From the IMG/VR virus record IMGVR_UViG_3300022752_000020, positions 95,921 to 159,920 of that record: a stretch of 64,000 nucleotides of DNA; one strand, written 5' to 3'. The position numbers were made by a program, and so were the translations under genes. This document shows, piece by piece, positions 1 through 64,000 of the stretch (the first letter of the stretch is position 1; each line of letters begins with the position of its first letter). The notes under the pieces are model-generated. The model did no database searches. It was not told the origin of the DNA and was given only the letters and a program-made list of their open reading frames with translations. This stretch comes from a virus.

Positions 1-149
1 TTAATCCTGTTCAAACAGCCAAATCACGGCATTTAAGTGATCGTCATCCTTGCGGGTAGTGGCTGAGTACTCACTACGGCGGTGAGTTTTCCATCCCTGC
101 GACTCGTGGTCCAGGTATAGGGGCACCTGAAATTGGCCGGTGCCTAGCC
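1..149 (-). ncRNA. Candidate structured non-coding RNA (probably continues past the window start)
   Basis: About 53% GC by hand count in an AT-rich genome, starting right after the GIY-YIG stop. Nested inverted repeats: 122-127/139-144, 96-99/112-115, 69-74/82-87, and 16-21/60-65 enclosing 23-27/37-41 and a CC-GCAA-GG tetraloop. No known family recognised. Confidence 0.5.
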
Positions 150-587
150 TTAACCGTGTAATATTTTGCCTTTGATGTGTTTGCCGTGAACTCTGACCTG
201 AATATGCCCGTTATAATAATCGTCTGATTCTAACACTTTTCTTTCAAACTGTATTTTCGCTTCAACATAACTACATTCTGATTTGCTGGTACAATAATAT
301 AATATTTCTCTTGTGAAATTTTCAGTGCCTAATTTGATAACATCTGCCTTGAGTTCGTCATTTGAGCCATAATAATCTTGCCAATCACTTGATACTTTGC
401 CTCTGATTCGTTTTCTTTTCTTAGTACCATTTTTTAATTTTACTATTTTGTAACTTGTTTTTGCAAACTGAGCTAATTTTTTGCCTATATACATACGGCC
501 TGACTGTGTATTCGTAATAAGATAAACGAAGCCTATATACTCTTCTGGAATTTCTGTAACTAATTGGCCTTGATAAGTCCATGACAT
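150..587 (-). CDS. GIY-YIG family endonuclease
   Basis: GFVYLITN...GRMYIGKK motif, a later YYGS and a conserved Glu helix; ATG at 587. Confidence 0.8.
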   Translation of the reverse strand: MSWTYQGQLVTEIPEEYIGFVYLITNTQSGRMYIGKKLAQFAKTSYKIVKLKNGTKKRKRIRGKVSSDWQDYYGSNDELKADVIKLGTENFTREILYYCTSKSECSYVEAKIQFERKVLESDDYYNGHIQVRVHGKHIKGKILHG

Positions 588-619
588 CAATTATATATTC
601 CATTACGGTGCCTTTATAA

Positions 620-1576
620 TTATTTTACGCTATCCATCACAGCTAAAACATATTCAGCTAGTGTTCTAGTTGTGCAATGTTTTTGAAAATGTTCAAAAAT
701 TTTATTTTCTAAATCATGATATTCCTTGTGTCCCTGTTCTGTAGCATAGTATCTCATTTTATCATCATATATACCACGCATACTAACAGCCTCTTTGATT
801 AAGCCTTTGGGTAAAGTTTTACATACTTCAGGAGGACAACCATCTATGTCAGTGAAATATGGCAAGCATCTACAGGCCATTATTTCATAATGACGCATAC
901 AGTCCCATCCTGCTTTTTTATAGGTTAATCCAAACAAACTTTCTCTATATCCATCATAATAATCTTGTTCTGTTTTATATGGGTATACATAGTCTCGATA
1001 TTTTTTTCCTAATGGTTTAGGCTTCATTTTTGCCTGTGCTCTAGTTTTTGGTAGAGATGTTTGAATTTTTTCTTCAGGAAAAGCAAAACTTATAGGATAC
1101 ATTGTTTTATTACGAAAATTTCCATACAGTTCTCTTTTAAAATATGTACCATAATCAAAAGCTTCATCAACAAAATAAGCTACTTCATCATGACCCTCTA
1201 TTACTGCTATTTGTTTTTTATCGTAATATTTTATAACTTCTTTTACCAAAGGATGTATTTCGGCCACATACATACTTGTTCTAGCACTGACATAGGGTAA
1301 TATAATATAATCAAAATAATTTTTTTTAACTTTCTCTAATATATCATTTTCTTCATAAGGTCCACGATAAACAGGCAAAGTTCCAAAAATAGTAAACCCC
1401 ATACCATAAATTCTAGCTTTTTTAATATTTTCAAAAGTATCCATATACATAAAGTCAGTTTTAGGATAGTTTGTTAGTTCAATATTAGGCAAAAAATATA
1501 GCCCATGTAATACCATATCAGGCAAATAATCAGTGACAGCTCTTCCTAAAAAAAGTATTTTAGTTTTTTCTTTCAT
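620..1576 (-). CDS. Putative glycosyltransferase (GT-B-like)
   Basis: C-terminal KKAGWDCMRHYEIMACRCLPYF resembles the GT-B nucleotide-sugar binding segment. Confidence 0.55.
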   Translation of the reverse strand: MKEKTKILFLGRAVTDYLPDMVLHGLYFLPNIELTNYPKTDFMYMDTFENIKKARIYGMGFTIFGTLPVYRGPYEENDILEKVKKNYFDYIILPYVSARTSMYVAEIHPLVKEVIKYYDKKQIAVIEGHDEVAYFVDEAFDYGTYFKRELYGNFRNKTMYPISFAFPEEKIQTSLPKTRAQAKMKPKPLGKKYRDYVYPYKTEQDYYDGYRESLFGLTYKKAGWDCMRHYEIMACRCLPYFTDIDGCPPEVCKTLPKGLIKEAVSMRGIYDDKMRYYATEQGHKEYHDLENKIFEHFQKHCTTRTLAEYVLAVMDSVK

Positions 1577-1802
1577 TTTTTTGTTTTTTCCTTTCTGCTT
1601 TTTCTCTATCTATTTGATAACGCCATTGCATGATTACTTCACGACGTTCTATAGCAATATGCCTAATTTCACTGAGCCATTTTCTTGTTTTCAACCCTGC
1701 TCTTCGTGTGCCTTTATCAATCCATTCTTGATTGGCCTTGTAATATTGCCTAAATGCATCCATTAAACGATCATGGAGTTCTTCATCACGTGGAGGTTTC
1801 AA
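1560..1802 (-). CDS. Small basic protein, Hc1/histone-H1-like
   Basis: 80 aa, basic; KGTRRAGLKTRKWLSEIR resembles the KGNKAAGTRARK..L motif; coupled to its neighbours. Confidence 0.45.
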   Translation of the reverse strand: MKPPRDEELHDRLMDAFRQYYKANQEWIDKGTRRAGLKTRKWLSEIRHIAIERREVIMQWRYQIDREKAERKKQKNERKN

Positions 1803-3571
1803 TCCCTAATCTCCAAGTCATTGGCATAACTGGTATATCCATTTTCTTTAATAACTTTTAATACATTATTTACACGACCAACTAGTTCATCCTTATGACT
1901 GATCAAATATATATTCTTATTACGTTCTCTGGCCATTTTCTTTAATACTGCTAGAGCACTTTCTACCCCACTGGCATCCAAACCATTGTCAATAAGTTCG
2001 TCAATAAACAACAGATTAATATTCTGATATAGGCTTTCCCATACATCTCTAAATGCCCAACTTAACCCTAAAATTAATCTATTACGTTCACCTCTACTTA
2101 AATTGTCAAAGTCTAAATCTTGTCCTAATTGAGTAATTTCTACATTAAGATCATTTAAAAAACTAACTTGATGAGGTAGTCCCATACGATCCAAATAATA
2201 ACTCAACCTATTATTCAAGTAGGCCAAGTTTTGATCAATGATCTTTTTACGAATAAAACTATCCTTACTGGTCAATAACTTAAGTAAAAATTCCTGATGT
2301 TCTTTTAAACTGTTAAGCTCATTGATTTGATCCCAACTGATTTCCTGCATGGCAGTACTACGCAATTCGTCTATCTGTTCTTGATAAGGATCCCGTTCTT
2401 CACTACGATTCAATAAGGTCTTTTCCAGTGTAGTAAGATTATTTTGATGTTTTAATGCTTGTTCCACAGTGTCATAAAATGTTTGAGGTCTGCCATTTAT
2501 GTTGCCAATCTCATCTAATTCTGCTACCACATTAATTAATTTAAAATCTACATTGTTAAGATAAGTTTGTGCCTCATCTAAATTCTTTTTAGCCTCAGCT
2601 ATCAAATCATCATGTATATGCCCTGGCAAGTTTTGATCACATTTGGAACATTTATTATTGGCTAACTTTTCTAATTCAACAGTATAATTTTTAACACTAC
2701 GTTCAGCCTGATTAACAGCAGTTTCTAATGTGGCCTTTTCCTTATTCAAACTATTAATACGAGCACTCTGTTCCAGATAATTTTTTAATTTATCATGTTG
2801 TTCTAGTTCTTGTTCAATATCGATACTCTGTAGTTCTAAAATACTTTTAGCAATCTTTTCTAAATCTTGCTCTTGTTGACTGAGCCAAGCACGTTGTTTA
2901 GAATGTAGACTGTTTATACTTTGTTCAATACGTTCATTGCTGCGTTTGGCTGCTTCAATGTTAGCAGATTCTTGCTGTATAGCATCTTTAGTTTCTTTTA
3001 TTTGATTTTTTAAACTTTCACTTTTATCACTGAGCAAGGTAATACCCAGTAACTGCTCAATGATCATACGTTGATCCGCAGCCCTCATGCTTAGAAATGG
3101 CTCTGTGTATGTGTTCAATGCCACAATATGCTTAAACATATCATGGCTCATACCCAATAGTTCATCTAAATCTTTCTGTGTTTCTCTTACATCACCTTGA
3201 CTTTCATCAATGACTTCTTGTTCTAAGCCATTGACAAAAAATTTAAACACATTAGGCCTACGTCCACGCTCAATGCGATATTCAACACCATTCTTTTCAA
3301 AGTTTAACTTGACCAACATGGCTTTGCCATTAGTCTTATTGACCAAGTTATCTTTCTTAATGTTGGTTAATGCTTGGCCGTAGAGCGCATAACTTAGAGC
3401 ATTGACGATTGTGGTTTTCCCGGTACCATTACGGCTTCCTGAATCATCACCTCCTTGATCTAAATTTTCGCCTAATACTAAAGTTAATTGCTCTCGGCCG
3501 AAGTCGACGGCTTGGGTATTATTACCCACGCTCATAAAATTCTTAACACTAAGATCCTGTATCTTAATCAT
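1799..3571 (-). CDS. SbcC/Rad50-like recombination ATPase (gp46-like)
   Basis: Walker A NGTGKTT, coiled coil with CSKC zinc hook, signature LSRGE, Walker B LLFIDE, ISH. Confidence 0.93.
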   Translation of the reverse strand: MIKIQDLSVKNFMSVGNNTQAVDFGREQLTLVLGENLDQGGDDSGSRNGTGKTTIVNALSYALYGQALTNIKKDNLVNKTNGKAMLVKLNFEKNGVEYRIERGRRPNVFKFFVNGLEQEVIDESQGDVRETQKDLDELLGMSHDMFKHIVALNTYTEPFLSMRAADQRMIIEQLLGITLLSDKSESLKNQIKETKDAIQQESANIEAAKRSNERIEQSINSLHSKQRAWLSQQEQDLEKIAKSILELQSIDIEQELEQHDKLKNYLEQSARINSLNKEKATLETAVNQAERSVKNYTVELEKLANNKCSKCDQNLPGHIHDDLIAEAKKNLDEAQTYLNNVDFKLINVVAELDEIGNINGRPQTFYDTVEQALKHQNNLTTLEKTLLNRSEERDPYQEQIDELRSTAMQEISWDQINELNSLKEHQEFLLKLLTSKDSFIRKKIIDQNLAYLNNRLSYYLDRMGLPHQVSFLNDLNVEITQLGQDLDFDNLSRGERNRLILGLSWAFRDVWESLYQNINLLFIDELIDNGLDASGVESALAVLKKMARERNKNIYLISHKDELVGRVNNVLKVIKENGYTSYANDLEIRD

Positions 3572-4578
3572 AAATTGTTATAAATGTCCATTAATAGTTT
3601 AACATTGTAGGTATCACTCTCTACACTGGTCAGTTGATTCATTACAATTTGATCTACACTTTCAAATTGTTTAATTTCCAAATCACTATCGAATTCAATC
3701 TCACGTTTTTCAGGTATCAAGGTTAACTCCCTAATTTCGTATTTGTTAAAAAATTCTTCTTTAATATGACCACTTTCTTCATAACTGATATCTACATCTA
3801 ATAATACTCTTAGGTGTTGTTTAGGTTTTATTATACGCTCTTGTTCATCTATAAGTTGAGTCAATTTGATAGTTCTGAATGTAGGTTGAGCAGGCCAAGC
3901 GTGATATTCTGGATCACCTCCCCATTCTAAAATCATCATGCCTCGGTCATCATCCCAAGCATCCGCATAGTTATGTGGAAATGCGTTGCCAATATAGTGC
4001 ATGTTCTGTTTATTTTGGCGTTTATGAAAATGTCCACTCAACCCAAGTTCATATTTTTTAAATTGAGCCAGTTGTATCTCACCGTGATCAGGCATCTGTA
4101 CCATGGCATTCATATAAAAACTAGGCAGTTCAAAATGACCAAATATATAACGGGCATCTTTCTTGCCCACAGTTTTCCACTCTTCACCTACAAGCCAAGG
4201 ACACATAATAACTTCGCCTAATGTCATAGGCTGATGCACTACTGTGATCCCTGGTATATATTTGCCAAACTCTACACTATGGATATCTCGTTTATCTTTA
4301 TAATAGAGATCATGATTACCAGGAAAGAAAAAGAACTGGTCAAATGCCCTGCCCAGTTTTTCCAAAGCTCTAAGACTATAATCCATAGTAACAATATTAA
4401 GACTGTTTCGGTTATGATGCCAATCACCCAAAAAGAATCCGGTATCACATCCATTCTTTTTAGCAGTGGCAATAAACCAATCTACAAAATCTTCACAGTC
4501 TTGATTATGTGTTTGGCTATTTGATTTTAGACCAAAGTGTATGTCTGTAAAAAATGCTGCCTTTTTGAATAAGCTCAT
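3568..4578 (-). CDS. SbcD/Mre11-like nuclease (gp47-like)
   Basis: Metallophosphoesterase motifs TDIHFG, LGDW, GNHD, GHFH; adjacent to SbcC. Confidence 0.93.
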   Translation of the reverse strand: MSLFKKAAFFTDIHFGLKSNSQTHNQDCEDFVDWFIATAKKNGCDTGFFLGDWHHNRNSLNIVTMDYSLRALEKLGRAFDQFFFFPGNHDLYYKDKRDIHSVEFGKYIPGITVVHQPMTLGEVIMCPWLVGEEWKTVGKKDARYIFGHFELPSFYMNAMVQMPDHGEIQLAQFKKYELGLSGHFHKRQNKQNMHYIGNAFPHNYADAWDDDRGMMILEWGGDPEYHAWPAQPTFRTIKLTQLIDEQERIIKPKQHLRVLLDVDISYEESGHIKEEFFNKYEIRELTLIPEKREIEFDSDLEIKQFESVDQIVMNQLTSVESDTYNVKLLMDIYNNL

Positions 4579-5396
4579 TCCTCTTCTCTCTCAAATCTAC
4601 GTAGGCTAGCGGCGTGTTCAGCATTACTAGTTCTAGTATAACTTGGGGCCATATCATTCATTTCTAGTATATCATCCCTAATATTTTGATTACGTTTTTC
4701 AATATTGATTATCCGTACAAAACTGTTAGTAACAGCAGCAGTAAAATAAGCAAATGGATTATTCGATTTAGCTTCATTAAATTGTAGTCCTACTTGTGTG
4801 AGTTGCAGTATAGCCTGTGCCCTCATTTCATCGTTATAGGTATAGCCACGCACATTACCACGGGTAGCATAACGTTCGCATAGTTTGATATACATACGGG
4901 CCAATGTGTTGGTTATTTGTCCATGATCCTTACTGAACTTGCCACTTTTTACACCACCTCTCCAATGACTTTTCCCTACGCATATGAGTTCGTCATTTTC
5001 ATCAAACTTCCAATGTTGGAAAGGTGGAAAATTTACTCGATCGTGACTATCTGCTTCAGTTTTTTGATTTTTCTTACGTGTTTTGTTCACAGGGATATGA
5101 TCATAAGTCATGATCCTAAAAACCAAGTCTCCTTTGGCTATTTTTTTATAATCAATTTCACAGTCAGCCATTTTGACCTTTTCACCTGCTTCTTTTAGTC
5201 TAGCATATTCTTGGTCACCCATACGTTTGGCACGGTTTCTTTTAGCTTCTGCTATGGTTCTTATGTTAATTTTGTCCAAGCTGGGTAAAATAATATCGTA
5301 TTGATTATATTCTGGCTTAGAATAACTGCTATAAGTGTTTTTACTTTTGTGTATTTCTTCTAACAAATCTTTGTTATTAAGATAATTTACAGTCAT
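4575..5396 (-). CDS. Late-transcription sigma factor (gp55-like)
   Basis: N-terminal YLNNKDLL, GYTYNDEM and NPFAYFT motifs; gp55-47-46 gene order as in T4-like phages. Confidence 0.8.
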   Translation of the reverse strand: MTVNYLNNKDLLEEIHKSKNTYSSYSKPEYNQYDIILPSLDKINIRTIAEAKRNRAKRMGDQEYARLKEAGEKVKMADCEIDYKKIAKGDLVFRIMTYDHIPVNKTRKKNQKTEADSHDRVNFPPFQHWKFDENDELICVGKSHWRGGVKSGKFSKDHGQITNTLARMYIKLCERYATRGNVRGYTYNDEMRAQAILQLTQVGLQFNEAKSNNPFAYFTAAVTNSFVRIINIEKRNQNIRDDILEMNDMAPSYTRTSNAEHAASLRRFEREEE

Positions 5397-5418
5397 TTGT
5401 AATAATTCTCCTCATGTT

Positions 5419-5447
5419 ATTATAAACTACGCACATTTGAAAGTCAA
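5419..5447 (-). promoter_or_regulatory. Sigma70-type promoter for the gp55/47/46 operon
   Basis: TTGACT (5447-5442), 17 bp, TATAAT (5424-5419). Confidence 0.7.
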
Positions 5448-5454
5448 ATAAATA
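5447..5454 (+). promoter_or_regulatory. T4-like late promoter box (AATAAATA)
   Basis: Variant of TATAAATA just upstream of the baseplate operon; the same box recurs before other structural genes. Confidence 0.6.
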
Positions 5455-5473
5455 TTTGCCAAAGGGGAATAAA

Positions 5474-6502
5474 ATGAGTCTAATTTCAAATATTGCCAGT
5501 GCTGCTGTGGGTGCTGCTGTAGGTAACCTAGCTAGTGGGTTAGCAGGTGGCCTAGCTGGTGCAGCAAATAGTCTTGTAGGTGGCCTAGCTGGTGCAGGTA
5601 ATAACTTAATGAGTGCTCTAAGAAGTAAAAATATACCCATTAATGCAGAAAATTTTATTCCCAAGGAAGTTACAACAGCGCAAATTGGTTCAGATGGCGA
5701 TCCAAAAGATTGGAGAGTCCGTCTTAGTTTTCCCTCCAGTGTGGCTCCATATCAAGACTCTCCATTATTTACTCCTTTACGAGAGGCTGGCGGCTTAATT
5801 TTTCCCTACACTCCAACAATAAGTATCAGTAGTCAAGCTAACTACACTGAGACTCCTATAACACATAATAATTTCCATTTTACAAGTTTTTCCAGTAGTC
5901 GTGTTAGTGAAATCAGTATCAGTGGTGATTTTTATGTTGAGGATGCTGTTCAAGGACAGTATTGGTTAGCATGTATACATTTTTTGCGTAGTGTAACTAA
6001 AATGTTCACCGGTGGTGTTGGCCTAAGTGGCAATCCTCCTGTTATTTTATATTTTAACGCCTATGGAGATTATGTATTCAAAGATGTTCCTGTGGTAGTA
6101 AGAAGCTTTAGCATGACCTTGCCCAAAGAAGTAGATTATATAACTACCAACATGACAAATCCCAAGCAGGGATCAGCAGGTGGTTTTGCTGATCCTACCA
6201 GCAGTTTAGCAGATACAGCCAGTCAAATGGCAGGGTTGGCCAGTGCATTTGGAGCTACTAAGGCTGCTAATGCTCTAAGAACAGTCAGCAATGTGTCAAA
6301 TGTCCTAGGCGGATTAACCAGTCTAGCAAATAAAACACTAGCACCCAGTAACGAAGGTAAAGCCGGTGCAGATGATAGCCATGTGCCAACTCAAAGTAGT
6401 TTAAATATAAGTCTTATACCCATTTACAGTAGAAATAGAATTAGAAAATTCAACTTAGAAGATTTTATCAAAGGAACATATGTAAAGGATGGGTTCATTT
6501 AA
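5474..6502 (+). CDS. Baseplate/tail-tube cap protein (gp48-like)
   Basis: First gene of the baseplate block; LIFPYTP and GNPPVILYFNAYG motifs; ATG at 5474 after an AAGGGG RBS. Confidence 0.55.
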   Translation: MSLISNIASAAVGAAVGNLASGLAGGLAGAANSLVGGLAGAGNNLMSALRSKNIPINAENFIPKEVTTAQIGSDGDPKDWRVRLSFPSSVAPYQDSPLFTPLREAGGLIFPYTPTISISSQANYTETPITHNNFHFTSFSSSRVSEISISGDFYVEDAVQGQYWLACIHFLRSVTKMFTGGVGLSGNPPVILYFNAYGDYVFKDVPVVVRSFSMTLPKEVDYITTNMTNPKQGSAGGFADPTSSLADTASQMAGLASAFGATKAANALRTVSNVSNVLGGLTSLANKTLAPSNEGKAGADDSHVPTQSSLNISLIPIYSRNRIRKFNLEDFIKGTYVKDGFI

Positions 6503-6804
6503 TGGTAGCGAAATATAATTCAACTAGTCCTTGGCAAAATACCAAGATAACAAAAAATTATTTAGATATATTGACCATTAGGCCTGTAAGTGCTGAAAGT
6601 GATGATTTTCTTTATACTATAGAAAGTCAATATGCTCTAAGACCAGATCTATTGGCCTACGATCTATATGGTAGTCATAATCTATGGTGGGTGTTTACAC
6701 AGCGTAATTTAGACGTACTACAAGATCCTATATTTGATTTTGTTCCAGGAGTACAAATATACCTACCAAAAAAGAGTAGTTTATTTAAGGTGTTAGGAAA
6801 CTGA
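6502..6804 (+). CDS. Baseplate wedge protein (gp53-like, LysM-like)
   Basis: RPDLLAYDLYG..LWWVF motif. Confidence 0.75.
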   Translation: MVAKYNSTSPWQNTKITKNYLDILTIRPVSAESDDFLYTIESQYALRPDLLAYDLYGSHNLWWVFTQRNLDVLQDPIFDFVPGVQIYLPKKSSLFKVLGN

Positions 6805-6805
6805 T

Positions 6806-9325
6806 ATGAGCATTTTAAAAAATGCTGTAAAGGCTACTATAGCTACAGCAGCAGTAGGTGCAGTGGCTAACCAACTTAAAAATGTAAATCCTGTAAGTGA
6901 TTTAAAAAATGCTGTATCTACGCTATCAGGTGGTTTAGATAAACTAAAAGCAGGACTAAGTCTTGATGCTAGTCAATTAGTAAACAAAATAGCAGGGCAA
7001 GTACCAACAGCATTTGATGTAGGTGAAGTTGGCGGGTTCTTCAAAGTCCCAACTCGTAAAATTAGTATTGATCTCAAAAACGAAAATATTGTAGAAACAA
7101 ATATTAAAAAACTACCTTTGTCTAATGTATTACGAAACTATGCCAGTGTTAACTATGTTTGGACTCTAAGTGTACTCAGTCCTTTTGCCTGTAATTTTCC
7201 AGATGAAACTTATAAAAAAGGTGAGTTAGGTGATATTATTCTTCGCAGTGGTGGTGGAGATCCAGAAAATAGAGTAAGTTTAAAAAACTATGGTTATACA
7301 GGTGAAGCTAGAATGGATCATAATCCTGATGGTAAATTTGATTTTTATATAGACAACCTTAAAATTCAAAGTGTTATAGGTTTAGATCAAAATACCAAAA
7401 ATACAAATGCTAGTACTCTACAATTCAAAGTATTTGAACCCTACAGTATAGGATTATTTTTTCAAAGTTTACAAATGGCAGCTGCTAATAATGGTTATGA
7501 AAACTGGATCATTATGCCTGTGCTACTTACTTTAGAGTTTAAAGGGCATTATGGTCCAGATCAACAAATGGTGGACAGTGCCGTAACTAAAAGACATTTT
7601 CCAATCAAAATTACCAATATAGATTTAAGAGTTACAGATAAAGGTAGTGAATATGAATGTCAAGCTGTGGCATGGAATGACGAAGCATATAGCGACACCA
7701 TAAGTAGAACAAGAGTTGATCTACAATTGCAAGGAAAAACTGTACAGGAAATGTTGCAAAGTGGTCCCTACAGTGTACAAAGTATTGTTAATGATCAATT
7801 ATTAGAACAAGCTATAAAAAATAAAGTTCCTATAGCAGATCGTATTGTTATATTATTTCCTACAGATACCAGTAGTAAAAGGAATAGTGATACCACAGAC
7901 GATACTAGTAGTCCAAAAAGTGCCACTGCCAATCCAAATGTTAAAAAACAAAATGTATTCAAAAAACTAGGATTAGAAATAGCCAACGATGGATACAACT
8001 ATGTGCAGAAAGACAATGTAAACAATGTTGGAACAGCTTCAATGGGATTTACTGATCGTAAAAAAGCAGAGGGTGTATTTGGTAAGGACGGTGCAATTTG
8101 GGACGAAAAGAAGCAAGTATTTACAAGAGGTAAAATCGAATTAAGTACTACCACTGGCAAAGCAGAATTTAAACAAGGTAGTATGATACCTAACATAATC
8201 ATTGAAATAATAACCAGCAGTAATTATGGAATTGAAGCATTGCAACCTAGTAATATTGTAAAAGGTAAAGTTAATTGGTTCAAAATAGACAGCCAAAGCT
8301 ATATAATAGATACTGATGCCAACATACCAAAAACAGGACGTATGCCCATGGTCACAGTATTTAGAATTATACCTTTTCAGGTTGATAAGTCTAGATTTCA
8401 GAGTGCTGGAGCTGCTCCAGAACATGCCCCAGAAGTGGTCAAAACCAGCCTAAAACAATATGATTATTATTACACAGGAGAAAATACAGAAATTTTAGAT
8501 TTTCAAGTTAAATTTGCCACTACATTTTATAAAGCTACCACTGCTGATAGTGGTATTAATAACGAAGATGCTAGACAACGTGATAAAAATGCACCAGTAG
8601 CCACACCCACTAGTCCAGTGATCACTAATGGTAAGGTTACCAATTTTAGACGTAAAGAAGATGGTAGTATATACGATGCAACTGATGAATATAAACAAGG
8701 CAAACATGGCAATACAAATATAGGTGACGCTGCTACTAAGGTATTAGTACAAGCAGATCAGTTAAAACCTAAGCGTAATGGGGGAGGAGTGACTGTACAG
8801 GATACAGGTACATTGATAGCTAAACAATTCAATGATGCTATAAACAGTGCTGGTGATATGATCACTGTTAATATGAAAATTCTAGGAGATCCATTCTTTT
8901 TAGGTGATAGTGGATTTGGAAATTATACTGCTCAAGGTACTGAAAATCCTGCCATCACCGCCGACGGTACTATAAATCAACAACGTGGTGAAGTTTTTAT
9001 AACAGTAAATTTTAAAAATCCTACAGATATCAATGGTAATTTATACAAATTTCCTGGGCCTAATACAGTTAATACAATAAGTGGTTTATATAGAGTGAAT
9101 ACATTAGAAAGTTATTTTGACAGAGGCATGTTTACACAGAATTTAGATTTATGTAGAATGCCAAATCTAGACAGTGCCCCAACTGATGCTGCATTAGGTG
9201 AATTAGGTATAAACACTGCCCTACAAAGCCAAACAGTGTCACCAGCAGCACCTGATATATTGACTGGCCCGCCACCTCCTTCTGACGCTGATCTAACAGT
9301 TTATCCAGATGACGGAGTTATCTAA
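6806..9325 (+). CDS. Baseplate hub protein (gp27-like)
   Basis: Lies between the gp53-like and gp5-like genes; C-terminal ILGDP...SGLYRV...F.Q.L hub-type motifs. Confidence 0.55.
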   Translation: MSILKNAVKATIATAAVGAVANQLKNVNPVSDLKNAVSTLSGGLDKLKAGLSLDASQLVNKIAGQVPTAFDVGEVGGFFKVPTRKISIDLKNENIVETNIKKLPLSNVLRNYASVNYVWTLSVLSPFACNFPDETYKKGELGDIILRSGGGDPENRVSLKNYGYTGEARMDHNPDGKFDFYIDNLKIQSVIGLDQNTKNTNASTLQFKVFEPYSIGLFFQSLQMAAANNGYENWIIMPVLLTLEFKGHYGPDQQMVDSAVTKRHFPIKITNIDLRVTDKGSEYECQAVAWNDEAYSDTISRTRVDLQLQGKTVQEMLQSGPYSVQSIVNDQLLEQAIKNKVPIADRIVILFPTDTSSKRNSDTTDDTSSPKSATANPNVKKQNVFKKLGLEIANDGYNYVQKDNVNNVGTASMGFTDRKKAEGVFGKDGAIWDEKKQVFTRGKIELSTTTGKAEFKQGSMIPNIIIEIITSSNYGIEALQPSNIVKGKVNWFKIDSQSYIIDTDANIPKTGRMPMVTVFRIIPFQVDKSRFQSAGAAPEHAPEVVKTSLKQYDYYYTGENTEILDFQVKFATTFYKATTADSGINNEDARQRDKNAPVATPTSPVITNGKVTNFRRKEDGSIYDATDEYKQGKHGNTNIGDAATKVLVQADQLKPKRNGGGVTVQDTGTLIAKQFNDAINSAGDMITVNMKILGDPFFLGDSGFGNYTAQGTENPAITADGTINQQRGEVFITVNFKNPTDINGNLYKFPGPNTVNTISGLYRVNTLESYFDRGMFTQNLDLCRMPNLDSAPTDAALGELGINTALQSQTVSPAAPDILTGPPPPSDADLTVYPDDGVI

Positions 9326-10968
9326 TGCCTGAAATTAATAGATCAACTCTTGAAGGTGAAGGTACTAGTAAAGAAGATGGACTGATATTGGCCATTGTGG
9401 TCAGTCATTTAGATCCTGATTATATGGGTAGCCTGCAAGTGGAAAAATTACGACAAGTTGGAAATGATCGTAAAAGAACAGGACAACTGGCCACTGTAAA
9501 ATATGTAAGTCCATTCATAGGTGTTACCAGTGCAGAATTTAATAGTAAAGTAAATGATTACAATGGAACTCAAAAAAGTTATGGATTTTGGGCCATACCA
9601 CCAGATGTAGGTACCACAGTGGTCTGTTTCTTTGTAGATGGTGATCCAGCTAGGGGATATTATATAGGTAGCATACAGGATAAAGACATGAATTTTATGA
9701 TACCTGGCTATGCTGCTACTAGTTTTAATCAAGATGGGGAAGAAGAACGTGTACCTGTAGCTGAATACAATAAAAAAGCTGACTTACCAATTAAAAAAGA
9801 TACTACCAGAATTGAAAAACCACAGCATCCATTTACCACAGTACTAAAAGATCAAGGTTTACTACGTGATGATGTAAGAGGCATAACCACTAGTAGTGCT
9901 CGTAGAGAATGGCCCAGTGCTGTATTAGGTATTAGTACACCAGGACCTATAGACAAAGATGGCCCAAAAGGAAAAGTAGGTAAACACGAAGACGAAGTTA
10001 GTAAAATGCCTATAAGTAGGTTAGGCGGTAGTAGTTTTGTTATGGATGATGGAGATGACAAATTTCTACGTAGAAAAAACGCCAGTGAAGGTCCACCTGA
10101 TTATGCTGCTGTAGAGGATGATGAATTAGATGGTGATAAAAAAATATTACACAATGAACTCATACGCATACGTACACGCACTGGACATCAAATATTATTA
10201 CACAATAGTGAAGACCTTATCTATATAGGAAATGCACGTGGTACAGCATGGATAGAATTAAGCAGTGATGGAAAGATGGATATATTCACTGAAGACAGTG
10301 TAAACGTACATGCTAAAAACGACTTTAATCTATATGCTGACCGAGATATAAACATGGAAGCAGGACGTAACTTTAACATTAAAGTAAAAGAAGAAATGCA
10401 TACACATGTTTTAAAAGATAGTATCTTAATTGTAGAAGAAAATCAAAAAATACACATCAAAAAAGATGTTGATATAACCTATGATATGACATTTCAACAT
10501 AAGGTCAAACAAGATGTAAACATTCAATTTGACACTAACTACCTACACAAAGTTGGCAGTAACTATGACTTCAATGCAGGTGGACATATCTATATGACTA
10601 GTGGTGGCAGTAATGAAACACAAGCTGGAGGAAATATTATAGAAACAGCACCACAGATTCATATGAACGGGCCAAGGGCGGCCACCGCTGCCATAGCCAG
10701 TCAAGCAGAATTACCTCAAATATTAAAAACTCATAGTGTCCCAGATCAAGAAGGTAGTGAATTATTTCAAACTATTATGCGTAGAGTACCTATTAAGGAA
10801 CCTTGGTGTCACCATGAAAATTTGGATCCTGTAGAATTCAAGCCAGATAAAACAGATCGTGATATAGATGGTAGATATGAAGGTAATAGCGAAAGTATAC
10901 TAAAAGTTCCTGATTTTTTCAAACAGTACACTACAAAGTATGATACTTTTAATAAGGTCAAAACATAA
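9325..10968 (+). CDS. Baseplate central spike (gp5/VgrG-like)
   Basis: OB-fold motifs DPDYMGSLQV and PPDVGTTVVCFF; RTRTGHQI; beta-helix repeats; IHMNGP. No lysozyme domain evident. Confidence 0.75.
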   Translation: MPEINRSTLEGEGTSKEDGLILAIVVSHLDPDYMGSLQVEKLRQVGNDRKRTGQLATVKYVSPFIGVTSAEFNSKVNDYNGTQKSYGFWAIPPDVGTTVVCFFVDGDPARGYYIGSIQDKDMNFMIPGYAATSFNQDGEEERVPVAEYNKKADLPIKKDTTRIEKPQHPFTTVLKDQGLLRDDVRGITTSSARREWPSAVLGISTPGPIDKDGPKGKVGKHEDEVSKMPISRLGGSSFVMDDGDDKFLRRKNASEGPPDYAAVEDDELDGDKKILHNELIRIRTRTGHQILLHNSEDLIYIGNARGTAWIELSSDGKMDIFTEDSVNVHAKNDFNLYADRDINMEAGRNFNIKVKEEMHTHVLKDSILIVEENQKIHIKKDVDITYDMTFQHKVKQDVNIQFDTNYLHKVGSNYDFNAGGHIYMTSGGSNETQAGGNIIETAPQIHMNGPRAATAAIASQAELPQILKTHSVPDQEGSELFQTIMRRVPIKEPWCHHENLDPVEFKPDKTDRDIDGRYEGNSESILKVPDFFKQYTTKYDTFNKVKT

Positions 10969-11408
10969 TGAGCATACAAAGACTATATGAAAATACAGTG
11001 GTTAAAGGTGATAATAGGGGATCAAAGCCACCCTTACCTAGAACTTATAGGGGGTTTAGCACAGTGAGCCCAGATAGTGAAAACTTTAGCCTTTATGATT
11101 TAAGCCTGATAAAACAAGATTTACTCAATCATTTTCATATTAGACAAGGTGAGAAATTAAATGATCCTACTTTTGGTACTATAATATGGGATTTAATTTT
11201 TGAACCTTTGACACAAGATGTAAAACAATTGGTATTAGATAATGTAACAGCTATAATAAATTACGATCCAAGGGTACAAGCTAATAGTATCATTGTAAGC
11301 AGTTATCAAACAGGTATACAAATCGAATGCGAATTGACCTATTTGCCCTATAATGTCAGTGAAAAAATACGGTTTAGATTTGATCAAAGTTTGGGTTTGA
11401 TAGGTTAA
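10968..11408 (+). CDS. Baseplate wedge protein (gp25-like)
   Basis: IKQDLLNHF..RQGEK..DPTFG..IWDLIFEP...YDPRV. Confidence 0.85.
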   Translation: MSIQRLYENTVVKGDNRGSKPPLPRTYRGFSTVSPDSENFSLYDLSLIKQDLLNHFHIRQGEKLNDPTFGTIIWDLIFEPLTQDVKQLVLDNVTAIINYDPRVQANSIIVSSYQTGIQIECELTYLPYNVSEKIRFRFDQSLGLIG

Positions 11409-11414
11409 TAAATA
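11407..11414 (+). promoter_or_regulatory. Late promoter box AATAAATA
   Basis: Upstream of the gp6-like gene. Confidence 0.5.
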
Positions 11415-11431
11415 AGAAATAAGGAAGTTTT

Positions 11432-14400
11432 ATGTCATCCACTGATAGACAAAATAGATTGCTTGTAGCCGAAGATTGGAAGAGGATCTATCAAAGTTTC
11501 AAAAACGCTGATTTTACCAGCTATGATTTTGAAAATTTGCGTAGAGTAATGATAAACTATCTTCGTGAAAACTATCCTGAAGATTTTAATGACTATATTG
11601 AAAGCAGTGAATATCTAGCACTCATAGACATGATTGCTTTTTTAGGTCAAAGTTTTGCCTTTCGTGTGGACCTAAATGCTCGTGAAAACTTTCTAGAACT
11701 AGCAGAACGTAGAGAAAGTATATTAAGATTAGCACGTACTCTAAGTTATAATGCTAAACGTAATAAACCAGCTACTGGTTTACTAAAATGGGAAAGTATT
11801 AGTACCACTGAAGATGTTATAGATAGTAATGGACGTAACATCAGTAATCAAGAAATTGCTTGGAATGATCCTAGTAACGCTAATTGGTTAGATCAGTTTA
11901 TTAGAATAATTAATGCGGCATTGCCTATGACTGCACAATTTGGTAGCCCAGACTCATCAGAAAAAATATTCAATATACCTACTGAACAATATAGATTGCA
12001 AACTGTAGGAACAAGCGTGCCTGTATATGCTTTTACCAAGGCAGTTGACGGTCGTAATATGAATTTTGAACTAGTAAGTACAGTGATCAAAGATAATAAT
12101 ATCGAAGAAGAACCACCATTAGCTGGACGTAGACTAAGTTTTATATACCGAGATGATGGTAAAGGTGCAGCCAGCAACAGTAACGGTTTCTTTTTATTGT
12201 TCAAACAAGGTGGATTGAATACGGGTACATTTACATTAAGTGAACCAACAACTAATGAAATAGTAGATATTGATGCAACTAATATAAATGATAGTGATGT
12301 ATGGTTATACAAACTCAATGCCAACGGTAGTGAAAGCGAATACTGGGACAAAGTTACAAACTTTGAAGCTAATAATATTATCTATAACAGTGTAAAAAAG
12401 AATATAAAAAATATCTATAATATTATTACTAGAACTAATGATAGAATAAGTTTAGTTTTTAGTGATGGCGTATTCGGTAATCTTCCATTAGGTACTTTTA
12501 GAATATATTATAGAACTAGTAATGGTGTAAGCTATACAATTAATCCAAAAGATATGCGTAGTGTCAGTGTAGATGTAAGTTATCTATCAAATACAGGGCA
12601 ATTAGAAGTATTAAGCATAGCGATGAGTCTACAAACCAGTGTATCTAACAGCAGTCCTAGCGAAAGTGATGATGAAATTAAGGCTAAGGCTCCTGCTACA
12701 TACTATACTCAAAATAGAATGATCACAGCGGAGGATTATAATATTAGTCCTCTAAGTGTAGATCAAGATGTTTTAAAAATTAAAGCTGTTAATAGATCAA
12801 GTAGTGGTATCAGTAGATATTTTGATCTTATAGATCCAACAGGCAAATACAGTAGTACTGATTTATTCAGTGATGATGGTATAATTTATAGAGAAGAATA
12901 TGAAGACAGTTTTAGATTTACCTATAAAAATCGTGTAGATATACAGGCTGTAATTATAAATCAAGTGTTACCTTATCTAAGTAAAATCAGCATTCGTAAT
13001 TATTATTATCAAAAATTTGGTAGAATTGTTTTAGATTTAAGTGCTGAATCACGCATCATATGGCAGCAAAATACTGAAGGTACAAATTATAGCACAGGTA
13101 AATTTAAAAATAATGATCAAGTTATACTTGGATATAATTCAAATAATACATTTAAAAGTTTAGAGTCAGGTGCTTTATTAAAATTTGTTGCTCCTGATAA
13201 TTATGCTTTTTTACGCTCAGAAAATAATAGATTAGTAAATTCAAACTTACCTAACACTACCAAATACATTTGGGCTAAACTAGTAACTATAACCAATGAT
13301 GGGTTAGTTGAAAGTTTAGATGATGGTAGCGGACCTATCACATTAAATGAAAAAATTCCTAATAATGCCATAATCACTGAAATTATACCAAAATGGACTA
13401 TAACATTAGATGACGTCACAGTAACATTAATGAATGATTTAATATTCAATAATAGAGACTTTGGTCTACGTTATGATTTAGATACAAAAACTTGGCAATT
13501 AATATTTGATACTAACTTAAATCTTGTAGATCCCTTCAATATAGGAAGAACTGGAGATATTAGCAATCAAAAATTAGATAGTAGTTGGTTATTGAGTTTT
13601 ACTACAGATACAGAAAAATATACTGTACTCAGTCGTAACCTAAGTTACATATTTGAAAGTGATAAAAAAATTAGATTTTATTATGATAAAACTAACAAAG
13701 TTTTTGACACTAAAACTAATAAAATTATAAAAGATAAAATTAGTATTTTAAACATTAATACTATTCCAGATTCGCCTTATACACCTTTAAATTATTCAAT
13801 AGATTGGGAAATAATAAATGAATTTATTGGTAATGATGGATACATCGACACCAAGAAAATTGAAATTACCTTTAAAGACTCCAATGATGATGGTGTTGTA
13901 GATGATCCAGATATTTTTAACTTAGTTGTAAGTCCTAGTACTACTGATCTTTATAAATTTGTTGTGCTTAAAAAGTATGAAACAAGTACAGGACAAATAG
14001 ATTACGCTTGGATTGAAAATATAGGTTCTGACGGAAATATATTAATTCATATAGCTAATACTTTTACTAATATTCCATCTAATTATTTTATAGATAAAAA
14101 ATATGTTTATGTCTATGATACAGATACATTATTTCAATATGACATGCTTTTAAATAAATTTGTAGTAAGTTTGGACTATAAAGTATACCAAGGACGTAAA
14201 GGTCTTAAATTCCATTATATACACAGTGCTGATTATGAAGCCAGAATTGATCCAGGTTATAGCAATTTTATGGATCTATATGTTTTAACCAAACAATATG
14301 ATATTAGTTTTAGACAATGGCTATTAGGTAGTATAGATCAAGAGCCCATGCCGCCTAGTACAGATCAATTGGCTATAACATTAGGTAGTAAATTGGAACA

Positions 14401-14881
14401 AATTAAGGCAATGAGTGATGAAATTATATATCATCCTATTAGATATAAAATATTGTTTGGAGCAAAGGCTATATCAAATCTAAGAGCCAGTTTTAAATTA
14501 GTCAAAAACCAAGAACAAATTATCAGTGACAATGATCTTAAATCTAGGGTATTAAACAGCATAAATGAATTTTTTAGTTTAGAGAATTGGGATTTTGGTG
14601 ATAGTTTCTATTTCAGTGAATTAGTTGCTTATATAATGAATAGAACAGCACCTTTTTTGGTAAACATTGTAATTGTACCAAGACAAGAGAATTTAACTTT
14701 TGGTAGTTTGTTTGAAATTAAAGCTGAAAATGATCAAATTTTCATAAGTGGTGCTACCAGTGAGGATTTAGAGATAATAGATAGTATTACAACAAGTAGC
14801 CTTAATGCCACAGGGCTTATCAGTACTAATAATACTGTATTAAGTCAGCAATTTATTGAAAGCAGAGTGAGAGATAATTAA
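11432..14881 (+). CDS. Baseplate wedge protein (gp6-like)
   Basis: DF..LR..M..YL...DFNDY, ENFLELAERRESILRLA..L.Y, FSDGVFG, QNRMITAEDY. Confidence 0.85.
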   Translation: MSSTDRQNRLLVAEDWKRIYQSFKNADFTSYDFENLRRVMINYLRENYPEDFNDYIESSEYLALIDMIAFLGQSFAFRVDLNARENFLELAERRESILRLARTLSYNAKRNKPATGLLKWESISTTEDVIDSNGRNISNQEIAWNDPSNANWLDQFIRIINAALPMTAQFGSPDSSEKIFNIPTEQYRLQTVGTSVPVYAFTKAVDGRNMNFELVSTVIKDNNIEEEPPLAGRRLSFIYRDDGKGAASNSNGFFLLFKQGGLNTGTFTLSEPTTNEIVDIDATNINDSDVWLYKLNANGSESEYWDKVTNFEANNIIYNSVKKNIKNIYNIITRTNDRISLVFSDGVFGNLPLGTFRIYYRTSNGVSYTINPKDMRSVSVDVSYLSNTGQLEVLSIAMSLQTSVSNSSPSESDDEIKAKAPATYYTQNRMITAEDYNISPLSVDQDVLKIKAVNRSSSGISRYFDLIDPTGKYSSTDLFSDDGIIYREEYEDSFRFTYKNRVDIQAVIINQVLPYLSKISIRNYYYQKFGRIVLDLSAESRIIWQQNTEGTNYSTGKFKNNDQVILGYNSNNTFKSLESGALLKFVAPDNYAFLRSENNRLVNSNLPNTTKYIWAKLVTITNDGLVESLDDGSGPITLNEKIPNNAIITEIIPKWTITLDDVTVTLMNDLIFNNRDFGLRYDLDTKTWQLIFDTNLNLVDPFNIGRTGDISNQKLDSSWLLSFTTDTEKYTVLSRNLSYIFESDKKIRFYYDKTNKVFDTKTNKIIKDKISILNINTIPDSPYTPLNYSIDWEIINEFIGNDGYIDTKKIEITFKDSNDDGVVDDPDIFNLVVSPSTTDLYKFVVLKKYETSTGQIDYAWIENIGSDGNILIHIANTFTNIPSNYFIDKKYVYVYDTDTLFQYDMLLNKFVVSLDYKVYQGRKGLKFHYIHSADYEARIDPGYSNFMDLYVLTKQYDISFRQWLLGSIDQEPMPPSTDQLAITLGSKLEQIKAMSDEIIYHPIRYKILFGAKAISNLRASFKLVKNQEQIISDNDLKSRVLNSINEFFSLENWDFGDSFYFSELVAYIMNRTAPFLVNIVIVPRQENLTFGSLFEIKAENDQIFISGATSEDLEIIDSITTSSLNATGLISTNNTVLSQQFIESRVRDN

Positions 14882-17800
14882 TGTCTGACGAAAATACATT
14901 AGGAATACCTTTAGATAAAAATGAAAAGCGTAAATCTGAAAGGTTTTTACCTCAATTTTACCGTACTGATAGTAATAAAAAATTCTTGTCAGCCACAGTT
15001 GACCCTTTAATTCAAAGAGGCACAGCAAAAAAACTTAGTGGATTTATAGGTAGAAAAAATAGTAAAGCCAGCAAAGCCAATGATATTTTTATAAATGAAG
15101 TTAATGATGAACGTAATAACTATCAATTAGAACCATGCTTGACCAATGAGGATATATTAGGTAATACAACTTTCTTTAAAGATTATATAGATTATATTAA
15201 TACAATTGATGTTTTTGGAGGAGTAACTAATAATCATCAACGACTAAATGTACAAGAGTTTTACAGTTGGAATCCTCATATTTGTTGGGATAAGTTTGTA
15301 AATTATCTACAATATTATTGGTTACCATATGGTCCAGAAACTGTAAGAGTAAATGGTACTAAAACATTAGACATAGTTAGTACCTTTAAAGTTGAAATAG
15401 TAGATGAAGGCGATAATTTTGCCTATTTAATGACTCCTGATGCACTAACTCGCAACCCAGCACTAAGATTATATAGAGGAGAAACTTATAAATTTGAAAT
15501 AAATGCTGAAGCACATCCATTAAGTATACGTACAGCAAGAGTTAGTAGTACTAGTCCAGAATTTAGAGGTAGCGTTAGTTTTAACTATAATCAACATGGT
15601 AGTAATAATTTTGTTGTTGACATACTTACAGATTTTGATGTTGTACATTTAGAAAAACAACAGAAATTTGTATCCAGTTCTACAGGATTAATGAGAGCAA
15701 ATGTCAAAGCTCAAGATGGTACCGTAAGAATAATTAATTCTAGTCAAACAGATCATCTAACAAATGTAGTATCAATAACACCAACTGCTCAAAATTTATT
15801 AAAAATAGATGATGAAGTAATATTTGATTCTAATATATCTGGATCTACTGGAGTATTAGGTAGTTTAGAACCTAATCAAACTTACTATATTAAGAGTTTT
15901 GTATATGATAATCCGCCCCCTCCACCAGAAGGCATAGCTCCTACCCCACGTAAAATTATAGGATTCACACTAAATTATGTACCAGCAGTAAATCTATTCG
16001 CTGAAGTATATGTAAATGGTAATAAACTTAAACAAAGTGAATTTAATTTTTATACAAATGATAAAAGAAAAAGAGTATTAAACATACAATCTAATATCGG
16101 CCAAGATGACATTGTTATTTTGGACTTTTTTAAATTAAAAGAAAATGATCAGTTTAGATATTTTGATGGTATTAAAACATTTGAATATCTAAATGATAAA
16201 CTTGTTGAAACTAAAAACTTTAGTGTTAGTAAAGGAATATTAGAATTTACAGTGTCAGCTGATGCACCTGATGTATTGTACTATGTAAGTAACATTGATC
16301 CTAATACTAGCGGATTGATTAAAATTTTTGATATTACAGAGAATACAAGTATAGATGTTGATGCTGAAATAGTTGGAAAAATTAATTACACTTCACGAGG
16401 CATTGATCTAAGCAATGGCATGAAAATTAAGTTTGGTGGTTTAGTTTATCCTGAATCATATCGTGATAGAGATTTTTTTGTTGAAGGTGTAGGAGAAGGT
16501 ATAAAATTAATAGATGTAAAAACTTTAGAAGTTGTTACAGATATAGCCTATAATGTAGACGTAAATTTTGATACAAGTGGATATGACGAACTAGCATTTA
16601 ACAATATAAATTATGCTGCTTTAGATAAGGATTATATTGTTATTAATAGATCTAGTCGTGATCGTAACCCTTGGACTAGATATAATAGATGGTTTCACAA
16701 AGATGTAATTGAAAAAACTGCTAAAATTTTAGGCAAAGTAGCAGTGTTCGATCAAAGTCAAAGAGCTATTAGACCAATAATTGAATTTAATCCTAATCTA
16801 AGATTACATAATTTTGGCAACACTAGTAAGAAAAATATTGATCTAGTGGATAATTTTACAAAAGATGCATTCAGCACCATAGAAGGAAGTTTAGGATATA
16901 TTGTTGATGGTATAGAATTATTTAATGGACATAGAATAATTTTTACTGCTGATTCAGATATTAGAGTAAAAAATAAAATTTACAAAGTAGAATTTATCAA
17001 TGTGTTTAATGAAGATACTGGTATAACTAAAAGACTTATTCATTTAGCAGAAGAATCTGATGCTATACCACATGAATTAGAAACTGTACTAGTTCTAGCA
17101 GGTAAAGAATATGGTAGTAATATGGTTTGGTTTGATGGTAGTAATTGGCTTAAAGGGCAAGCTAAAACTTCATTAAATCAAGCACCTTTATTTGCTTTAT
17201 TTGATAAAGAAGGTAGGGCATTAAACGATTCAAACAAATATGATGGTAGTACCTTTATAGGAACTAAGCTTTTTTCCTACAGAATTGGTAATGGTAGTAT
17301 AGATAAAGAATTAGGATTTAGTTTAACTTATAAAAATATTAATAATATTGGAGATATTGTATTTGATTTTAATTTAAGTGTTGATACATTTAAGTATAAA
17401 CAGGAAAATAAAGTTGTAGAGGAAAGTATATCTAATAAGTTTTTACAATACTACACTGCATCTAATGAATTAAGTTTAGTTAATGGGTGGACCAGAAATA
17501 ATATTGAAAATGTACAGCCTATTATTAGAATTTTTAAACAAGAATATATAGAAAAAAATGGATTAAAACAAATACAAATTAATAATTTCCCTTTAGATGT
17601 ATTTGAAGATAGTATAGATTTAGAAGATTTACGTATTAAAGTTTATGTAAACAATAAAAAATTAAGTGAAACTGAGTATGAATTATATCAAGGTATTGAT
17701 ATAAAATATATTAGGTTAGAAAATGATATAGAAAATGATGATATTGTCACTTTAAAAATTTACACTAAAAAACCAAAAAGTACAAGTAAAGGATACTACG

Positions 17801-20800
17801 AATTTCCTATTAATTTTCAAAATAATCCTCTAAATGAAGACGTGACAACTTTTACTCTTGGTGAAGTTATAGATCATGTAGATTCAATAGTTGATAATGT
17901 GGATAGTTTTTACGGTATATACCCTGGACCTAGTAATTTAAGAGATATAGGCTACTTATCTAGTAAAGGTACAAAATTTGTACAACATAGCGGAAGCATA
18001 AATCTTAGCTTGTACCATTTAGCCAACACTGATGCTAATATTGTTAGAGCTCTTGAAAAAAGTATGTTTGACTATAATAACTTTAAAAAATCCTTTATGT
18101 ATAATACAGAGTATTTAGAAGAAGGATTAAGTGATAAAGATGCTGTAGACAAACTATTACAATCAATAAATCAAAATAAAACAATGAATATGGCCTACTA
18201 TTTTAGTGACATGTTGGCATATTTAGGCGAAAAAAATACACAATTTAAAATAAAAGAATTTGTTCAAACTAAATTTCCTTTAACAGAAAACTTTACATTG
18301 ACCACTATGACGCCAAAAGCAGTGTATATCTACGTCAATAAACAGCAATTAATTTATGAAAAGGATTACAATTTTACTGGAGATGGGTTTGTAGAAATAT
18401 TTATAGAGTTAAAAGAAGATGACATTGTTGATATGTACGAATATGCCAGTACAGATGGGTGTTTTATTCCACCGACTCCTACTAGCTTAGGACTATATCC
18501 AAAATATGAACCAAAAATTTATTTAGATACCACTTTAATAACTCCTCAATATGTAATACAAGGTCATGACGGCAGTATAATTTTAGCTTTTAATGATTTT
18601 AGAGATAATCTAATATTAGAATTAGAAAAAAGAATTTTTAATAATATTAAAATAAACTATGATCCTAAAATTTTAGACATTTACGATTACATACAGGGAC
18701 CTAATAGACCTACATCTTATAGTAAAGATGAATTTAATCAAGTACTGGCCCCAAACTTTTTTAAATGGACTACCTATGTAGATAAAGATTATACAAAAAG
18801 TCAACTTTACATTCAATCTAATCCTTTTACTTACAATTATAGTGAAATACAAAGCTTTGATTTTACACCATTACCAGGTTATTGGAGAGGCATATACAAG
18901 TGGTATTTTGACACAGATCGTATTCATTTATGCCCATGGGAAAGTTTAGGATTTAGCATAGAACCAAAATGGTGGCAAGCAGTATATGGCCCTGCTCCTT
19001 ATACCAGTGATAACTTAATATTATGGAATGATCTTAAAGAAGGACTAGTTCGTGAACCTAACAAGCCTATCAGAGTTATTAATAAATTTATTAAACCTGT
19101 ATTAGAAAATATTCCAACGAATTCTAATGGTGCATTAGTTAATCCAATTCAAGCGAATTTAGCCACAGGATTATTCAACGCAAGAACAGAAAAAAATTAT
19201 GTATTTGGTGATATTAGTCCTGTAGAAAATGCTTGGCGTCGTAGCAGTTATTATCCCTTCGCTATGCTAAAAACTATGATCTTACTAACACCAAATCGTG
19301 TATTCAGTGTATATTTTGATCGTAGTAGAATATTAAGAGATCAAACTGGTCAACTTGTATATGAACCTACAGGTAAAAGAATAAAATTAAAAGATATATT
19401 AATTACTAATACAATAAATGAACAAGAAAGGGTACAAACTTCAGGTCTTGTAAATTATATAGTAGATTACTTGATAACTAGAAAGCCTCAAGCATTAGAA
19501 AATTACAAATTTGATTTAAAAAATTTATCAAACAAAATAGGTCACAGACTAAGTGGGTTTAGCAGTGAAGAAAAATTTAATTTAATTCTTGATAGTAGAA
19601 ATATTAATTCTACAACCAGTGTATTTGTACCTAAAGAAAATTATAAAATATTTCTAAATACTGGATCACCTACTAAAAAACTTTTTTACAGTGGTGTTAT
19701 TATAACCAAACTATTAACTAGATATGGTTTAGGATATGAAATAAAAGGATATAGTCAAAATCAACCATTTTTTTATTATTTTCCTTGGTCAAAATCTGGA
19801 TATAATATAAACATTGGTGGTATTAGTGAATCATATATAAACTATGAATCTAATCAAACATATGTTATTGGAAATATAGTAAAAGTTTTAGATAATTATT
19901 ATAGAGTAAAAATATCCCATAACAGTGGACCTAATGTAGATTATACTCTATTAGAAAAATTACCCAGCTTGCCTATTGTAGGTGGTGTTGATGCTGAATT
20001 TAGATCAGAATTTAGTAGTATACCTCAGGTATTAAATTACGGAACTATATTATATAGCGTACAAGATGTTGTTGATTTTATCTTAGGCTATGGAGAATAC
20101 TTAAAAAGTAAAGGGTTTATTTTTGATTCATATATTGCTGAACTTAAAGATGTAGGTAGATGGGAACTAAGTTCCAAAGAATTTATGTTTTGGATTACAC
20201 AGAATTGGGGAACTGGAAAAGATTATTATGATGAATGGAAACCACAGACTAATTATAGGAGTGGTGATCTAATTATTAATAATAATTTATTTTACAGCGT
20301 TAGACAAGATCATACTACAACTGAAATATTTGATGTTAGGAACTATATACCAGTAGAAAATATTGATAGTTCAGGTGCTAGTGCTATCAGTTTAAGTCCA
20401 GCAGCTTTAGGAATATCATTAGGATTACAATATAATGTAGTTGATAATATCATCAGTCCATTAGACTATGAAATTTTTAAAAGTGATGGTAGTAAATATG
20501 AACCTAATGATTTAAATTACTATAGAGATGGCAATAAATTTACTATAAAACCTAAAAATGAAGAACAAGGTATATATGGTGTTGGATTTCATCTAGTACA
20601 AAAAGAACATGTATTAGTGATAGATAATGTTACTCAATTTAATGATATCATTTATAATACTTCAACAGGTTATAGGCAAGAACGATTAAAGATATACGGG
20701 TATAAAACTATAGATTGGAATGGAAGTTTTGATAGTCCAGGATTTGTTTATGATTCTGCATATCTAAATGAGTGGTCTACATGGACAGACTATAACGTAG

Positions 20801-23800
20801 GTGATATTGTAAAATATAAAGAATTTTTTTATACTGCCACTCAACGAATAGATGGTACAGATGAATTTAATCCTAGTGTTTGGCAAAGACTAAGTCAAAC
20901 ACCTACTAGTAAACTATTACCTAATTGGGATTATAAATCTTTACAATTTTTAGATTTTTATGACCTAGACAGTGATAACTTTGATAGCAATCAACAGGCC
21001 ATAGCTCAACATCTTATTGGTTATCAAAAACGTCAATACTTAAACAATATCATTAAAAATGATGTAAGTGAATTTAAATTCTATCAAGGAATGATAACCG
21101 AAAAAGGCACTTTAAATTCACTTAACAAGCTATTTGATGTATTAGGACCAGATAATAAAGAAAGTTTAGAATTTTTAGAAGAATGGGCTGTACGTGTAGG
21201 TACTTATGGAGCAACTAATACATTTGATGAGATAGAGTTTGTATTAGATGAAATTAAGTGGAAAACCGAACCTCAAGCTTTCGAATTAGTTAATGAAATT
21301 GATCCAACTAAAAAAGATTATGTAATTAGACAAACTGAAAATGACTTATATCTTAAGCCTCTCAATTACTCTAATAATATTTGGCCAATTGCAACTGATT
21401 ATACAAAATTTCTAAAAACTCCTGGATTTAGTAAAGTAGAATTTGCAAAACTTATATTAGATGATTTGACAGATATCATAACACTTCAAGATACAGAATC
21501 AATAGATATAAATGTAGGCGAATACGCTTGGTGTGGTTTTCAAACAAAAATTAATCAATTTGGCGATGATTGGAATATATTTAGATATAACAAACTAGAT
21601 GTAACAGTGTCTAATGTTACAGTAAGCACTACTAATTTAATTATTACATTTAATGTTTGGCCTAACTTTGTTATTGGAGATGTGGTTAGATTTGTCAGTA
21701 ATTATGAAAAATTTAATAAATTTTATAGAATTAATAATATAAATCAAAGTTCTAAAACTATCACAGTGATAAAGGACAAAGATTTTCAAATTAATGAATT
21801 ACAAAATAACACAGTTCAAACTTATGCATTTAATAATCAAAGATATAACGATATTGATCAGGTAACTATTCCTAAATATGTTAATACAGACACTAATTTA
21901 TGGCCTTATGGTGAATTATTATGGTTTACAGATAACGGTAAAAATAGTATTTGGAAAAATACTAATGTATATAAACAAGAAGTTATAACAAATTTCAGTA
22001 ATTTTGATAATCAAGAATTTGGTTATACTGTAGCAGTAAATGAAGATTCTACAGTACTAGCAGTGATGTCAAGAACAGATGAAGTATGGCGTAGTAGTTG
22101 GCAATCTGGAACAACATATCAAAAGAATAACCTAGTATATAGAGATAATAAGTTTTGGCAATGTATTTCTGCTACAAGCACTCGGGCCATATTTAATCCC
22201 AATAAATATATTACAAATGTAGAAATAATTGAATCAACTCCTGGACAAAAAATATTTACATGTGATAGTGTAGAATATTTACAAGTAGGATCCTTAGTAG
22301 AAATAGTTGGTGTATTTGTAGGCTCTGCTCAAATTATAGATCATGTTGATGGCAAAACTTATAAAGTTAGACAAATAATTAACAATGCTAACCAAAATGA
22401 TTTTATTTTAGAAAATTTAGATGGCAGTAATTTAACATTGGCAGTTGGTGTAGCTAGTAGTGTAAGCTTTTTATTAAAAGGTGATTGGACTGAAACTAAT
22501 CAATCTACTAGACAAGTATTAATATATGTTAAGCCTTATCTGAGTACACAATGGGCCAAAAAACAAGTTATCTATGCTGAATCAAATGTATTCAATTTTG
22601 GTTCGAGTATCAATATAGATAAAAATGGAAGATTTATTTCAATAACTGGTATACGAAAAAAAGTTAGTAATAATCAATTAGAATCTGCTGTATATCTTTA
22701 TAGTATACCTCAAAAAATAGTTACCTTTAGTAGTAACTTTAGACTGACCACTGGGAATAGATTAGATTATGTGAATAATAAAATCGTTATACCAGGTCAT
22801 CTACTATCAGAAGGGACATTAGTAAAGTATTCAACATCTGATACGCCATTAAAGGGCTTAGAAAATAATCAGGAGTATTATGTAGAAACTCTTGATAGTG
22901 AAAGTTTTAGACTTACTCGAGATGTAGATTTAATTGATTTAATTATATTACAAAAAAGTGTATCTGGAACTCACTATATTACTAATTTAAATATAGCTCA
23001 GAATTACAGTTTAACTACAATAATATCAAATACTGAAACTACTGATATCAACTTTGGAAGTAAAGTAAAATTTGCATTGGTTCCTAATGCTAATCCTAAT
23101 TTAAGTTATTATAAAATTTACATTAGTAGCTATGAAAAGGGAGTGTTTGTTTATGAATATACTAGTTCAATAGGACCAGGACTTAACATAGATAATAATA
23201 ATCTTACGGGCTTTGCCTATGATTTTGATGTCAATAGCGACGGAACAAGAATTGTTGTTAGTGCTCCTACTCAAGGAAAAATATTCTTTTATAATAATTC
23301 ATATATACCAACAAGTATAATAAGAACAACTAGCGAAGGTTTTGGACAAAGTTTGAGTTTAAATAATGATGGTTCTTATTTGGCTGCTAGTAGTCCATTA
23401 GAGGACGGTGTAAAAACTGATCAGGGTAAGGTTAGAATATATAAACTTACTGGTAGCACTTATATTTTAGATCAAACCATAGAAGATCGTAATCCAGAGA
23501 CTAATGAGGAATTTGGTTATTATATTAAGTTTATTAACAATCAAGATAATATAGCAAAAACACTTGTAATTTACAGTAGGAAAGCTGATAGTTTTACATT
23601 AGATACTTACGATGATGTTACATATCCTCAAATAGGTGAATCTAATACTGTGGTAGATGTAGGTAGAATAGACATATATGATAGATATTTGACCAAATAT
23701 ATCTATTCTGAATCACTGCCTGCAAGTAATATACCTTTAACTACGCCATATAGTTTGGCTATAGGTGAAAATACTGTAATTTTAGGCAATCCAAACGTGC

Positions 23801-26800
23801 TTAAGGATAACAAACGAGATGGTAAATTGTATCTCTACACTAAAAAAGCAAACACTTATAGTTGGCAAAAGTATATTCAACAACAACCCAATATTAAACT
23901 AGATTGGTTTAAAAAGATATTTGTTTATAATAAAAAGAATAACAGTTTTATAAGTTATCTTGATATAATTGATCCTGTACAGGGTAAGATAGCAGGGGTA
24001 GCAGAACAGGAATTAAAGTTTAAAACTTACTACGATCCTGCTACATATTCCTTCAAAAATAGTACATTTAGTAAAACAGTAGCAGTAGATAGAGGTATAG
24101 CTTGGACAGATAAACATGTTGGAATGTTATGGTGGGATCTACGACGTGCTAAATTTTTAGATGCAGGATTAGGTGATGTTGTTTATAATAACAGTGTATG
24201 GAATACGTTATTCCCAACAGCCAGTATTGACATCTATGAATGGGTGGAAAGCAAATTATTACCCAGTAAATGGGATACATTAGCTGACACTGTTGAAGGA
24301 TTTGCTGATGGCATTAGTGGAACTAGTTTATATGGTGATAATGTATACAGTACCAAAACTAGTTATGATACTTTAGGTAAAAAAAATATAACAACTTACT
24401 ATTTTTGGGTAAAAAATAAACGCATAACACCCAATATAAAGGATAGAAAATATAGTGCTTCGGATGTAGTCAGTTTAATTGAAAATCCTAAAAATTACAA
24501 TATAAAATATATTCAATTTACATCAAGAAATAGTTGGGGATTAGTCAATGTTAAAAATGTTTTAGATAAAAAGGATGTAGCCTTAAGTGTGCAATATTGG
24601 AATTATGAACCAGATGATCTTAAGATACACAGTGAATTTAAAATATTGAGTAATAATGAAAAAACTGTAATACCAGCTAGTATTGAGGAAAAATGGTTTG
24701 ATAGTCTAGTAGGGTTTGATAAAAAAGGACGTATGTTACCAAATTTAAAATTAAGTCCTAAACTTAGATATGGGATAGAAAATAAACCAAACCAAACTAT
24801 GTTTGTTAATAGATTGGAAGCATTAAAGATTTTTATAGAAAATTTAAATTACGAATTAAAAGATATTCAAATAGACAATGTTGATCTACAAGATTTATAT
24901 CTAAAAGATAATATTCCTGAATTTAAATTTGGATATTATGATTATGTTAAAGATTTTTATGAAGAATTAGTTTATATTGTTGTTCAAACCTTTCAACCTG
25001 GATCATTATTACCTATTATATCAAACGGTAGACTTAGCAGTGTAAAAATATTAAGTCCAGGATCAGGTTATAAATCTGCACCAATAGTTAAAATAAAAGG
25101 TAAAGGATATGATGCAGAAGTTAAAACTCAAATAAACTCATCGGGTTCAATTACAAATGTTAAAATAGTATCAAGTGGTTACGGATACTTAGATGATACA
25201 GAACTTGAAATCAGGCCATTAAGTGTGCTAATTCGTAGTGACAAGTATACTTTGAATGATTGGGCCATATATCATTATATTAACGGAAATTGGATCAAAG
25301 CGAAAACTAAACAATATGATGTCACAGATTACTGGTATTTTATAGATTGGTATGCAAAAGGGTATAATCAATATACTAAAATTGATTATATAGTTAAAGG
25401 ATTCAATGAATTATTAAGCCTAAAAGCTAATATTGGAGATATTGTTCAAATTGAAAATACGCAGGGTACCACAAATTGGACACTGGCGGAAAAAATATCA
25501 AATGATTTAGCTATTGATTATACTAAAATTTATAAAGTTGTTGGAAAGAAAAACGGTGCTATTCAAATAAGCAATAATTTTTATAATTTTAAGTTAAACG
25601 AACAGGGTTATGATGGTTTATTATATGATAGTGATTTATATGATCGAGTTGGAACTATTGAGTTAAAAACTATATTAGATGCCTTAAAAAATAAAATTTT
25701 AATAGACAATCGTAGAAGCATTTATATGAACCTATTTTTCAGTAGTCTGAAGTATATTCTAAAAGAACAACCTTTTGTAGATTGGTTCTTTAAAACTAGC
25801 TTTGTTAAAGTGCTTCACAATGTAGGTGGACTAAAACAAAAAGTTACCTTTAATAACGATAATTTAAGTGATTACGAAAATTACATAAGAGAAGTAAAGC
25901 CATTTAGAACAAAAATAAGAGAATTTGTAAGCATATATGATAATACTGAAAATTCTAATAGTCTAATAACAGACTTTGATGTACCATCTTATGTGAGCCC
26001 AGCAAATGTTATAAGAAATTTATATACTGAATATCAAAATAGTAGTGTATATGTAAATGACAATGTATTGATCAATCAATATCCATATAAGTCATGGATT
26101 GATAATGTTGGATTTGGTATAAAAGAAGTTGTAATTGTTGATTCAGGTCAAGGATATATTGACTATCCTAATATCAAAATAACAGGTGCTTGTAAGAGAC
26201 CTGCTAAGATTAAAATTTATATAAGTAGAGCCAAAATTAGTAAAATTGATATTTTAGATGCAGGTGAAGGATATTTTACTCCACCTACAATTAAATTAGA
26301 AGGTCAATTTACTCAAGATGGATACGAAGCTAAAGTAATAGCAATATTAGGAAATAACCCAATTAGATCTAATCATATTGCAATGAAATTTGATAGATAT
26401 GCTAAGGAAACTATTGCAAACGTACAAGATATTAATGTTATAGAGAATTTTATAGGTGATTCAAGTACAACAAGTTTTATATTAAAATATAGTCCAGAAA
26501 TAATTAGAAACAAAATTAATGTTTATGTTAATAATGTCCAATTATTCAATAATCAATTTTCTATTACTAAAACAAGTAATAATGACAAAAAATATAAAGT
26601 TTATTTAGGAAATTTAATATTAACGAAAGCCCCAGTTGATAACGCCGCAATTAGAATAGAATATGTAAAAGATTTTAATAACCTTAATGCACTAGAAAGA
26701 ATCAAGCATTACTATACACCAACAGCAGGAATGCTGGGATTAGAATTTGATCAACTTATGACAGGTATAGATTATGCTGGAGTTAGTATTACAGGTATAG

Positions 26801-29628
26801 GATTTGATAAAGTTAATACTTGGGATGGAGAATATACTTGGAGCAGTAAAGGATGGGACGCAGGTGATCCTACAGATGACGAGCGATATGATATAATAAT
26901 TGACGGTGGTAATTTACCTAAATTAAATGCTGCCTACAGAACAGCTAATGGTATACGTGCAGAAGATATTATCATTGATGGGGATAGTTTTATTACTCCA
27001 ATGACTAGTCCAGCTCCAGAAGAAATGGTACCAGGACACACAGCAGATACATTGGCTATCAAAGTTTTTGAGCGTAATATCAGTGTAACTAGTGAAATAA
27101 ACTGTGTAAGATACATTACAGATGGTATATCTAATGAATTTAAACTGGACGTTTATCCTAATAATGAACAAGCTATTATAGTAAAACTAGATGATAATGT
27201 ACTAGATTCTAATCAATATGTATTTGATTATAACACATTAACACTAACTTTAATACAGACACCACCAATTAATAAAGATCTTAGCATAATTTGTTTTGGA
27301 TTTAATGGAAATAATTTGCTGGCCATAGATAAAGTAGTTGTTACTGAACGTAGCGATACTGTAATTTTAAATACAGATTGGCAGGATAATATCAGTGTAT
27401 ATACTGTTGTTGCTGGTGATCCGACTGATTGCATACCATTTCAAACATTTGGTGCCTATCAGTCTAATATACCCTACAAATTAAATGATAAAGTTGTCTA
27501 TCAAAATCAATTATTCCAATCTAACATTAATAATAATTTTAATAATGTTCCATTAATTTATAGTGAAAATGATAGAGCATTTATTGTAAACAATACTTTT
27601 TGGACTAAAATAAAAGATGGTGTAACTGCTTATGCAAATATAAACAAAATAGCAGTATTACTTCCAATTACAGTGGATGTAGGAGATGTAATTGTTTATA
27701 GTGTTTTCATTGGAGATACTAAAGATCAAAGTGTACTAACTAAAGAAATTGTAGTTTCTAATGGCACTAGTACTCAATATACCCTAAGTAATTTTGTTGG
27801 TTATAGTTTTCCCTTAGCCAGTAACACTCTAGTAAGAATTAATAATACTGTTCTTAACAGTATAGATCAATTTAAATTTACTCTAAAAAATAGAGTAACA
27901 AAATACATTATACCCCTTAATAAAGGTGATATAGATGTTTACTCTAGTAATGATTATGAAGTTTATATTAATTCTATTAAAGTACCTGATGCTATTGCAT
28001 ACACTTTGAACTTATTAGATAATACTATTACAATTAAACCTAATTATTATAGAGAAAATGCTGAAGTATTAGTTGCCATAACAAAATTTAGTGATTATAC
28101 TATAAGTAACGCCACAGGTAAATCTGTTTTAACACTAAGACAAACATATCCCGCAGGTACAAGAATTGAAGTTATAGCTATGACTAATCACGATATTTTA
28201 AAAATCAATCGTAATTATTTGACTATAGAAAAAAATGTTAATGCCCTAACAGATAATATCTATAAAGCTGTTTTAATGGAAGCCAGCGGAGGTATATTAT
28301 ACTTAGGACAAGAAATAGTTAATAGTAATTATGTTTGGGTAACCAAGAATAAACAACTATTAGTTCCTTTATTAGATTATCAACTTAGAGAAGATAAGAG
28401 TAGCATAAAATTATCTAAAACACCAAGCGAAAATGATGTTTTTGGTTTAATAACATTTACCAGTAATATAGTTCGTAATCCAGTTAGTTTTATGCAGTTT
28501 AAAGATATGTTAAATGACTTTAGTTATAAACGTCTTAACAAATATAGAACTACTAGATTAAAAAATAATCTTAATCAAAATGATAAAGAAATTATAATAG
28601 AAGATAGTGATCATATCGCAGACGGATTAAGAGACAGCAATACTTCTGGTGTAATATATGTTAATGGAGAAAGAATTGAATACTTTGTAAGAACTGGTAA
28701 TAAATTAAGTGAAATACGCAGAGGAACTAGAGGAACTGGAGTCCCCCAGATTCATAAAGCTGGTGTAGAAGTTTATGATATTGGTATAGCAGAAACTATA
28801 CCATATAGAGATACTACATCAATTTATAAAATTTTGGGAACATGGATACCTAGTTATAGATATCTAATAAACGATATTGTTACCTATAATAATGAAAACT
28901 GGATATCAATAACTGGAATTAATTATGACTTATGGACTGCTACTAAAACTTATAAGCTCAATCAACAAATAATCTTTAATCATAACTTATACATAGCTAT
29001 TAAAGACATAGATGGAACAGTAACCAATACTAATAAATCTCCAAACACTGAAAATACTTGGTGGCAATTAGAAAAAACAGGAGTAACACAATATCCTAGT
29101 TTGACTAATACAAATTGGGAAAAAACTAAAATAGCATATTTTGATGATTTTAGCTCTGTTAATGACCCATATGGGAAAATTGTATTACCTTGGATGCCTA
29201 TAGTACAAACTGATATAAACAATTCTAGCATAAAAACTGTATTAGATACTGAAATTTTTATTGGAACAGAAAGACTTAAAAAGGTACCGTATACAATACA
29301 TGATAGAAATATCAATCCACATAGTCCAGAAGGTGATGTAAACTACCCAAGAGATTTTGTAACTGATGCAACAAATCACAGCACAGTTAATGGCGAAGTT
29401 GTAGTATACATTAAATTAGAAAATGATGTAGCAGTAAATAGTAGAATAACTATAGTAAGAAAACAAGGCAGAGTTTGGAGCGATTTAGGATTTAGTTTGT
29501 CAGAATCAGCTAATAAAGTAGCTGAATTTTTGAAAGTAGATGTGGCTAAATTTCCAGGGACTAACCCAACTTTTGACAGTAGAGGTTATACTATAGACTC
29601 TGGAAATATTAGAACGGATGAGGAATAA
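14881..29628 (+). CDS. Giant baseplate/tail structural protein (4915 aa, gp7 position)
   Basis: Uninterrupted ORF coupled to gp6; N-terminal FLPQFY..D...KFL; GSGY repeats, FG-GAP-like repeats and W..Y..GD.V.Y repeats. Confidence 0.75.
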   Translation: MSDENTLGIPLDKNEKRKSERFLPQFYRTDSNKKFLSATVDPLIQRGTAKKLSGFIGRKNSKASKANDIFINEVNDERNNYQLEPCLTNEDILGNTTFFKDYIDYINTIDVFGGVTNNHQRLNVQEFYSWNPHICWDKFVNYLQYYWLPYGPETVRVNGTKTLDIVSTFKVEIVDEGDNFAYLMTPDALTRNPALRLYRGETYKFEINAEAHPLSIRTARVSSTSPEFRGSVSFNYNQHGSNNFVVDILTDFDVVHLEKQQKFVSSSTGLMRANVKAQDGTVRIINSSQTDHLTNVVSITPTAQNLLKIDDEVIFDSNISGSTGVLGSLEPNQTYYIKSFVYDNPPPPPEGIAPTPRKIIGFTLNYVPAVNLFAEVYVNGNKLKQSEFNFYTNDKRKRVLNIQSNIGQDDIVILDFFKLKENDQFRYFDGIKTFEYLNDKLVETKNFSVSKGILEFTVSADAPDVLYYVSNIDPNTSGLIKIFDITENTSIDVDAEIVGKINYTSRGIDLSNGMKIKFGGLVYPESYRDRDFFVEGVGEGIKLIDVKTLEVVTDIAYNVDVNFDTSGYDELAFNNINYAALDKDYIVINRSSRDRNPWTRYNRWFHKDVIEKTAKILGKVAVFDQSQRAIRPIIEFNPNLRLHNFGNTSKKNIDLVDNFTKDAFSTIEGSLGYIVDGIELFNGHRIIFTADSDIRVKNKIYKVEFINVFNEDTGITKRLIHLAEESDAIPHELETVLVLAGKEYGSNMVWFDGSNWLKGQAKTSLNQAPLFALFDKEGRALNDSNKYDGSTFIGTKLFSYRIGNGSIDKELGFSLTYKNINNIGDIVFDFNLSVDTFKYKQENKVVEESISNKFLQYYTASNELSLVNGWTRNNIENVQPIIRIFKQEYIEKNGLKQIQINNFPLDVFEDSIDLEDLRIKVYVNNKKLSETEYELYQGIDIKYIRLENDIENDDIVTLKIYTKKPKSTSKGYYEFPINFQNNPLNEDVTTFTLGEVIDHVDSIVDNVDSFYGIYPGPSNLRDIGYLSSKGTKFVQHSGSINLSLYHLANTDANIVRALEKSMFDYNNFKKSFMYNTEYLEEGLSDKDAVDKLLQSINQNKTMNMAYYFSDMLAYLGEKNTQFKIKEFVQTKFPLTENFTLTTMTPKAVYIYVNKQQLIYEKDYNFTGDGFVEIFIELKEDDIVDMYEYASTDGCFIPPTPTSLGLYPKYEPKIYLDTTLITPQYVIQGHDGSIILAFNDFRDNLILELEKRIFNNIKINYDPKILDIYDYIQGPNRPTSYSKDEFNQVLAPNFFKWTTYVDKDYTKSQLYIQSNPFTYNYSEIQSFDFTPLPGYWRGIYKWYFDTDRIHLCPWESLGFSIEPKWWQAVYGPAPYTSDNLILWNDLKEGLVREPNKPIRVINKFIKPVLENIPTNSNGALVNPIQANLATGLFNARTEKNYVFGDISPVENAWRRSSYYPFAMLKTMILLTPNRVFSVYFDRSRILRDQTGQLVYEPTGKRIKLKDILITNTINEQERVQTSGLVNYIVDYLITRKPQALENYKFDLKNLSNKIGHRLSGFSSEEKFNLILDSRNINSTTSVFVPKENYKIFLNTGSPTKKLFYSGVIITKLLTRYGLGYEIKGYSQNQPFFYYFPWSKSGYNINIGGISESYINYESNQTYVIGNIVKVLDNYYRVKISHNSGPNVDYTLLEKLPSLPIVGGVDAEFRSEFSSIPQVLNYGTILYSVQDVVDFILGYGEYLKSKGFIFDSYIAELKDVGRWELSSKEFMFWITQNWGTGKDYYDEWKPQTNYRSGDLIINNNLFYSVRQDHTTTEIFDVRNYIPVENIDSSGASAISLSPAALGISLGLQYNVVDNIISPLDYEIFKSDGSKYEPNDLNYYRDGNKFTIKPKNEEQGIYGVGFHLVQKEHVLVIDNVTQFNDIIYNTSTGYRQERLKIYGYKTIDWNGSFDSPGFVYDSAYLNEWSTWTDYNVGDIVKYKEFFYTATQRIDGTDEFNPSVWQRLSQTPTSKLLPNWDYKSLQFLDFYDLDSDNFDSNQQAIAQHLIGYQKRQYLNNIIKNDVSEFKFYQGMITEKGTLNSLNKLFDVLGPDNKESLEFLEEWAVRVGTYGATNTFDEIEFVLDEIKWKTEPQAFELVNEIDPTKKDYVIRQTENDLYLKPLNYSNNIWPIATDYTKFLKTPGFSKVEFAKLILDDLTDIITLQDTESIDINVGEYAWCGFQTKINQFGDDWNIFRYNKLDVTVSNVTVSTTNLIITFNVWPNFVIGDVVRFVSNYEKFNKFYRINNINQSSKTITVIKDKDFQINELQNNTVQTYAFNNQRYNDIDQVTIPKYVNTDTNLWPYGELLWFTDNGKNSIWKNTNVYKQEVITNFSNFDNQEFGYTVAVNEDSTVLAVMSRTDEVWRSSWQSGTTYQKNNLVYRDNKFWQCISATSTRAIFNPNKYITNVEIIESTPGQKIFTCDSVEYLQVGSLVEIVGVFVGSAQIIDHVDGKTYKVRQIINNANQNDFILENLDGSNLTLAVGVASSVSFLLKGDWTETNQSTRQVLIYVKPYLSTQWAKKQVIYAESNVFNFGSSINIDKNGRFISITGIRKKVSNNQLESAVYLYSIPQKIVTFSSNFRLTTGNRLDYVNNKIVIPGHLLSEGTLVKYSTSDTPLKGLENNQEYYVETLDSESFRLTRDVDLIDLIILQKSVSGTHYITNLNIAQNYSLTTIISNTETTDINFGSKVKFALVPNANPNLSYYKIYISSYEKGVFVYEYTSSIGPGLNIDNNNLTGFAYDFDVNSDGTRIVVSAPTQGKIFFYNNSYIPTSIIRTTSEGFGQSLSLNNDGSYLAASSPLEDGVKTDQGKVRIYKLTGSTYILDQTIEDRNPETNEEFGYYIKFINNQDNIAKTLVIYSRKADSFTLDTYDDVTYPQIGESNTVVDVGRIDIYDRYLTKYIYSESLPASNIPLTTPYSLAIGENTVILGNPNVLKDNKRDGKLYLYTKKANTYSWQKYIQQQPNIKLDWFKKIFVYNKKNNSFISYLDIIDPVQGKIAGVAEQELKFKTYYDPATYSFKNSTFSKTVAVDRGIAWTDKHVGMLWWDLRRAKFLDAGLGDVVYNNSVWNTLFPTASIDIYEWVESKLLPSKWDTLADTVEGFADGISGTSLYGDNVYSTKTSYDTLGKKNITTYYFWVKNKRITPNIKDRKYSASDVVSLIENPKNYNIKYIQFTSRNSWGLVNVKNVLDKKDVALSVQYWNYEPDDLKIHSEFKILSNNEKTVIPASIEEKWFDSLVGFDKKGRMLPNLKLSPKLRYGIENKPNQTMFVNRLEALKIFIENLNYELKDIQIDNVDLQDLYLKDNIPEFKFGYYDYVKDFYEELVYIVVQTFQPGSLLPIISNGRLSSVKILSPGSGYKSAPIVKIKGKGYDAEVKTQINSSGSITNVKIVSSGYGYLDDTELEIRPLSVLIRSDKYTLNDWAIYHYINGNWIKAKTKQYDVTDYWYFIDWYAKGYNQYTKIDYIVKGFNELLSLKANIGDIVQIENTQGTTNWTLAEKISNDLAIDYTKIYKVVGKKNGAIQISNNFYNFKLNEQGYDGLLYDSDLYDRVGTIELKTILDALKNKILIDNRRSIYMNLFFSSLKYILKEQPFVDWFFKTSFVKVLHNVGGLKQKVTFNNDNLSDYENYIREVKPFRTKIREFVSIYDNTENSNSLITDFDVPSYVSPANVIRNLYTEYQNSSVYVNDNVLINQYPYKSWIDNVGFGIKEVVIVDSGQGYIDYPNIKITGACKRPAKIKIYISRAKISKIDILDAGEGYFTPPTIKLEGQFTQDGYEAKVIAILGNNPIRSNHIAMKFDRYAKETIANVQDINVIENFIGDSSTTSFILKYSPEIIRNKINVYVNNVQLFNNQFSITKTSNNDKKYKVYLGNLILTKAPVDNAAIRIEYVKDFNNLNALERIKHYYTPTAGMLGLEFDQLMTGIDYAGVSITGIGFDKVNTWDGEYTWSSKGWDAGDPTDDERYDIIIDGGNLPKLNAAYRTANGIRAEDIIIDGDSFITPMTSPAPEEMVPGHTADTLAIKVFERNISVTSEINCVRYITDGISNEFKLDVYPNNEQAIIVKLDDNVLDSNQYVFDYNTLTLTLIQTPPINKDLSIICFGFNGNNLLAIDKVVVTERSDTVILNTDWQDNISVYTVVAGDPTDCIPFQTFGAYQSNIPYKLNDKVVYQNQLFQSNINNNFNNVPLIYSENDRAFIVNNTFWTKIKDGVTAYANINKIAVLLPITVDVGDVIVYSVFIGDTKDQSVLTKEIVVSNGTSTQYTLSNFVGYSFPLASNTLVRINNTVLNSIDQFKFTLKNRVTKYIIPLNKGDIDVYSSNDYEVYINSIKVPDAIAYTLNLLDNTITIKPNYYRENAEVLVAITKFSDYTISNATGKSVLTLRQTYPAGTRIEVIAMTNHDILKINRNYLTIEKNVNALTDNIYKAVLMEASGGILYLGQEIVNSNYVWVTKNKQLLVPLLDYQLREDKSSIKLSKTPSENDVFGLITFTSNIVRNPVSFMQFKDMLNDFSYKRLNKYRTTRLKNNLNQNDKEIIIEDSDHIADGLRDSNTSGVIYVNGERIEYFVRTGNKLSEIRRGTRGTGVPQIHKAGVEVYDIGIAETIPYRDTTSIYKILGTWIPSYRYLINDIVTYNNENWISITGINYDLWTATKTYKLNQQIIFNHNLYIAIKDIDGTVTNTNKSPNTENTWWQLEKTGVTQYPSLTNTNWEKTKIAYFDDFSSVNDPYGKIVLPWMPIVQTDINNSSIKTVLDTEIFIGTERLKKVPYTIHDRNINPHSPEGDVNYPRDFVTDATNHSTVNGEVVVYIKLENDVAVNSRITIVRKQGRVWSDLGFSLSESANKVAEFLKVDVAKFPGTNPTFDSRGYTIDSGNIRTDEE

Positions 29629-29630
29629 GC

Positions 29631-30899
29631 ATGGCCAAGCAAATAATTAATGTAGGTTCTAGACCAAATGATGGCACTGGAGACAGTATACGTAGAGCTG
29701 CAATCAAGATCAATGAAAACTTTACTGAAACTTATGATAATATTCAAAGTCTTCAAAGTACTATACAAACTATAAGCCTACAGCAAGGGTCTCAAGGTAT
29801 ACAAGGTATACAAGGTCGTCAAGGTATACAAGGTCGTCAAGGTATACAAGGTCGTCAAGGTACAACAGGAAGTCAAGGTACAACAGGAAGTCAAGGTACA
29901 ACAGGAAGTCAAGGTATACAAGGTCGTCAAGGTACAACAGGAAGTCAAGGTACAACAGGAAGTCAAGGTACAACAGGAAGTCAAGGTACAACAGGTAGTC
30001 AAGGTACAACAGGTAGTCAAGGTACAACAGGAAGTCAAGGTACAACAGGAAGTCAAGGTACAACAGGAAGTCAAGGTACAACAGGTAGTCAAGGTACAAC
30101 AGGAAGTCAAGGTACAACAGGAAGTCAAGGTACAACAGGAAGTCAAGGTATACAAGGTCGTCAAGGTATTTTAGGTAATCAAGGTACACAAGGTATTTTA
30201 GGTAATCAAGGTATACAAGGTATACAAGGTATTTTAGGTAATCAAGGTATACAAGGTCGTCAAGGTACACAAGGTATTTTAGGTAATCAAGGTATTTTAG
30301 GTAATCAAGGTATACAAGGTATTTTAGGTAATCAAGGTATACAAGGTATACAGGGAATTCAAAGTTTACAAGGAATTCAAGGAATTCAAGGTGCCAATGG
30401 TGTACAAGGTGCCAATGGTGCTACAGCAGCACAAGGTATTCAAGGTGCCAATGGTGTACAAGGTGCCAATGGTGTACAAGGTGCTCAAGGTACAGCAGGA
30501 AGTTCAGGTACCGGATCTGTAGGATCACGTACCACCGCACAAGCAACTACAAGCAGCATAGCCAATAATGCTAGTACTAGTTTAGATATTACTGGTTTTA
30601 AAGGTTATGTATTGTATAAAATACAGACTAGTCATGCTGCTTGGGTAAGATTATACGTATCAGCAGCAGCTAGGACAGCTGACGTAAGTAGAGCACAAGG
30701 TACTGATCCTGCTTATGATGCAGGTGTTGTTACTGAAATTATAACTACCGGGTCCAGCACTGTGATTATGGCTCCTGCTGTACATGGGTTTAATGATGAA
30801 AGCCCAGTTACTACAAACATACCAGTAGCTGTTACTAACCTAAGTGGTAGCTCAGCTACTATCACAGTGACACTAACTTTATTGCAGGTCGAATCATGA
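29631..30899 (+). CDS. Collagen-like tail fibre protein
   Basis: N-terminal INVGSRPNDGTGDSIR..AIKINENF baseplate-attachment motif (gp9/gp10 type) followed by about 80 Gly-X-Y triplets. Confidence 0.8.
   Translation: MAKQIINVGSRPNDGTGDSIRRAAIKINENFTETYDNIQSLQSTIQTISLQQGSQGIQGIQGRQGIQGRQGIQGRQGTTGSQGTTGSQGTTGSQGIQGRQGTTGSQGTTGSQGTTGSQGTTGSQGTTGSQGTTGSQGTTGSQGTTGSQGTTGSQGTTGSQGTTGSQGTTGSQGIQGRQGILGNQGTQGILGNQGIQGIQGILGNQGIQGRQGTQGILGNQGILGNQGIQGILGNQGIQGIQGIQSLQGIQGIQGANGVQGANGATAAQGIQGANGVQGANGVQGAQGTAGSSGTGSVGSRTTAQATTSSIANNASTSLDITGFKGYVLYKIQTSHAAWVRLYVSAAARTADVSRAQGTDPAYDAGVVTEIITTGSSTVIMAPAVHGFNDESPVTTNIPVAVTNLSGSSATITVTLTLLQVES
29784..30514 (+). repeat. Coding tandem repeat, 9/18-nt units encoding Gly-X-Y
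   Basis: CAAGGTACAACAGGAAGT, CAAGGTATA and CAAGGTATTTTAGGTAAT units in tandem, with no spacers. Confidence 0.95.
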
Positions 30900-32497
30900 A
30901 AGAATATGTGATCACCCTAAAAAACTTTGATGATCTGGATCAGTTCTATGATGACATGGAAACACCTGGCGGTAATCTGTATGTCCCAGATCGTAGTGTA
31001 GATATTGTCAATCGTAGACCTATTAGTCGTAATACCCATTATATGCTCAGTGATGAGGAAGCAGCTCAGATAAGAAATGATCCAAGAGTATTAGCCTGTG
31101 AGTTAACCCCAAGTCAGCTAGGTATTAGTATACGTCCATCATGGACACAATATAGTACATATTGGGATAAATCTACATCTAACAATTCTAATCATAAAAA
31201 TTGGGGATTATTAAGATGTGTTGAAGGCACTCAACGTAGTAACTGGGGTAATGATAGTATATTAACAACAAAAACTGTATCAGGAACTATTCAAGTTAAT
31301 GCCGAAGGACGTAACGTAGATGTAGTTATTATAGATGGATTTATCAATCCATCGCATCCAGAAATGGCTCTAAACAGTGATGGTGGTGGCGGCTCAAGAG
31401 TTGTTCAATATAACTGGTTACAACATCGTGCTACACCTGGAACTTATGTATATGGTCCATATACTGGAACTGGGGCCGAAAGTGATAATAATCATGGGAT
31501 GCATGTAGCTGGGACCGTAGCAGGCAATACTCAAGGTTGGGCTCGAAGTGCTAATATCTATAATATTAGTCCTTATAGCACAGACCCAAATGGTGTTAAT
31601 TCATTAGAGATTTTTGATTTCATAAGAGCTTGGCATGGTAGTAAATCTATCAATCCTGCTACTGGTAGAAAAAATCCAACAATAACTAATAATAGTTATG
31701 GGTTTTCTTATAAGCTAACCATTTCAAATATAAGTTCTATTACTAACAGAGGAATAACATACTCGAATGGATTAACCAGCTCTGCTCTTAATGCATTAGG
31801 TGTTATTAATGATGGCACGTATGCTTATACACCAGCTAGATATACTGCTTTTGAACAGGATATAATAGATGCAATGAATGATGGTATAATATGTGTTTGT
31901 TCTGCTGGTAATGCTAGTTATAAAATAGATAAATCAGATGGATTAGATTATAATAACTATTGCATTCACAGTGGATCTAATATACCTTATCATCAAGGCG
32001 GTGCTCCTATATCTGCTGGTAATATTATAGTTGTGGGTGCTATAGGAACAAGTGCTAATGATAGTAAGGCATCTTATAGTAATACTGGACCAAGAATTGA
32101 CATATATGCTCCAGGAAGTAGTATTATGAGTAGTCTTAATAGCACAGGAGTATACGATTCACGTAGTCTTTCTTATAGGATTGGAAAATACAGTGGGACA
32201 AGTATGGCCAGCCCACAAGTCTGCGGAGTGTTAGCCTGTTTACTAGAAATATACCCTAATCTTGCACAATCAGAGGCTATTGAATATTTGGAAAAATACA
32301 GCAAATATGGCCAAATCGCTGACACCAATGGTGGGTATTCGGATACAGCCAGTTTACAAGGATCGCCCAATAGATACCTTTATTACTATAAAGAACGTGC
32401 AGATACAGGCACAACTTGGCCTAAATTGAACTACAAAGCCAGACCTAGTACAGGAAGATTGTATCCAAGACAAAGAATTAGAAAAACTAGCGCATAA
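30896..32497 (+). CDS. Subtilisin-like S8 serine protease
   Basis: Catalytic triad motifs VVIIDG, HGMHVAGTVAG and GTSMASPQV, plus oxyanion SAGN; ATGA overlap with the collagen gene. Confidence 0.9.
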   Translation: MKEYVITLKNFDDLDQFYDDMETPGGNLYVPDRSVDIVNRRPISRNTHYMLSDEEAAQIRNDPRVLACELTPSQLGISIRPSWTQYSTYWDKSTSNNSNHKNWGLLRCVEGTQRSNWGNDSILTTKTVSGTIQVNAEGRNVDVVIIDGFINPSHPEMALNSDGGGGSRVVQYNWLQHRATPGTYVYGPYTGTGAESDNNHGMHVAGTVAGNTQGWARSANIYNISPYSTDPNGVNSLEIFDFIRAWHGSKSINPATGRKNPTITNNSYGFSYKLTISNISSITNRGITYSNGLTSSALNALGVINDGTYAYTPARYTAFEQDIIDAMNDGIICVCSAGNASYKIDKSDGLDYNNYCIHSGSNIPYHQGGAPISAGNIIVVGAIGTSANDSKASYSNTGPRIDIYAPGSSIMSSLNSTGVYDSRSLSYRIGKYSGTSMASPQVCGVLACLLEIYPNLAQSEAIEYLEKYSKYGQIADTNGGYSDTASLQGSPNRYLYYYKERADTGTTWPKLNYKARPSTGRLYPRQRIRKTSA

Positions 32498-32504
32498 TGA
32501 TTTT

Positions 32505-32512
32505 AATAAATA
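32505..32512 (+). promoter_or_regulatory. Late promoter box AATAAATA
   Basis: Upstream of the 32531 ORF. Confidence 0.5.
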
Positions 32513-32530
32513 TTTTGATAGAGAGTTAAC

Positions 32531-33139
32531 ATGCAAAATAAAGAATTTGGCGGTATTCACGTAGAAGGGCACATTAAGATTTGGGATCCTGCATCACAAG
32601 AAATCTACATCAATAAAAGAAACGCCATTCATTATGAAAACATGAGTATAGCTCTCGCTAATAGTCTAGCTAATTCAGGCAGCGGATTTATTACTAAAAT
32701 GGTGTTTGGCAATGGCGGAACTGCTGTAGATCCTACCGGTATTATAACTTATCTTACCCCTAATACCACTGGTGTTAATGCAGATCTATACAATAAAACT
32801 TATAGTAAAGTGGTAGATGACTCTAGTAAAGATAACTTAGATCCTGTTAGAAATTACATAGAAACACGTCATGTCACTGGTACAACTTATACTGATGTTT
32901 TTGTAACATGTTTATTAGATTACGGTGAGCCAAACGGTCAGGAAGCTTTTGATAATACTACTGATAATAATAGTATATACACTTTTGATGAATTAGGACT
33001 GGTGACAGATAATGAATCAGGTGGGGAAAGATTACTAACTCATGTAATATTTCATCCTGTACAAAAAAGTTTGAATAGATTAATTCAAATTGATTATACA
33101 GTGAGAGTACAAAGTTTAACTGGGTTAATGGGCGAATAA
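32531..33139 (+). CDS. Virion structural protein (tail/baseplate)
   Basis: Located in the structural block; MVFGNGG and FDELGL...LLTHVIF resemble tail-fibre attachment proteins. Confidence 0.5.
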   Translation: MQNKEFGGIHVEGHIKIWDPASQEIYINKRNAIHYENMSIALANSLANSGSGFITKMVFGNGGTAVDPTGIITYLTPNTTGVNADLYNKTYSKVVDDSSKDNLDPVRNYIETRHVTGTTYTDVFVTCLLDYGEPNGQEAFDNTTDNNSIYTFDELGLVTDNESGGERLLTHVIFHPVQKSLNRLIQIDYTVRVQSLTGLMGE

Positions 33140-33140
33140 T

Positions 33141-35378
33141 ATGGCAAATACTACTGTAAATTTCACTGACCTAAGTAAAGCTCCTATACTAGTTGCAGAT
33201 GCTCAGATAAATGTCTCGGCAACTGATTTAACATTTATAGGTAAAAAATATCCAGAAAGTTATAGTAAAATTATAGCGGAAAATTTTTTACATCTTTTAG
33301 AAAATTTTGCTAGTAGTACTGAACCTGATAAGCCTGTTGAAGGACAACTTTGGTTTAACACTAATAGTCTACAAGAAGTGGACAGCGATGTTAGTGATGC
33401 TTCAAATAGTTTTGGTTTAAAAATATATGTAGGCAGTACTTGGTTACCATTAGGCATAATTAAAAAGGCAGCAGTTAGCCCCAGTAGTGGTAATTTAACA
33501 AGTTCAAACCTTAAAAAAGGTGACCTATATGTAGATACTAGTAAAAATCAATTATACATATATAATGGATCAGGCTATAGTCTTGTTGGCCCATTTTTTA
33601 ATAGTTTTGAAAAAACAGGTATAGAAGTTGAGGAAATTATTGATAGTGCAGACAATAGAGCTATCAGTGTTGTTACTTTTTTTATTAAAGCAAGACGTCT
33701 AGCAATTTTCAGTGATAAGTCATTTACACCAAAATTAATTTATGAAGGTTTTAAAATTATAAAACAAGGAGTAAATTTAAGCAATAGTACTTTTGATATA
33801 GATACTACATTTTGGGGTACTAGTGAAAAGGCTAAGAATCTTATAGTTGGGGATACAGTAGTTTTAGGTAATAATTTCCTAAGATCAGATGTAATCAGTA
33901 CAACTAATTTTGAATTTAATATTAGGTCAAATAAAGGTTTAAACTTAGGACCTGACGGTAGTTTTAATATTGCTAATGATAATACAGGTGCATTTCTTTA
34001 TAATAAGAATAGCGATAGTGATATAGATTTTAGGTTTAAACGTGCAGATAGTACTGATTCACAAACTGTAGTTCGTATAACTGGACGTAATAATGGCAGA
34101 GTCGGTATAAACAAAACTAATCCTCAAGAAGTATTAGATGTTACAGGTAACATACAGGCTACGGGAAATTTTTTAGGATCTAATCTTTTTGCTACTGGTA
34201 ATATAGAATTAGGTGGTAAATTAACAATTACAAATAATATTGAATTTGCTACCAGTCCAAATATTAATATAGGTAAAATTACAAATGTCAACGATATAAT
34301 ACCTAGACTAGGGGCAGATTTAGGGGCACAAGATAAAAAATGGGCCACAATATACGTTGATCGTATAGGTAGCCCTCAGCAATATCCGTTAATATATGGT
34401 AACATAGTTGCTAATCAATTAGTAGTAGGTGGCAATGGAAGAACGCAACTTGCAGTCGAAGATCTTACAAATAGCTCAACTACTATAAAAGTTCTTAGTA
34501 CTGCTGATTTTCCTTCAAGTGGAACTTTGATCATTGATAATGAAGAAATTACTTATACTAGTAAACTAAGTGATAGATTTACTGGAATTACAAGAGGTTC
34601 TTCGGCAGTTAATCATTCTATAGGAACATTTGTATTTCAAAAAACAGGAACCCAACAAAATTTTGGAACTATAGATGGATTGAGTAGAGGATTAAGTAGC
34701 CCGGTAACATTTGTTACCAGCAATGACAGTGATATTGTTTTTGAAGAATCAGGAACGGGTTTATCAAGTATAGCCTTTCAAAATGCAGGTCAATTAAAAA
34801 CTATCAAAACAAAGCTCAATACTAATTTTATTACTAGTAAGAATGTGGCTAATATTGTAAAAAACGAAGATCTTTTCTTAATTCAAGATCCTAGTGACAA
34901 TGCTTATTATAAAGTAAACAAGACCGCATTATCAAATAGCTTACCAACTATACCTGTAGGAACTATTATTTTATATACAGGATCACTTGCAAACATACCT
35001 GCTGGCTACTATCCCTGTGATGGTCGTGAACTTGTTAAAACATTTGATCAAAAACTATTTAATGTTATAAGATATAGGTTTAGAGCTGAAGCAGACTTAC
35101 CAAGTGCAGGCGGAACTGTGGATACTTTTTGTCTACCAGATTTAAGAAGTAGTGTCCCAAATTTTTATCCTAATCAATTATTGAAGGGGTTATCCTACGC
35201 AATTACAGATTTAGGAACAACTGATTGGAGCACATTAGGGTATACTGGGTTACTTGCACCGCAGGTGAATACGGTGTTTCTAGCCACTTGGAATGGTCCT
35301 ACACATCCAGGAACAGGCACAGGTCGTGCTAGGTTAGCAGACGGTCTACACTATATAATATTCACTGGAAACTTATAA
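33141..35378 (+). CDS. Tail fibre protein with tail-collar domain
   Basis: Shared N-terminal module LLENFA..P..GQLW; C-terminal PVGTIILY...IPAGYYPCDG...LF.VI...FCLPDLR collar motif. Confidence 0.75.
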   Translation: MANTTVNFTDLSKAPILVADAQINVSATDLTFIGKKYPESYSKIIAENFLHLLENFASSTEPDKPVEGQLWFNTNSLQEVDSDVSDASNSFGLKIYVGSTWLPLGIIKKAAVSPSSGNLTSSNLKKGDLYVDTSKNQLYIYNGSGYSLVGPFFNSFEKTGIEVEEIIDSADNRAISVVTFFIKARRLAIFSDKSFTPKLIYEGFKIIKQGVNLSNSTFDIDTTFWGTSEKAKNLIVGDTVVLGNNFLRSDVISTTNFEFNIRSNKGLNLGPDGSFNIANDNTGAFLYNKNSDSDIDFRFKRADSTDSQTVVRITGRNNGRVGINKTNPQEVLDVTGNIQATGNFLGSNLFATGNIELGGKLTITNNIEFATSPNINIGKITNVNDIIPRLGADLGAQDKKWATIYVDRIGSPQQYPLIYGNIVANQLVVGGNGRTQLAVEDLTNSSTTIKVLSTADFPSSGTLIIDNEEITYTSKLSDRFTGITRGSSAVNHSIGTFVFQKTGTQQNFGTIDGLSRGLSSPVTFVTSNDSDIVFEESGTGLSSIAFQNAGQLKTIKTKLNTNFITSKNVANIVKNEDLFLIQDPSDNAYYKVNKTALSNSLPTIPVGTIILYTGSLANIPAGYYPCDGRELVKTFDQKLFNVIRYRFRAEADLPSAGGTVDTFCLPDLRSSVPNFYPNQLLKGLSYAITDLGTTDWSTLGYTGLLAPQVNTVFLATWNGPTHPGTGTGRARLADGLHYIIFTGNL

Positions 35379-38300
35379 TGCCATATACATTGAATAAAAC
35401 TGATGGTACTATACTTACTGATTTATTAGATAACAGTGTTGATAGAACCACTACGGATCTAGCCCTAGTAGGTAAAAACACAGCTAATTATGGTGAATTA
35501 TTCAATGAAAATTTCATCAAACTTTTAGAAAATTTCGCCAGCGATCAAGAACCAAGAAGTCCTCTTAAAGGACAGTTATGGTTTGATACAAGTGAAGACA
35601 CATTAAAAATTTATACCGGTAATACCTTTATTGAGTTTGCTAGACCTATAGTATCCAGCTCAGAGCCAAATAATACCAGTGCAGGTGACTTTTGGTTTAA
35701 TTCAAATACAAGACAATTATTTTTCAACGATGGTAATGGTCTTAGACTAGCAGGACCAATTTACACAGCACAACAAGGAATAAGTGGTTTTGAAATTGCT
35801 ACAGTAGCAGATATTACAGGTATTACTCATGTTATAGCTAAACTAAAATTAGGAAATATTTTGGTAGGTATCTTTAGTGATTCAGCCTTTACTCCTAATT
35901 ACAGTGCAGGAGAAGGATTAAAACTTGCTAGTGAAAATGTAACAGGCGATATTATTAAAGGATTTACTCCTTTAAGTAATTTGTTTAAGTTTAACGTAAC
36001 AGTGGCCAGATCGGAAAGTTTAGTAGATGCTTTTGGCCAACCTATTAGTGTTGATGAATTTGTAAAAGTTACAGGTCAAAATACCATAGATGGTAGATTA
36101 ACTATAACAGGAACTAACACTAGCAGTCTCAGTGATTTATTGAATAAACCTTTAAGTTTAGGTTGGGGACCTAATCTAACATTTGAAATGGAACAACCTC
36201 CTAGTGGTGCAACTGTAACACCTCCTGTACGTTTAAGAATAAATCGTGCAGACCAAGATATTACAATTACCACAAAGAAAGGTACTGTATTTGAAGATGC
36301 AGTATATGTAAAGGCAGATACAAGTAGAGTCGGTATCTTTACAACAAGTCCCGGTACTACACTAGATGTCAATGGCGATCTCACAGTTAGAAATAATATC
36401 ATAGGTACAACTACTACATCCTTACTTGATGTAGGAACTGGTACAATAAATTTTGGTGGTGATGCTACAGATATTCAAATAGGTAGTACTACTGGGTTTA
36501 CAACCATTAATAACGATACAAAAGTTTTAGCAAAACTTATTATTAATAATCCTATTAGTTTAAATCCAGCTGTATTACAAAGTAATAATACTAAATTTAA
36601 TCTACTGAATACAAATACTACAGAAATTAATTTTGGTAGTGTGGCTGGTACAATTAATATAGGAGCGGCTAACGGCACTGTTACCTTCAACAATGATGTT
36701 GTAGTTACAGGGAATCATAAGATTGAAGGAGTTTTCAATGTAGATAACATAAGAATAAAAGATAATCAAGTTAATACTACCGGTGATTTTGATCTTGAAT
36801 TAGGTGCATTATTTCCTAATAGAGGTATAAAACTTATTGATGTAACATCTGCTCAAGAAGAATTTTTTATTGAAAAGCAACTTACATTTATAGGGAATAC
36901 CCTAAGAGTTGATCCAAGTTTTACTGGACCTTTTAATCTTCTAAATACAACTGTTCCGACCATTAATATAGGAGGTGAAACTTTAGCTATCAATATAGGT
37001 AACTCTCCAAGTCCTAATGCTAAAATTAATGCTCTTAGCAGATTACAAACATATAAAGATTTAATTATAGGAAATAGTGCAGGTGATCCTGGAGAAATTA
37101 AGAGTTCAGGGCTAAACACTAATTTATTTAATAATACTAGAATAATCAATATGGCACAAGAAGCTAGTGATATTAATATTTTTGGTGATGGCGGTGCAGG
37201 TAGTTTTGGTCATAGACAACCAATAAGAACTATGAGAATCAATGCTACAAGTGTTGTTATTGAAGGGGATTTAGAATTAAGAGGTGGTGATATAACTGCC
37301 ACATTACCTAGAGCAGGTATTTTTAGTAATGCACAACTTATTGAAATAGGAGATAATAGTACAACTATTATTTTAGGAGGTCCTAGTACTAATGTTGAAA
37401 TAGGAAACAGATTACAAGTAGGCAGTACAGGTAGTGTGTTCCTACAGTCAAGAACAGTTGGAGGTAAAATTAGAGGCGGCTTATTAGGTAGCAGTAATAT
37501 GGATGAATTCGAACTCATACCAGAGTTTGTGACCAATGTTTACATTAGTCCTAGTAGTGAAGAACTTCAATTAGGTCAAGGTCTACGATCTGAATTATAT
37601 TGGAGAACACCAGCTACAGCAGGAGGAGCAGGATGGAGTCCTAATCGATTTATTCCCGATGGATTTGATATTATTGGTGGAAATCCTGTTCAAAGATATA
37701 GAACTCAGTATCCAGTAACCATTAGCAGAAATAATCACTTGATTCGCGGTAAGTTGATGATGAGTGATAAGTCTTTATATTATCCCAATGCCATATTGTT
37801 TATGAATGAGTGGAACGAAGTAGTTTCTGTTAATAATATTCAAGCATTCGATACAGGAAGTTTAACACTTGGCGGTTCGTTAACAGTTAGTGGAATAATT
37901 AGCGGTCCTGGGGCAACACCTGCATATTTTAATAATATTAGAATAAATCAAACAGCTGAATTCGTAGGAAACTTAACCAGCACAACTGTTGCAAGTAAAA
38001 ATGTGTTTACAAGTAATGTAACAACCTTAAACATAGGTGGAACTCTTAACGGTGTAATTAATTTAGGCGGGTCAACAGGAACTACTAATATTCCAGGCAA
38101 GCTCAAGGTAGGTTGGAAACGAATTACAGCCAATTATGATGCATATGCAGGTGATAGATTACTAGTTGATACAGAGATCGCAGGTATCGAGCTAAGATTA
38201 CCACCTAGCGTAGGTAATCCAACTATACCAGTAGTTGGTGATCAAATTCAAATTATTGATGTTTGGAAATTCAATGTAAACGTAGTAGAATTAATCAGAA

Positions 38301-38416
38301 ATGGTAATAAGATTAACGGAGTAGATGCTAATGTTACGTTAAATCAAGCAGGAACAGCATTTACACTAGTATATACAGGCACTGAAAGAGGCTGGTGCTA
38401 TGATCATAAGGTTTAA
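35378..38416 (+). CDS. Tail fibre protein
   Basis: Same N-terminal module; Gly/Thr-rich beta repeats; C-terminal LRLP...GDQIQIID...RNGNKING...LVY...GW domain. Confidence 0.7.
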   Translation: MPYTLNKTDGTILTDLLDNSVDRTTTDLALVGKNTANYGELFNENFIKLLENFASDQEPRSPLKGQLWFDTSEDTLKIYTGNTFIEFARPIVSSSEPNNTSAGDFWFNSNTRQLFFNDGNGLRLAGPIYTAQQGISGFEIATVADITGITHVIAKLKLGNILVGIFSDSAFTPNYSAGEGLKLASENVTGDIIKGFTPLSNLFKFNVTVARSESLVDAFGQPISVDEFVKVTGQNTIDGRLTITGTNTSSLSDLLNKPLSLGWGPNLTFEMEQPPSGATVTPPVRLRINRADQDITITTKKGTVFEDAVYVKADTSRVGIFTTSPGTTLDVNGDLTVRNNIIGTTTTSLLDVGTGTINFGGDATDIQIGSTTGFTTINNDTKVLAKLIINNPISLNPAVLQSNNTKFNLLNTNTTEINFGSVAGTINIGAANGTVTFNNDVVVTGNHKIEGVFNVDNIRIKDNQVNTTGDFDLELGALFPNRGIKLIDVTSAQEEFFIEKQLTFIGNTLRVDPSFTGPFNLLNTTVPTINIGGETLAINIGNSPSPNAKINALSRLQTYKDLIIGNSAGDPGEIKSSGLNTNLFNNTRIINMAQEASDINIFGDGGAGSFGHRQPIRTMRINATSVVIEGDLELRGGDITATLPRAGIFSNAQLIEIGDNSTTIILGGPSTNVEIGNRLQVGSTGSVFLQSRTVGGKIRGGLLGSSNMDEFELIPEFVTNVYISPSSEELQLGQGLRSELYWRTPATAGGAGWSPNRFIPDGFDIIGGNPVQRYRTQYPVTISRNNHLIRGKLMMSDKSLYYPNAILFMNEWNEVVSVNNIQAFDTGSLTLGGSLTVSGIISGPGATPAYFNNIRINQTAEFVGNLTSTTVASKNVFTSNVTTLNIGGTLNGVINLGGSTGTTNIPGKLKVGWKRITANYDAYAGDRLLVDTEIAGIELRLPPSVGNPTIPVVGDQIQIIDVWKFNVNVVELIRNGNKINGVDANVTLNQAGTAFTLVYTGTERGWCYDHKV

Positions 38417-38424
38417 AATAAATA
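38417..38424 (+). promoter_or_regulatory. Late promoter box AATAAATA
   Basis: Upstream of the 38442 fibre gene. Confidence 0.5.
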
Positions 38425-38441
38425 GAGAAGAGGGGTGAAAA

Positions 38442-40271
38442 ATGCCATATAATATTAATAAATTTAACGGCACATTAGTTGCTACAGTAGAGGATGGAAC
38501 TGTAGATAATACCTTAGACATTAAGTTAGTAGGTAAAAACTATGCTGGTTATGGCGAAATTCAAAATGAAAATGCTGTTCATATGCTGGAAAACTTTGCT
38601 GGGCCTAGTCAACCCCCACGTAAGATTACAGGGCAACTTTGGTATGATAGTTTAGGTAAAAAATTAAAATTTTATGATGGAACACAGTTTAGAACTACTG
38701 GTGGAGCAGAAGTAGGCAATACACAGCCCAGCGGACTTAGTCAAGGTGACTTTTGGTTTAATACTAGTACTAATCAACTATTTGCTTGGGATGGGGATGA
38801 ATTTATTCTAGTTGGTCCACAGGCAGTAGAGGGAGCAGGTCAAACAGAATTACGCAGTGAAAGTGTAATAGATAATCAAAATATTTCTAGGCCCATAGTT
38901 AAAGCTCTAGTTAATAATAGTCCTGTGTTTATTATTAGCAATAATGAATTCATTCTAAAAAGTGATAGCCCATTGATAACAGATTTCCCAATGATAAAAA
39001 AGGGAATCACACTATCAAAAACAAGAAGCAGCGACGGAATCAGCCAAGAAAGTTGGCAGTTGTGGGGCACAGCCAGTAGCGCAAAAGGACTTGTTAATAC
39101 CGATGGAACATTGTTAACTGCTGCTAATTTTGTTAGATCAGGAAATGTTATATTTCCTACTGTAGTTAAATTCAATGATCCAGGATTTTTCCTAGGTGAC
39201 GATAACGATATAAGATTTCAAATTGATAATAATGTTCCTGTTCTTACAAGTAATACTGATGATGCTGGTTTAATTTTTAAGAGTAAATTAAGTTCAGCTA
39301 CTACTGCTAAAGTAACTGTTAAATTTTTAGGTAACGATATTTTGCCTGGAGCAGCAGACGTAAGTAGAATTGGTCTAAGTGGACAAAAATTTAGTGAAAT
39401 CTATGCCGGTACTTTTTATGGATCTTTAAATGGCACAGCTAATAGAGCAGATACTTTATTAGTAGAAGGTGGAACTTATAAGGGTGCTACAGCGGATGCA
39501 GACGCAGATACTATTGCTGTAAGAGATGCTCAAGGTAAACTTACTGCTAATGGATTTTTAGGCGAAGCAAGTAGAGCTGCTGCTATTACAGGCGGCACTG
39601 CTCAAAGTTTACTGATACAAACGGCAGCTAACACAACAGGGTTTTTAACTAAAGGTAGTGTAGGTACAGTGTTAAATGTCAACGCAACAGGTAATTTAGC
39701 ATGGGTTGATATCACAACTCTATTACCAACTAACGTAGCAGCTACTACATTAAATGTAGCCAATAATACAACAGCAGGTAATTATTTTCTAACATTTACA
39801 ACTGGTAGTAGTGGAGCCCAAAGTTTTAATGTACATGCAACAGGATTATTATATAATCCAGGGTCAAAAACAATAACTACTGATTATTTTTCCGGTGTAG
39901 CGGCCAATTCCAAATATGCTGACTTGGCAGAAAAATATCTTGCAGACAAAGACTATGAAATAGGAACAGTGATCATGGTGGGTGGGGAAAAGGAAGTTAC
40001 AGCAGCAATGACAGGATTCAAAGCTATTGGTGTTGTCAGTGCAAATCCAGCCTATTTGATGAATAGTGAGTTAGAAAATGGAACTGCTGTCGCTCTAAAA
40101 GGACGAGTACCCGTAAAAGTCGAAGGCTCAGTATTAAAGGGTCAAAGATTAGCTGCCAAAGATAATGGTGTTGCTATAGTAGATCATATAAATAGCTTTA
40201 ATGTATTTGCTATAGCTCTAGAATCATCTAATCATACAGGAATACAATTAGTTGAAGCTATAGTTTTATAA
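38442..40271 (+). CDS. Tail fibre protein with putative C-terminal chaperone/auto-cleavage domain
   Basis: Same N-terminal module; YADLAEKY...GVVSANPAYLMN...VALKGRVPVKV C-terminus. Confidence 0.7.
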   Translation: MPYNINKFNGTLVATVEDGTVDNTLDIKLVGKNYAGYGEIQNENAVHMLENFAGPSQPPRKITGQLWYDSLGKKLKFYDGTQFRTTGGAEVGNTQPSGLSQGDFWFNTSTNQLFAWDGDEFILVGPQAVEGAGQTELRSESVIDNQNISRPIVKALVNNSPVFIISNNEFILKSDSPLITDFPMIKKGITLSKTRSSDGISQESWQLWGTASSAKGLVNTDGTLLTAANFVRSGNVIFPTVVKFNDPGFFLGDDNDIRFQIDNNVPVLTSNTDDAGLIFKSKLSSATTAKVTVKFLGNDILPGAADVSRIGLSGQKFSEIYAGTFYGSLNGTANRADTLLVEGGTYKGATADADADTIAVRDAQGKLTANGFLGEASRAAAITGGTAQSLLIQTAANTTGFLTKGSVGTVLNVNATGNLAWVDITTLLPTNVAATTLNVANNTTAGNYFLTFTTGSSGAQSFNVHATGLLYNPGSKTITTDYFSGVAANSKYADLAEKYLADKDYEIGTVIMVGGEKEVTAAMTGFKAIGVVSANPAYLMNSELENGTAVALKGRVPVKVEGSVLKGQRLAAKDNGVAIVDHINSFNVFAIALESSNHTGIQLVEAIVL

Positions 40272-40284
40272 TCTTAAGGAATTT

Positions 40285-41049
40285 ATGTCAAAAATAGTAT
40301 TAGTAACTGGTGGGTTCGACCCCATCCATTCTGGTCATATACGTTATTTTGAACACGCAAAAACATTAGGTGATAAACTTATCGTTGGAATAAACAGCGA
40401 TGCTTGGTTAACAAGGAAAAAAGGTCGCCCTTTTATGCCAGCAAATGAACGTATGGATATAATTAGAAATCTACGTATGGTAGATTATGCATTCCAACAT
40501 AATGATGATGACGATAGTAGTTGTGATGCTATAAGACAAACACAACAAATGTTTCCTGGATATGAAATAATCTTTGCTAATGGTGGGGATCGTACAAAAG
40601 AAAACATTCCTGAAATGCGTATTCAAGATCCTAATGTAAAATTTGCTTTTTGTGTGGGTGGACAAGATAAAATAAATTCTAGTAGTTGGCTACTGGAAAA
40701 TTGGGCAGCACCGCGTACAGATAAAACTTGGGGATACTATAGGGTTATTTATGAAAATGGTCCAGAAACTAAAGTAAAAGAATTAGTCTGTAATCCACAT
40801 AGTAAATTAAGTTTACAAAGACATTTTGATCGTAAAGAATTTTGGTTTTTTATGGAAGGTGAGGGATATGTGAATACGCTCAATTCAAACGGTGAATTAG
40901 TACGGATGGGCCCGTATAAAGAATTTGATAGTTTGTTCATTAATTATGAAGAATGGCATCAACTGGTCAATGAAGGTGATGTTCCTATTAAAATTGTTGA
41001 AATTCAATACGGACACAATTGTGTCGAAGAAGATATTGAACGTAAATGA
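40285..41049 (+). CDS. HIGH-family nucleotidyltransferase fused to a cupin (mannose-6-phosphate isomerase type II-like) domain
   Basis: TGGFDPIHSGH, LIVGINSD and NGGDR, followed by WGYYRV...LSLQRH..RKEFW...WHQLVN...VEIQYG...EEDIER. Confidence 0.85.
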   Translation: MSKIVLVTGGFDPIHSGHIRYFEHAKTLGDKLIVGINSDAWLTRKKGRPFMPANERMDIIRNLRMVDYAFQHNDDDDSSCDAIRQTQQMFPGYEIIFANGGDRTKENIPEMRIQDPNVKFAFCVGGQDKINSSSWLLENWAAPRTDKTWGYYRVIYENGPETKVKELVCNPHSKLSLQRHFDRKEFWFFMEGEGYVNTLNSNGELVRMGPYKEFDSLFINYEEWHQLVNEGDVPIKIVEIQYGHNCVEEDIERK

Positions 41050-41723
41050 ACACAATTCCTATATTTATAGGCTATGATCCTAGAGAAGCCGTTGTCTTTC
41101 ATACATGTGCCAACAGCATAATTAGACAAAGTTCTAAGCCTGTTAGTATCATTCCTCTAGCTCTAAATTTATTTAAAGAATACGAAGAAACGCATAAAGA
41201 CGGTAGTAATGCCTTTATCTACAGTAGATTCTTAGTTCCTTATCTTACAGGTTATGATGGTTATGCTATCTATATAGATGGAGACATGATCATCAAGGGA
41301 GATATAGTAGAATTATGGAATCAAAGAGAAATAGGCTACGATGTTCAAGTAGTTAAGCACAACTACAAAACTAAGATGCCTATAAAATACTTAGGCAGCA
41401 AGAATGAAGATTATCCTAGAAAAAATTGGAGTAGTGTGATTATTTGGAACTGTTTTACAGTAGCAAATAGAATATTAACACCTGAATATGTAATGCAGGC
41501 CCCTGGAAGTCATCTACACAGATTTCAATGGTTAAAAGATGATATGATAGGTGAATTACCTAAAGATTGGAACTGGTTACCAGATGAATTAGGCCCAAAT
41601 CCTGACGCAAAACTTTTGCATTATACTTTAGGTGCACCATGCTTTAATGAATTTAAAAATACAGAAATGGCCAGTGACTGGCATAATGAATATAGTTTAA
41701 CTACCTATTGTCTACAAAAATAA
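41046..41723 (+). CDS. Glycosyltransferase (GT-A, GT8-like)
   Basis: IFIGYD, F.YSRFLVP, DGD (DxD), RKNWSS, WNWL, LLHYTLG.P. Confidence 0.8.
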   Translation: MNTIPIFIGYDPREAVVFHTCANSIIRQSSKPVSIIPLALNLFKEYEETHKDGSNAFIYSRFLVPYLTGYDGYAIYIDGDMIIKGDIVELWNQREIGYDVQVVKHNYKTKMPIKYLGSKNEDYPRKNWSSVIIWNCFTVANRILTPEYVMQAPGSHLHRFQWLKDDMIGELPKDWNWLPDELGPNPDAKLLHYTLGAPCFNEFKNTEMASDWHNEYSLTTYCLQK

Positions 41724-41756
41724 TGCATCAATAAATACTCTATTAAGGGGTATATT

Positions 41757-42530
41757 TTGAATATAGCATGGACAGGTCTAGCAGACTCTGTATATTATCA
41801 CTACATAGCAAAATATTGCTTACCTTCTTGGCAAACTTTACCAGGTAATAAATTTATAGTTCACGATGCAGCAGATATATCCTTGTCTAATATAGAAATT
41901 GTAGATTGGAACAAAATTTATAACAAAAATAATACTTTCACTAAGAAATATCAACGAACTAAGCCTTTAAATTTTTGGCGTAAGATGCAAAGCCAGATAT
42001 GGGCACTTAAAAGTCTTACCAACTATGATTTCGTTATCTTATTAGATACAGATGTAGAAATTACCGGTATTAATATGAATATTCTTAATGATACCTTCAG
42101 AGAGCTTAAAAATTCAAATTATATATGGGCCATAGGCCAGAGTCAGAAAAATAAGTTGGATGCTGGACATATTATAGTAAATATGAATCATCAGCAGGTG
42201 AAAAGATTGATTTTTGACTATGAAGAGGTTTGGGAAAGTGGTAAAATATTCGAATTTAGACGATTTTATGATGGTAATGCCATAGAGTACCTACAAGAAC
42301 ATTATCCTAGTATAAAAATTAATAATATTGACCATGGTGGAGGACTACATACTTATGAATTGGGAACTGTGCATTATGGTAGCAAATTTCCTAAAATATT
42401 AAGGGCTTTATACTCTGGAAATTACGAAAATATGGTTAATTTTATCATAAATGAAAAAAATAGGTTAATCCGTGAGCAAATTCCTATAGAAGAATTAGAA
42501 AAGAGAAAAAATGAAACAAATTACGTTTAA
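41757..42530 (+). CDS. Putative glycosyltransferase (GT-A-like)
   Basis: ILLDTD DxD motif; within the glycan cluster; AATAAATA box at 41730-41737. Confidence 0.5.
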   Translation: MNIAWTGLADSVYYHYIAKYCLPSWQTLPGNKFIVHDAADISLSNIEIVDWNKIYNKNNTFTKKYQRTKPLNFWRKMQSQIWALKSLTNYDFVILLDTDVEITGINMNILNDTFRELKNSNYIWAIGQSQKNKLDAGHIIVNMNHQQVKRLIFDYEEVWESGKIFEFRRFYDGNAIEYLQEHYPSIKINNIDHGGGLHTYELGTVHYGSKFPKILRALYSGNYENMVNFIINEKNRLIREQIPIEELEKRKNETNYV

Positions 42531-43338
42531 TAACTTTACTATAGACAATTCAAGTCCCATAAAGGTGATTGCAGGACCTTGCCAAATAGAAAGTAGAGAG
42601 CATGCCTATCAAATAGCCGCAGAATTACTAGATATTTGTAGAGACTTAGGTATGGACTTAATTTTTAAGAGTAGTTTTGATAAGGCCAATAGATCAAGCA
42701 TCAATGGACGTCGTGGAGTAGGTCTACATAAAGGATTGAGCATACTTAATGAAATAAAAACTAAATTAAGTGTGCCTGTACTAACAGATATACATGAAAA
42801 GGAACATGCCAAACTGGCACTAGCATATGAAATTGATGTTATTCAGATTCCTGCCTTTCTTTGTCGCCAAACTGACTTATTGATAGCAGCAGGTGGGACT
42901 GGATTGGTTATTAACGTGAAGAAAGGCCAATTCTTAGCCCCTCATGATATGAAAAATGTAGCAGAGAAGATAGCCAGTACTGGAAATCATAACATTATGT
43001 TATGTGAAAGAGGATATACTCATGGATATAACAATTTGGTGGTCGATATGCGTAGTTTGCCTATTATGGCCGGTACTGGTTACCCTGTCGTGTTCGATTG
43101 TACTCATTCAGTCCAACAGCCTGGAGGATTGGGTTCCTCTTCTGGCGGGGATCGCGGGATGGTCCCATATCTCGCCCGAGCAGCAGTAGCAACAGGCTGT
43201 TTAGCCGGCGTTTTCATCGAATGCCATGATGATCCAGACAACGCTCCCAGTGATGGACCTAACATGATTAAGATGGAAGATATGTCTAACCTACTGAAAA
43301 GCTTGAAAGAAATAGATGATCTTGTAAAAAAATTGTGA
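42511..43338 (+). CDS. kdsA: 3-deoxy-D-manno-octulosonate 8-phosphate synthase
   Basis: IAGPCQIES, KSSFDKANRSS, QIPAFLCRQTDLL, NVKKGQF, CERG, FDCTHSVQQPG, SDG. Confidence 0.95.
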   Translation: MKQITFNNFTIDNSSPIKVIAGPCQIESREHAYQIAAELLDICRDLGMDLIFKSSFDKANRSSINGRRGVGLHKGLSILNEIKTKLSVPVLTDIHEKEHAKLALAYEIDVIQIPAFLCRQTDLLIAAGGTGLVINVKKGQFLAPHDMKNVAEKIASTGNHNIMLCERGYTHGYNNLVVDMRSLPIMAGTGYPVVFDCTHSVQQPGGLGSSSGGDRGMVPYLARAAVATGCLAGVFIECHDDPDNAPSDGPNMIKMEDMSNLLKSLKEIDDLVKKL

Positions 43339-44246
43339 AAGTAGGAATTTTTTATACCAGTATAAGTGATTGGCGTACTGCTTCCTTAAAAACGTCAAGA
43401 TTGATAGATTTTGGCTTGGGAGTGGTAGCTGCTGGGGACGAAATCGTTAATTTTAAAAAACATGAACAAAAAATTTTAGATATTGACGCAGGATTTATTT
43501 TAGGCTATACTTTAGGTGAAAATTTTAGAAGTAAAATTATTAGAAACTTAAAATCTAGAGATATTCCTATAATTTACATAGATAGTAATATTTTTAACTA
43601 CGGAAAAAAAGATAATCATTGTTATAGATACAGTGTTAATGGAGTTTACCCAACAGATGGTGAATATTTTTTAAGTTTACCAAAAGACCCAACAAAATTA
43701 GATAAACTTTTAGCTATGCATGACTTAGAAATTAAACCATGGCGTCAAAATGGTAATCATATTGTAATTTTAGGTCAAAGAACTGAAGGTTGGAACATGT
43801 TAGGACATAATGGCATCAAATGGGTGTGCAATATGGTGGGAAGAGTGAGAGAAATAACTGATAGACCAATCACAGTGAGGCTTCATCCAGGTGATAGTGG
43901 CCATAATAAGGCAAATGTTGAAAGAATAAGAAAAAGATTCGGTCATACTGTGAATGTTCGTACTGGAGGTGACATAAAAGATGATTTGGCTGATGCTTGG
44001 TGTTGTGTAGGATTCAATAGTACACCAAATTGTGTCAGTGTAATAGAAGGTATCCCAGTTTATCTTGATGAGCCTACTAATAGTTGGGCCAAGGATGTGG
44101 GATTTACTAATCTTGAGCAACTTTCTGACCCGCCAATGCCTGACAGAAATGAATGGCTTCATAAAATTGCACATATACATCATACTGGTGACGAAATTCT
44201 CCAAGGAGTATATTGGAACAAGTTTAAAAGCTATTATAAACTTTGA
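43335..44246 (+). CDS. Capsule-synthesis (KpsC/KpsS-like) putative sugar transferase
   Basis: ILGQ, VRLHP and NST...SVIEGIPV motifs; next to kdsA. Confidence 0.5.
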   Translation: MKVGIFYTSISDWRTASLKTSRLIDFGLGVVAAGDEIVNFKKHEQKILDIDAGFILGYTLGENFRSKIIRNLKSRDIPIIYIDSNIFNYGKKDNHCYRYSVNGVYPTDGEYFLSLPKDPTKLDKLLAMHDLEIKPWRQNGNHIVILGQRTEGWNMLGHNGIKWVCNMVGRVREITDRPITVRLHPGDSGHNKANVERIRKRFGHTVNVRTGGDIKDDLADAWCCVGFNSTPNCVSVIEGIPVYLDEPTNSWAKDVGFTNLEQLSDPPMPDRNEWLHKIAHIHHTGDEILQGVYWNKFKSYYKL

Positions 44247-45037
44247 TATTTTTTAATTTCACTGAGCCAAGTTTGATTATCTTTTAAGTTTCCCTTGGCA
44301 CACCATATAAAACTAGTTTCGCCCATATCGAAGTCAACAAATGCTTGATCTAATGGTGCTCTTTTATATTTGGCTAGGGCAACATCTAAAGTTTCCTGAT
44401 CTAAAAACCAATAGAATAAATCTTTTTGATATTCTTCAATAATTAAATTGGCATGATCACGAATTAGCTTAAAACTAGCGTCAGTTCCAGTATAAAAAAT
44501 AGTACTAGCTAAATGTTGAGGCCATGGAACATGCTTTTTATGTTTTTTTATATATACATGAATGTCATATTCATTAGTAGGAAGAACAAAAGGCATCCTT
44601 ACCAAACTGTCAACGTCTAAAAGTATGACATAGGTCGGTTTTTGTAAAAGTTGCCACAGTCTAACAAATCTTGTACAGGCGTAATAAGTTTTTACCAGAT
44701 ATTTCCAAAGTTCTTTGTCATCTCTTTTGCCACTTTGCATTTTTGCCTTACGTCTTATTAGTTCAAAATCATAATAAGGCCTTTTATATATTTGGTGGGC
44801 TCGTTCAACTAATTTTTCATCAAAGAATTCAAAACTATAACTTACATTATTACTTTCGCAATAGATTTTTGTAGCATCACTTGGGTTATATATATGAATA
44901 TGTATAGGATGATTAAAATTTTCTTTGATACTGGCTATAAGAGTTTTGGCATGAAGATTAAAATAGACCTCGTCAGCGGCCATATAAAAAACTATGGAAT
45001 TTTGGGGGAATTCTCCTATGAAATTCGGCGTATTCAT
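44234..45037 (-). CDS. Putative glycosyltransferase (GT-A-like)
   Basis: YYACTRF, LLDVDSL and WFLDQ..L motifs; likely ATG at 45037. Confidence 0.55.
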   Translation of the reverse strand: MNTPNFIGEFPQNSIVFYMAADEVYFNLHAKTLIASIKENFNHPIHIHIYNPSDATKIYCESNNVSYSFEFFDEKLVERAHQIYKRPYYDFELIRRKAKMQSGKRDDKELWKYLVKTYYACTRFVRLWQLLQKPTYVILLDVDSLVRMPFVLPTNEYDIHVYIKKHKKHVPWPQHLASTIFYTGTDASFKLIRDHANLIIEEYQKDLFYWFLDQETLDVALAKYKRAPLDQAFVDFDMGETSFIWCAKGNLKDNQTWLSEIKKYQSL

Positions 45038-45039
45038 GA

Positions 45040-45051
45040 TTAAATATTTAA
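45040..45051. promoter_or_regulatory. Palindromic bidirectional late-promoter box TTAAATATTTAA
   Basis: TAAATA on both strands within the 17-bp gap between the divergent ATGs at 45037 and 45055. Confidence 0.5.
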
Positions 45052-45054
45052 CAT

Positions 45055-45903
45055 ATGAAAATTTCCTACTTTGAAAATCAAACAGCACAACAGAGTGAAC
45101 CAGTGTGGCAGGGATTTTTAGAAGCCTGTAAAAAATTAGGTATTGAGCCTGTAGCAAATTCTTTAGATTGTGACTGTGCCTTAATTTGGAGTGTACTGTG
45201 GCGTGGTAGAATGCAGAAAAATCAAGAAATCTACAATCACTATAGAAATTTAGGTAAGCCTGTTTTTATTCTTGAAGTCGGAAGTTTGATCAGAGGACAA
45301 ACTTGGAAGGTCAGTGTAAACAATATTACTCGAGATGGAATTTATGCTCATAATGAAAACTTTATACCAGATAGAGACAAAAAATTAGGTATTAAATTAA
45401 ACGATGTCACTCCTAATAATAACAAACCTATATTGATAGCCGGACAGCATGATCAAAGTTTACAATGGACATATTCTGGATCATGTAAGGATTGGATGAG
45501 ACAAAAAATTCTTGAGATTAGAAAATATACAGATCAAAAAATCATCGCTAGGCCTCACCCACGTAACTATCTTGGTCAAGATTTTGGCCATAATGTCATT
45601 CTTGATACACCTAAGAAATTATTAGGCACTTATGACAAGTTTGATTTAAGTTTCAACTATAAGGCAATCATAAATTTTAATAGTGGTGTAGGTATACAAA
45701 GTATTATCAATGGCTGTCCCTTAATCTGTGATGAATCTAGCCTAGCCTATGAACAAAGTGATATGCTGTCTAATATAGACTCCCCAAGAATTTTAGATAG
45801 AAGCAGTTGGTTTAATGCCATACTACATACTGAATGGACCATTGAAGAAATTAATGAAGGAACACCTCTTAGAAGGTTATTGAGTAAAGTAGACTTGACA
45901 TAG
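45055..45903 (+). CDS. Capsule-synthesis (KpsC/KpsS-like) putative sugar transferase
   Basis: LIAGQ, ARPHP and NSGVGIQSIINGCP motifs; resembles the 43335 gene. Confidence 0.5.
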   Translation: MKISYFENQTAQQSEPVWQGFLEACKKLGIEPVANSLDCDCALIWSVLWRGRMQKNQEIYNHYRNLGKPVFILEVGSLIRGQTWKVSVNNITRDGIYAHNENFIPDRDKKLGIKLNDVTPNNNKPILIAGQHDQSLQWTYSGSCKDWMRQKILEIRKYTDQKIIARPHPRNYLGQDFGHNVILDTPKKLLGTYDKFDLSFNYKAIINFNSGVGIQSIINGCPLICDESSLAYEQSDMLSNIDSPRILDRSSWFNAILHTEWTIEEINEGTPLRRLLSKVDLT

Positions 45904-45923
45904 CTTATCTAATTTTATACAAT
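45895..45923 (+). promoter_or_regulatory. Sigma70-type promoter
   Basis: TTGACA (45895-45900), 17 bp, TACAAT (45918-45923); ATG 6 nt downstream. Confidence 0.75.
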
Positions 45924-45929
45924 ATACAT

Positions 45930-47114
45930 ATGAATACAGTTGATGATTTAATTTATTCTTTAAAACAAATAGGTTTCGATAATATCAATTCATCCATACC
46001 TCTTAAAGATAGAAAAATACTGAAAAATATATCATCTATGATGACTAAGGATTTGTATATTACGGAATCCCAATCTAATCTAGTATTAAAAATCTTAAAA
46101 GAAAATCAAGAACACTTAGGAAATTTTAAAGACTCTGTGCTAGAATTATTGGCAATGCCAATGTGGAAAAAAGAATTTAGAGTTAATGAAAAAATTCGTC
46201 AAATCTCACTAAAATACTCAAAAAATGAGGAAGCACAAATTCTAGTTGAATTTAGTTTTGATAAAGAAATCAAAAAAATATTGTCTATTATTAACTCTCA
46301 ATTGAAATATGAAAAGCATGATTTAAATAATAAAGGCTACATATACTCATTGTCAGAAAAAAATATAGTAACTTTATATGATCAGTTGTCCCCACTAAAA
46401 TTTAAGTTTTCCGATGATTTTTTGGAATTATATGAAAAAATTTCTAAACTTGATTTAAAACAAGTCCAAGAAAAATTTGAATTTGACCACCTTTATAAGA
46501 GTAAATTAGAACCAAATAATCATAAAATAGATACTACTAACCAGTTAATTGTTTTAGATCAAAAAATACGGTACCAGTACAATTTCAATGGTGAGTTTGA
46601 CGAAAATACAAAAAATAGTTTAGAATATAAGATAGCCAACAGAGTACAAAATAAAGTTTTTATCAATAGTAACATAGTCAATTTTAATACTCTTTTAACC
46701 GCACTGTCTAATCTTAGTAGAAATCGAATTTTGATAATTTTTGACGATTTTTCACCTATCAATAGTATACATTCAATTGAAAAATTGATAAAATTTTTAG
46801 AGTCAAATATTCAAGAATATAATACTGGAATTTATTTTAGATTTGATAACAAACAAGAAGGACTAGCATTTAACAAGATTATATCACAATATTCACTGAA
46901 TAAAAAATTAGATAACGATACTGACATAGTAGGTATTGGTAATGGAAAACTACCAAAATTCATGCTACACAGTAGTTGGTATCCAGATGCTGTAATCAGT
47001 TTTACCAATAGCCTTAGAAACAATAAATGTGATGTTTATTGTAATGACTGTGACCTGATAATTTATCATTTACCTGTAAAGCCATTAATATCAAATGTAC
47101 ATGAAATCCTGTAA
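45930..47114 (+). CDS. Hypothetical protein
   Basis: 394-aa ORF with its own promoter, overlapping the helicase start. Confidence 0.8.
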   Translation: MNTVDDLIYSLKQIGFDNINSSIPLKDRKILKNISSMMTKDLYITESQSNLVLKILKENQEHLGNFKDSVLELLAMPMWKKEFRVNEKIRQISLKYSKNEEAQILVEFSFDKEIKKILSIINSQLKYEKHDLNNKGYIYSLSEKNIVTLYDQLSPLKFKFSDDFLELYEKISKLDLKQVQEKFEFDHLYKSKLEPNNHKIDTTNQLIVLDQKIRYQYNFNGEFDENTKNSLEYKIANRVQNKVFINSNIVNFNTLLTALSNLSRNRILIIFDDFSPINSIHSIEKLIKFLESNIQEYNTGIYFRFDNKQEGLAFNKIISQYSLNKKLDNDTDIVGIGNGKLPKFMLHSSWYPDAVISFTNSLRNNKCDVYCNDCDLIIYHLPVKPLISNVHEIL

Positions 47115-48567
47115 ATTAATAATAAAAGATGAAGTAAACATTAAATTTGAGGGGTTGCCATTAGAAGCACGTCGTAAGTTAGCCAACACCTTCAAATATG
47201 TATTGCCCTATGCACGTTTCCAACCTGCTTACAAGTTAGGACGTTGGGATGGTACAACTAGCCTATTTGGTATTGGAGGATCAGGGTACTTAACACACAT
47301 AGAAAAAATACTTGGGGTATTGGATTCTATGGATATCGAAGTAACTGATATTGAAGATCACAGATCCAGTAAACAAATCAGTTTTACTCCGGTAACTGAA
47401 ACATATTGGGCTGATCAGGGTAAGGTATGGCCTAAAGGTCATCAACAAGAAGGTCAACCTATATTGCTACGTGACTATCAAGTAGATGCTATAAACAATT
47501 TCCTTCAATATCATCAAAGCCTACAAGAGATTGCTACTGGTGCTGGTAAAACTATTACCACTGCTACTTTAAGCCAACTATGTGAGCCATATGGAAGGAC
47601 TATCACCATAGTACCAAACAAAAGTCTAGTTGAACAAACTGAAGAAGATTTTCGTAATGTAGGATTGGATGTTGGTGTGTATTATGGTGATCGTAAAGAA
47701 TTAAATTGTACGCATACAATATGCACTTGGCAAAGTTTAAACATATTGGATAAAAAAAGTAAAAATGGAGAAACAGATCAACTTACATTGGCTGAATTTT
47801 TAGATGGGGTTACTGCTGTAATTGTTGACGAAGTACACATGGCCAAAGCAGAGGTATTGAAAAATTTGTTAACACGTAACCTAAATAATGCTTGTATACG
47901 TTGGGGCCTAACTGGAACTGTGCCTAAAGAACCTTATGAACATGAACAAATTTTCGCCAGTATCGGTCCACTAGTTGGTGGCATTAAAGCTAGTGAATTA
48001 CAAGAGCGAGGAGTCCTTAGTAATTGTCATGTGAACATTGTACAACTTGTTGACTTACCTGAATTTAAAAATTATGCAGATGAACTAAAGTATCTTGTTA
48101 CAGATGAAACTAGGATGATTTATATTAGCAAATTTATTAAGAATGTAGCAGAGAAAGGCAATACATTAGTATTAGTAAATAGAATTGACACAGGCAAATT
48201 TATAGTAAATGAATTAGAAGGCAGCGTATTCATATCAGGCAATGTAAAGACAAAAGATAGGAAAGAAGAATATGACGAAGTGGCAACGAGTCAAAATAAA
48301 GTCATCGTCGCAACCTACGGTGTGGCGGCAGTTGGCATCAATATTCCTCGCATTTTTAATTTGGTTCTTATTGAGTCTGGCAAGTCCTTTGTACGTGTTA
48401 TACAAAGCATTGGCAGGGGTATCCGTCGAGCGGAGGACAAAGACCATGTTGAAATCTGGGATGTAACCAGCACCTGTAAGTTCAGCAAACGACATCTTAC
48501 AGAACGTAAAAAATATTATAAGGAAGCCCAATATCCATTCAGTATTCAAAAAATGGACTGGCAATAA
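47101..48567 (+). CDS. SF2 DNA helicase (UvsW-like)
   Basis: LRDYQ, ATGAGKT, DEVH, GLTGT, GINIP, QSIGRGIR. Confidence 0.9.
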   Translation: MKSCKLIIKDEVNIKFEGLPLEARRKLANTFKYVLPYARFQPAYKLGRWDGTTSLFGIGGSGYLTHIEKILGVLDSMDIEVTDIEDHRSSKQISFTPVTETYWADQGKVWPKGHQQEGQPILLRDYQVDAINNFLQYHQSLQEIATGAGKTITTATLSQLCEPYGRTITIVPNKSLVEQTEEDFRNVGLDVGVYYGDRKELNCTHTICTWQSLNILDKKSKNGETDQLTLAEFLDGVTAVIVDEVHMAKAEVLKNLLTRNLNNACIRWGLTGTVPKEPYEHEQIFASIGPLVGGIKASELQERGVLSNCHVNIVQLVDLPEFKNYADELKYLVTDETRMIYISKFIKNVAEKGNTLVLVNRIDTGKFIVNELEGSVFISGNVKTKDRKEEYDEVATSQNKVIVATYGVAAVGINIPRIFNLVLIESGKSFVRVIQSIGRGIRRAEDKDHVEIWDVTSTCKFSKRHLTERKKYYKEAQYPFSIQKMDWQ

Positions 48568-48569
48568 TC

Positions 48570-49076
48570 ATGCAAATACTAACATTAGAAAACAAATTAT
48601 TCTCATTAAACAATTTACCAGACGAAGTAGATGAAAACACAAGATTCGCTGTATTAGACAATAGTGATCCAAAAAATCCAGACTTCTTCTTTGTACCATT
48701 GATATTTTTAGAAAGTTTTAACAGCCCAGCTATAGTGTTAAAAATAGGTGATCAAGAAATCAGTATGCCTATAGATTGGAGCATTGTTGTAGGAGATGGC
48801 ACTAGCAGTGTGGACGCTGAAATATTACCTCTAACTAGCCTAAATGATCGAGGATTTGATGCTGTAATTTTTAACCCTTTGAGCAGTTTCAAAATTGAAT
48901 ATAAGCCAATTGAGATTGTAAATTTTTATAATGATGTCAAATGGTATTTTCCTAAAATGCGTAATAACCATTTACTAGTAACTCCATTGAATTACGAAGA
49001 AAAGCCAGAATGTGCATTTTTTGTTAAAGAAGTAAGTAGGCAAAGTGAGCTGATTGATATTGGTAGGATTCTTTGA
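48570..49076 (+). CDS. Hypothetical protein
   Basis: 168-aa ORF in the operon. Confidence 0.75.
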   Translation: MQILTLENKLFSLNNLPDEVDENTRFAVLDNSDPKNPDFFFVPLIFLESFNSPAIVLKIGDQEISMPIDWSIVVGDGTSSVDAEILPLTSLNDRGFDAVIFNPLSSFKIEYKPIEIVNFYNDVKWYFPKMRNNHLLVTPLNYEEKPECAFFVKEVSRQSELIDIGRIL

Positions 49077-49303
49077 TGGGGGAGATTTTTGAAAGTCCAG
49101 ACGGTGGTCATACAGTATATGTAAGGAAACCTAATAGCACCGAAAGAGCTCTTGTCAGTATGGATCAATATGCTATAGATAGGAGAAATCAATTAGAATG
49201 GAATGAAATATGGTATAAAAAAGATTCCAACCCTGCTTTACAAAAGGCTGTTGAACGTGTTATAATGATCTATAGATTAGGTAAAGAAGATGGCAAAACT
49301 TGA
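49076..49303 (+). CDS. Hypothetical protein
   Basis: IFESPDGGHTVY motif; TGATG coupling. Confidence 0.7.
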   Translation: MGEIFESPDGGHTVYVRKPNSTERALVSMDQYAIDRRNQLEWNEIWYKKDSNPALQKAVERVIMIYRLGKEDGKT

Positions 49304-49754
49304 ATTAAAAGACATACTCAGTGCAGTAGATCAAGGCGGTAAAGACCTTTGGGATTTATTCACTGATGAACAAAAAAAGAGCGTAAGTTTCTTTTTATTG
49401 AACAGATATGTTAGTAGTGTAAAAACTAGTAAAAGAGAAGTTCAAGAACACTATGTATTATCAACAAACGAATTTTATAATAAACACTGGTCATTGTTTA
49501 ATAAACATCCTAAATTACTTTGGCAGTTATTGTGTTGTTGTGGATATGAAAATAAACAAGAATATTTTCATGAATGGATTGGTTTTAAAAAGAAAAAGGG
49601 CGAAACTAAAAAATTAAAATTTTTACAGGATATATATCCAGATAGAAAACTGTGTGACCTAGAAATCCTAGCTGAAATCAATGGTGTGAAAGAACTTAAA
49701 AATTTAGCTAAAGACTTAGGTTGGGACGATTCACAAATTCAAAAATATTTTTAA
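49290..49754 (+). CDS. Clamp-loader small subunit-like protein (gp62-like)
   Basis: FLLNRYVS...N...LWQLL...HEWIGFKKK pattern; in the replication block. Confidence 0.55.
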   Translation: MAKLELKDILSAVDQGGKDLWDLFTDEQKKSVSFFLLNRYVSSVKTSKREVQEHYVLSTNEFYNKHWSLFNKHPKLLWQLLCCCGYENKQEYFHEWIGFKKKKGETKKLKFLQDIYPDRKLCDLEILAEINGVKELKNLAKDLGWDDSQIQKYF

Positions 49755-50434
49755 TGAATCAAGCATTTATTTGTAATCATTGTCAAAGTAAATTTACTAA
49801 GGAAAAAACTTTGATGGTGCATATGTGTGAACAAAAAAGACGCCATTTTGCTAAAAATGAAAAACATGTACAAATGGGCTTTCTAAGCTATTGTAGATTT
49901 TACAAATTATCACAGAAATTTGAAGGACAAAAAAGTTATGATGATTTTGCTAGAAGCCAATATTATAACGCTTTTGTTAAATTTGGTAGCTTTCTACACA
50001 ATGTAAATCCTTTGTATCCAGAATATTTTATTGATTATGTAGTGGTCAGTGGAGTAAAACTTGATCACTGGTGTAATGAAAAATTATATGAATCCTATGT
50101 TCTTGAACTAATAAAAAACGAAAGTGTAGAAACTGCACTGCAAAGAAGCATAGCTACTATGATGGATTGGGCAGATGATCATAGTAGCATATGGAATCAT
50201 TATTTTCTATACGCTAGCCCGACTAGAGCTACCTTTGATATTAAAGATGGAAAAGTGAGTCCTTGGCTATTGTTAAATAGTACTGGTGGTAGAAAATTAT
50301 TAACACAATTTAGCGATGAACAGTTAGCAGAACTCAGTAATACTATAGATCCAGAATTTTGGGTTAAAAAGTTTCGTTCAAACTCAGATGATCTTGATCT
50401 AGTCAAACATGTTGTAAAGGAACATAACTTATGA
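49754..50434 (+). CDS. Hypothetical protein with N-terminal zinc finger
   Basis: CNHC..KF....TL..HMC; ATG at 49754 in a TAATG overlap. Confidence 0.7.
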   Translation: MNQAFICNHCQSKFTKEKTLMVHMCEQKRRHFAKNEKHVQMGFLSYCRFYKLSQKFEGQKSYDDFARSQYYNAFVKFGSFLHNVNPLYPEYFIDYVVVSGVKLDHWCNEKLYESYVLELIKNESVETALQRSIATMMDWADDHSSIWNHYFLYASPTRATFDIKDGKVSPWLLLNSTGGRKLLTQFSDEQLAELSNTIDPEFWVKKFRSNSDDLDLVKHVVKEHNL

Positions 50435-50607
50435 GTACTGAAGTAAAAGAAATACCATTAGACATAGAAGTTAGGCTAGTCGAAGAAGATAAGGCAGTTT
50501 ACGTACAGTTCACTGGTTTTGAAACTGTAGAGGATGCTAAGGAATATACTGAATTTTTGGCAGATAATTTACCATTACTAATGTTTAACAGTGAGGTCAA
50601 GCACTGA
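50431..50607 (+). CDS. Small acidic protein, 58 aa (not in the ORF track)
   Basis: MSTEVKEIPLDIEV...FNSEVKH; ATGA and TGATG overlaps fill the gap exactly. Confidence 0.7.
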   Translation: MSTEVKEIPLDIEVRLVEEDKAVYVQFTGFETVEDAKEYTEFLADNLPLLMFNSEVKH

Positions 50608-51185
50608 TGCCTGACATCGACATCGATTTTGCCAATAGAGATCAAGCACTAAATTTGATACCTCATATCAAGGCAAGACGTGAAGGACCTGATGGGGTAG
50701 CTGTACATAATACAGGTATATATGTTCAAAGTATACCTTATGACCCTTTGACAAAAATAGCAGGCATAGAATACAAACAAGCCGAACAACGTGGCTATTT
50801 TAAAATAGATTTTCTCAATGTTAACATCTACAAAGATGTACAAAATGAAGCTCATTTAACACAATTAATGGAGACAGAACCACTATGGGAACTATTACTA
50901 CAAGACGAGTTTACGGATCTACTATTTCATTTGAAAGGGCATGGGACTATTCTGAAGAAGACCCAACCTACTTCCGTGGAACAATTAGCTGCCGTCCTCG
51001 CTATGATCCGACCATCCAAGAGGCACTTGATTGGAAAATCATGGCCCGAGATCATGATGGAAGTTTGGACGAAACCAGAGAATGACGAGTATTATTTTAA
51101 GAAGCCACATGCTGTAGCCTATGCTATGGCTGTAGTAGTACAGATGAATTTAATTTGTGAAAGCTTGAGTTATGATTATAGTTAG
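50607..51185 (+). CDS. Miniature DNA polymerase III alpha (DnaE)-like protein
   Basis: PDIDIDF, HNTGIY, FKIDFL, AMIRP and YYFKKPHAVAYA match the DnaE palm and finger motifs in order. Confidence 0.8.
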   Translation: MPDIDIDFANRDQALNLIPHIKARREGPDGVAVHNTGIYVQSIPYDPLTKIAGIEYKQAEQRGYFKIDFLNVNIYKDVQNEAHLTQLMETEPLWELLLQDEFTDLLFHLKGHGTILKKTQPTSVEQLAAVLAMIRPSKRHLIGKSWPEIMMEVWTKPENDEYYFKKPHAVAYAMAVVVQMNLICESLSYDYS

Positions 51186-51556
51186 ATCTTTCTAACTAAT
51201 TCAACACTACGACGTTTAGCTCTTTTTAAACTCATATTAAGTAAGTTTACTGTGGGACCTAATACTATACGAACACCTTTACTATTGAAAGTTTTAATAC
51301 AATATTTGAATATATCTATCTCAGCTTTCAAAAATATATTGATGGGTATTTGACGATTACTTTCCCACCACCAAGTTTCGCCCATCAGAATGAATTGATT
51401 TTTTTCTTCTGGTGTTCGTATAGCATCAATATCGTAGAAAGTTGTAACAAATTGATCTTGATTAATTATGATCCCAACATATTCCTGCTCACCATAGTTT
51501 AACACGCTGATAAAGGGTAATTGCTCTTTTGTTGTATCTCTTAGCTTTTTAGCCAT
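51182..51556 (-). CDS. Hypothetical protein
   Basis: 124-aa ORF with WWWESNRQIPINIFL. Confidence 0.7.
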   Translation of the reverse strand: MAKKLRDTTKEQLPFISVLNYGEQEYVGIIINQDQFVTTFYDIDAIRTPEEKNQFILMGETWWWESNRQIPINIFLKAEIDIFKYCIKTFNSKGVRIVLGPTVNLLNMSLKRAKRRSVELVRKI

Positions 51557-51563
51557 ATAAATA
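51556..51563 (+). promoter_or_regulatory. Late promoter box TATAAATA
   Basis: Exact T4 late consensus upstream of the 51579 gene. Confidence 0.6.
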
Positions 51564-51578
51564 ATGTTAGGAGTCCAA

Positions 51579-52394
51579 ATGCATAAAATTCAAGTTTATT
51601 TATATCCAAATCGTATAACTGTACTTACCAATTTGGATAATAATTCAGCTAATACGGAGTGGCGAATAGTGTACCAGCGTAACGTAAAAATATATAAAGG
51701 CATTGATAATGTCATAGAAATAGAAGTAAAAAATCATGATCAGAAACGTATTGAGATTGGTAATGATCTATTAAAACTAGTTTTAATGGATCAAAGTCGA
51801 AACCTCATTGGTACTTATACCGCAGAAAATATGGAAGACAGTACACAAGTAGGCCTTGCACGAATTACTATACCTACATCTGACTTAGACGACTTGGATC
51901 CACAATTTTTGAAATTTGCTGTACTAAAAGATCAAATGATGGGTCCTGAAGTGCTAACTTATACTGATAGTCAATACGGTGCTGTTGGAACTATGCAATT
52001 ATTAAATGGACTTAATTATATTACCACTAGCACTAAAGTATATGATAGGTTTACTCAAGAGACTAACTACACTGCTGGAAGATGGGAAGACCGAAAAACT
52101 TACTACAATAGCGAAGGCATTAGCTTAAATGATTATAGAGCCAAAAAAATAACAGAAGTTAAATTAAAAATTAAAATGACTAATTTCTACGGAACTGTAA
52201 AGGTTGAAGGTACAAAAACTGAAGTTATTGGTAATGAATCATTTAGAAACCCTGCAATACTTTTAAACTTTACTTGGGATGGATATAATGGGATTTGGAC
52301 AACAGATCCATTGCCTATTGATGATTTAAATTATTTAAGAGTTAGATATATTAAAACAGCCGGATCACTTGATTCAGTTAGTCTTCTAGTGTAA
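51579..52394 (+). CDS. Hypothetical late protein
   Basis: AGGAG RBS before the ATG at 51579; late box upstream. Confidence 0.7.
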   Translation: MHKIQVYLYPNRITVLTNLDNNSANTEWRIVYQRNVKIYKGIDNVIEIEVKNHDQKRIEIGNDLLKLVLMDQSRNLIGTYTAENMEDSTQVGLARITIPTSDLDDLDPQFLKFAVLKDQMMGPEVLTYTDSQYGAVGTMQLLNGLNYITTSTKVYDRFTQETNYTAGRWEDRKTYYNSEGISLNDYRAKKITEVKLKIKMTNFYGTVKVEGTKTEVIGNESFRNPAILLNFTWDGYNGIWTTDPLPIDDLNYLRVRYIKTAGSLDSVSLLV

Positions 52395-52397
52395 AAT
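52369..52397 (+). promoter_or_regulatory. Sigma70-type promoter for the primase operon
   Basis: TTGATT, 17 bp, TAAAAT; ATG 5 nt downstream. Confidence 0.55.
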
Positions 52398-52402
52398 AAG
52401 GA

Positions 52403-53374
52403 ATGAACCTTATTGCTGATACTATATTAAGTCATTTACCTTACAGTCGAAAGACCACTCCAAGTGGATGGATCAGCTTTAATGCTATTTGTTGTAGTGA
52501 TCGTCGTAATAGAGGCGGCTTCATTATAGATGGGGAAAGTTTAAGTTACCACTGTTTTAACTGTGGATTTAAGGCAAGTTGGCAACCAGGGCGTAGTATT
52601 AGTGTAAAAATGAGACAGTTGCTACAATTATTATCAGTACCAACAGATATAATCAGTAAAATATATATTGAAGCAATGCGTCTTAAAGATACAGAAATAG
52701 TTGAACAAGAATTACATGTTCCAAAGTTTGTACCTAAGACATTACCCAGAGGTAGCAAACGAATCATTGATTTACTTGATGACCCAAGCGACCAATTAAT
52801 ATCAGTGATAGAATATATATACAGTAGAGCTTTGACCTTAGAGGACTATGATTTTTATTGGAGTTCAGAAGAAGGTTTTGACAATAGATTAATTATTCCC
52901 TATTACTTTAGAAATCAAATTGTAGGATATACCTGTAGAAGAATTGATGAAGGTAAGGCAAAATATCTAGCAGAGCAACAACCAGGTTATGTGTTCAATT
53001 TAGATCGTCAAAATTATCATAGACAATTTATTATTGTTTGTGAAGGGCAGTTTGATGCTATTAGTATAGATGGAGTTGCTGTAATGAGTAACGAAATCAA
53101 TAAACAACAAAGTATGTTAATTAATCAATTAGGTAAAAAAGTTGTTGTTGTTCCTGATAGAGATCAAGCAGGTTTAAAAATTATAGAAAGTGCATTAGAC
53201 AATAATTATAAGGTAAGTATGCCAGATTGGGATAATGATATAAAAGATATTAACGATGCAGTTAAATATTATGGCAAACTAAAAACTCTTTTGATTATTA
53301 AAAATGCAATATTAGAAAGTGAATTAAAAATTAAACTTAGGAGCAGAGAATGGTTAAAATCTTTAGAATTTTGA
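52403..53374 (+). CDS. DNA primase (gp61-like)
   Basis: Zinc-binding CC...YHCFNCG, RLIIPYY, TOPRIM CEGQFDA and PDRD, KDIND. Confidence 0.9.
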   Translation: MNLIADTILSHLPYSRKTTPSGWISFNAICCSDRRNRGGFIIDGESLSYHCFNCGFKASWQPGRSISVKMRQLLQLLSVPTDIISKIYIEAMRLKDTEIVEQELHVPKFVPKTLPRGSKRIIDLLDDPSDQLISVIEYIYSRALTLEDYDFYWSSEEGFDNRLIIPYYFRNQIVGYTCRRIDEGKAKYLAEQQPGYVFNLDRQNYHRQFIIVCEGQFDAISIDGVAVMSNEINKQQSMLINQLGKKVVVVPDRDQAGLKIIESALDNNYKVSMPDWDNDIKDINDAVKYYGKLKTLLIIKNAILESELKIKLRSREWLKSLEF

Positions 53375-53475
53375 TATATTATGTCACTTATCCATATTAT
53401 TATCTAAAAGAAAAACAAAGAATAAAAAAGAGACTTGAGGAATTAAGAAAACAAGATCCGTTTATATACAAATGA
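53350..53475 (+). CDS. Small protein, 41 aa (not in the ORF track)
   Basis: MVKIFRILIYYVTYPYYYLKEKQRIKKRLEELRKQDPFIYK; ATGA-coupled to the carbamoyltransferase. Confidence 0.6.
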   Translation: MVKIFRILIYYVTYPYYYLKEKQRIKKRLEELRKQDPFIYK

Positions 53476-54932
53476 TTTATTGGGGTGTCAATGCTAATAA
53501 CCACGACAGTAGTCTGTCAATAGTATCTGATAATCAGATATTATTTGCTGCTCATAGTGAACGTTATAGTAAAATTAAGAACGATAGTGATATAGATTCT
53601 AATTTGATAAAAGCAGCATTAGAATATGGACCTCCCAATCTAATCATTCAACACGAAAATCCTTGGAATAAAAGTTTAAGACAATTTTTAGCTGGACAAG
53701 GTATCATTAATAATTCTTTAAAAAAATATTTTAAAGATCATACTAAATCAAAAATTATTAATGTTAATCATCACCTAAGCCATGCTGCTGCTGGATATTT
53801 TACTAGTGGGTTTGATCGAGCCTGTGTACTTGTAATAGATGCTATAGGTGAATTTGAAACTTTGAGTATTTGGCAGGCAGAAGGATCTAAACTAATTAAA
53901 AAATTTAGTTTAAAATATCCTAATAGTATAGGTCTTTGGTACAGTGCTATGACAGATCGTATTGGTCTTAAACCTAACGAAGAAGAATATATATTAATGG
54001 GTATGGCTGCTTTTGGTGACCCTAATAGATTTTATTTTGATATTTTTGATGATTTCTTTACTCATGCATCCTATTCAAATATAAAATTTAAAAAAAATCT
54101 ACATCGTGGCTGTAAAGATTGGAAGACTGATCTGAAATCAAAACAAGATTTATTTGATATTGCTGCCTCTACTCAATGTGTTTATGAAAAAGTATTTGAT
54201 TTTACATTGAATAAGGCTAGGTCTTTGGTACCTAGTAAAAATCTAGTATTAATGGGAGGTTGTGCTCTTAATTGTAGTGCTAACTCTATAGCATTTGAAT
54301 ATTTTAATGATATTTGGATTATGCCTAATCCTGGTGATGCAGGTAGTAGTTTGGGCGCAATTTTAGCACATACAAGAAAAAACATAGGATGGAAAGATGC
54401 ATTTCTAGGACATAATATAGAACCTACAACAGATGTTAATCAAATAGTCGATTATCTAATTGAACATAAAATATGTGGGGTAGCTCAAGGTAGAGAAGAA
54501 TTTGGTCCGAGAGCTTTCGGAAATCGTAGCTTACTTGCTGATCCAAGAGGTCCTGATATTAAGGACCGTGTTAATCAAATAAAACGTAGACAAGAATTTA
54601 GACCGTTCGCTCCTATGATACTTGAGGAATACGTTACAGAACATTTTGAAATATTGGGTTCCCCTCGACATCATAGATATATGCAATACACCAGTAGATG
54701 TAGACATCCAGAGCAATTTCCTGCTATAGTACACAAGGATGGAACAAGTCGTGTACAATCAGTACCTAAAGATGGTTCAAGAATTAGACAACTTTTAGAA
54801 TATTGGTTTTTAAAAACAGGATGCCCTATGTTGCTTAACACCAGCTTGAATATTAAAGGACAACCTCTAGTGCATGATATTAAAGATGCAGAATATTTTC
54901 AACAAACTCATAATATTAGAGTTTTTACATAA
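53472..54932 (+). CDS. O-carbamoyltransferase (NodU/CmcH family)
   Basis: HDSS, HHLSHA, DAIGE, GGCALNC, PGDAG, EFGPRAFGNRS, LLNTSLN. Confidence 0.92.
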   Translation: MIYWGVNANNHDSSLSIVSDNQILFAAHSERYSKIKNDSDIDSNLIKAALEYGPPNLIIQHENPWNKSLRQFLAGQGIINNSLKKYFKDHTKSKIINVNHHLSHAAAGYFTSGFDRACVLVIDAIGEFETLSIWQAEGSKLIKKFSLKYPNSIGLWYSAMTDRIGLKPNEEEYILMGMAAFGDPNRFYFDIFDDFFTHASYSNIKFKKNLHRGCKDWKTDLKSKQDLFDIAASTQCVYEKVFDFTLNKARSLVPSKNLVLMGGCALNCSANSIAFEYFNDIWIMPNPGDAGSSLGAILAHTRKNIGWKDAFLGHNIEPTTDVNQIVDYLIEHKICGVAQGREEFGPRAFGNRSLLADPRGPDIKDRVNQIKRRQEFRPFAPMILEEYVTEHFEILGSPRHHRYMQYTSRCRHPEQFPAIVHKDGTSRVQSVPKDGSRIRQLLEYWFLKTGCPMLLNTSLNIKGQPLVHDIKDAEYFQQTHNIRVFT

Positions 54933-54940
54933 GGACTTAT

Positions 54941-56353
54941 ATGACTAGACAAAATGCTGATTATGGATACGACATCCAAAAAATTTATTTAGAACTTATG
55001 CTTAATGACAGCGAAACATTTGTTAGATGTCAAAGCATATTCGATCACGAACTTTTTGATCGACGATTACAACCTACAGCAAAATTTATCAATGACTATG
55101 TGGTAGAACATAATATTCTTCCAACATTTGAAATTGTTAACGCTGCAACTAAAAGTAACTTGGTAAATCCTGGTACTATTAGAATAGAACACTATGATTG
55201 GCTACTACAAGACTTTGAAACCTTTATTAGACATAAGGGACTTGAAAGAGCCATTATCCAAAGTGCAGACTTGTTGGAGAAAGGTGAATATGGCCCAGTA
55301 GAAGATCTAATTAAACGAGCAGTTCAAATTGGTCTACAGAAGGACATGGGCACTGACTACTTTTTAGATCCTAGAAGTAGGCTAATGAGTATTAAAGATA
55401 AAAATGGTCAAGTTAGCACAGGATGGACTGCTCTTGATCAAAGACTATTTGGTGGATTTAATAGAGGTGAACTTAATATCTTCGCTGGTGGTAGTGGAGC
55501 CGGTAAAAGTTTATTCCTAGCCAATCTCGGACTTAATTGGTCTATAGCAGGTCTTAATGTACTTTATGTAACATTGGAACTTAGTGAAGAACTTGTTAGT
55601 ATGCGTATTGATAGTATGGTGACAGATATACCAACTAAGGAAATTTTTAAACAAATTGACGAAGTTGAAATGCGTGTAAGAATAATAGGTAAGAAGAGTG
55701 GTAGTTATCAAATTAAGTATATGCCCAGCGGTAAAACTGCTAACGATATACGTAGCTATATGAAGGAGTTTGAAGTAAAGGCTGGACGTAAGATTGATAT
55801 CTTGCTAGTAGACTACTTAGATCTATTGATGCCTATGAGTCGTAAGATCAGTGCAGAAAATTTGTTTATCAAAGATAAATTTGTCAGTGAAGAACTTAGA
55901 AACTTGGCTGTAGAAAAGAATGTAGTACTAGTAACTGCTGCTCAATTGAACAGAGGAGCAGTTGAAGAAATTGAGTTTGATCATAGTCATATCAGTGGAG
56001 GACTCAGCAAGATTCAAACTGCTGACAATGTATTTGGTATCTTTACTAGTCGTGGTATGAGGGAAAAAGGTAGATATCAAATTCAATTGATGAAAACTCG
56101 TAGCAGTAGCGGAGTAGGTACTAAAATTGATCTTGAATTTGATATGGATACTCTACGTATTAGAGATCTTAAAGAAGAGGACATGGGTACTGAATATAAA
56201 CCGGGCAGTACAGTATTAGATACTATACGTCAACGTAGTGCTACAGTAAGAGAAGATCCCACAGAAGGTTCAAGCTTGAAGACTAGTCGAGTTGATGTAC
56301 AGACTACTAAACTTAGGCAACTACTTAATAACTTGAATACCGAAGACCTATAA
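54941..56353 (+). CDS. Replicative DNA helicase (gp41/DnaB-like)
   Basis: GGSGAGKS, TLELSE, VDYLDL, AAQLNR, TAD, MKTR. Confidence 0.92.
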   Translation: MTRQNADYGYDIQKIYLELMLNDSETFVRCQSIFDHELFDRRLQPTAKFINDYVVEHNILPTFEIVNAATKSNLVNPGTIRIEHYDWLLQDFETFIRHKGLERAIIQSADLLEKGEYGPVEDLIKRAVQIGLQKDMGTDYFLDPRSRLMSIKDKNGQVSTGWTALDQRLFGGFNRGELNIFAGGSGAGKSLFLANLGLNWSIAGLNVLYVTLELSEELVSMRIDSMVTDIPTKEIFKQIDEVEMRVRIIGKKSGSYQIKYMPSGKTANDIRSYMKEFEVKAGRKIDILLVDYLDLLMPMSRKISAENLFIKDKFVSEELRNLAVEKNVVLVTAAQLNRGAVEEIEFDHSHISGGLSKIQTADNVFGIFTSRGMREKGRYQIQLMKTRSSSGVGTKIDLEFDMDTLRIRDLKEEDMGTEYKPGSTVLDTIRQRSATVREDPTEGSSLKTSRVDVQTTKLRQLLNNLNTEDL

Positions 56354-56393
56354 ACTAGTAGTTTATGTCTCGTTCATACTCCTTAAATACAGT

Positions 56394-56678
56394 ATGGACG
56401 AGATCGGTATCATAACACAATTACTGGAAATTGGCAGCCCTATTGCGGCTGCTATTATTGCCTTTTATTTTGTATATCTTACTATAAAATTTATTCTAGC
56501 CGGCGTGACCAATAGTGTTAATGGAATGGCCAAGATCATCAGAGGATTAGATAGTAGAGTCTTTACTATGACTAATCAACTTATACAAATTGATGTTAAG
56601 GTTAGTACTGCTCTAGGGCTAAAACCAGACTATGAACGTTTGAGTAGATCCGAAATTAAGGATAAGAGAAAAGACTAA
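56394..56678 (+). CDS. Single-TM coiled-coil membrane protein
   Basis: Hydrophobic PIAAAIIAFYFVYLTIKFILAGV; TAAATA at 56384-56389. Confidence 0.7.
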   Translation: MDEIGIITQLLEIGSPIAAAIIAFYFVYLTIKFILAGVTNSVNGMAKIIRGLDSRVFTMTNQLIQIDVKVSTALGLKPDYERLSRSEIKDKRKD

Positions 56679-57001
56679 TGAATTCAACCGATCTAATCAC
56701 ATTTATTAACAAATATGGATTTCCCATAGTGTTCTCAGGCTGCTTGGGAGCATTGATTTGGTATATTTGGAATTGGGTAACTAAAGAAATTAAACCAGTT
56801 ATCGGACAGGCCAACGAAACCCTACTTGAATTGATTGATCGAATTCGAATGTTGGACAATGACCTAATCCGACTAAATCAAAAAGTTGAAACTGTGATGG
56901 AATTGAGAGGCGAACGTATAGAAAAAGAAACCGAACAGTTTGATGACCTAATTAATAATGAGCCACCAAATAAAACTGAAAACGGGAACATACAACAGTA
57001 A
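56678..57001 (+). CDS. Single-TM coiled-coil membrane protein (holin-like?)
   Basis: GFPIVFSGCLGALIWYIW followed by a coiled coil; TAATG coupling. Confidence 0.7.
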   Translation: MNSTDLITFINKYGFPIVFSGCLGALIWYIWNWVTKEIKPVIGQANETLLELIDRIRMLDNDLIRLNQKVETVMELRGERIEKETEQFDDLINNEPPNKTENGNIQQ

Positions 57002-57163
57002 TAGACCCACCATTCGTCTCTGAACCATTTCCGCCTCAAATAATTCAATCTCTTTAGGGTTTAAACTTTGTCTTACTTCCTTGCTTAATGTACTAGATCC
57101 TGTAACAAATAATATTGATCCGTAGAGTAAAAATACTGTATATAGGGCAGCTAACATCATCAT
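56948..57163 (-). CDS. Small two-TM membrane protein
   Basis: Two hydrophobic stretches; start overlaps the cyclase stop. Confidence 0.55.
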   Translation of the reverse strand: MMMLAALYTVFLLYGSILFVTGSSTLSKEVRQSLNPKEIELFEAEMVQRRMVGLLLLYVPVFSFIWWLIIN

Positions 57164-58395
57164 TATTTCATTCTGTTATCATCAATAAATTTAATTTCAT
57201 CCACTAGAGCATCCGCATCAGTTTTGAAATTATTAAAATCACTTCGAGTGATGGTCTTATTGAGCTCTTCTAATAATTTCTGTGCCTCAGCATTATGCTC
57301 AGCACGAGCAGCATATAACCAACGGAAGGCATTTTTCTTATCACCTATCTGTGTATAATATTTTCCAAGACTTAGCATAGCTGGTATCTTACGCTTCATT
57401 GCACCTTCCTTGAGATCACCTATTACACTTTCTATTTCATTATCACTGCTGTTAGGATCACTAAACACCATCATGGCTAATCTATAACTGGCCTGTTCAT
57501 TGACCTTGGCTGCTTGACGTAAAAACTGCATGGCCAAACTACGACTTTCACCTTCAACTAGGTCTACTATACGTAGGGCTAGATCGCTATTGATCTTTTG
57601 ACAAAACTCTCTGAATACAGCATGTACATAGGGTTTTAACTCTGTTGGCACTAGGTTTTTTTGTACCATATTGATTAATTCATCTAATGCTTGACTATCC
57701 TGCTTGCTCACACGCCACATCATGATACGTGTAGCTGGGCCATACTTGGCATCATGTTTCATTGATATAGCATCATTTAGTGTACGATTACGGGCTGCTT
57801 GATCATTGACCACAGCGGCTACTAGTTCACTATGGCTCTTAGAAATAGTTTGATTTTGAGTTTTTTTTACTGTTTTATTAAGATGTGGATTGGGCTCTGC
57901 ACCTTCAATATCCACACTCCATATTTCCATGGGCGCTACATTCTTAAACTCTTGTACTCCCCTACTGATAAATTTATGATTTTTTATCTTAGGAGCTACT
58001 AGACGATAGACAGCATCGGTCATGGTAACACCACCATGGTCGGCTAGACTTTCACAACGAGCAGCAAGATTCACAGCATCGCCCATGAGGTTAGTACCAT
58101 AGATCCATACTTCGCCCATGTGCATACCCACACGCCAACGCATGCCATTATTGAGACTGCGTATTAGTGCTTGCATTTCTATGCCAAAGCGTACAGCATC
58201 CACTACACTGGCGAACTCAATAAGTACACTGTCTCCTCCTGTGTTGAACAATCGACCCCTACTACGGTCGATTAAGGGATCAATAACAGCACGACAGGCA
58301 TCTAACTTGGCCAACGTCCCTGCTTCATCTTGCTGCATCAGTGTGCTATAGCCAATAACATCACTACAGATAATGGTGGCTAGTTTGGTTTCCAT
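57163..58395 (-). CDS. Class III nucleotidyl (adenylate/guanylate-type) cyclase with C-terminal Sel1/TPR-like helices
   Basis: SDVIGYS, GGDSVL, RVGMHMGEV, GDAVNLAARCE, FKNV; C-terminal AMLSLGKYY....DKKNAFRWLYAA. Confidence 0.88.
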   Translation of the reverse strand: METKLATIICSDVIGYSTLMQQDEAGTLAKLDACRAVIDPLIDRSRGRLFNTGGDSVLIEFASVVDAVRFGIEMQALIRSLNNGMRWRVGMHMGEVWIYGTNLMGDAVNLAARCESLADHGGVTMTDAVYRLVAPKIKNHKFISRGVQEFKNVAPMEIWSVDIEGAEPNPHLNKTVKKTQNQTISKSHSELVAAVVNDQAARNRTLNDAISMKHDAKYGPATRIMMWRVSKQDSQALDELINMVQKNLVPTELKPYVHAVFREFCQKINSDLALRIVDLVEGESRSLAMQFLRQAAKVNEQASYRLAMMVFSDPNSSDNEIESVIGDLKEGAMKRKIPAMLSLGKYYTQIGDKKNAFRWLYAARAEHNAEAQKLLEELNKTITRSDFNNFKTDADALVDEIKFIDDNRMK

Positions 58396-58403
58396 ACAAG
58401 TAT

Positions 58404-58631
58404 TTATTTGATTTGGCTACGTAATCTAGCGACCTCGTTGTGTAATTCTTTATGTCTATTGTGCAGGCGACGAATCTCCTGTTGTAGAGTATTGATTTGA
58501 CGCTGCAACATACGCATAAGATCATAATCCTGTGGGTTCTTGGCCACATTGTCACTGCCCATACTTAGGGGACTATGTCTATTATCTAAACTAGATTCTA
58601 CATTATATTGACTTTGAATTAAGTTCTTCAT
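58404..58631 (-). CDS. Small coiled-coil protein
   Basis: Heptad-like C-terminal half; AAGGGG RBS. Confidence 0.6.
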   Translation of the reverse strand: MKNLIQSQYNVESSLDNRHSPLSMGSDNVAKNPQDYDLMRMLQRQINTLQQEIRRLHNRHKELHNEVARLRSQIK

Positions 58632-58692
58632 TTTTTCCCCTTATACACTGTTTAGATTACTTATCACTTAAATACATTATACAGGATCTAGT

Positions 58693-59118
58693 TTGAAAGG
58701 ACTTGAACAAGCTTTTGACCAACTGTTCTCTGAAACTCTAGAACATCAGGGATGGATGGTCCCAAAAACCTTGCAAAGGACTATGGTTTCTATTCTTATT
58801 AATAAAGTAGATAAAAATCCTTGGCAACCGCAACCCAGCTACGCTGAACAATACCTTACAGCACGCTCACCACAGGCTCTACGCAGCTTGGGTGATACTT
58901 GCTGGTTTACTCGTGCAGTATTTCCCAAACTAGGCACACGCAGAGGTATTAGTGCCAGCTACTACACAGACTTAGGACAAGGCTGCTACAATAGACTATT
59001 ACAACATACAGGCCCAGACACTACAATTGAAATGATGATTCGTCACTTTGACTTTCTTGCTGAAGTGGCTTGGACTGTGATACATAGCCAAGGCGAATTT
59101 AGGGAAATGTGGCTGTAG
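58693..59118 (+). CDS. Hypothetical protein
   Basis: 141 aa; LGDTCWF...FP....RGI...YY...G...Y motif; AGGA RBS and TAAATA upstream. Confidence 0.7.
   Translation: MKGLEQAFDQLFSETLEHQGWMVPKTLQRTMVSILINKVDKNPWQPQPSYAEQYLTARSPQALRSLGDTCWFTRAVFPKLGTRRGISASYYTDLGQGCYNRLLQHTGPDTTIEMMIRHFDFLAEVAWTVIHSQGEFREMWL
59048..59113 (+). repeat. Direct repeat copy 1 (3' end of the 58693 gene)
   Basis: 58/66 nt identical to 60029-60094. Confidence 0.9.
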
Positions 59119-59239
59119 GGAGAACATGCTGCGAAGCGCAGCAAACCGCCGTTAGCGATTTTTTACTCCATTAACTGCTACTATTATATAAATACCACAC
59201 ACGAAAAATACCTATCTTATAAACTAAAAATTAAATCTA

Positions 59240-60040
59240 ATGCGATATTTTATATTAACACAGCAATACAACGAAGATTACTTATTACCTATTTTTCTCA
59301 AGCATTACCAACAATATGTAAATGCCGAAGATATAAAAATTATTGATCACGGAAGCACTATGCCTATACCTACAGCGGGCTACGATAGAATATACATACC
59401 TAGAAACAAACCATTCAGTGAATTTAATAGACTACATAGCATGAGACATATAGCAGCTAGTCTGCTATTTTCTTATGATTTTGGCATTATAGTTGATATA
59501 GATGAATTAATCAATCTCTCTGCATTACCTCAACTTGAATTTACTCATAAAGAAGTTTATTACGTAACAGGGTTTGAAGTGTTTTATAGACAAACCGAAC
59601 AGGGAAGAAGACTTAGAGGATTTTGGAATCCAAATATGAGCAAACCTAGTGTGTTTAAAGACTTGCCTAATTGGGACCTTGGATTTCATCGATGCGACCA
59701 ACCTATAGTAAATTTTTCATTGCCCATGGCTCATATAAGATATTTGCATCCAGATCGAGCTAAAAATAGATTAAATTTAAGAAATGAAATTCATCAAGAA
59801 ATGCTCGACCTTGAAAGAAATTCAGGAGTTAACTTGCATTGGCAACGTGGCCTGCAAAATTTAAGTAATTTTTATGAATACGTAAACCTAACTAATTTTA
59901 CCTGTGAGAATTTGGATCAAAATTACTTAAATAAACTATATGAAAGATTTATGTCGGACCCCACCTCATTAGATTTCCATTATAAAAAATTACCTATAGA
60001 ATTTGATCTAACTGATTATTTTCCACAATTGATTTTCTAG
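59240..60040 (+). CDS. Glycosyltransferase family 2-like protein
   Basis: NEDYLLPIFLKHY, IIDHGST, VDIDE, KP...W..GFH; TATAAATA at 59187-59194. Confidence 0.75.
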   Translation: MRYFILTQQYNEDYLLPIFLKHYQQYVNAEDIKIIDHGSTMPIPTAGYDRIYIPRNKPFSEFNRLHSMRHIAASLLFSYDFGIIVDIDELINLSALPQLEFTHKEVYYVTGFEVFYRQTEQGRRLRGFWNPNMSKPSVFKDLPNWDLGFHRCDQPIVNFSLPMAHIRYLHPDRAKNRLNLRNEIHQEMLDLERNSGVNLHWQRGLQNLSNFYEYVNLTNFTCENLDQNYLNKLYERFMSDPTSLDFHYKKLPIEFDLTDYFPQLIF

Positions 60041-60105
60041 CTGAAGTGGCTTGGACCGTTATACATAGCCAAGGACAATTTCGAGAAATGTGGCACGACG
60101 ATTGA
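60029..60105 (+). repeat. Direct repeat copy 2: orphan gene 3' end (DFLAEVAWTVIHSQGQFREMWHDD*)
   Basis: Homologous to 59048-59113, with mostly synonymous differences and no start codon. Confidence 0.85.
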
Positions 60106-60141
60106 TATCTATTAAATAGTATTTTAATAATATAAAATGCT

Positions 60142-61023
60142 ATGTTAAAAGATCAAGCTCTAGAATTTTTTATTCAACTACAGACAGATATAATCTCTGA
60201 CTTAGAATCATTAGATGGAAAACAATTTATTACAGATACTTGGCACAGACCAGAAGGTGGAGGTGGTACTAGTAGACTGGTAGAAGATGGTAACATATTT
60301 GAACGTGGTGGCTGTAACTATAGCCATGTATTTGGAAAAAAATTACCACCTAGTGCCAGTGAACATAGACCAGAACTTGCTGGACAGAGTTGGGAGGCAG
60401 CAGGCGTTAGCCTAGTCATGCACCCAAAGAATCCCTACGTGCCCACAGCGCATCTTAACGTGCGTATGTTTATCACAGAGTCAGGACAGGGTTGGTTCGG
60501 CGGTGGTATGGATCTTACCCCATATTACTACTTTGAACAAGACGCTGTACACTGGCATGGTATTTGTAAACAAGCACTAGACCCCATTGACACAAACCTA
60601 TACCCCAAGTATAAACAATGGTGCGATAACTACTTTGATCTTAAACATAGAAACGAATCAAGAGGCATTGGCGGCATATTCTTCGACGATCTCTCCCGGC
60701 CTTCAATGGAACAGGCATTTGACATAGTTAAAGCTACTGGACGAGCTTTTATTAAAGGCTATGCTCCCATAGTAACACTGAGAAGGGATATGCCCTATAC
60801 ACAACGAGAACGTGATTGGCAACTACATCGTAGAGGTAGATACGTAGAGTTTAATCTAATCTACGACAGAGGTACACTGTTTGGCCTACAGAGCATGGGA
60901 CGTACTGAAAGTATATTGATGAGTATGCCTCCCTTGGCTAGTTGGCAGTATGACTATAAACCAGCATATGGAACTAGGGAAGATGACTTATTGAAGAACT
61001 TGGTGCCTAAACAGTACGTATAG
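60142..61023 (+). CDS. hemF: Oxygen-dependent coproporphyrinogen III oxidase
   Basis: [61 protein letters not shown]. Confidence 0.96.
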
Positions 61024-61084
61024 GCCGAAGGCTCCGCGAAGCGGTAGAAACGGTAGCCCAAATTTTAAAACCATTACAAACAGA

Positions 61085-61738
61085 TTACAACTTATTAACC
61101 AATAATCTTATGAAATCTGCTAACAAAGCATGATGAGTATACTGATGCCAATGCTGCTGCATATAGCGATCCATATACCAAAAACTGTCACTCTCTGGAT
61201 GAGGCCCAATTAGACCAACCCTACCCTCAATTAGGGCCGCACAGTCACCATTAGTATAACTGGCTATGCTACTAGAAGGCTTGGCTCCTAATAGGCTACA
61301 CCCATCATAAAAAAACATGGTTTCATTATGACCCATCCAAGTAACATTAACTACTGTGCTGTAACTACGACGTACACTGGCTCCGGGACGCCGAATATAC
61401 TGCACTGGATTGATATCCTTGACTAGATCAAAATATAAGGGACCGGCCCAGTAGGCTCCCATACAGATGCCAAGATAATGCCCACCCTCTAAACAGTACT
61501 GCTGGACTAAGGGCTTGGAGGGCTCTAATAATCTATGCCAACTGTCCGCATCCCCTAGGCCACCGGGCACACAGAATAACTGATACTTACGTAATCTCTG
61601 TAAGGTTAACTGGTCTGGACTGATACAGTCTACGTTGGTGAGTCCATATAAAGATGACAATACCCTTACTAGACCGTGTGCACTGTGTAGGCTACACTGG
61701 GGATGGTTCAGCAAAACTGCTGCTCGGGGCTTGGCCAT
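61085..61738 (-). CDS. BPL_N / class I glutamine amidotransferase-like protein
   Basis: VPGG, YLGICMGAY nucleophile elbow, GPHPE. Confidence 0.8.
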   Translation of the reverse strand: MAKPRAAVLLNHPQCSLHSAHGLVRVLSSLYGLTNVDCISPDQLTLQRLRKYQLFCVPGGLGDADSWHRLLEPSKPLVQQYCLEGGHYLGICMGAYWAGPLYFDLVKDINPVQYIRRPGASVRRSYSTVVNVTWMGHNETMFFYDGCSLLGAKPSSSIASYTNGDCAALIEGRVGLIGPHPESDSFWYMDRYMQQHWHQYTHHALLADFIRLLVNKL

Positions 61739-61784
61739 AATACTATATTTACACTAGAATTATGGAGTTTTGATTACACAGAAT

Positions 61785-61925
61785 TTACTTATTCCAACGA
61801 TCTAAATCGTAATCTTTGACCTCTTGCCGACTGCCCAGACTAGAACTGGCTAGAAATCCTAGAAATATGATAAATCCTATGACCTCAACCCATACAGCTA
61901 AATCAATCTCACTATAGTCTATCAT
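61785..61925 (-). CDS. Small single-TM protein, 46 aa (not in the ORF track)
   Basis: MIDYSEIDLAVWVEVIGFIIFLGFLASSSLGSRQEVKDYDLDRWNK; AAGGA RBS; TAAATA at 61947-61952. Confidence 0.55.
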   Translation of the reverse strand: MIDYSEIDLAVWVEVIGFIIFLGFLASSSLGSRQEVKDYDLDRWNK

Positions 61926-62122
61926 AATACAGATCCTTTCAAGAATTATTTAGCAGAATCCGAACCGGGTCTACACTAAAAAAAAGCTGTAAAAAAATTT
62001 TTTAATATGAAGTACTTAGAGTTTTCAGGGGGTTTTTCTGCCACCATGGGTTCTGTAGCAGCAGCGCTATAAAATATATAATTTATTTTTATAAGCCACC
62101 ACCCAAGACATCCTTCAGAGAT

Positions 62123-62156
62123 AAAAAAAGTCCTGACGGTGTACTCACATCAGGAC
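62123..62156 (-). terminator. Rho-independent terminator
   Basis: GTCCTGA/TCAGGAC stem followed by 7 U on the minus strand, just after the 62168 stop. Confidence 0.7.
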
Positions 62157-62167
62157 CTAAAGGGGGC

Positions 62168-62500
62168 CTAGTCTAGTCTACTGCCTGCGTATACACGCTC
62201 AAGTCCAAGTTGAGCCTTCAGGACCTGTGCAAAGGCTTCAGCGCCGTCCTCCAGTATGCCTACACTCTGTACGCCTAGTCTGCTGGGGTTCCAGTACTGT
62301 AGGCTACGCTCGTAGCCATTGCGAGTAAAGCCTGCTGCTAACAGTGCCCGACCCAGTTTACTGTTAGCCCTAACGCCGTAGACGTCTACCCAAGCAAAGC
62401 CACAAGCGTCCCTATCACCACGTAGTTCTAAGCTCTTACGTGCTTGGCTGTTAGCGGCTTGGAGTGCTTGTTCTACAGCCTGTTGTACCTGTTGTTCCAT
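62168..62500 (-). CDS. Hypothetical early protein
   Basis: CGFAWV motif; own sigma70 promoter and AAGGA RBS. Confidence 0.75.
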   Translation of the reverse strand: MEQQVQQAVEQALQAANSQARKSLELRGDRDACGFAWVDVYGVRANSKLGRALLAAGFTRNGYERSLQYWNPSRLGVQSVGILEDGAEAFAQVLKAQLGLERVYAGSRLD

Positions 62501-62535
62501 TTGCTAGTCCTTTGTGTTAATGTCTAAGTGTTCGT

Positions 62536-62578
62536 AGTATACGCAGGTTCTAAAAGCCTGTCAACCCGTGTGGGTATT
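62536..62578 (-). promoter_or_regulatory. Early sigma70 promoter with upstream box
   Basis: AATACCCACACGGG-TTGACA, 17 bp, TATACT. Confidence 0.8.
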
Positions 62579-62806
62579 GGCTAAGTTCACAGTGTGGATG
62601 GGCACTGAAAGAATATAGAAGTCAGTGAGATCTAGTGTGCCGTAGAGGCTGAGGTGTTGTTGTTCTGCGGCTCGTTGTGCCTCTAGTGCCTCATCCAGGG
62701 AAGTGTAGAAGCCTAAGGTGCCATCGTAGTCTGGGTCCAAGAGGCTGCTGGCCAGTGTGGGTTGGCCCAAGTTCTGTAGAATGTAGATCAGGATAGTGTC
62801 AAACAT
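62561..62806 (-). CDS. Hypothetical early protein
   Basis: 81 aa; AAGGA RBS and promoter upstream. Confidence 0.6.
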   Translation of the reverse strand: MFDTILIYILQNLGQPTLASSLLDPDYDGTLGFYTSLDEALEAQRAAEQQHLSLYGTLDLTDFYILSVPIHTVNLANTHTG

Positions 62807-62836
62807 CTGTGTTCCTTTCTGTGTCTGTATGTTCGT

Positions 62837-62879
62837 ATTGTACGTTCGTTCTAAAGACCTGTCAACCTGTGTGGGTATT
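62837..62879 (-). promoter_or_regulatory. Early sigma70 promoter with upstream box
   Basis: AATACCCACACAGG-TTGACA, 17 bp, TACAAT. Confidence 0.8.
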
Positions 62880-62880
62880 T

Positions 62881-62957
62881 TGGCCTGACTGGAGGGATTC
62901 GAACCCCCGACCGACGGATTAGAAATCCGTTGCTCTATCCTACTGAGCTACAGTCAG
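62881..62957 (-). tRNA. tRNA-Arg(UCU)
   Basis: Acceptor CTGACTG/CAGTCAG, anticodon arm ACGGA-TTTCTAA-TCCGT, GGTTCGAATCC, encoded CCA. Confidence 0.93.
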
Positions 62958-62958
62958 T

Positions 62959-62976
62959 TGGTGCCCGTAGCCGGAC
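62959..62976 (-). pseudogene. 3' remnant of a disrupted tRNA gene
   Basis: GT-CCGGC-TACGGGC-A-CCA = end of T-loop, T-stem, acceptor strand and CCA. Confidence 0.75.
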
Positions 62977-62980
62977 CTTT

Positions 62981-63065
62981 TGGTGCTCCGACCCGGACTC
63001 GAACCGGGACTCCCGAAAGAAGTGGATTTTAAGTCCACTGCGGCTACCTATTACGCCATCGGAGC
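62981..63065 (-). tRNA. tRNA-Leu(UAA)
   Basis: Acceptor GCTCCGA/TCGGAGC, anticodon arm GTGGA-CTTAAAA-TCCAC, long variable arm, GGTTCGAGTCC, ACCA. Confidence 0.92.
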
Positions 63066-63488
63066 ATGACTTCTATTATACTTACTCTTTATCGCTTCTG
63101 CAATCTTCCTTTTATGTTCTTCTGATTTAGGTTTACCTTTATTAGCCTTTCCTCCTGATGCCTTGTTGCCTCTTGAATTCCTACGACAAGCCTCTTCGTA
63201 ACCATACTTATCTACTGAGCGATCCCATGCACTTTTCCAAGTTCCATTAGCGATTTGATCATCTATATTCTCTTTGTAGGACCCCCAATAAAGGTGCTCG
63301 GGATTAGAACATTTTGCATTGTGACAAGCATGACATAGTACTATTTTCTTTTCTATAAAAATATCAGTGCCTAAAAAGTCTGCTAGCAATCCACGGAACA
63401 TTGTTGAGTATCCACCACGCTCTTTACAAGGAGTGTTTAATCTTAAATGTTGTTTTCTTTCTTCTTTTGGTTTATCTAAATAATTCAT
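63051..63488 (-). CDS. HNH-type homing endonuclease with NUMOD3-like DNA-binding tail
   Basis: CHACHNAKCSNPEHLYWGSYKENIDD; KGKPKSEEHKRKIAEA; TATAAATA at 63508-63515. Confidence 0.85.
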   Translation of the reverse strand: MNYLDKPKEERKQHLRLNTPCKERGGYSTMFRGLLADFLGTDIFIEKKIVLCHACHNAKCSNPEHLYWGSYKENIDDQIANGTWKSAWDRSVDKYGYEEACRRNSRGNKASGGKANKGKPKSEEHKRKIAEAIKSKYNRSHAPMA

Positions 63489-63540
63489 ATTGATCCCCTT
63501 CTACATTTATTTATAATAAACACGGAGAACCAACATGATT

Positions 63541-63567
63541 TGTGTCTACCTATTCCACCATACGGGC
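63541..63567 (-). pseudogene. 5' remnant of a disrupted tRNA (Leu-type) gene
   Basis: GCCCGTA-TG-GTGGAATAGGTAGACAC-A = acceptor strand and D-arm; pairs 7/7 with the remnant at 62963-62969. Confidence 0.75.
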
Positions 63568-63573
63568 CTGTGT

Positions 63574-63900
63574 CTATTTAGCGGGTTCCAGGCTGGCTAT
63601 GCCCAGTTCCTGCATGCCTTGTTCTGTGAACTTCACTGGGAAGCCTACGATCCTGCTGACATCTTGTTCAAAGCCCCTGTCAGTGTAGACTTCCCAGGGA
63701 CCATCGTGTGCCACTAGGACTTCTGTTACAATCCTGTCTGCTAGGGCAAGATGCCTGATCGTTATAGCATCTACATTGAACTTCATACCTTTACTGTTCA
63801 TCCACAGACTTGAGCCATCGCAAGTCGCAGAATCTATAACAGTGAAGCTGTGCTCTACACAGCCCTCTGCAAAGTGTGTCATAGTCATATTCTTTAGCAT
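63574..63900 (-). CDS. Hypothetical protein
   Basis: 108 aa; VYTDRGFE...FTEQGMQ; AAGGA RBS. Confidence 0.7.
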   Translation of the reverse strand: MLKNMTMTHFAEGCVEHSFTVIDSATCDGSSLWMNSKGMKFNVDAITIRHLALADRIVTEVLVAHDGPWEVYTDRGFEQDVSRIVGFPVKFTEQGMQELGIASLEPAK

Positions 63901-63910
63901 GTTATAATCC

Positions 63911-64000
63911 TTAGCCTAATAGTGCCTTTACTCGCACATACTCTCCACCGCCAACTCGCAATTGCACGTCGCAGTCACAAGAGGTACGTTTCACCTTGTT
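63911..64000 (-). CDS. Partial hypothetical protein (3' end)
   Basis: Open frame NKVKRTSCDCDVQLRVGGGEYVRVKALLG* entering from the window edge. Confidence 0.5.
   Translation of the reverse strand, partial: NKVKRTSCDCDVQLRVGGGEYVRVKALLG

Follow-up and report, generated by a model that had tools for sequence, protein, structure and literature searches.

Gene organization of the locus

The window analyzed here, a stretch of 64,000 nucleotides, forms the end of an IMG/VR viral contig of 159,920 bp for which CheckV gives a completeness of 45%. It contains an intact 192-aa open reading frame (ORF), hereafter called the C-unit, that is located between the gene for a UvsW-type helicase on one side and those for a primase and a DnaB-like helicase on the other (Table 1). 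The UvsW-type helicase gene forms the upstream edge of a conserved T4-like replication block and is followed by four small conserved genes. The zinc-finger gene, the genes for proteins of 154 and 168 aa, and the convergent gene for a protein of 124 aa are conserved syntenic neighbors throughout the group. A Hint/intein-like domain had been suspected by eye in the upstream 168-aa ORF, and nothing of the kind was found with Pfam, a PDB sequence search, or the Atlas.

Table 1 Genes at the locus of the 192-aa ORF (positions are those of the window)
Feature	Position	Strand	Characteristics
UvsW-type SF2 helicase	47095..48567	+	Pfam ResIII/DEAD/Helicase_C, phrog_16; same place in 121Q
Zinc-finger-like protein, 237 aa	49721..50434	+	phrog_11058, E 7e-60; CxxC...HxxxC near N-terminus
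58-aa acidic ORF	50431..50607	+	14 D/E versus 5 K/R; translationally coupled to the C-unit gene
Very probable C-terminal (Mg2+-binding, template-binding) unit of a split minimal DNA Pol III alpha (C-unit)	50607..51185	+	192 aa, phrog_11778
Convergent conserved gene, 124 aa	51182..51556	-	phrog_11637, E 2.5e-32; stop overlaps the C-unit stop by 4 nt
Toprim DNA primase, two genes downstream	52403..53374	+	Toprim_2, phrog_47, E 1.7e-45
DnaB/gp41-like replicative helicase	54941..56353	+	Syntenic annotation in Phosso and 121Q; 77% identical to the G001 orthologue

A Shine-Dalgarno-like GAGG is present ~10 nt 5' of the C-unit ATG, and the reading frame upstream of this ATG is closed by a stop after just 4 in-frame codons. 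The TGA of the 58-aa ORF overlaps the ATG (TGATG). The zinc-finger ORF, whose true start may be a Met at residue 12, in turn overlaps the 58-aa ORF by ATGA. Because of these two overlaps, the zinc-finger gene, the 58-aa ORF, and the C-unit gene are translationally coupled. This agrees with the earlier note on this DNA, which had described such a coupling and the proximity of primase and helicase genes.

Homologs of the zinc-finger gene were found in 89 loci, including those of Phosso, PA5oct, Atu_ph07, 121Q, and RsoM2USA. Its Atlas clusters consist of viral hypothetical proteins, a minority of them with a C2H2 annotation. Homologs of the 58-aa ORF, with 40-66% identity, occur in 46 related lake-phage loci, where the C-terminus LPLLLFESEVxH is kept. 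The same slot holds an unrelated small ORF with a TKCPxKW...ETGEVY motif or nothing at all in other relatives, and in PA5oct the zinc-finger gene directly abuts the C-unit gene. The 58-aa ORF is thus real, yet it occupies a variable slot in a lineage-specific manner and is not a conserved subunit.

On the other side of the C-unit gene, the position of the 124-aa gene and its opposite orientation are shared by Phosso, 121Q, Atu_ph07, PA5oct, and Slickus01. A putative structural gene separates it from the primase gene, the synteny of which is shared with Phosso, 121Q, and PA5oct. Between the primase gene and the DnaB-like helicase gene lies a carbamoyltransferase-like gene.

The C-unit corresponds to part of the DnaE catalytic core

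The C-unit starts with MPDIDIDF and then carries H34-N-T-G37, K66-I-D68-F-L70, A132-M-I-R135-P136, and Y162-Y-F-K-K-P-H168-A-V-A-Y172, in the order in which these motifs occur in DnaE. The earlier note had pointed out this ORF and this succession of motifs, and the positions obtained here confirm both. The catalytic residues are D3, D5, and D68, and the reduced fingers contain R135-P136, K165-K166-x-H168, and Y172. The 192-aa ORF contains neither a PHP domain nor a GRGS motif, and it likewise lacks the thumb, clamp-binding region, and OB domain.

Profile comparisons place the protein in phrog_11778, annotated as "DNA polymerase" (E 6.2e-69), with residues 3-186 aligned to profile positions 8-194 of 197. 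Pfam returned a sub-threshold match to the fingers only, and the full-length DnaE profile phrog_405 gave three weak matches, which were collinear and covered profile positions 442-454, 578-678, and 773-809. When the PDB was searched with the single C-unit sequence, four DnaE chains ranked first, again in three collinear pieces. A family profile built from 82 diverse homologs gave DnaE chains as its best nine PDB matches (E 7e-6 to 8e-5). In the alignment of this profile with the PDB chains, K66-x-D68 corresponds to K553-F-D555 of the E. coli alpha subunit and F-K-K-x-H168 to F756-N-K758-S-H760, so that K166 and H168 are equivalent to K758 and H760.

Structure prediction led to the same family. 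The AlphaFold2 model of the C-unit had a pLDDT of 96.4 and a pTM of 0.89, and the best 17 Foldseek matches of this model were all C-family polymerases. The same was true for the best 7 matches in VIA, a search independent of Foldseek (Z 9.5-6.3). Here, the scores were 9.5 for PolC (3F2B), 9.4 for Mycobacterium tuberculosis DnaE1, 9.1 for Taq alpha, and 7.7 for E. coli alpha, while the next unrelated chain reached only 4.1. Taken together, the sequence comparisons and the predicted fold indicate that the resemblance of the C-unit to DnaE goes beyond chance.

The likeness to DnaE and PolC (E. coli alpha, 2HNH/5FKU; Taq, 2HPI/3E0D; M. tuberculosis DnaE1, 5LEW; Geobacillus kaustophilus PolC, 3F2B) resides in the palm strands that carry the Asp triad and in the first part of the fingers. 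Across these structures, 185-187 of the 192 residues superpose with Z scores of 7.4-9.5, and in VIA the 187 aligned residues cover positions 401-781 of E. coli alpha. In terms of a Pol-beta-type nucleotidyltransferase palm, the C-unit constitutes the second half. It is laid out as a D3-x-D5 strand, a short beta-hairpin region in place of the ~100-residue thumb, and a K66-x-D68 strand, and the palm is followed by a cut-down fingers module with the invariant R135-P136 and F-K-K-x-H168...Y172.

The differences concern what has been left out. DnaE and PolC comprise 1,100-1,450 aa, whereas the C-unit has about 190 aa. The shortening of the regions between the motifs, which the earlier note had remarked upon, shows up in alignments with E. 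coli alpha as two large deletions within the sequence. The thumb-bearing stretch (E. coli alpha 404-538, about 135 residues) is reduced to about 47 residues, and the fingers stretch 642-738 (about 97 residues) to ~10. Past residue ~781 of E. coli alpha, the C-unit has no counterpart, and the clamp-binding, HhH, OB, and tau-binding parts are gone. The PHP domain, present in DnaE and PolC, is missing as well. Finally, the GS (GRGS) half of the palm is part of the same chain in DnaE and PolC, whereas in the relatives of the C-unit it is a separate gene product. The lack of PHP, GRGS, clamp-binding, and OB regions was therefore recognized correctly in the earlier note, as residues 401-781 of E. 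coli alpha alone are represented. A C-terminus of the form [ILV]-S-Y-[GED]-[YF]-S was considered as a clamp-binding tail and was rejected as a general motif, since it is kept in the lake clade only and not family-wide.

Distribution, conservation, and selection

Using tblastn, homologs of the C-unit were detected in 96 isolate phages, nearly all of them jumbo phages, and with a shared gene order. Identity was 52-54% to the copies of Atu_ph07 and Phosso, 46% to that of PA5oct, and ~39% to those of the Rak2/121Q group, and it did not exceed 54% for the copy of any isolate phage. A megablast search for near-identical records, with 10 kb against isolate phages, yielded no match. Closer relatives exist among uncultured viruses, with C-units at 62-83% identity in >537 IMG/VR contigs. 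A HMMER scan gave 406 C-unit clusters at 50% identity, almost all with a length of ~190 aa. The C-unit family is very abundant in metagenomes, and it is also present in one 142-kb phage that is not a jumbo phage.

Among 74 distinct sequences from related loci, no or almost no variation is seen at D3, D5, D7, H34, K66, D68, R135, P136, K165, H168, and Y172. D3, D5, K66, D68, and P136 are also invariant across 82 representatives that share 31-61% identity. The catalytic aspartates D3, D5, and D68 are invariant in both sets (74 + 82 sequences) and thus show no sign of the decay that the earlier note had named as a possible outcome. The median dN/dS of the C-unit was 0.157 (pairwise Nei-Gojobori, 186 unsaturated pairs), and a comparison of the copy in the window with its two nearest relatives gave ~0.17. 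These ratios demonstrate purifying selection.

The small size of the ORF, less than one fifth of a normal DnaE, and the two large deletions that it shows against E. coli alpha could be taken as a sign that a full-length dnaE, of phage or host origin, is decaying here and has left a remnant without function. However, its length and boundaries do not change from lake phages to coliphages, with hundreds of genomes compared, a compact fold is predicted with high confidence, and the start is translationally coupled and is preceded by a Shine-Dalgarno-like sequence. We give this explanation practically no credence, and we regard it as effectively refuted by the conservation of the gene, its invariant catalytic residues, and its dN/dS of 0.157.

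In relatives, the GRGS half is encoded by a second gene

When the DnaE profile was run against the complete genomes of Phosso and 121Q, each proved to contain a second small ORF, of 177 and 180 aa, respectively, hereafter called the N-unit. Both match DnaE profile positions of about 360-436 and end with ...WG[VL]GRGSSVASY...[ED]FL[NK]. The N-unit corresponds to phrog_11127 and has a Pfam DNA_pol3_alpha match (PF07733) at positions 19-94. In the relatives it comprises 161-180 aa and is encoded by a separate gene 30-220 kb away from the C-unit gene. Its end, ...WGVGRGSSVASY...EFLR, lies just short of the point where the C-unit begins. The two genes abut on the DnaE sequence, because the N-unit covers profile positions 361-436 and the C-unit starts at position 442. 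This arrangement suggests that the break falls between the GS helix and the DxD strand, that is, within the minimal nucleotidyltransferase fold.

Isolates with the two units occur in closely matching numbers. The counts for C-unit and N-unit are 34 and 34 in Escherichia, 11 and 11 in Pseudomonas, 11 and 10 in Klebsiella, 8 and 8 in Erwinia, 8 and 8 in Salmonella, and 4 and 4 in Xanthomonas phages. N-units of 161-168 aa were also found in three long environmental relatives, G001, G003, and G004, the first of which is 364,554 bp long and 100% complete. In a further relative, G002 (79% complete), no N-unit was found. The N-unit family is likewise very abundant in metagenomes, where the source annotation is Pol III alpha.

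The earlier note had predicted a separate small gene with a GxGRGS motif elsewhere in the genome. Such a gene exists in Phosso, 121Q, G001, G003, and G004. In the 159,920-bp contig (45% complete), by contrast, a motif regular expression, a protein query, and the phrog_11127 profile were all negative. A gene-by-gene comparison showed that the contig corresponds to ~6.6-130 kb of G001, with an inversion of ~103 kb. The N-unit gene of G001 is located at 191.9 kb and its family-B polymerase (PolB) gene at ~167 kb, both beyond the range covered by the contig. Hence, a missing N-unit is what this incomplete assembly would give, as synteny puts the locus outside the covered part, and the N-unit of this phage is expected to lie on the unsequenced part of its genome.

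Natural fusions and proposed assembly of the two halves

Our analysis additionally showed that natural single-chain fusions of the two units exist. A profile search identified P0098, a 375-aa protein of which residues 190-371 match the C-unit, and a search from P0098 retrieved two more fusions, P0272 and P0273. These have 376 aa, are 78-81% identical to P0098, and come from independent assemblies. When aligned, N-units match the first half of the fusions and C-units the second, with a linker of ~10 residues (...EFIKDNKEGIYNIADFDID...) in between. One Pfam DNA_pol3_alpha match (positions 12-121) spans the fusion junction. A word-based search among longer proteins gave no fused forms near the protein of the window. 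P0098 was also modeled as a stand-in for a co-fold of the two units, but the quality of this model was low, with a pLDDT of 66.5 overall and values under 50 in the palm, and it was left unused. The rare fusions of 375-376 aa support the view that the two halves are a single enzyme.

In the Pol-beta-type nucleotidyltransferase fold, the GS motif and the Asp strands must meet in order to bind the nucleotide and two metal ions. Since these elements must come together, and since the split falls inside the minimal fold, we infer that neither half would be active alone and that N-unit and C-unit would form an obligate heterodimer. The two proteins would assemble non-covalently, as neither carries an intein, and would thereby complete one two-metal-ion active site.

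Protein trans-splicing would be another way of joining the halves. The dnaE gene of cyanobacteria such as Synechocystis, which encodes a split intein, is the classic example of a gene in two distant loci, and the phage proteins resemble it in that a C-family polymerase is derived from two distant genes. Yet the cyanobacterial halves are full-size, carry intein halves, are ligated, and are split elsewhere, whereas the phage break lies inside the palm. Moreover, the C-unit begins with M-P-D-I-D, with at most a few extra residues in front, which leaves no room for a C-intein of ~35 residues. The N-units end with ...EFL[RNK] right after the DnaE-homologous helix and offer no room for an N-intein of ~100 residues, and the natural fusions use a plain 10-residue linker. 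Trans-splicing therefore has next to no likelihood in our assessment.

Potential function at the T4-like replisome

All four relatives tested encode a full-length PolB of 890-1013 aa, and a PHP domain was not found anywhere in these four genomes. PolB was not found on the 159,920-bp contig, which is 45% complete. Considering that the split enzyme lacks the thumb, the PHP proofreader, and the clamp-binding and OB regions, and that a full family-B polymerase is present in these phages, an accessory role is the most likely one. Together with the fixed place of the gene beside primase and helicases, the missing parts suggest that the enzyme most likely assists the T4-like replisome as a template-dependent DNA polymerase of low processivity. 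It would then serve in primer extension, gap filling, or repair and would not be the main replicase. As to the activity itself, we lean towards templated DNA synthesis.

The same missing modules (thumb, clamp-binding region, and HhH/OB DNA-binding modules) would also be in keeping with a nucleotidyltransferase that does not copy a template and makes untemplated tails, a nucleotide signal, or a modified nucleotide. A full PolB already serves replication in these phages, and literature searches turned up neither biochemical nor genetic work on members of the family and no activity data. However, the fact that the fingers keep the invariant RP and F-K-K-x-H...Y motifs would be difficult to understand unless the substrate geometry were DnaE-like. 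In every relative examined, the gene belongs to the conserved block that also contains the UvsW helicase, primase, and DnaB helicase genes, and the closest structures are all replicative polymerases. On balance, we consider an untemplated enzyme very unlikely.

A broader alternative is that the split Pol III does not act as a back-up polymerase at all and is either a dedicated fork enzyme, which would extend primers from primase to PolB in the manner of Pol alpha, or an untemplated or signaling nucleotidyltransferase. We regard this as unlikely. If the enzyme were indeed a dedicated one, the fusions would provide a single chain of ~375 aa as the smallest C-family core for biochemistry.

Relation to the published split Pol III family and other C-family polymerases

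The gene described here is real and conserved, and its family has been known since 2021, when Iyer, Anantharaman, Krishnan, Burroughs, and Aravind, on the basis of comparative genomics, reported a split minimal Pol III alpha in group 2.2 jumbo phages (Viruses 13:63; PMC7824862, section 3.4.1). These authors distinguished an N-terminal NTP-binding subdomain and a C-terminal Mg2+-binding, template-binding subdomain as the two parts, and proposed that the split Pol III synthesizes one strand or functions in repair (PMC7824862). In their interpretation, it also serves as a model for the ancestral enzyme, and the split Pol III may, as they propose, preserve an ancestral minimal C-family polymerase (PMC7824862).

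The C-unit of the window resembles the published C-terminal unit in its whole-length profile match, its size, and its start at the DxD strand. The gene order is also the same as in the published family, i.e., UvsW helicase ... zinc-finger gene, unit, convergent small gene, structural gene, primase, and DnaB, and in the relatives PolB is present while further Pol III domains are missing. In contrast to the published members, the copy in the window stems from an uncultured, AT-rich lake phage and from a contig without the partner unit. We are highly confident in assigning the 192-aa ORF to the two-gene minimal DNA Pol III alpha known from T4-like giant phages of group 2.2, as its C-terminal unit. 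The earlier note had proposed one half of a minimal C-family polymerase that is split by nature, and this proposal is supported by the published description (PMC7824862), the phrog_11778 match, and the N-unit in relatives.

The window accordingly reveals no new kind of system and adds one more member, from a lake phage, to a family in which the core of the bacterial replicative polymerase has the smallest size known. The split runs through the catalytic fold of this core, and giant phages have it alongside a PolB of the archaeo-eukaryotic type. The family therefore bears on what a minimal C-family active site can do and on why a T4-like replisome keeps a second polymerase.

Phage-encoded C-family cores are also known from group 3.2 jumbo phages and from many Bacillus and Clostridium phages. 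In these phages, among them the group 3.2 Bacillus phage G, DnaE is a single, host-like protein with a PHP domain and acts as the main replicase (PMC7824862). Full-length phage DnaE thus differs from the mini version, which consists of two proteins and accompanies PolB. The shared core is nevertheless recognizable, as these full-length phage polymerases are detected by the N-unit query.

Single-chain and split forms of mini Pol III

Mini Pol III was described by Iyer et al. (PMC7824862) in split form only. Among metagenome proteins, we found three natural fusions of 375-376 aa (P0098, P0272, and P0273), in which the N-terminal unit, carrying the GRGS motif, and the C-terminal unit, the counterpart of the 192-aa protein, are joined by a linker of ~10 residues. 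The three represent independent clusters with mutual identities of 78-81%, and their source contigs are short (2.4-5.9 kb).

Both units are also encoded by Alishewanella phage vB_AspM_Slickus01 (locus L097, OQ508957.1, 141,644 bp), where the local gene order matches that of other mini Pol III carriers. Given that this genome (142 kb) lies below the jumbo class, the family is not confined to jumbo phages.

The C-terminus of the 192-aa protein (window 51150-51185) forms a tail, [ILV]-S-Y-[GED]-[YF]-S, whose conservation is limited to the lake-phage clade. The C-terminal unit of phage PA5oct ends differently, in ...DPFKLFS, and, speculatively, this sequence may resemble a clamp-binding tail.

Genomic neighborhood of the polymerase unit

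The polymerase unit and the downstream phrog_11637 gene share a 4-nt overlap at their stops, and the position and orientation of the latter are kept across the lake phages, 121Q, PA5oct, and Atu_ph07. Upstream, the order of the four genes encoding proteins of 168, 76, 154, and 237 aa is unchanged throughout group 2.2 phages, and we consider their products candidate accessory factors of the replisome.

Comparison of the lake-phage contig with its complete environmental relative G001 (364.5 kb) revealed an inversion of ~103 kb, corresponding to 25.7-128.5 kb of G001, which places the replication module immediately behind the tail and baseplate genes. A KdsA-like gene of the DAHP-synthase family was observed between the replication block and the tail-fibre genes.

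Positions of mini Pol III units and neighboring features
Feature	Position	Strand	Remark
DAHP-synthase-family (KdsA-like) gene	window 42511-43338	+	Pfam E 1.7e-68
Inverted replication block	window 40-59 kb		G000 (lake-phage contig)/G001 comparison
Conserved gene run, UvsW helicase to polymerase unit	window 48570-50434	+	
168-aa gene	within 48570-50434	+	phrog_11279
76-aa gene	within 48570-50434	+	
154-aa gene	within 48570-50434	+	phrog_11758
237-aa zinc-finger protein gene	within 48570-50434	+	phrog_11058
124-aa gene	window 51182-51556	-	phrog_11637; convergent with polymerase unit
Slickus01 C-terminal unit	~68.4 kb		
Slickus01 N-terminal unit	~79.8 kb

Follow-up and report, generated by a model that had tools for sequence, protein, structure and literature searches.

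A putative homing cassette of an HNH-type endonuclease and a replacement tRNA-Leu lies nested in the remnants of a phage tRNA-Leu gene

Homing endonucleases are thought to be safe in conserved genes only if they reside in a self-splicing intron or intein, or if they settle between genes. In the tRNA gene regions of phages several HNH-type nucleases are known, such as F-TflI, F-TflII and F-TflIV. HNH endonucleases are also found in the tRNA clusters of T5-like and other lytic phages (PMC10194208). SegB of phages T4 and T6 is a free-standing GIY-YIG homing endonuclease encoded within a tRNA gene cluster; it recognises a T-loop motif, a conserved part of tRNA genes, with no isotype preference, is inherited preferentially together with the neighbouring tRNA genes, and its homologues are widely linked to tRNAs (PMC2330249; PMC13096335). 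In T4, the HNH endonuclease gene mobA and the 50-nt bypass insert of gene 60 form one mobile cassette (bioRxiv 10.1101/2022.08.31.505936; PMC2988022). SegB and the mobA/gene-60 cassette are the closest known systems to the element described here. Our literature searches brought up no account of a nuclease joined to a substitute tRNA and lodged between the stumps of its target.

The element is located in the IMG/VR record IMGVR_UViG_3300022752_000020. We analysed the last 64 kb of this 159,920-bp record (a stretch of 64,000 nt, here called the window, to which all positions refer), in which all features of the cassette are on the minus strand. The record has a T4-like make-up, with a gp5-type hub, a gp46-like ATPase and an UvsW-like helicase, and its auxiliary genes include a coproporphyrinogen oxidase and a carbamoyltransferase. 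The public runs containing the stretch are freshwater and lake metagenomes, and the phage is uncultured. The cassette is made up of three parts: a leader bearing a late promoter, a small gene of the His-Me/HNH type, and a complete tRNA-Leu which overlaps the end of the open reading frame. This layout had been described in a first-pass annotation, and every feature of it was recovered at its place, correct to the base. In the order of the minus strand the features are:

63574..63900, minus strand: upstream neighbour gene, 108 aa, without a Pfam family; conserved left flank (ORF list)
63540..63567, minus strand: 5' remnant, nt 1-28 of the resident tRNA-Leu(UAA), i.e. acceptor 5' strand and whole D-arm (alignment to relatives)
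63489..63539, minus strand: cassette leader, 51 nt, with GTGTTTA element, TATAAATA box and GGGGA ribosome-binding site (sequence)
63515-63508, minus strand: TATAAATA, a T4-type late-promoter box (motif in the leader sequence)
63051..63488, minus strand: free-standing His-Me/HNH endonuclease gene, 145 aa (ORF and PHROG/profile matches)
62981..63065, minus strand: cargo tRNA-Leu(UAA), complete, 85 nt (ARAGORN and Rfam, 56.8 bits)
62976..62980, minus strand: right junction spacer, 5 nt, AAAG plus a G that is C in the intact allele (alignment)
62959..62975, minus strand: 3' remnant, resident nt 71-87, i.e. T-stem 3' strand, acceptor 3' strand and ACCA (alignment)
62881..62957, minus strand: tRNA-Arg(UCU), conserved right neighbour (ARAGORN and Rfam, 70.7 bits)

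The insert thus comprises 564 bp (62976-63539, minus strand), flanked by nt 1-28 and nt 71-87 of a tRNA-Leu(UAA) gene. The 5' piece had been given as 63567-63541 in the annotation; the match with the intact allele extends to 63540. Only one base separates the 3' remnant from the tRNA-Arg(tct). The outer acceptor halves GCCCGTA and TACGGGC pair in 7/7 positions, and nt 29-70 of the outer tRNA, that is the anticodon arm, the variable arm and half of the T-arm, are gone. Rfam did not report the two stumps as partial tRNAs even at a permissive threshold, therefore the positions of the remnants were assigned by pairwise alignment. The last 15 nt of the nuclease reading frame, TAA stop included, are at the same time nt 1-15 of the cargo tRNA. 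This cargo is the sole tRNA-Leu on the 159,920-bp record, and no second copy of the nuclease was found there. The GC content of the cassette is 36% versus 47-50% in the immediate flanks, with a genome average that is itself low, so that the low value may be taken as a weak sign of a foreign origin.

An insertion with replacement has taken place at this locus, which is polymorphic for the presence and absence of the cassette. Searches with both flanking proteins yielded three close relatives (L011, L012 and L013) with flanking proteins 85-94% identical at the amino acid level. In each of them, an intact 87-nt tRNA-Leu(taa) stands between the 108-aa gene and the tRNA-Arg(tct); the intact GCCCGTA...TACGGGC-ACCA tRNA-Leu which the annotation had proposed to look for in relatives is therefore present at the same locus. 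The 5' remnant agrees with this allele in 27/28 positions, the sole difference being G for A at nt 13, and the 3' remnant in 17/17. Compared with L011 and L013, the flanking DNA keeps 94-99% identity to the very borders of the stumps. The last 127 nt of the upstream gene are 95% identical to L011 and L013, and the stretch from the 3' remnant through the tRNA-Arg is 95-99% identical to the relatives. Because of this identity of flanks and stumps, the 564 bp at 62976-63539 are the only foreign DNA. That the two outer pieces belong to one tRNA gene is borne out by their 7/7 acceptor pairing together with their match to the intact allele of the relatives, and the cassette of roughly 560 bp that was said to replace the centre of a tRNA-Leu measures 564 bp where the relatives have 42 nt.

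The contigs of four public lake runs were compared with the stretch. Contigs from three other lake runs (2011, 2018 and 2019; other studies) cover the cassette without any difference, and one 844-nt contig bridges both junctions. Independent assemblies reproduce the nested form exactly, therefore an assembly artefact is excluded. The empty form was found as well: contigs from two DNA runs and one RNA-library run join 62975 to 63540 by 42 letters, and the joints of the reads lie at 63540 on the left and at 62975/62976 on the right. With filled and empty contigs in the lake runs, both forms must exist side by side in the same lakes. The empty contig with long sides shows the sequence variants that mark the L011-type relative and is, hence, not isogenic with the window. 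In the RNA library (X12, which may also contain DNA), contigs give low cover of 63024-63315 and none of 63330-63539. Flanks and intact allele are covered by the contigs of this library, with the same proviso on DNA. The exact 30-mer of the left junction had no match in the metagenome contigs, and the exact pattern of the right junction was found in viral contigs only once, in the contig L218 described below.

The nuclease frame stands alone, with its own ribosome-binding site and a promoter-like box. Its 145-aa product matches PHROG 6254, annotated as 'HNH endonuclease', at an E-value of 2.6e-10. The matches to zf-His_Me_endon (PF05551; E 2e-5, 25.2 bits vs a cut-off of 27) and HNH_3 (PF13392; 16 bits vs a cut-off of 24.8) both remain below the curated Pfam cut-off; at E<=0.1 these families match 23/24 and 20/24 relatives, respectively. 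A predicted His-Me/HNH motif is present, and the protein is placed outside the curated Pfam families. A profile built from 24 homologues matches I-PpoI at an E-value of 1e-4, aligning H53, C55, C60, H65 and N74 with the catalytic and zinc residues H98, C100, C105, H110 and N119 of I-PpoI. H53, C55, N57, C60, H65 and N74 are invariant across the 24 homologues. The predicted active site is closest to a His-Me finger of the I-PpoI type. An AF2 model (pLDDT 84.5) has two strands followed by a helix at residues 49-80, and the top Foldseek matches to it are I-PpoI (probability 0.91) and I-HmuI (0.77), with weak E-values of about 0.1-0.25. The annotation had called the gene HNH-NUMOD3. The HNH part of this name holds, judging by the PHROG match and the alignment to I-PpoI. 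The NUMOD3 part is not confirmed: Pfam gave no match of PF07460 to this protein at E<=0.1, and 6/24 relatives match it weakly, with a best E-value of 0.011. No GIY-YIG match was obtained for the protein in Pfam or PHROGs. From its sequence, the protein can be assigned a domain of a homing-endonuclease family with an intact catalytic motif.

Is the combination of this nuclease with a tRNA-Leu peculiar to a single phage? An alignment-based scan of IMG/VR returned 169 relatives, the best 80 of which gave 69 distinct loci, 67 of them with sufficient room. Among these best 80 of 169, a tRNA-Leu follows directly 3' of the reading frame and on the same strand in 60/67 loci, with the anticodon taa in 35 cases, tag in 23, and caa and aag in one each. 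In 43 loci of this same set (best 80 of 169) the stop codon lies inside the tRNA, mostly at nt 13-15. A scan of metagenomes added 54 further distinct reading frames, and the layout is repeated in 40 of the 51 that have room for it. Both scans together give 123 distinct nuclease frames (IMG/VR being represented by the best 80 of 169), and 100 of the 118 with room are located directly 5' of a tRNA-Leu. Most of the frames end within the D-loop of this tRNA. In the nuclease tree, taa-linked and tag-linked genes fall into separate clades, with 2 changes vs 13-21 in ten label shuffles. Since related sequences share their labels, this is to be read as a structured association and not as co-evolution as such.

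We extended the search to cultured phages and to prokaryotes. In the GenBank phage collection, a DNA search found tRNAs only, and a protein search found three partial relatives of the nuclease, in Klebsiella, Citrobacter and Ralstonia phages. The tRNA-Leu layout is absent from both inspected ones, those of the Klebsiella and Citrobacter phages, and no cultured example of the cassette was found in this collection. The species-representative prokaryote genomes gave only 6 matches to the nuclease, mostly on short MAG contigs; this nuclease lineage is essentially phage-borne.

Nesting within a split tRNA-Leu gene is also recurrent. In a search that accepted any type of tRNA-Leu D-arm, 33 loci had a D-arm fragment which is not part of a tRNA and lies 20-63 nt ahead of the start codon, vs 0/204 control windows of related loci. 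As a 3' half we counted a 7-mer that lies 3' of the cargo, pairs throughout with the acceptor half on the upstream side (at most one G-T pair) and is followed by NCCA. Such a matching half exists at 9/29 non-redundant loci, vs a mean of 0.17 and a maximum of 2 in 2000 trials in which the acceptor halves were permuted among the loci. Six more nested cases in the metagenome set raise the number to fifteen. The search for units of nuclease and tRNA inside split tRNA remnants of phage genomes, which the annotation had recommended, was hence successful in 15 other phage contigs. The outer acceptor stems differ among all nested loci, which therefore represent separate invasions of different tRNA-Leu genes. 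Across these loci the left edge is fixed at nt 25-28 of the tRNA and the right edge is ragged, with the 3' stump beginning anywhere between nt 40 and nt 77. The minimal part lost is the 5' strand of the anticodon stem together with the anticodon loop.

At about half of the related loci no remnant is seen.

The cargo is a bacterial-type class II tRNA-Leu with a long variable arm, A73, an encoded CCA and the anticodon UAA, called as Leu(taa) of 85 nt by ARAGORN and scored by the Rfam tRNA model at 56.8 bits vs a cut-off of 29. It is identical to the resident allele in 67/87 positions (77%) and has four substitutions in the D-arm, the D-stem being GCG/CGC in the cargo vs GTG/CAC in the resident. 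In many cargos T at nt 13, which is part of the change in the D-loop, also makes the TAA stop of the reading frame.

These D-arm differences are systematic. GTG at nt 10-12 is present in 22/27 distinct upstream remnants vs 17/72 intact tRNA-Leu genes in the library, and the victim type of D-arm is rare among cargo tRNAs that overlap the reading frame (2/39). Two loci, L244 and L261, constitute a reciprocal pair, in which the acceptor-stem type of each one's cargo is the victim in the other; D-arm and D-stem are altered in the cargo versions only. Because of the GTG bias, the D-arms of the cargos, the reciprocal pair and the anticodon-tied clades, these data suggest that the recognition site may run from the D-arm into the anticodon arm, with the D-stem substitutions conferring immunity. 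The uniform D-arm of the remnants could alternatively be a left homology arm carried along with the cassette, and not reflect target specificity.

The unit is subject to decay and reshuffling. In L218, a contig of another phage with unrelated flanks, 179/183 nt are identical to 63141-62959 of the window. The shared stretch comprises the final ~28 nuclease codons along with the cargo tRNA and the same 3' stump, and it stops precisely at the CCA; a sigma-70-like promoter stands in place of the remaining nuclease gene. By these features L218 looks like a stage of the degeneration expected of a homing element. Furthermore, the 3' remnant may travel with the cassette, because L218 has the same remnant within other flanks. 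The closest nuclease, that of L311 (82% aa identical), is linked to a different tRNA-Leu, and a nearly identical cargo tRNA is found in L248 beside a nuclease only 58% identical. Thus, nuclease and tRNA body have often been recombined and are not a rigid unit.

The order of elements in the leader is conserved in the relatives: the GTGTTTA element is followed by (T)ATAAATA and then by the ribosome-binding site. In the predicted fold of the window's leader, the 5' part pairs with the ribosome-binding site and the AUG. Over 19 usable leaders, the pairing probability of this ribosome-binding site/AUG region is 0.65 for the full leader, 0.32 for a transcript that starts after the box and 0.54 if the 5' part is shuffled. 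The RNA fold of the leader as a whole is not significant (z-score -0.72). The GTGTTTA element is an inverted near-copy of the 3' strand of the D-arm, and the base beside it is a Watson-Crick partner of the base after the D-arm in 27/45 cases (20 expected, P 0.012). This near-copy of the D-arm adjoining the late promoter could form a hairpin that masks the ribosome-binding site or, by analogy with I-TevI, could serve as an operator. We infer late expression of the nuclease with masking of its ribosome-binding site. Endonucleases of T4 introns such as I-TevI are controlled by a late promoter and a hairpin (PMC2988022), and the cassette leader, with its late promoter beside the nuclease frame and the predicted masking, resembles this control of I-TevI (PMC2988022). 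The position of the stop codon inside the tRNA may add a further layer, as processing by RNase P would leave the nuclease mRNA without a stop.

Summarizing, this element is probably a homing-endonuclease cassette of the free-standing kind that has specialised on the tRNA-Leu genes of phages, and it would destroy its target and supply a replacement with a variant D-arm. In a mixed infection, the nuclease would cut a cassette-free tRNA-Leu gene between D-arm and anticodon arm, the break would be widened to a gap, and the gap would be repaired from the cassette-bearing genome. The homology needed would be limited to the conserved D-arm on the left and the T-arm with the 3' end on the right. The outcome would be the arrangement observed in the window: nt 1-28 and nt 71-87 of the old gene are left as dead flanks, and its 42-nt centre has given way to 564 bp. 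Leucine decoding would be kept through the imported tRNA with the same anticodon, and the D-stem substitutions presumably make this tRNA a poor substrate of the nuclease. We infer a probable cut site, a resistance of the cargo and a biased inheritance. It is a tentative extension, about which we are more doubtful than confident, that the stumps might be more than scars and might, together with the cassette, be a portable homing site that drives itself into the tRNA-Leu genes of unrelated phages with no other DNA in common, in other words a natural, protein-guided form of cleave-and-rescue for an RNA gene.

A beneficial payload might instead be the main driver, the D-arm-variant tRNA-Leu evading a host defence that cleaves tRNAs and the nuclease merely promoting recombination or amplification; we regard this as rather unlikely. 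It would be in line with the systematic D-arm differences between cargo tRNAs and victims, with the loss of the nuclease and retention of the tRNA in the decayed copy L218, and with the finding that SegB-dependent amplification of a phage tRNA defeats the tRNA-cleaving Septu defence (PMC13096335). However, it leaves unexplained why the old gene is destroyed rather than supplemented, and the fixed left junction and the isoacceptor-tied clades of the nuclease are not accounted for either. Also against it, we know of no defence which cuts the D-arm of tRNA-Leu. An advantage of this kind could exist alongside homing and would not take its place.

A passive scar, left by one illegitimate recombination which imported nuclease and tRNA, the nuclease being inactive or serving another phage function, appears very improbable. 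This architecture arose in no fewer than 15 different outer tRNA-Leu genes, every time with the left junction at one and the same tRNA position; the catalytic residues do not vary within the family, and 100/118 homologues adjoin a tRNA-Leu. These facts speak against a scar, even though HNH proteins do have other roles in phages and microhomology at the right junction is limited to a few bases.

That tRNA genes are classic integration sites, and that cyanobacterial tRNA-Leu(UAA) genes host group I introns, speaks for an integrative element that left attL/attR, for a split tRNA, or for an intron spliced out of the outer tRNA. The chance of this is nevertheless minute. The intron families of Rfam gave no match at E<=10 within 62000-64000, no integrase or recombinase family was found by Pfam among the neighbouring reading frames, and remnants and cargo, at 77% identity, are not copies of each other. 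Splicing could not restore the outer tRNA, because its pieces contain neither an anticodon arm nor a variable arm and only half of a T-arm. The annotation was right in describing an element with neither intron nor integrase. Lastly, an assembly chimera, which might be suspected in a metagenome-derived record at a locus 430 bp from the contig end, is practically inconceivable, as both junctions are reproduced without difference by independent assemblies from other studies and years and the right part of the cassette is common to L218.

If homing with replacement is the correct explanation, there would be a third route into conserved genes besides introns or inteins and the space between genes: the target RNA gene is wrecked, and a substitute is carried that differs where the enzyme presumably reads. 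An intronless homing element could then occupy an RNA gene by bringing a spare copy. If true, nature would have its own equivalent of the engineered cleave-and-rescue gene drives, and some of the turnover and allelic diversity among the tRNA-Leu genes of phages would be accounted for. It would also provide a compact nuclease with a defined and highly conserved target, the D-arm/anticodon region of tRNA-Leu. The system lends itself to direct testing, since the filled, the empty and the decayed allele are all available.

Several known systems share single features with the cassette. Like tRNA-targeting integrative elements (attP/attB), it targets a tRNA gene and brings tRNA sequence which keeps the function; those elements employ an integrase and a copy of the 3' end, whereas here we see no integrase, a complete and divergent tRNA and two stumps that are not duplicates. 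I-PpoI, I-TevI and the group I intron of tRNA-Leu(UAA) likewise stand for the invasion of a conserved gene without loss of its function. In intron homing by I-PpoI or I-TevI the rescue is by splicing, whereas the cassette has no ribozyme and relies on a replacement copy. A parallel also exists to the synthetic Cleave-and-Rescue (ClvR) gene drives reportedly described by Oberhofer, Ivy and Hay in 2019, which follow the same logic of knocking out the resident copy of a required gene while bringing along a rescue copy that resists cleavage, such resistance being presumed in the case of the cassette. ClvR is engineered, based on Cas9, used in animals and without homing into the target; the cassette, in contrast, is natural, protein-guided and inserted in its target.

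With T5-like and other lytic phages the cassette shares an HNH-type nuclease within a phage tRNA region, and to our knowledge neither isoacceptor pairing nor an overlap of reading frame and tRNA nor nested remnants have been described for the nucleases of these phages. Like mobA/gene 60, its HNH nuclease travels with an element that preserves the function of the invaded gene; the mobA-linked insert is said to protect the invaded gene from the enzyme, as reportedly stated by Bonocora et al. in 2011. The gene invaded by mobA/gene 60 encodes a protein and stays functional through translational bypassing, whereas in the cassette the invaded gene encodes an RNA and is lost, a complete spare gene being supplied. 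Like SegB, the nuclease of the cassette is free-standing and sits among phage tRNA genes. SegB, however, is a GIY-YIG enzyme encoded between intact tRNA genes, and the cassette nuclease is a His-Me enzyme inside tRNA remnants; furthermore, nested remnants, overlap of reading frame and tRNA, and replacement of the cut gene are all absent from SegB and all present here. The cassette would work like SegB and is not a member of its family. Judged by its gene content and setting, it belongs with the free-standing homing endonucleases of phage tRNA regions, and among these its nested replacement layout appears as new.

The nuclease ORF of the cassette lacks its own stop codon, terminating within the cargo tRNA-Leu(UAA), at nt 13–15 of the latter (window 63051–63065). 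Both this overlap and the reading frame are kept in 43 related loci. Processing of the cargo tRNA by RNase P would deprive the nuclease mRNA of its stop codon.

Among the other contigs with related nuclease-tRNA-Leu cassettes, L274 (identical to L185) has two consecutive short pieces downstream of its cargo tRNA-Leu(tag), each of them terminating in CACCA (2009–2075). These may be stacked 3' stumps, left where one and the same site was invaded repeatedly. On the metagenome contig L325, a GOLLD RNA with a tRNA within it (2725–3187; Rfam, 194.7 bits) is located approximately 0.7 kb downstream of that contig's own nuclease-tRNA-Leu cassette.

The tRNA-Arg(tct) next to the cassette exists in two alleles among close relatives. 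Compared by eye, the two sequences differ by changes in each strand of the anticodon stem. One form is shared by the window and the relative L011, the other by L012 and L013:

Window 62881–62957, tRNA-Arg(tct)
L012 406–482, tRNA-Arg(tct)
L013 4422–4498, tRNA-Arg(tct)

Downstream of the tRNAs, a shared module of approximately 45 nt lies in front of each small early ORF and contains a near-consensus promoter, TTGACA-17-TACAAT/TATACT:

Window 62837–62865, minus strand, promoter module
Window 62536–62564, minus strand, promoter module
L011 4512–4545, promoter module of the relative
L011 4816–4850, promoter module of the relative

The promoter module is repeated in the window as well as in its relatives, and the number of such gene modules varies between them; L012 holds three extra ORFs between the tRNA-Arg and a 110-aa gene. 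This looks like a promoter-repeat system by which early gene cassettes are shuffled.

Elsewhere in the window, a single ORF of 4,915 aa (14881–29628, plus strand) lies amid tail and baseplate-like genes. Three genes are of the auxiliary type:

53472–54932, carbamoyltransferase
57163–58395, protein with an adenylate/guanylate cyclase domain
60142–61023, oxygen-dependent coproporphyrinogen III oxidase

In the cassette leader, a conserved GTGTTTA is located directly 5' of the late-promoter box TATAAATA and represents an inverted near-copy of the 3' strand of the D-arm in the stump of the resident tRNA-Leu (window 63516–63550 and related leaders). The base pair adjoining this element shows modest covariation among the related leaders, and the element may act as a terminator or an operator, or form a hairpin. 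The box itself occurs only seven times in the 64 kb, compared with 19.5 instances expected from shuffled sequences, a scarcity consistent with a T4-like phage avoiding a word that functions as a late promoter.
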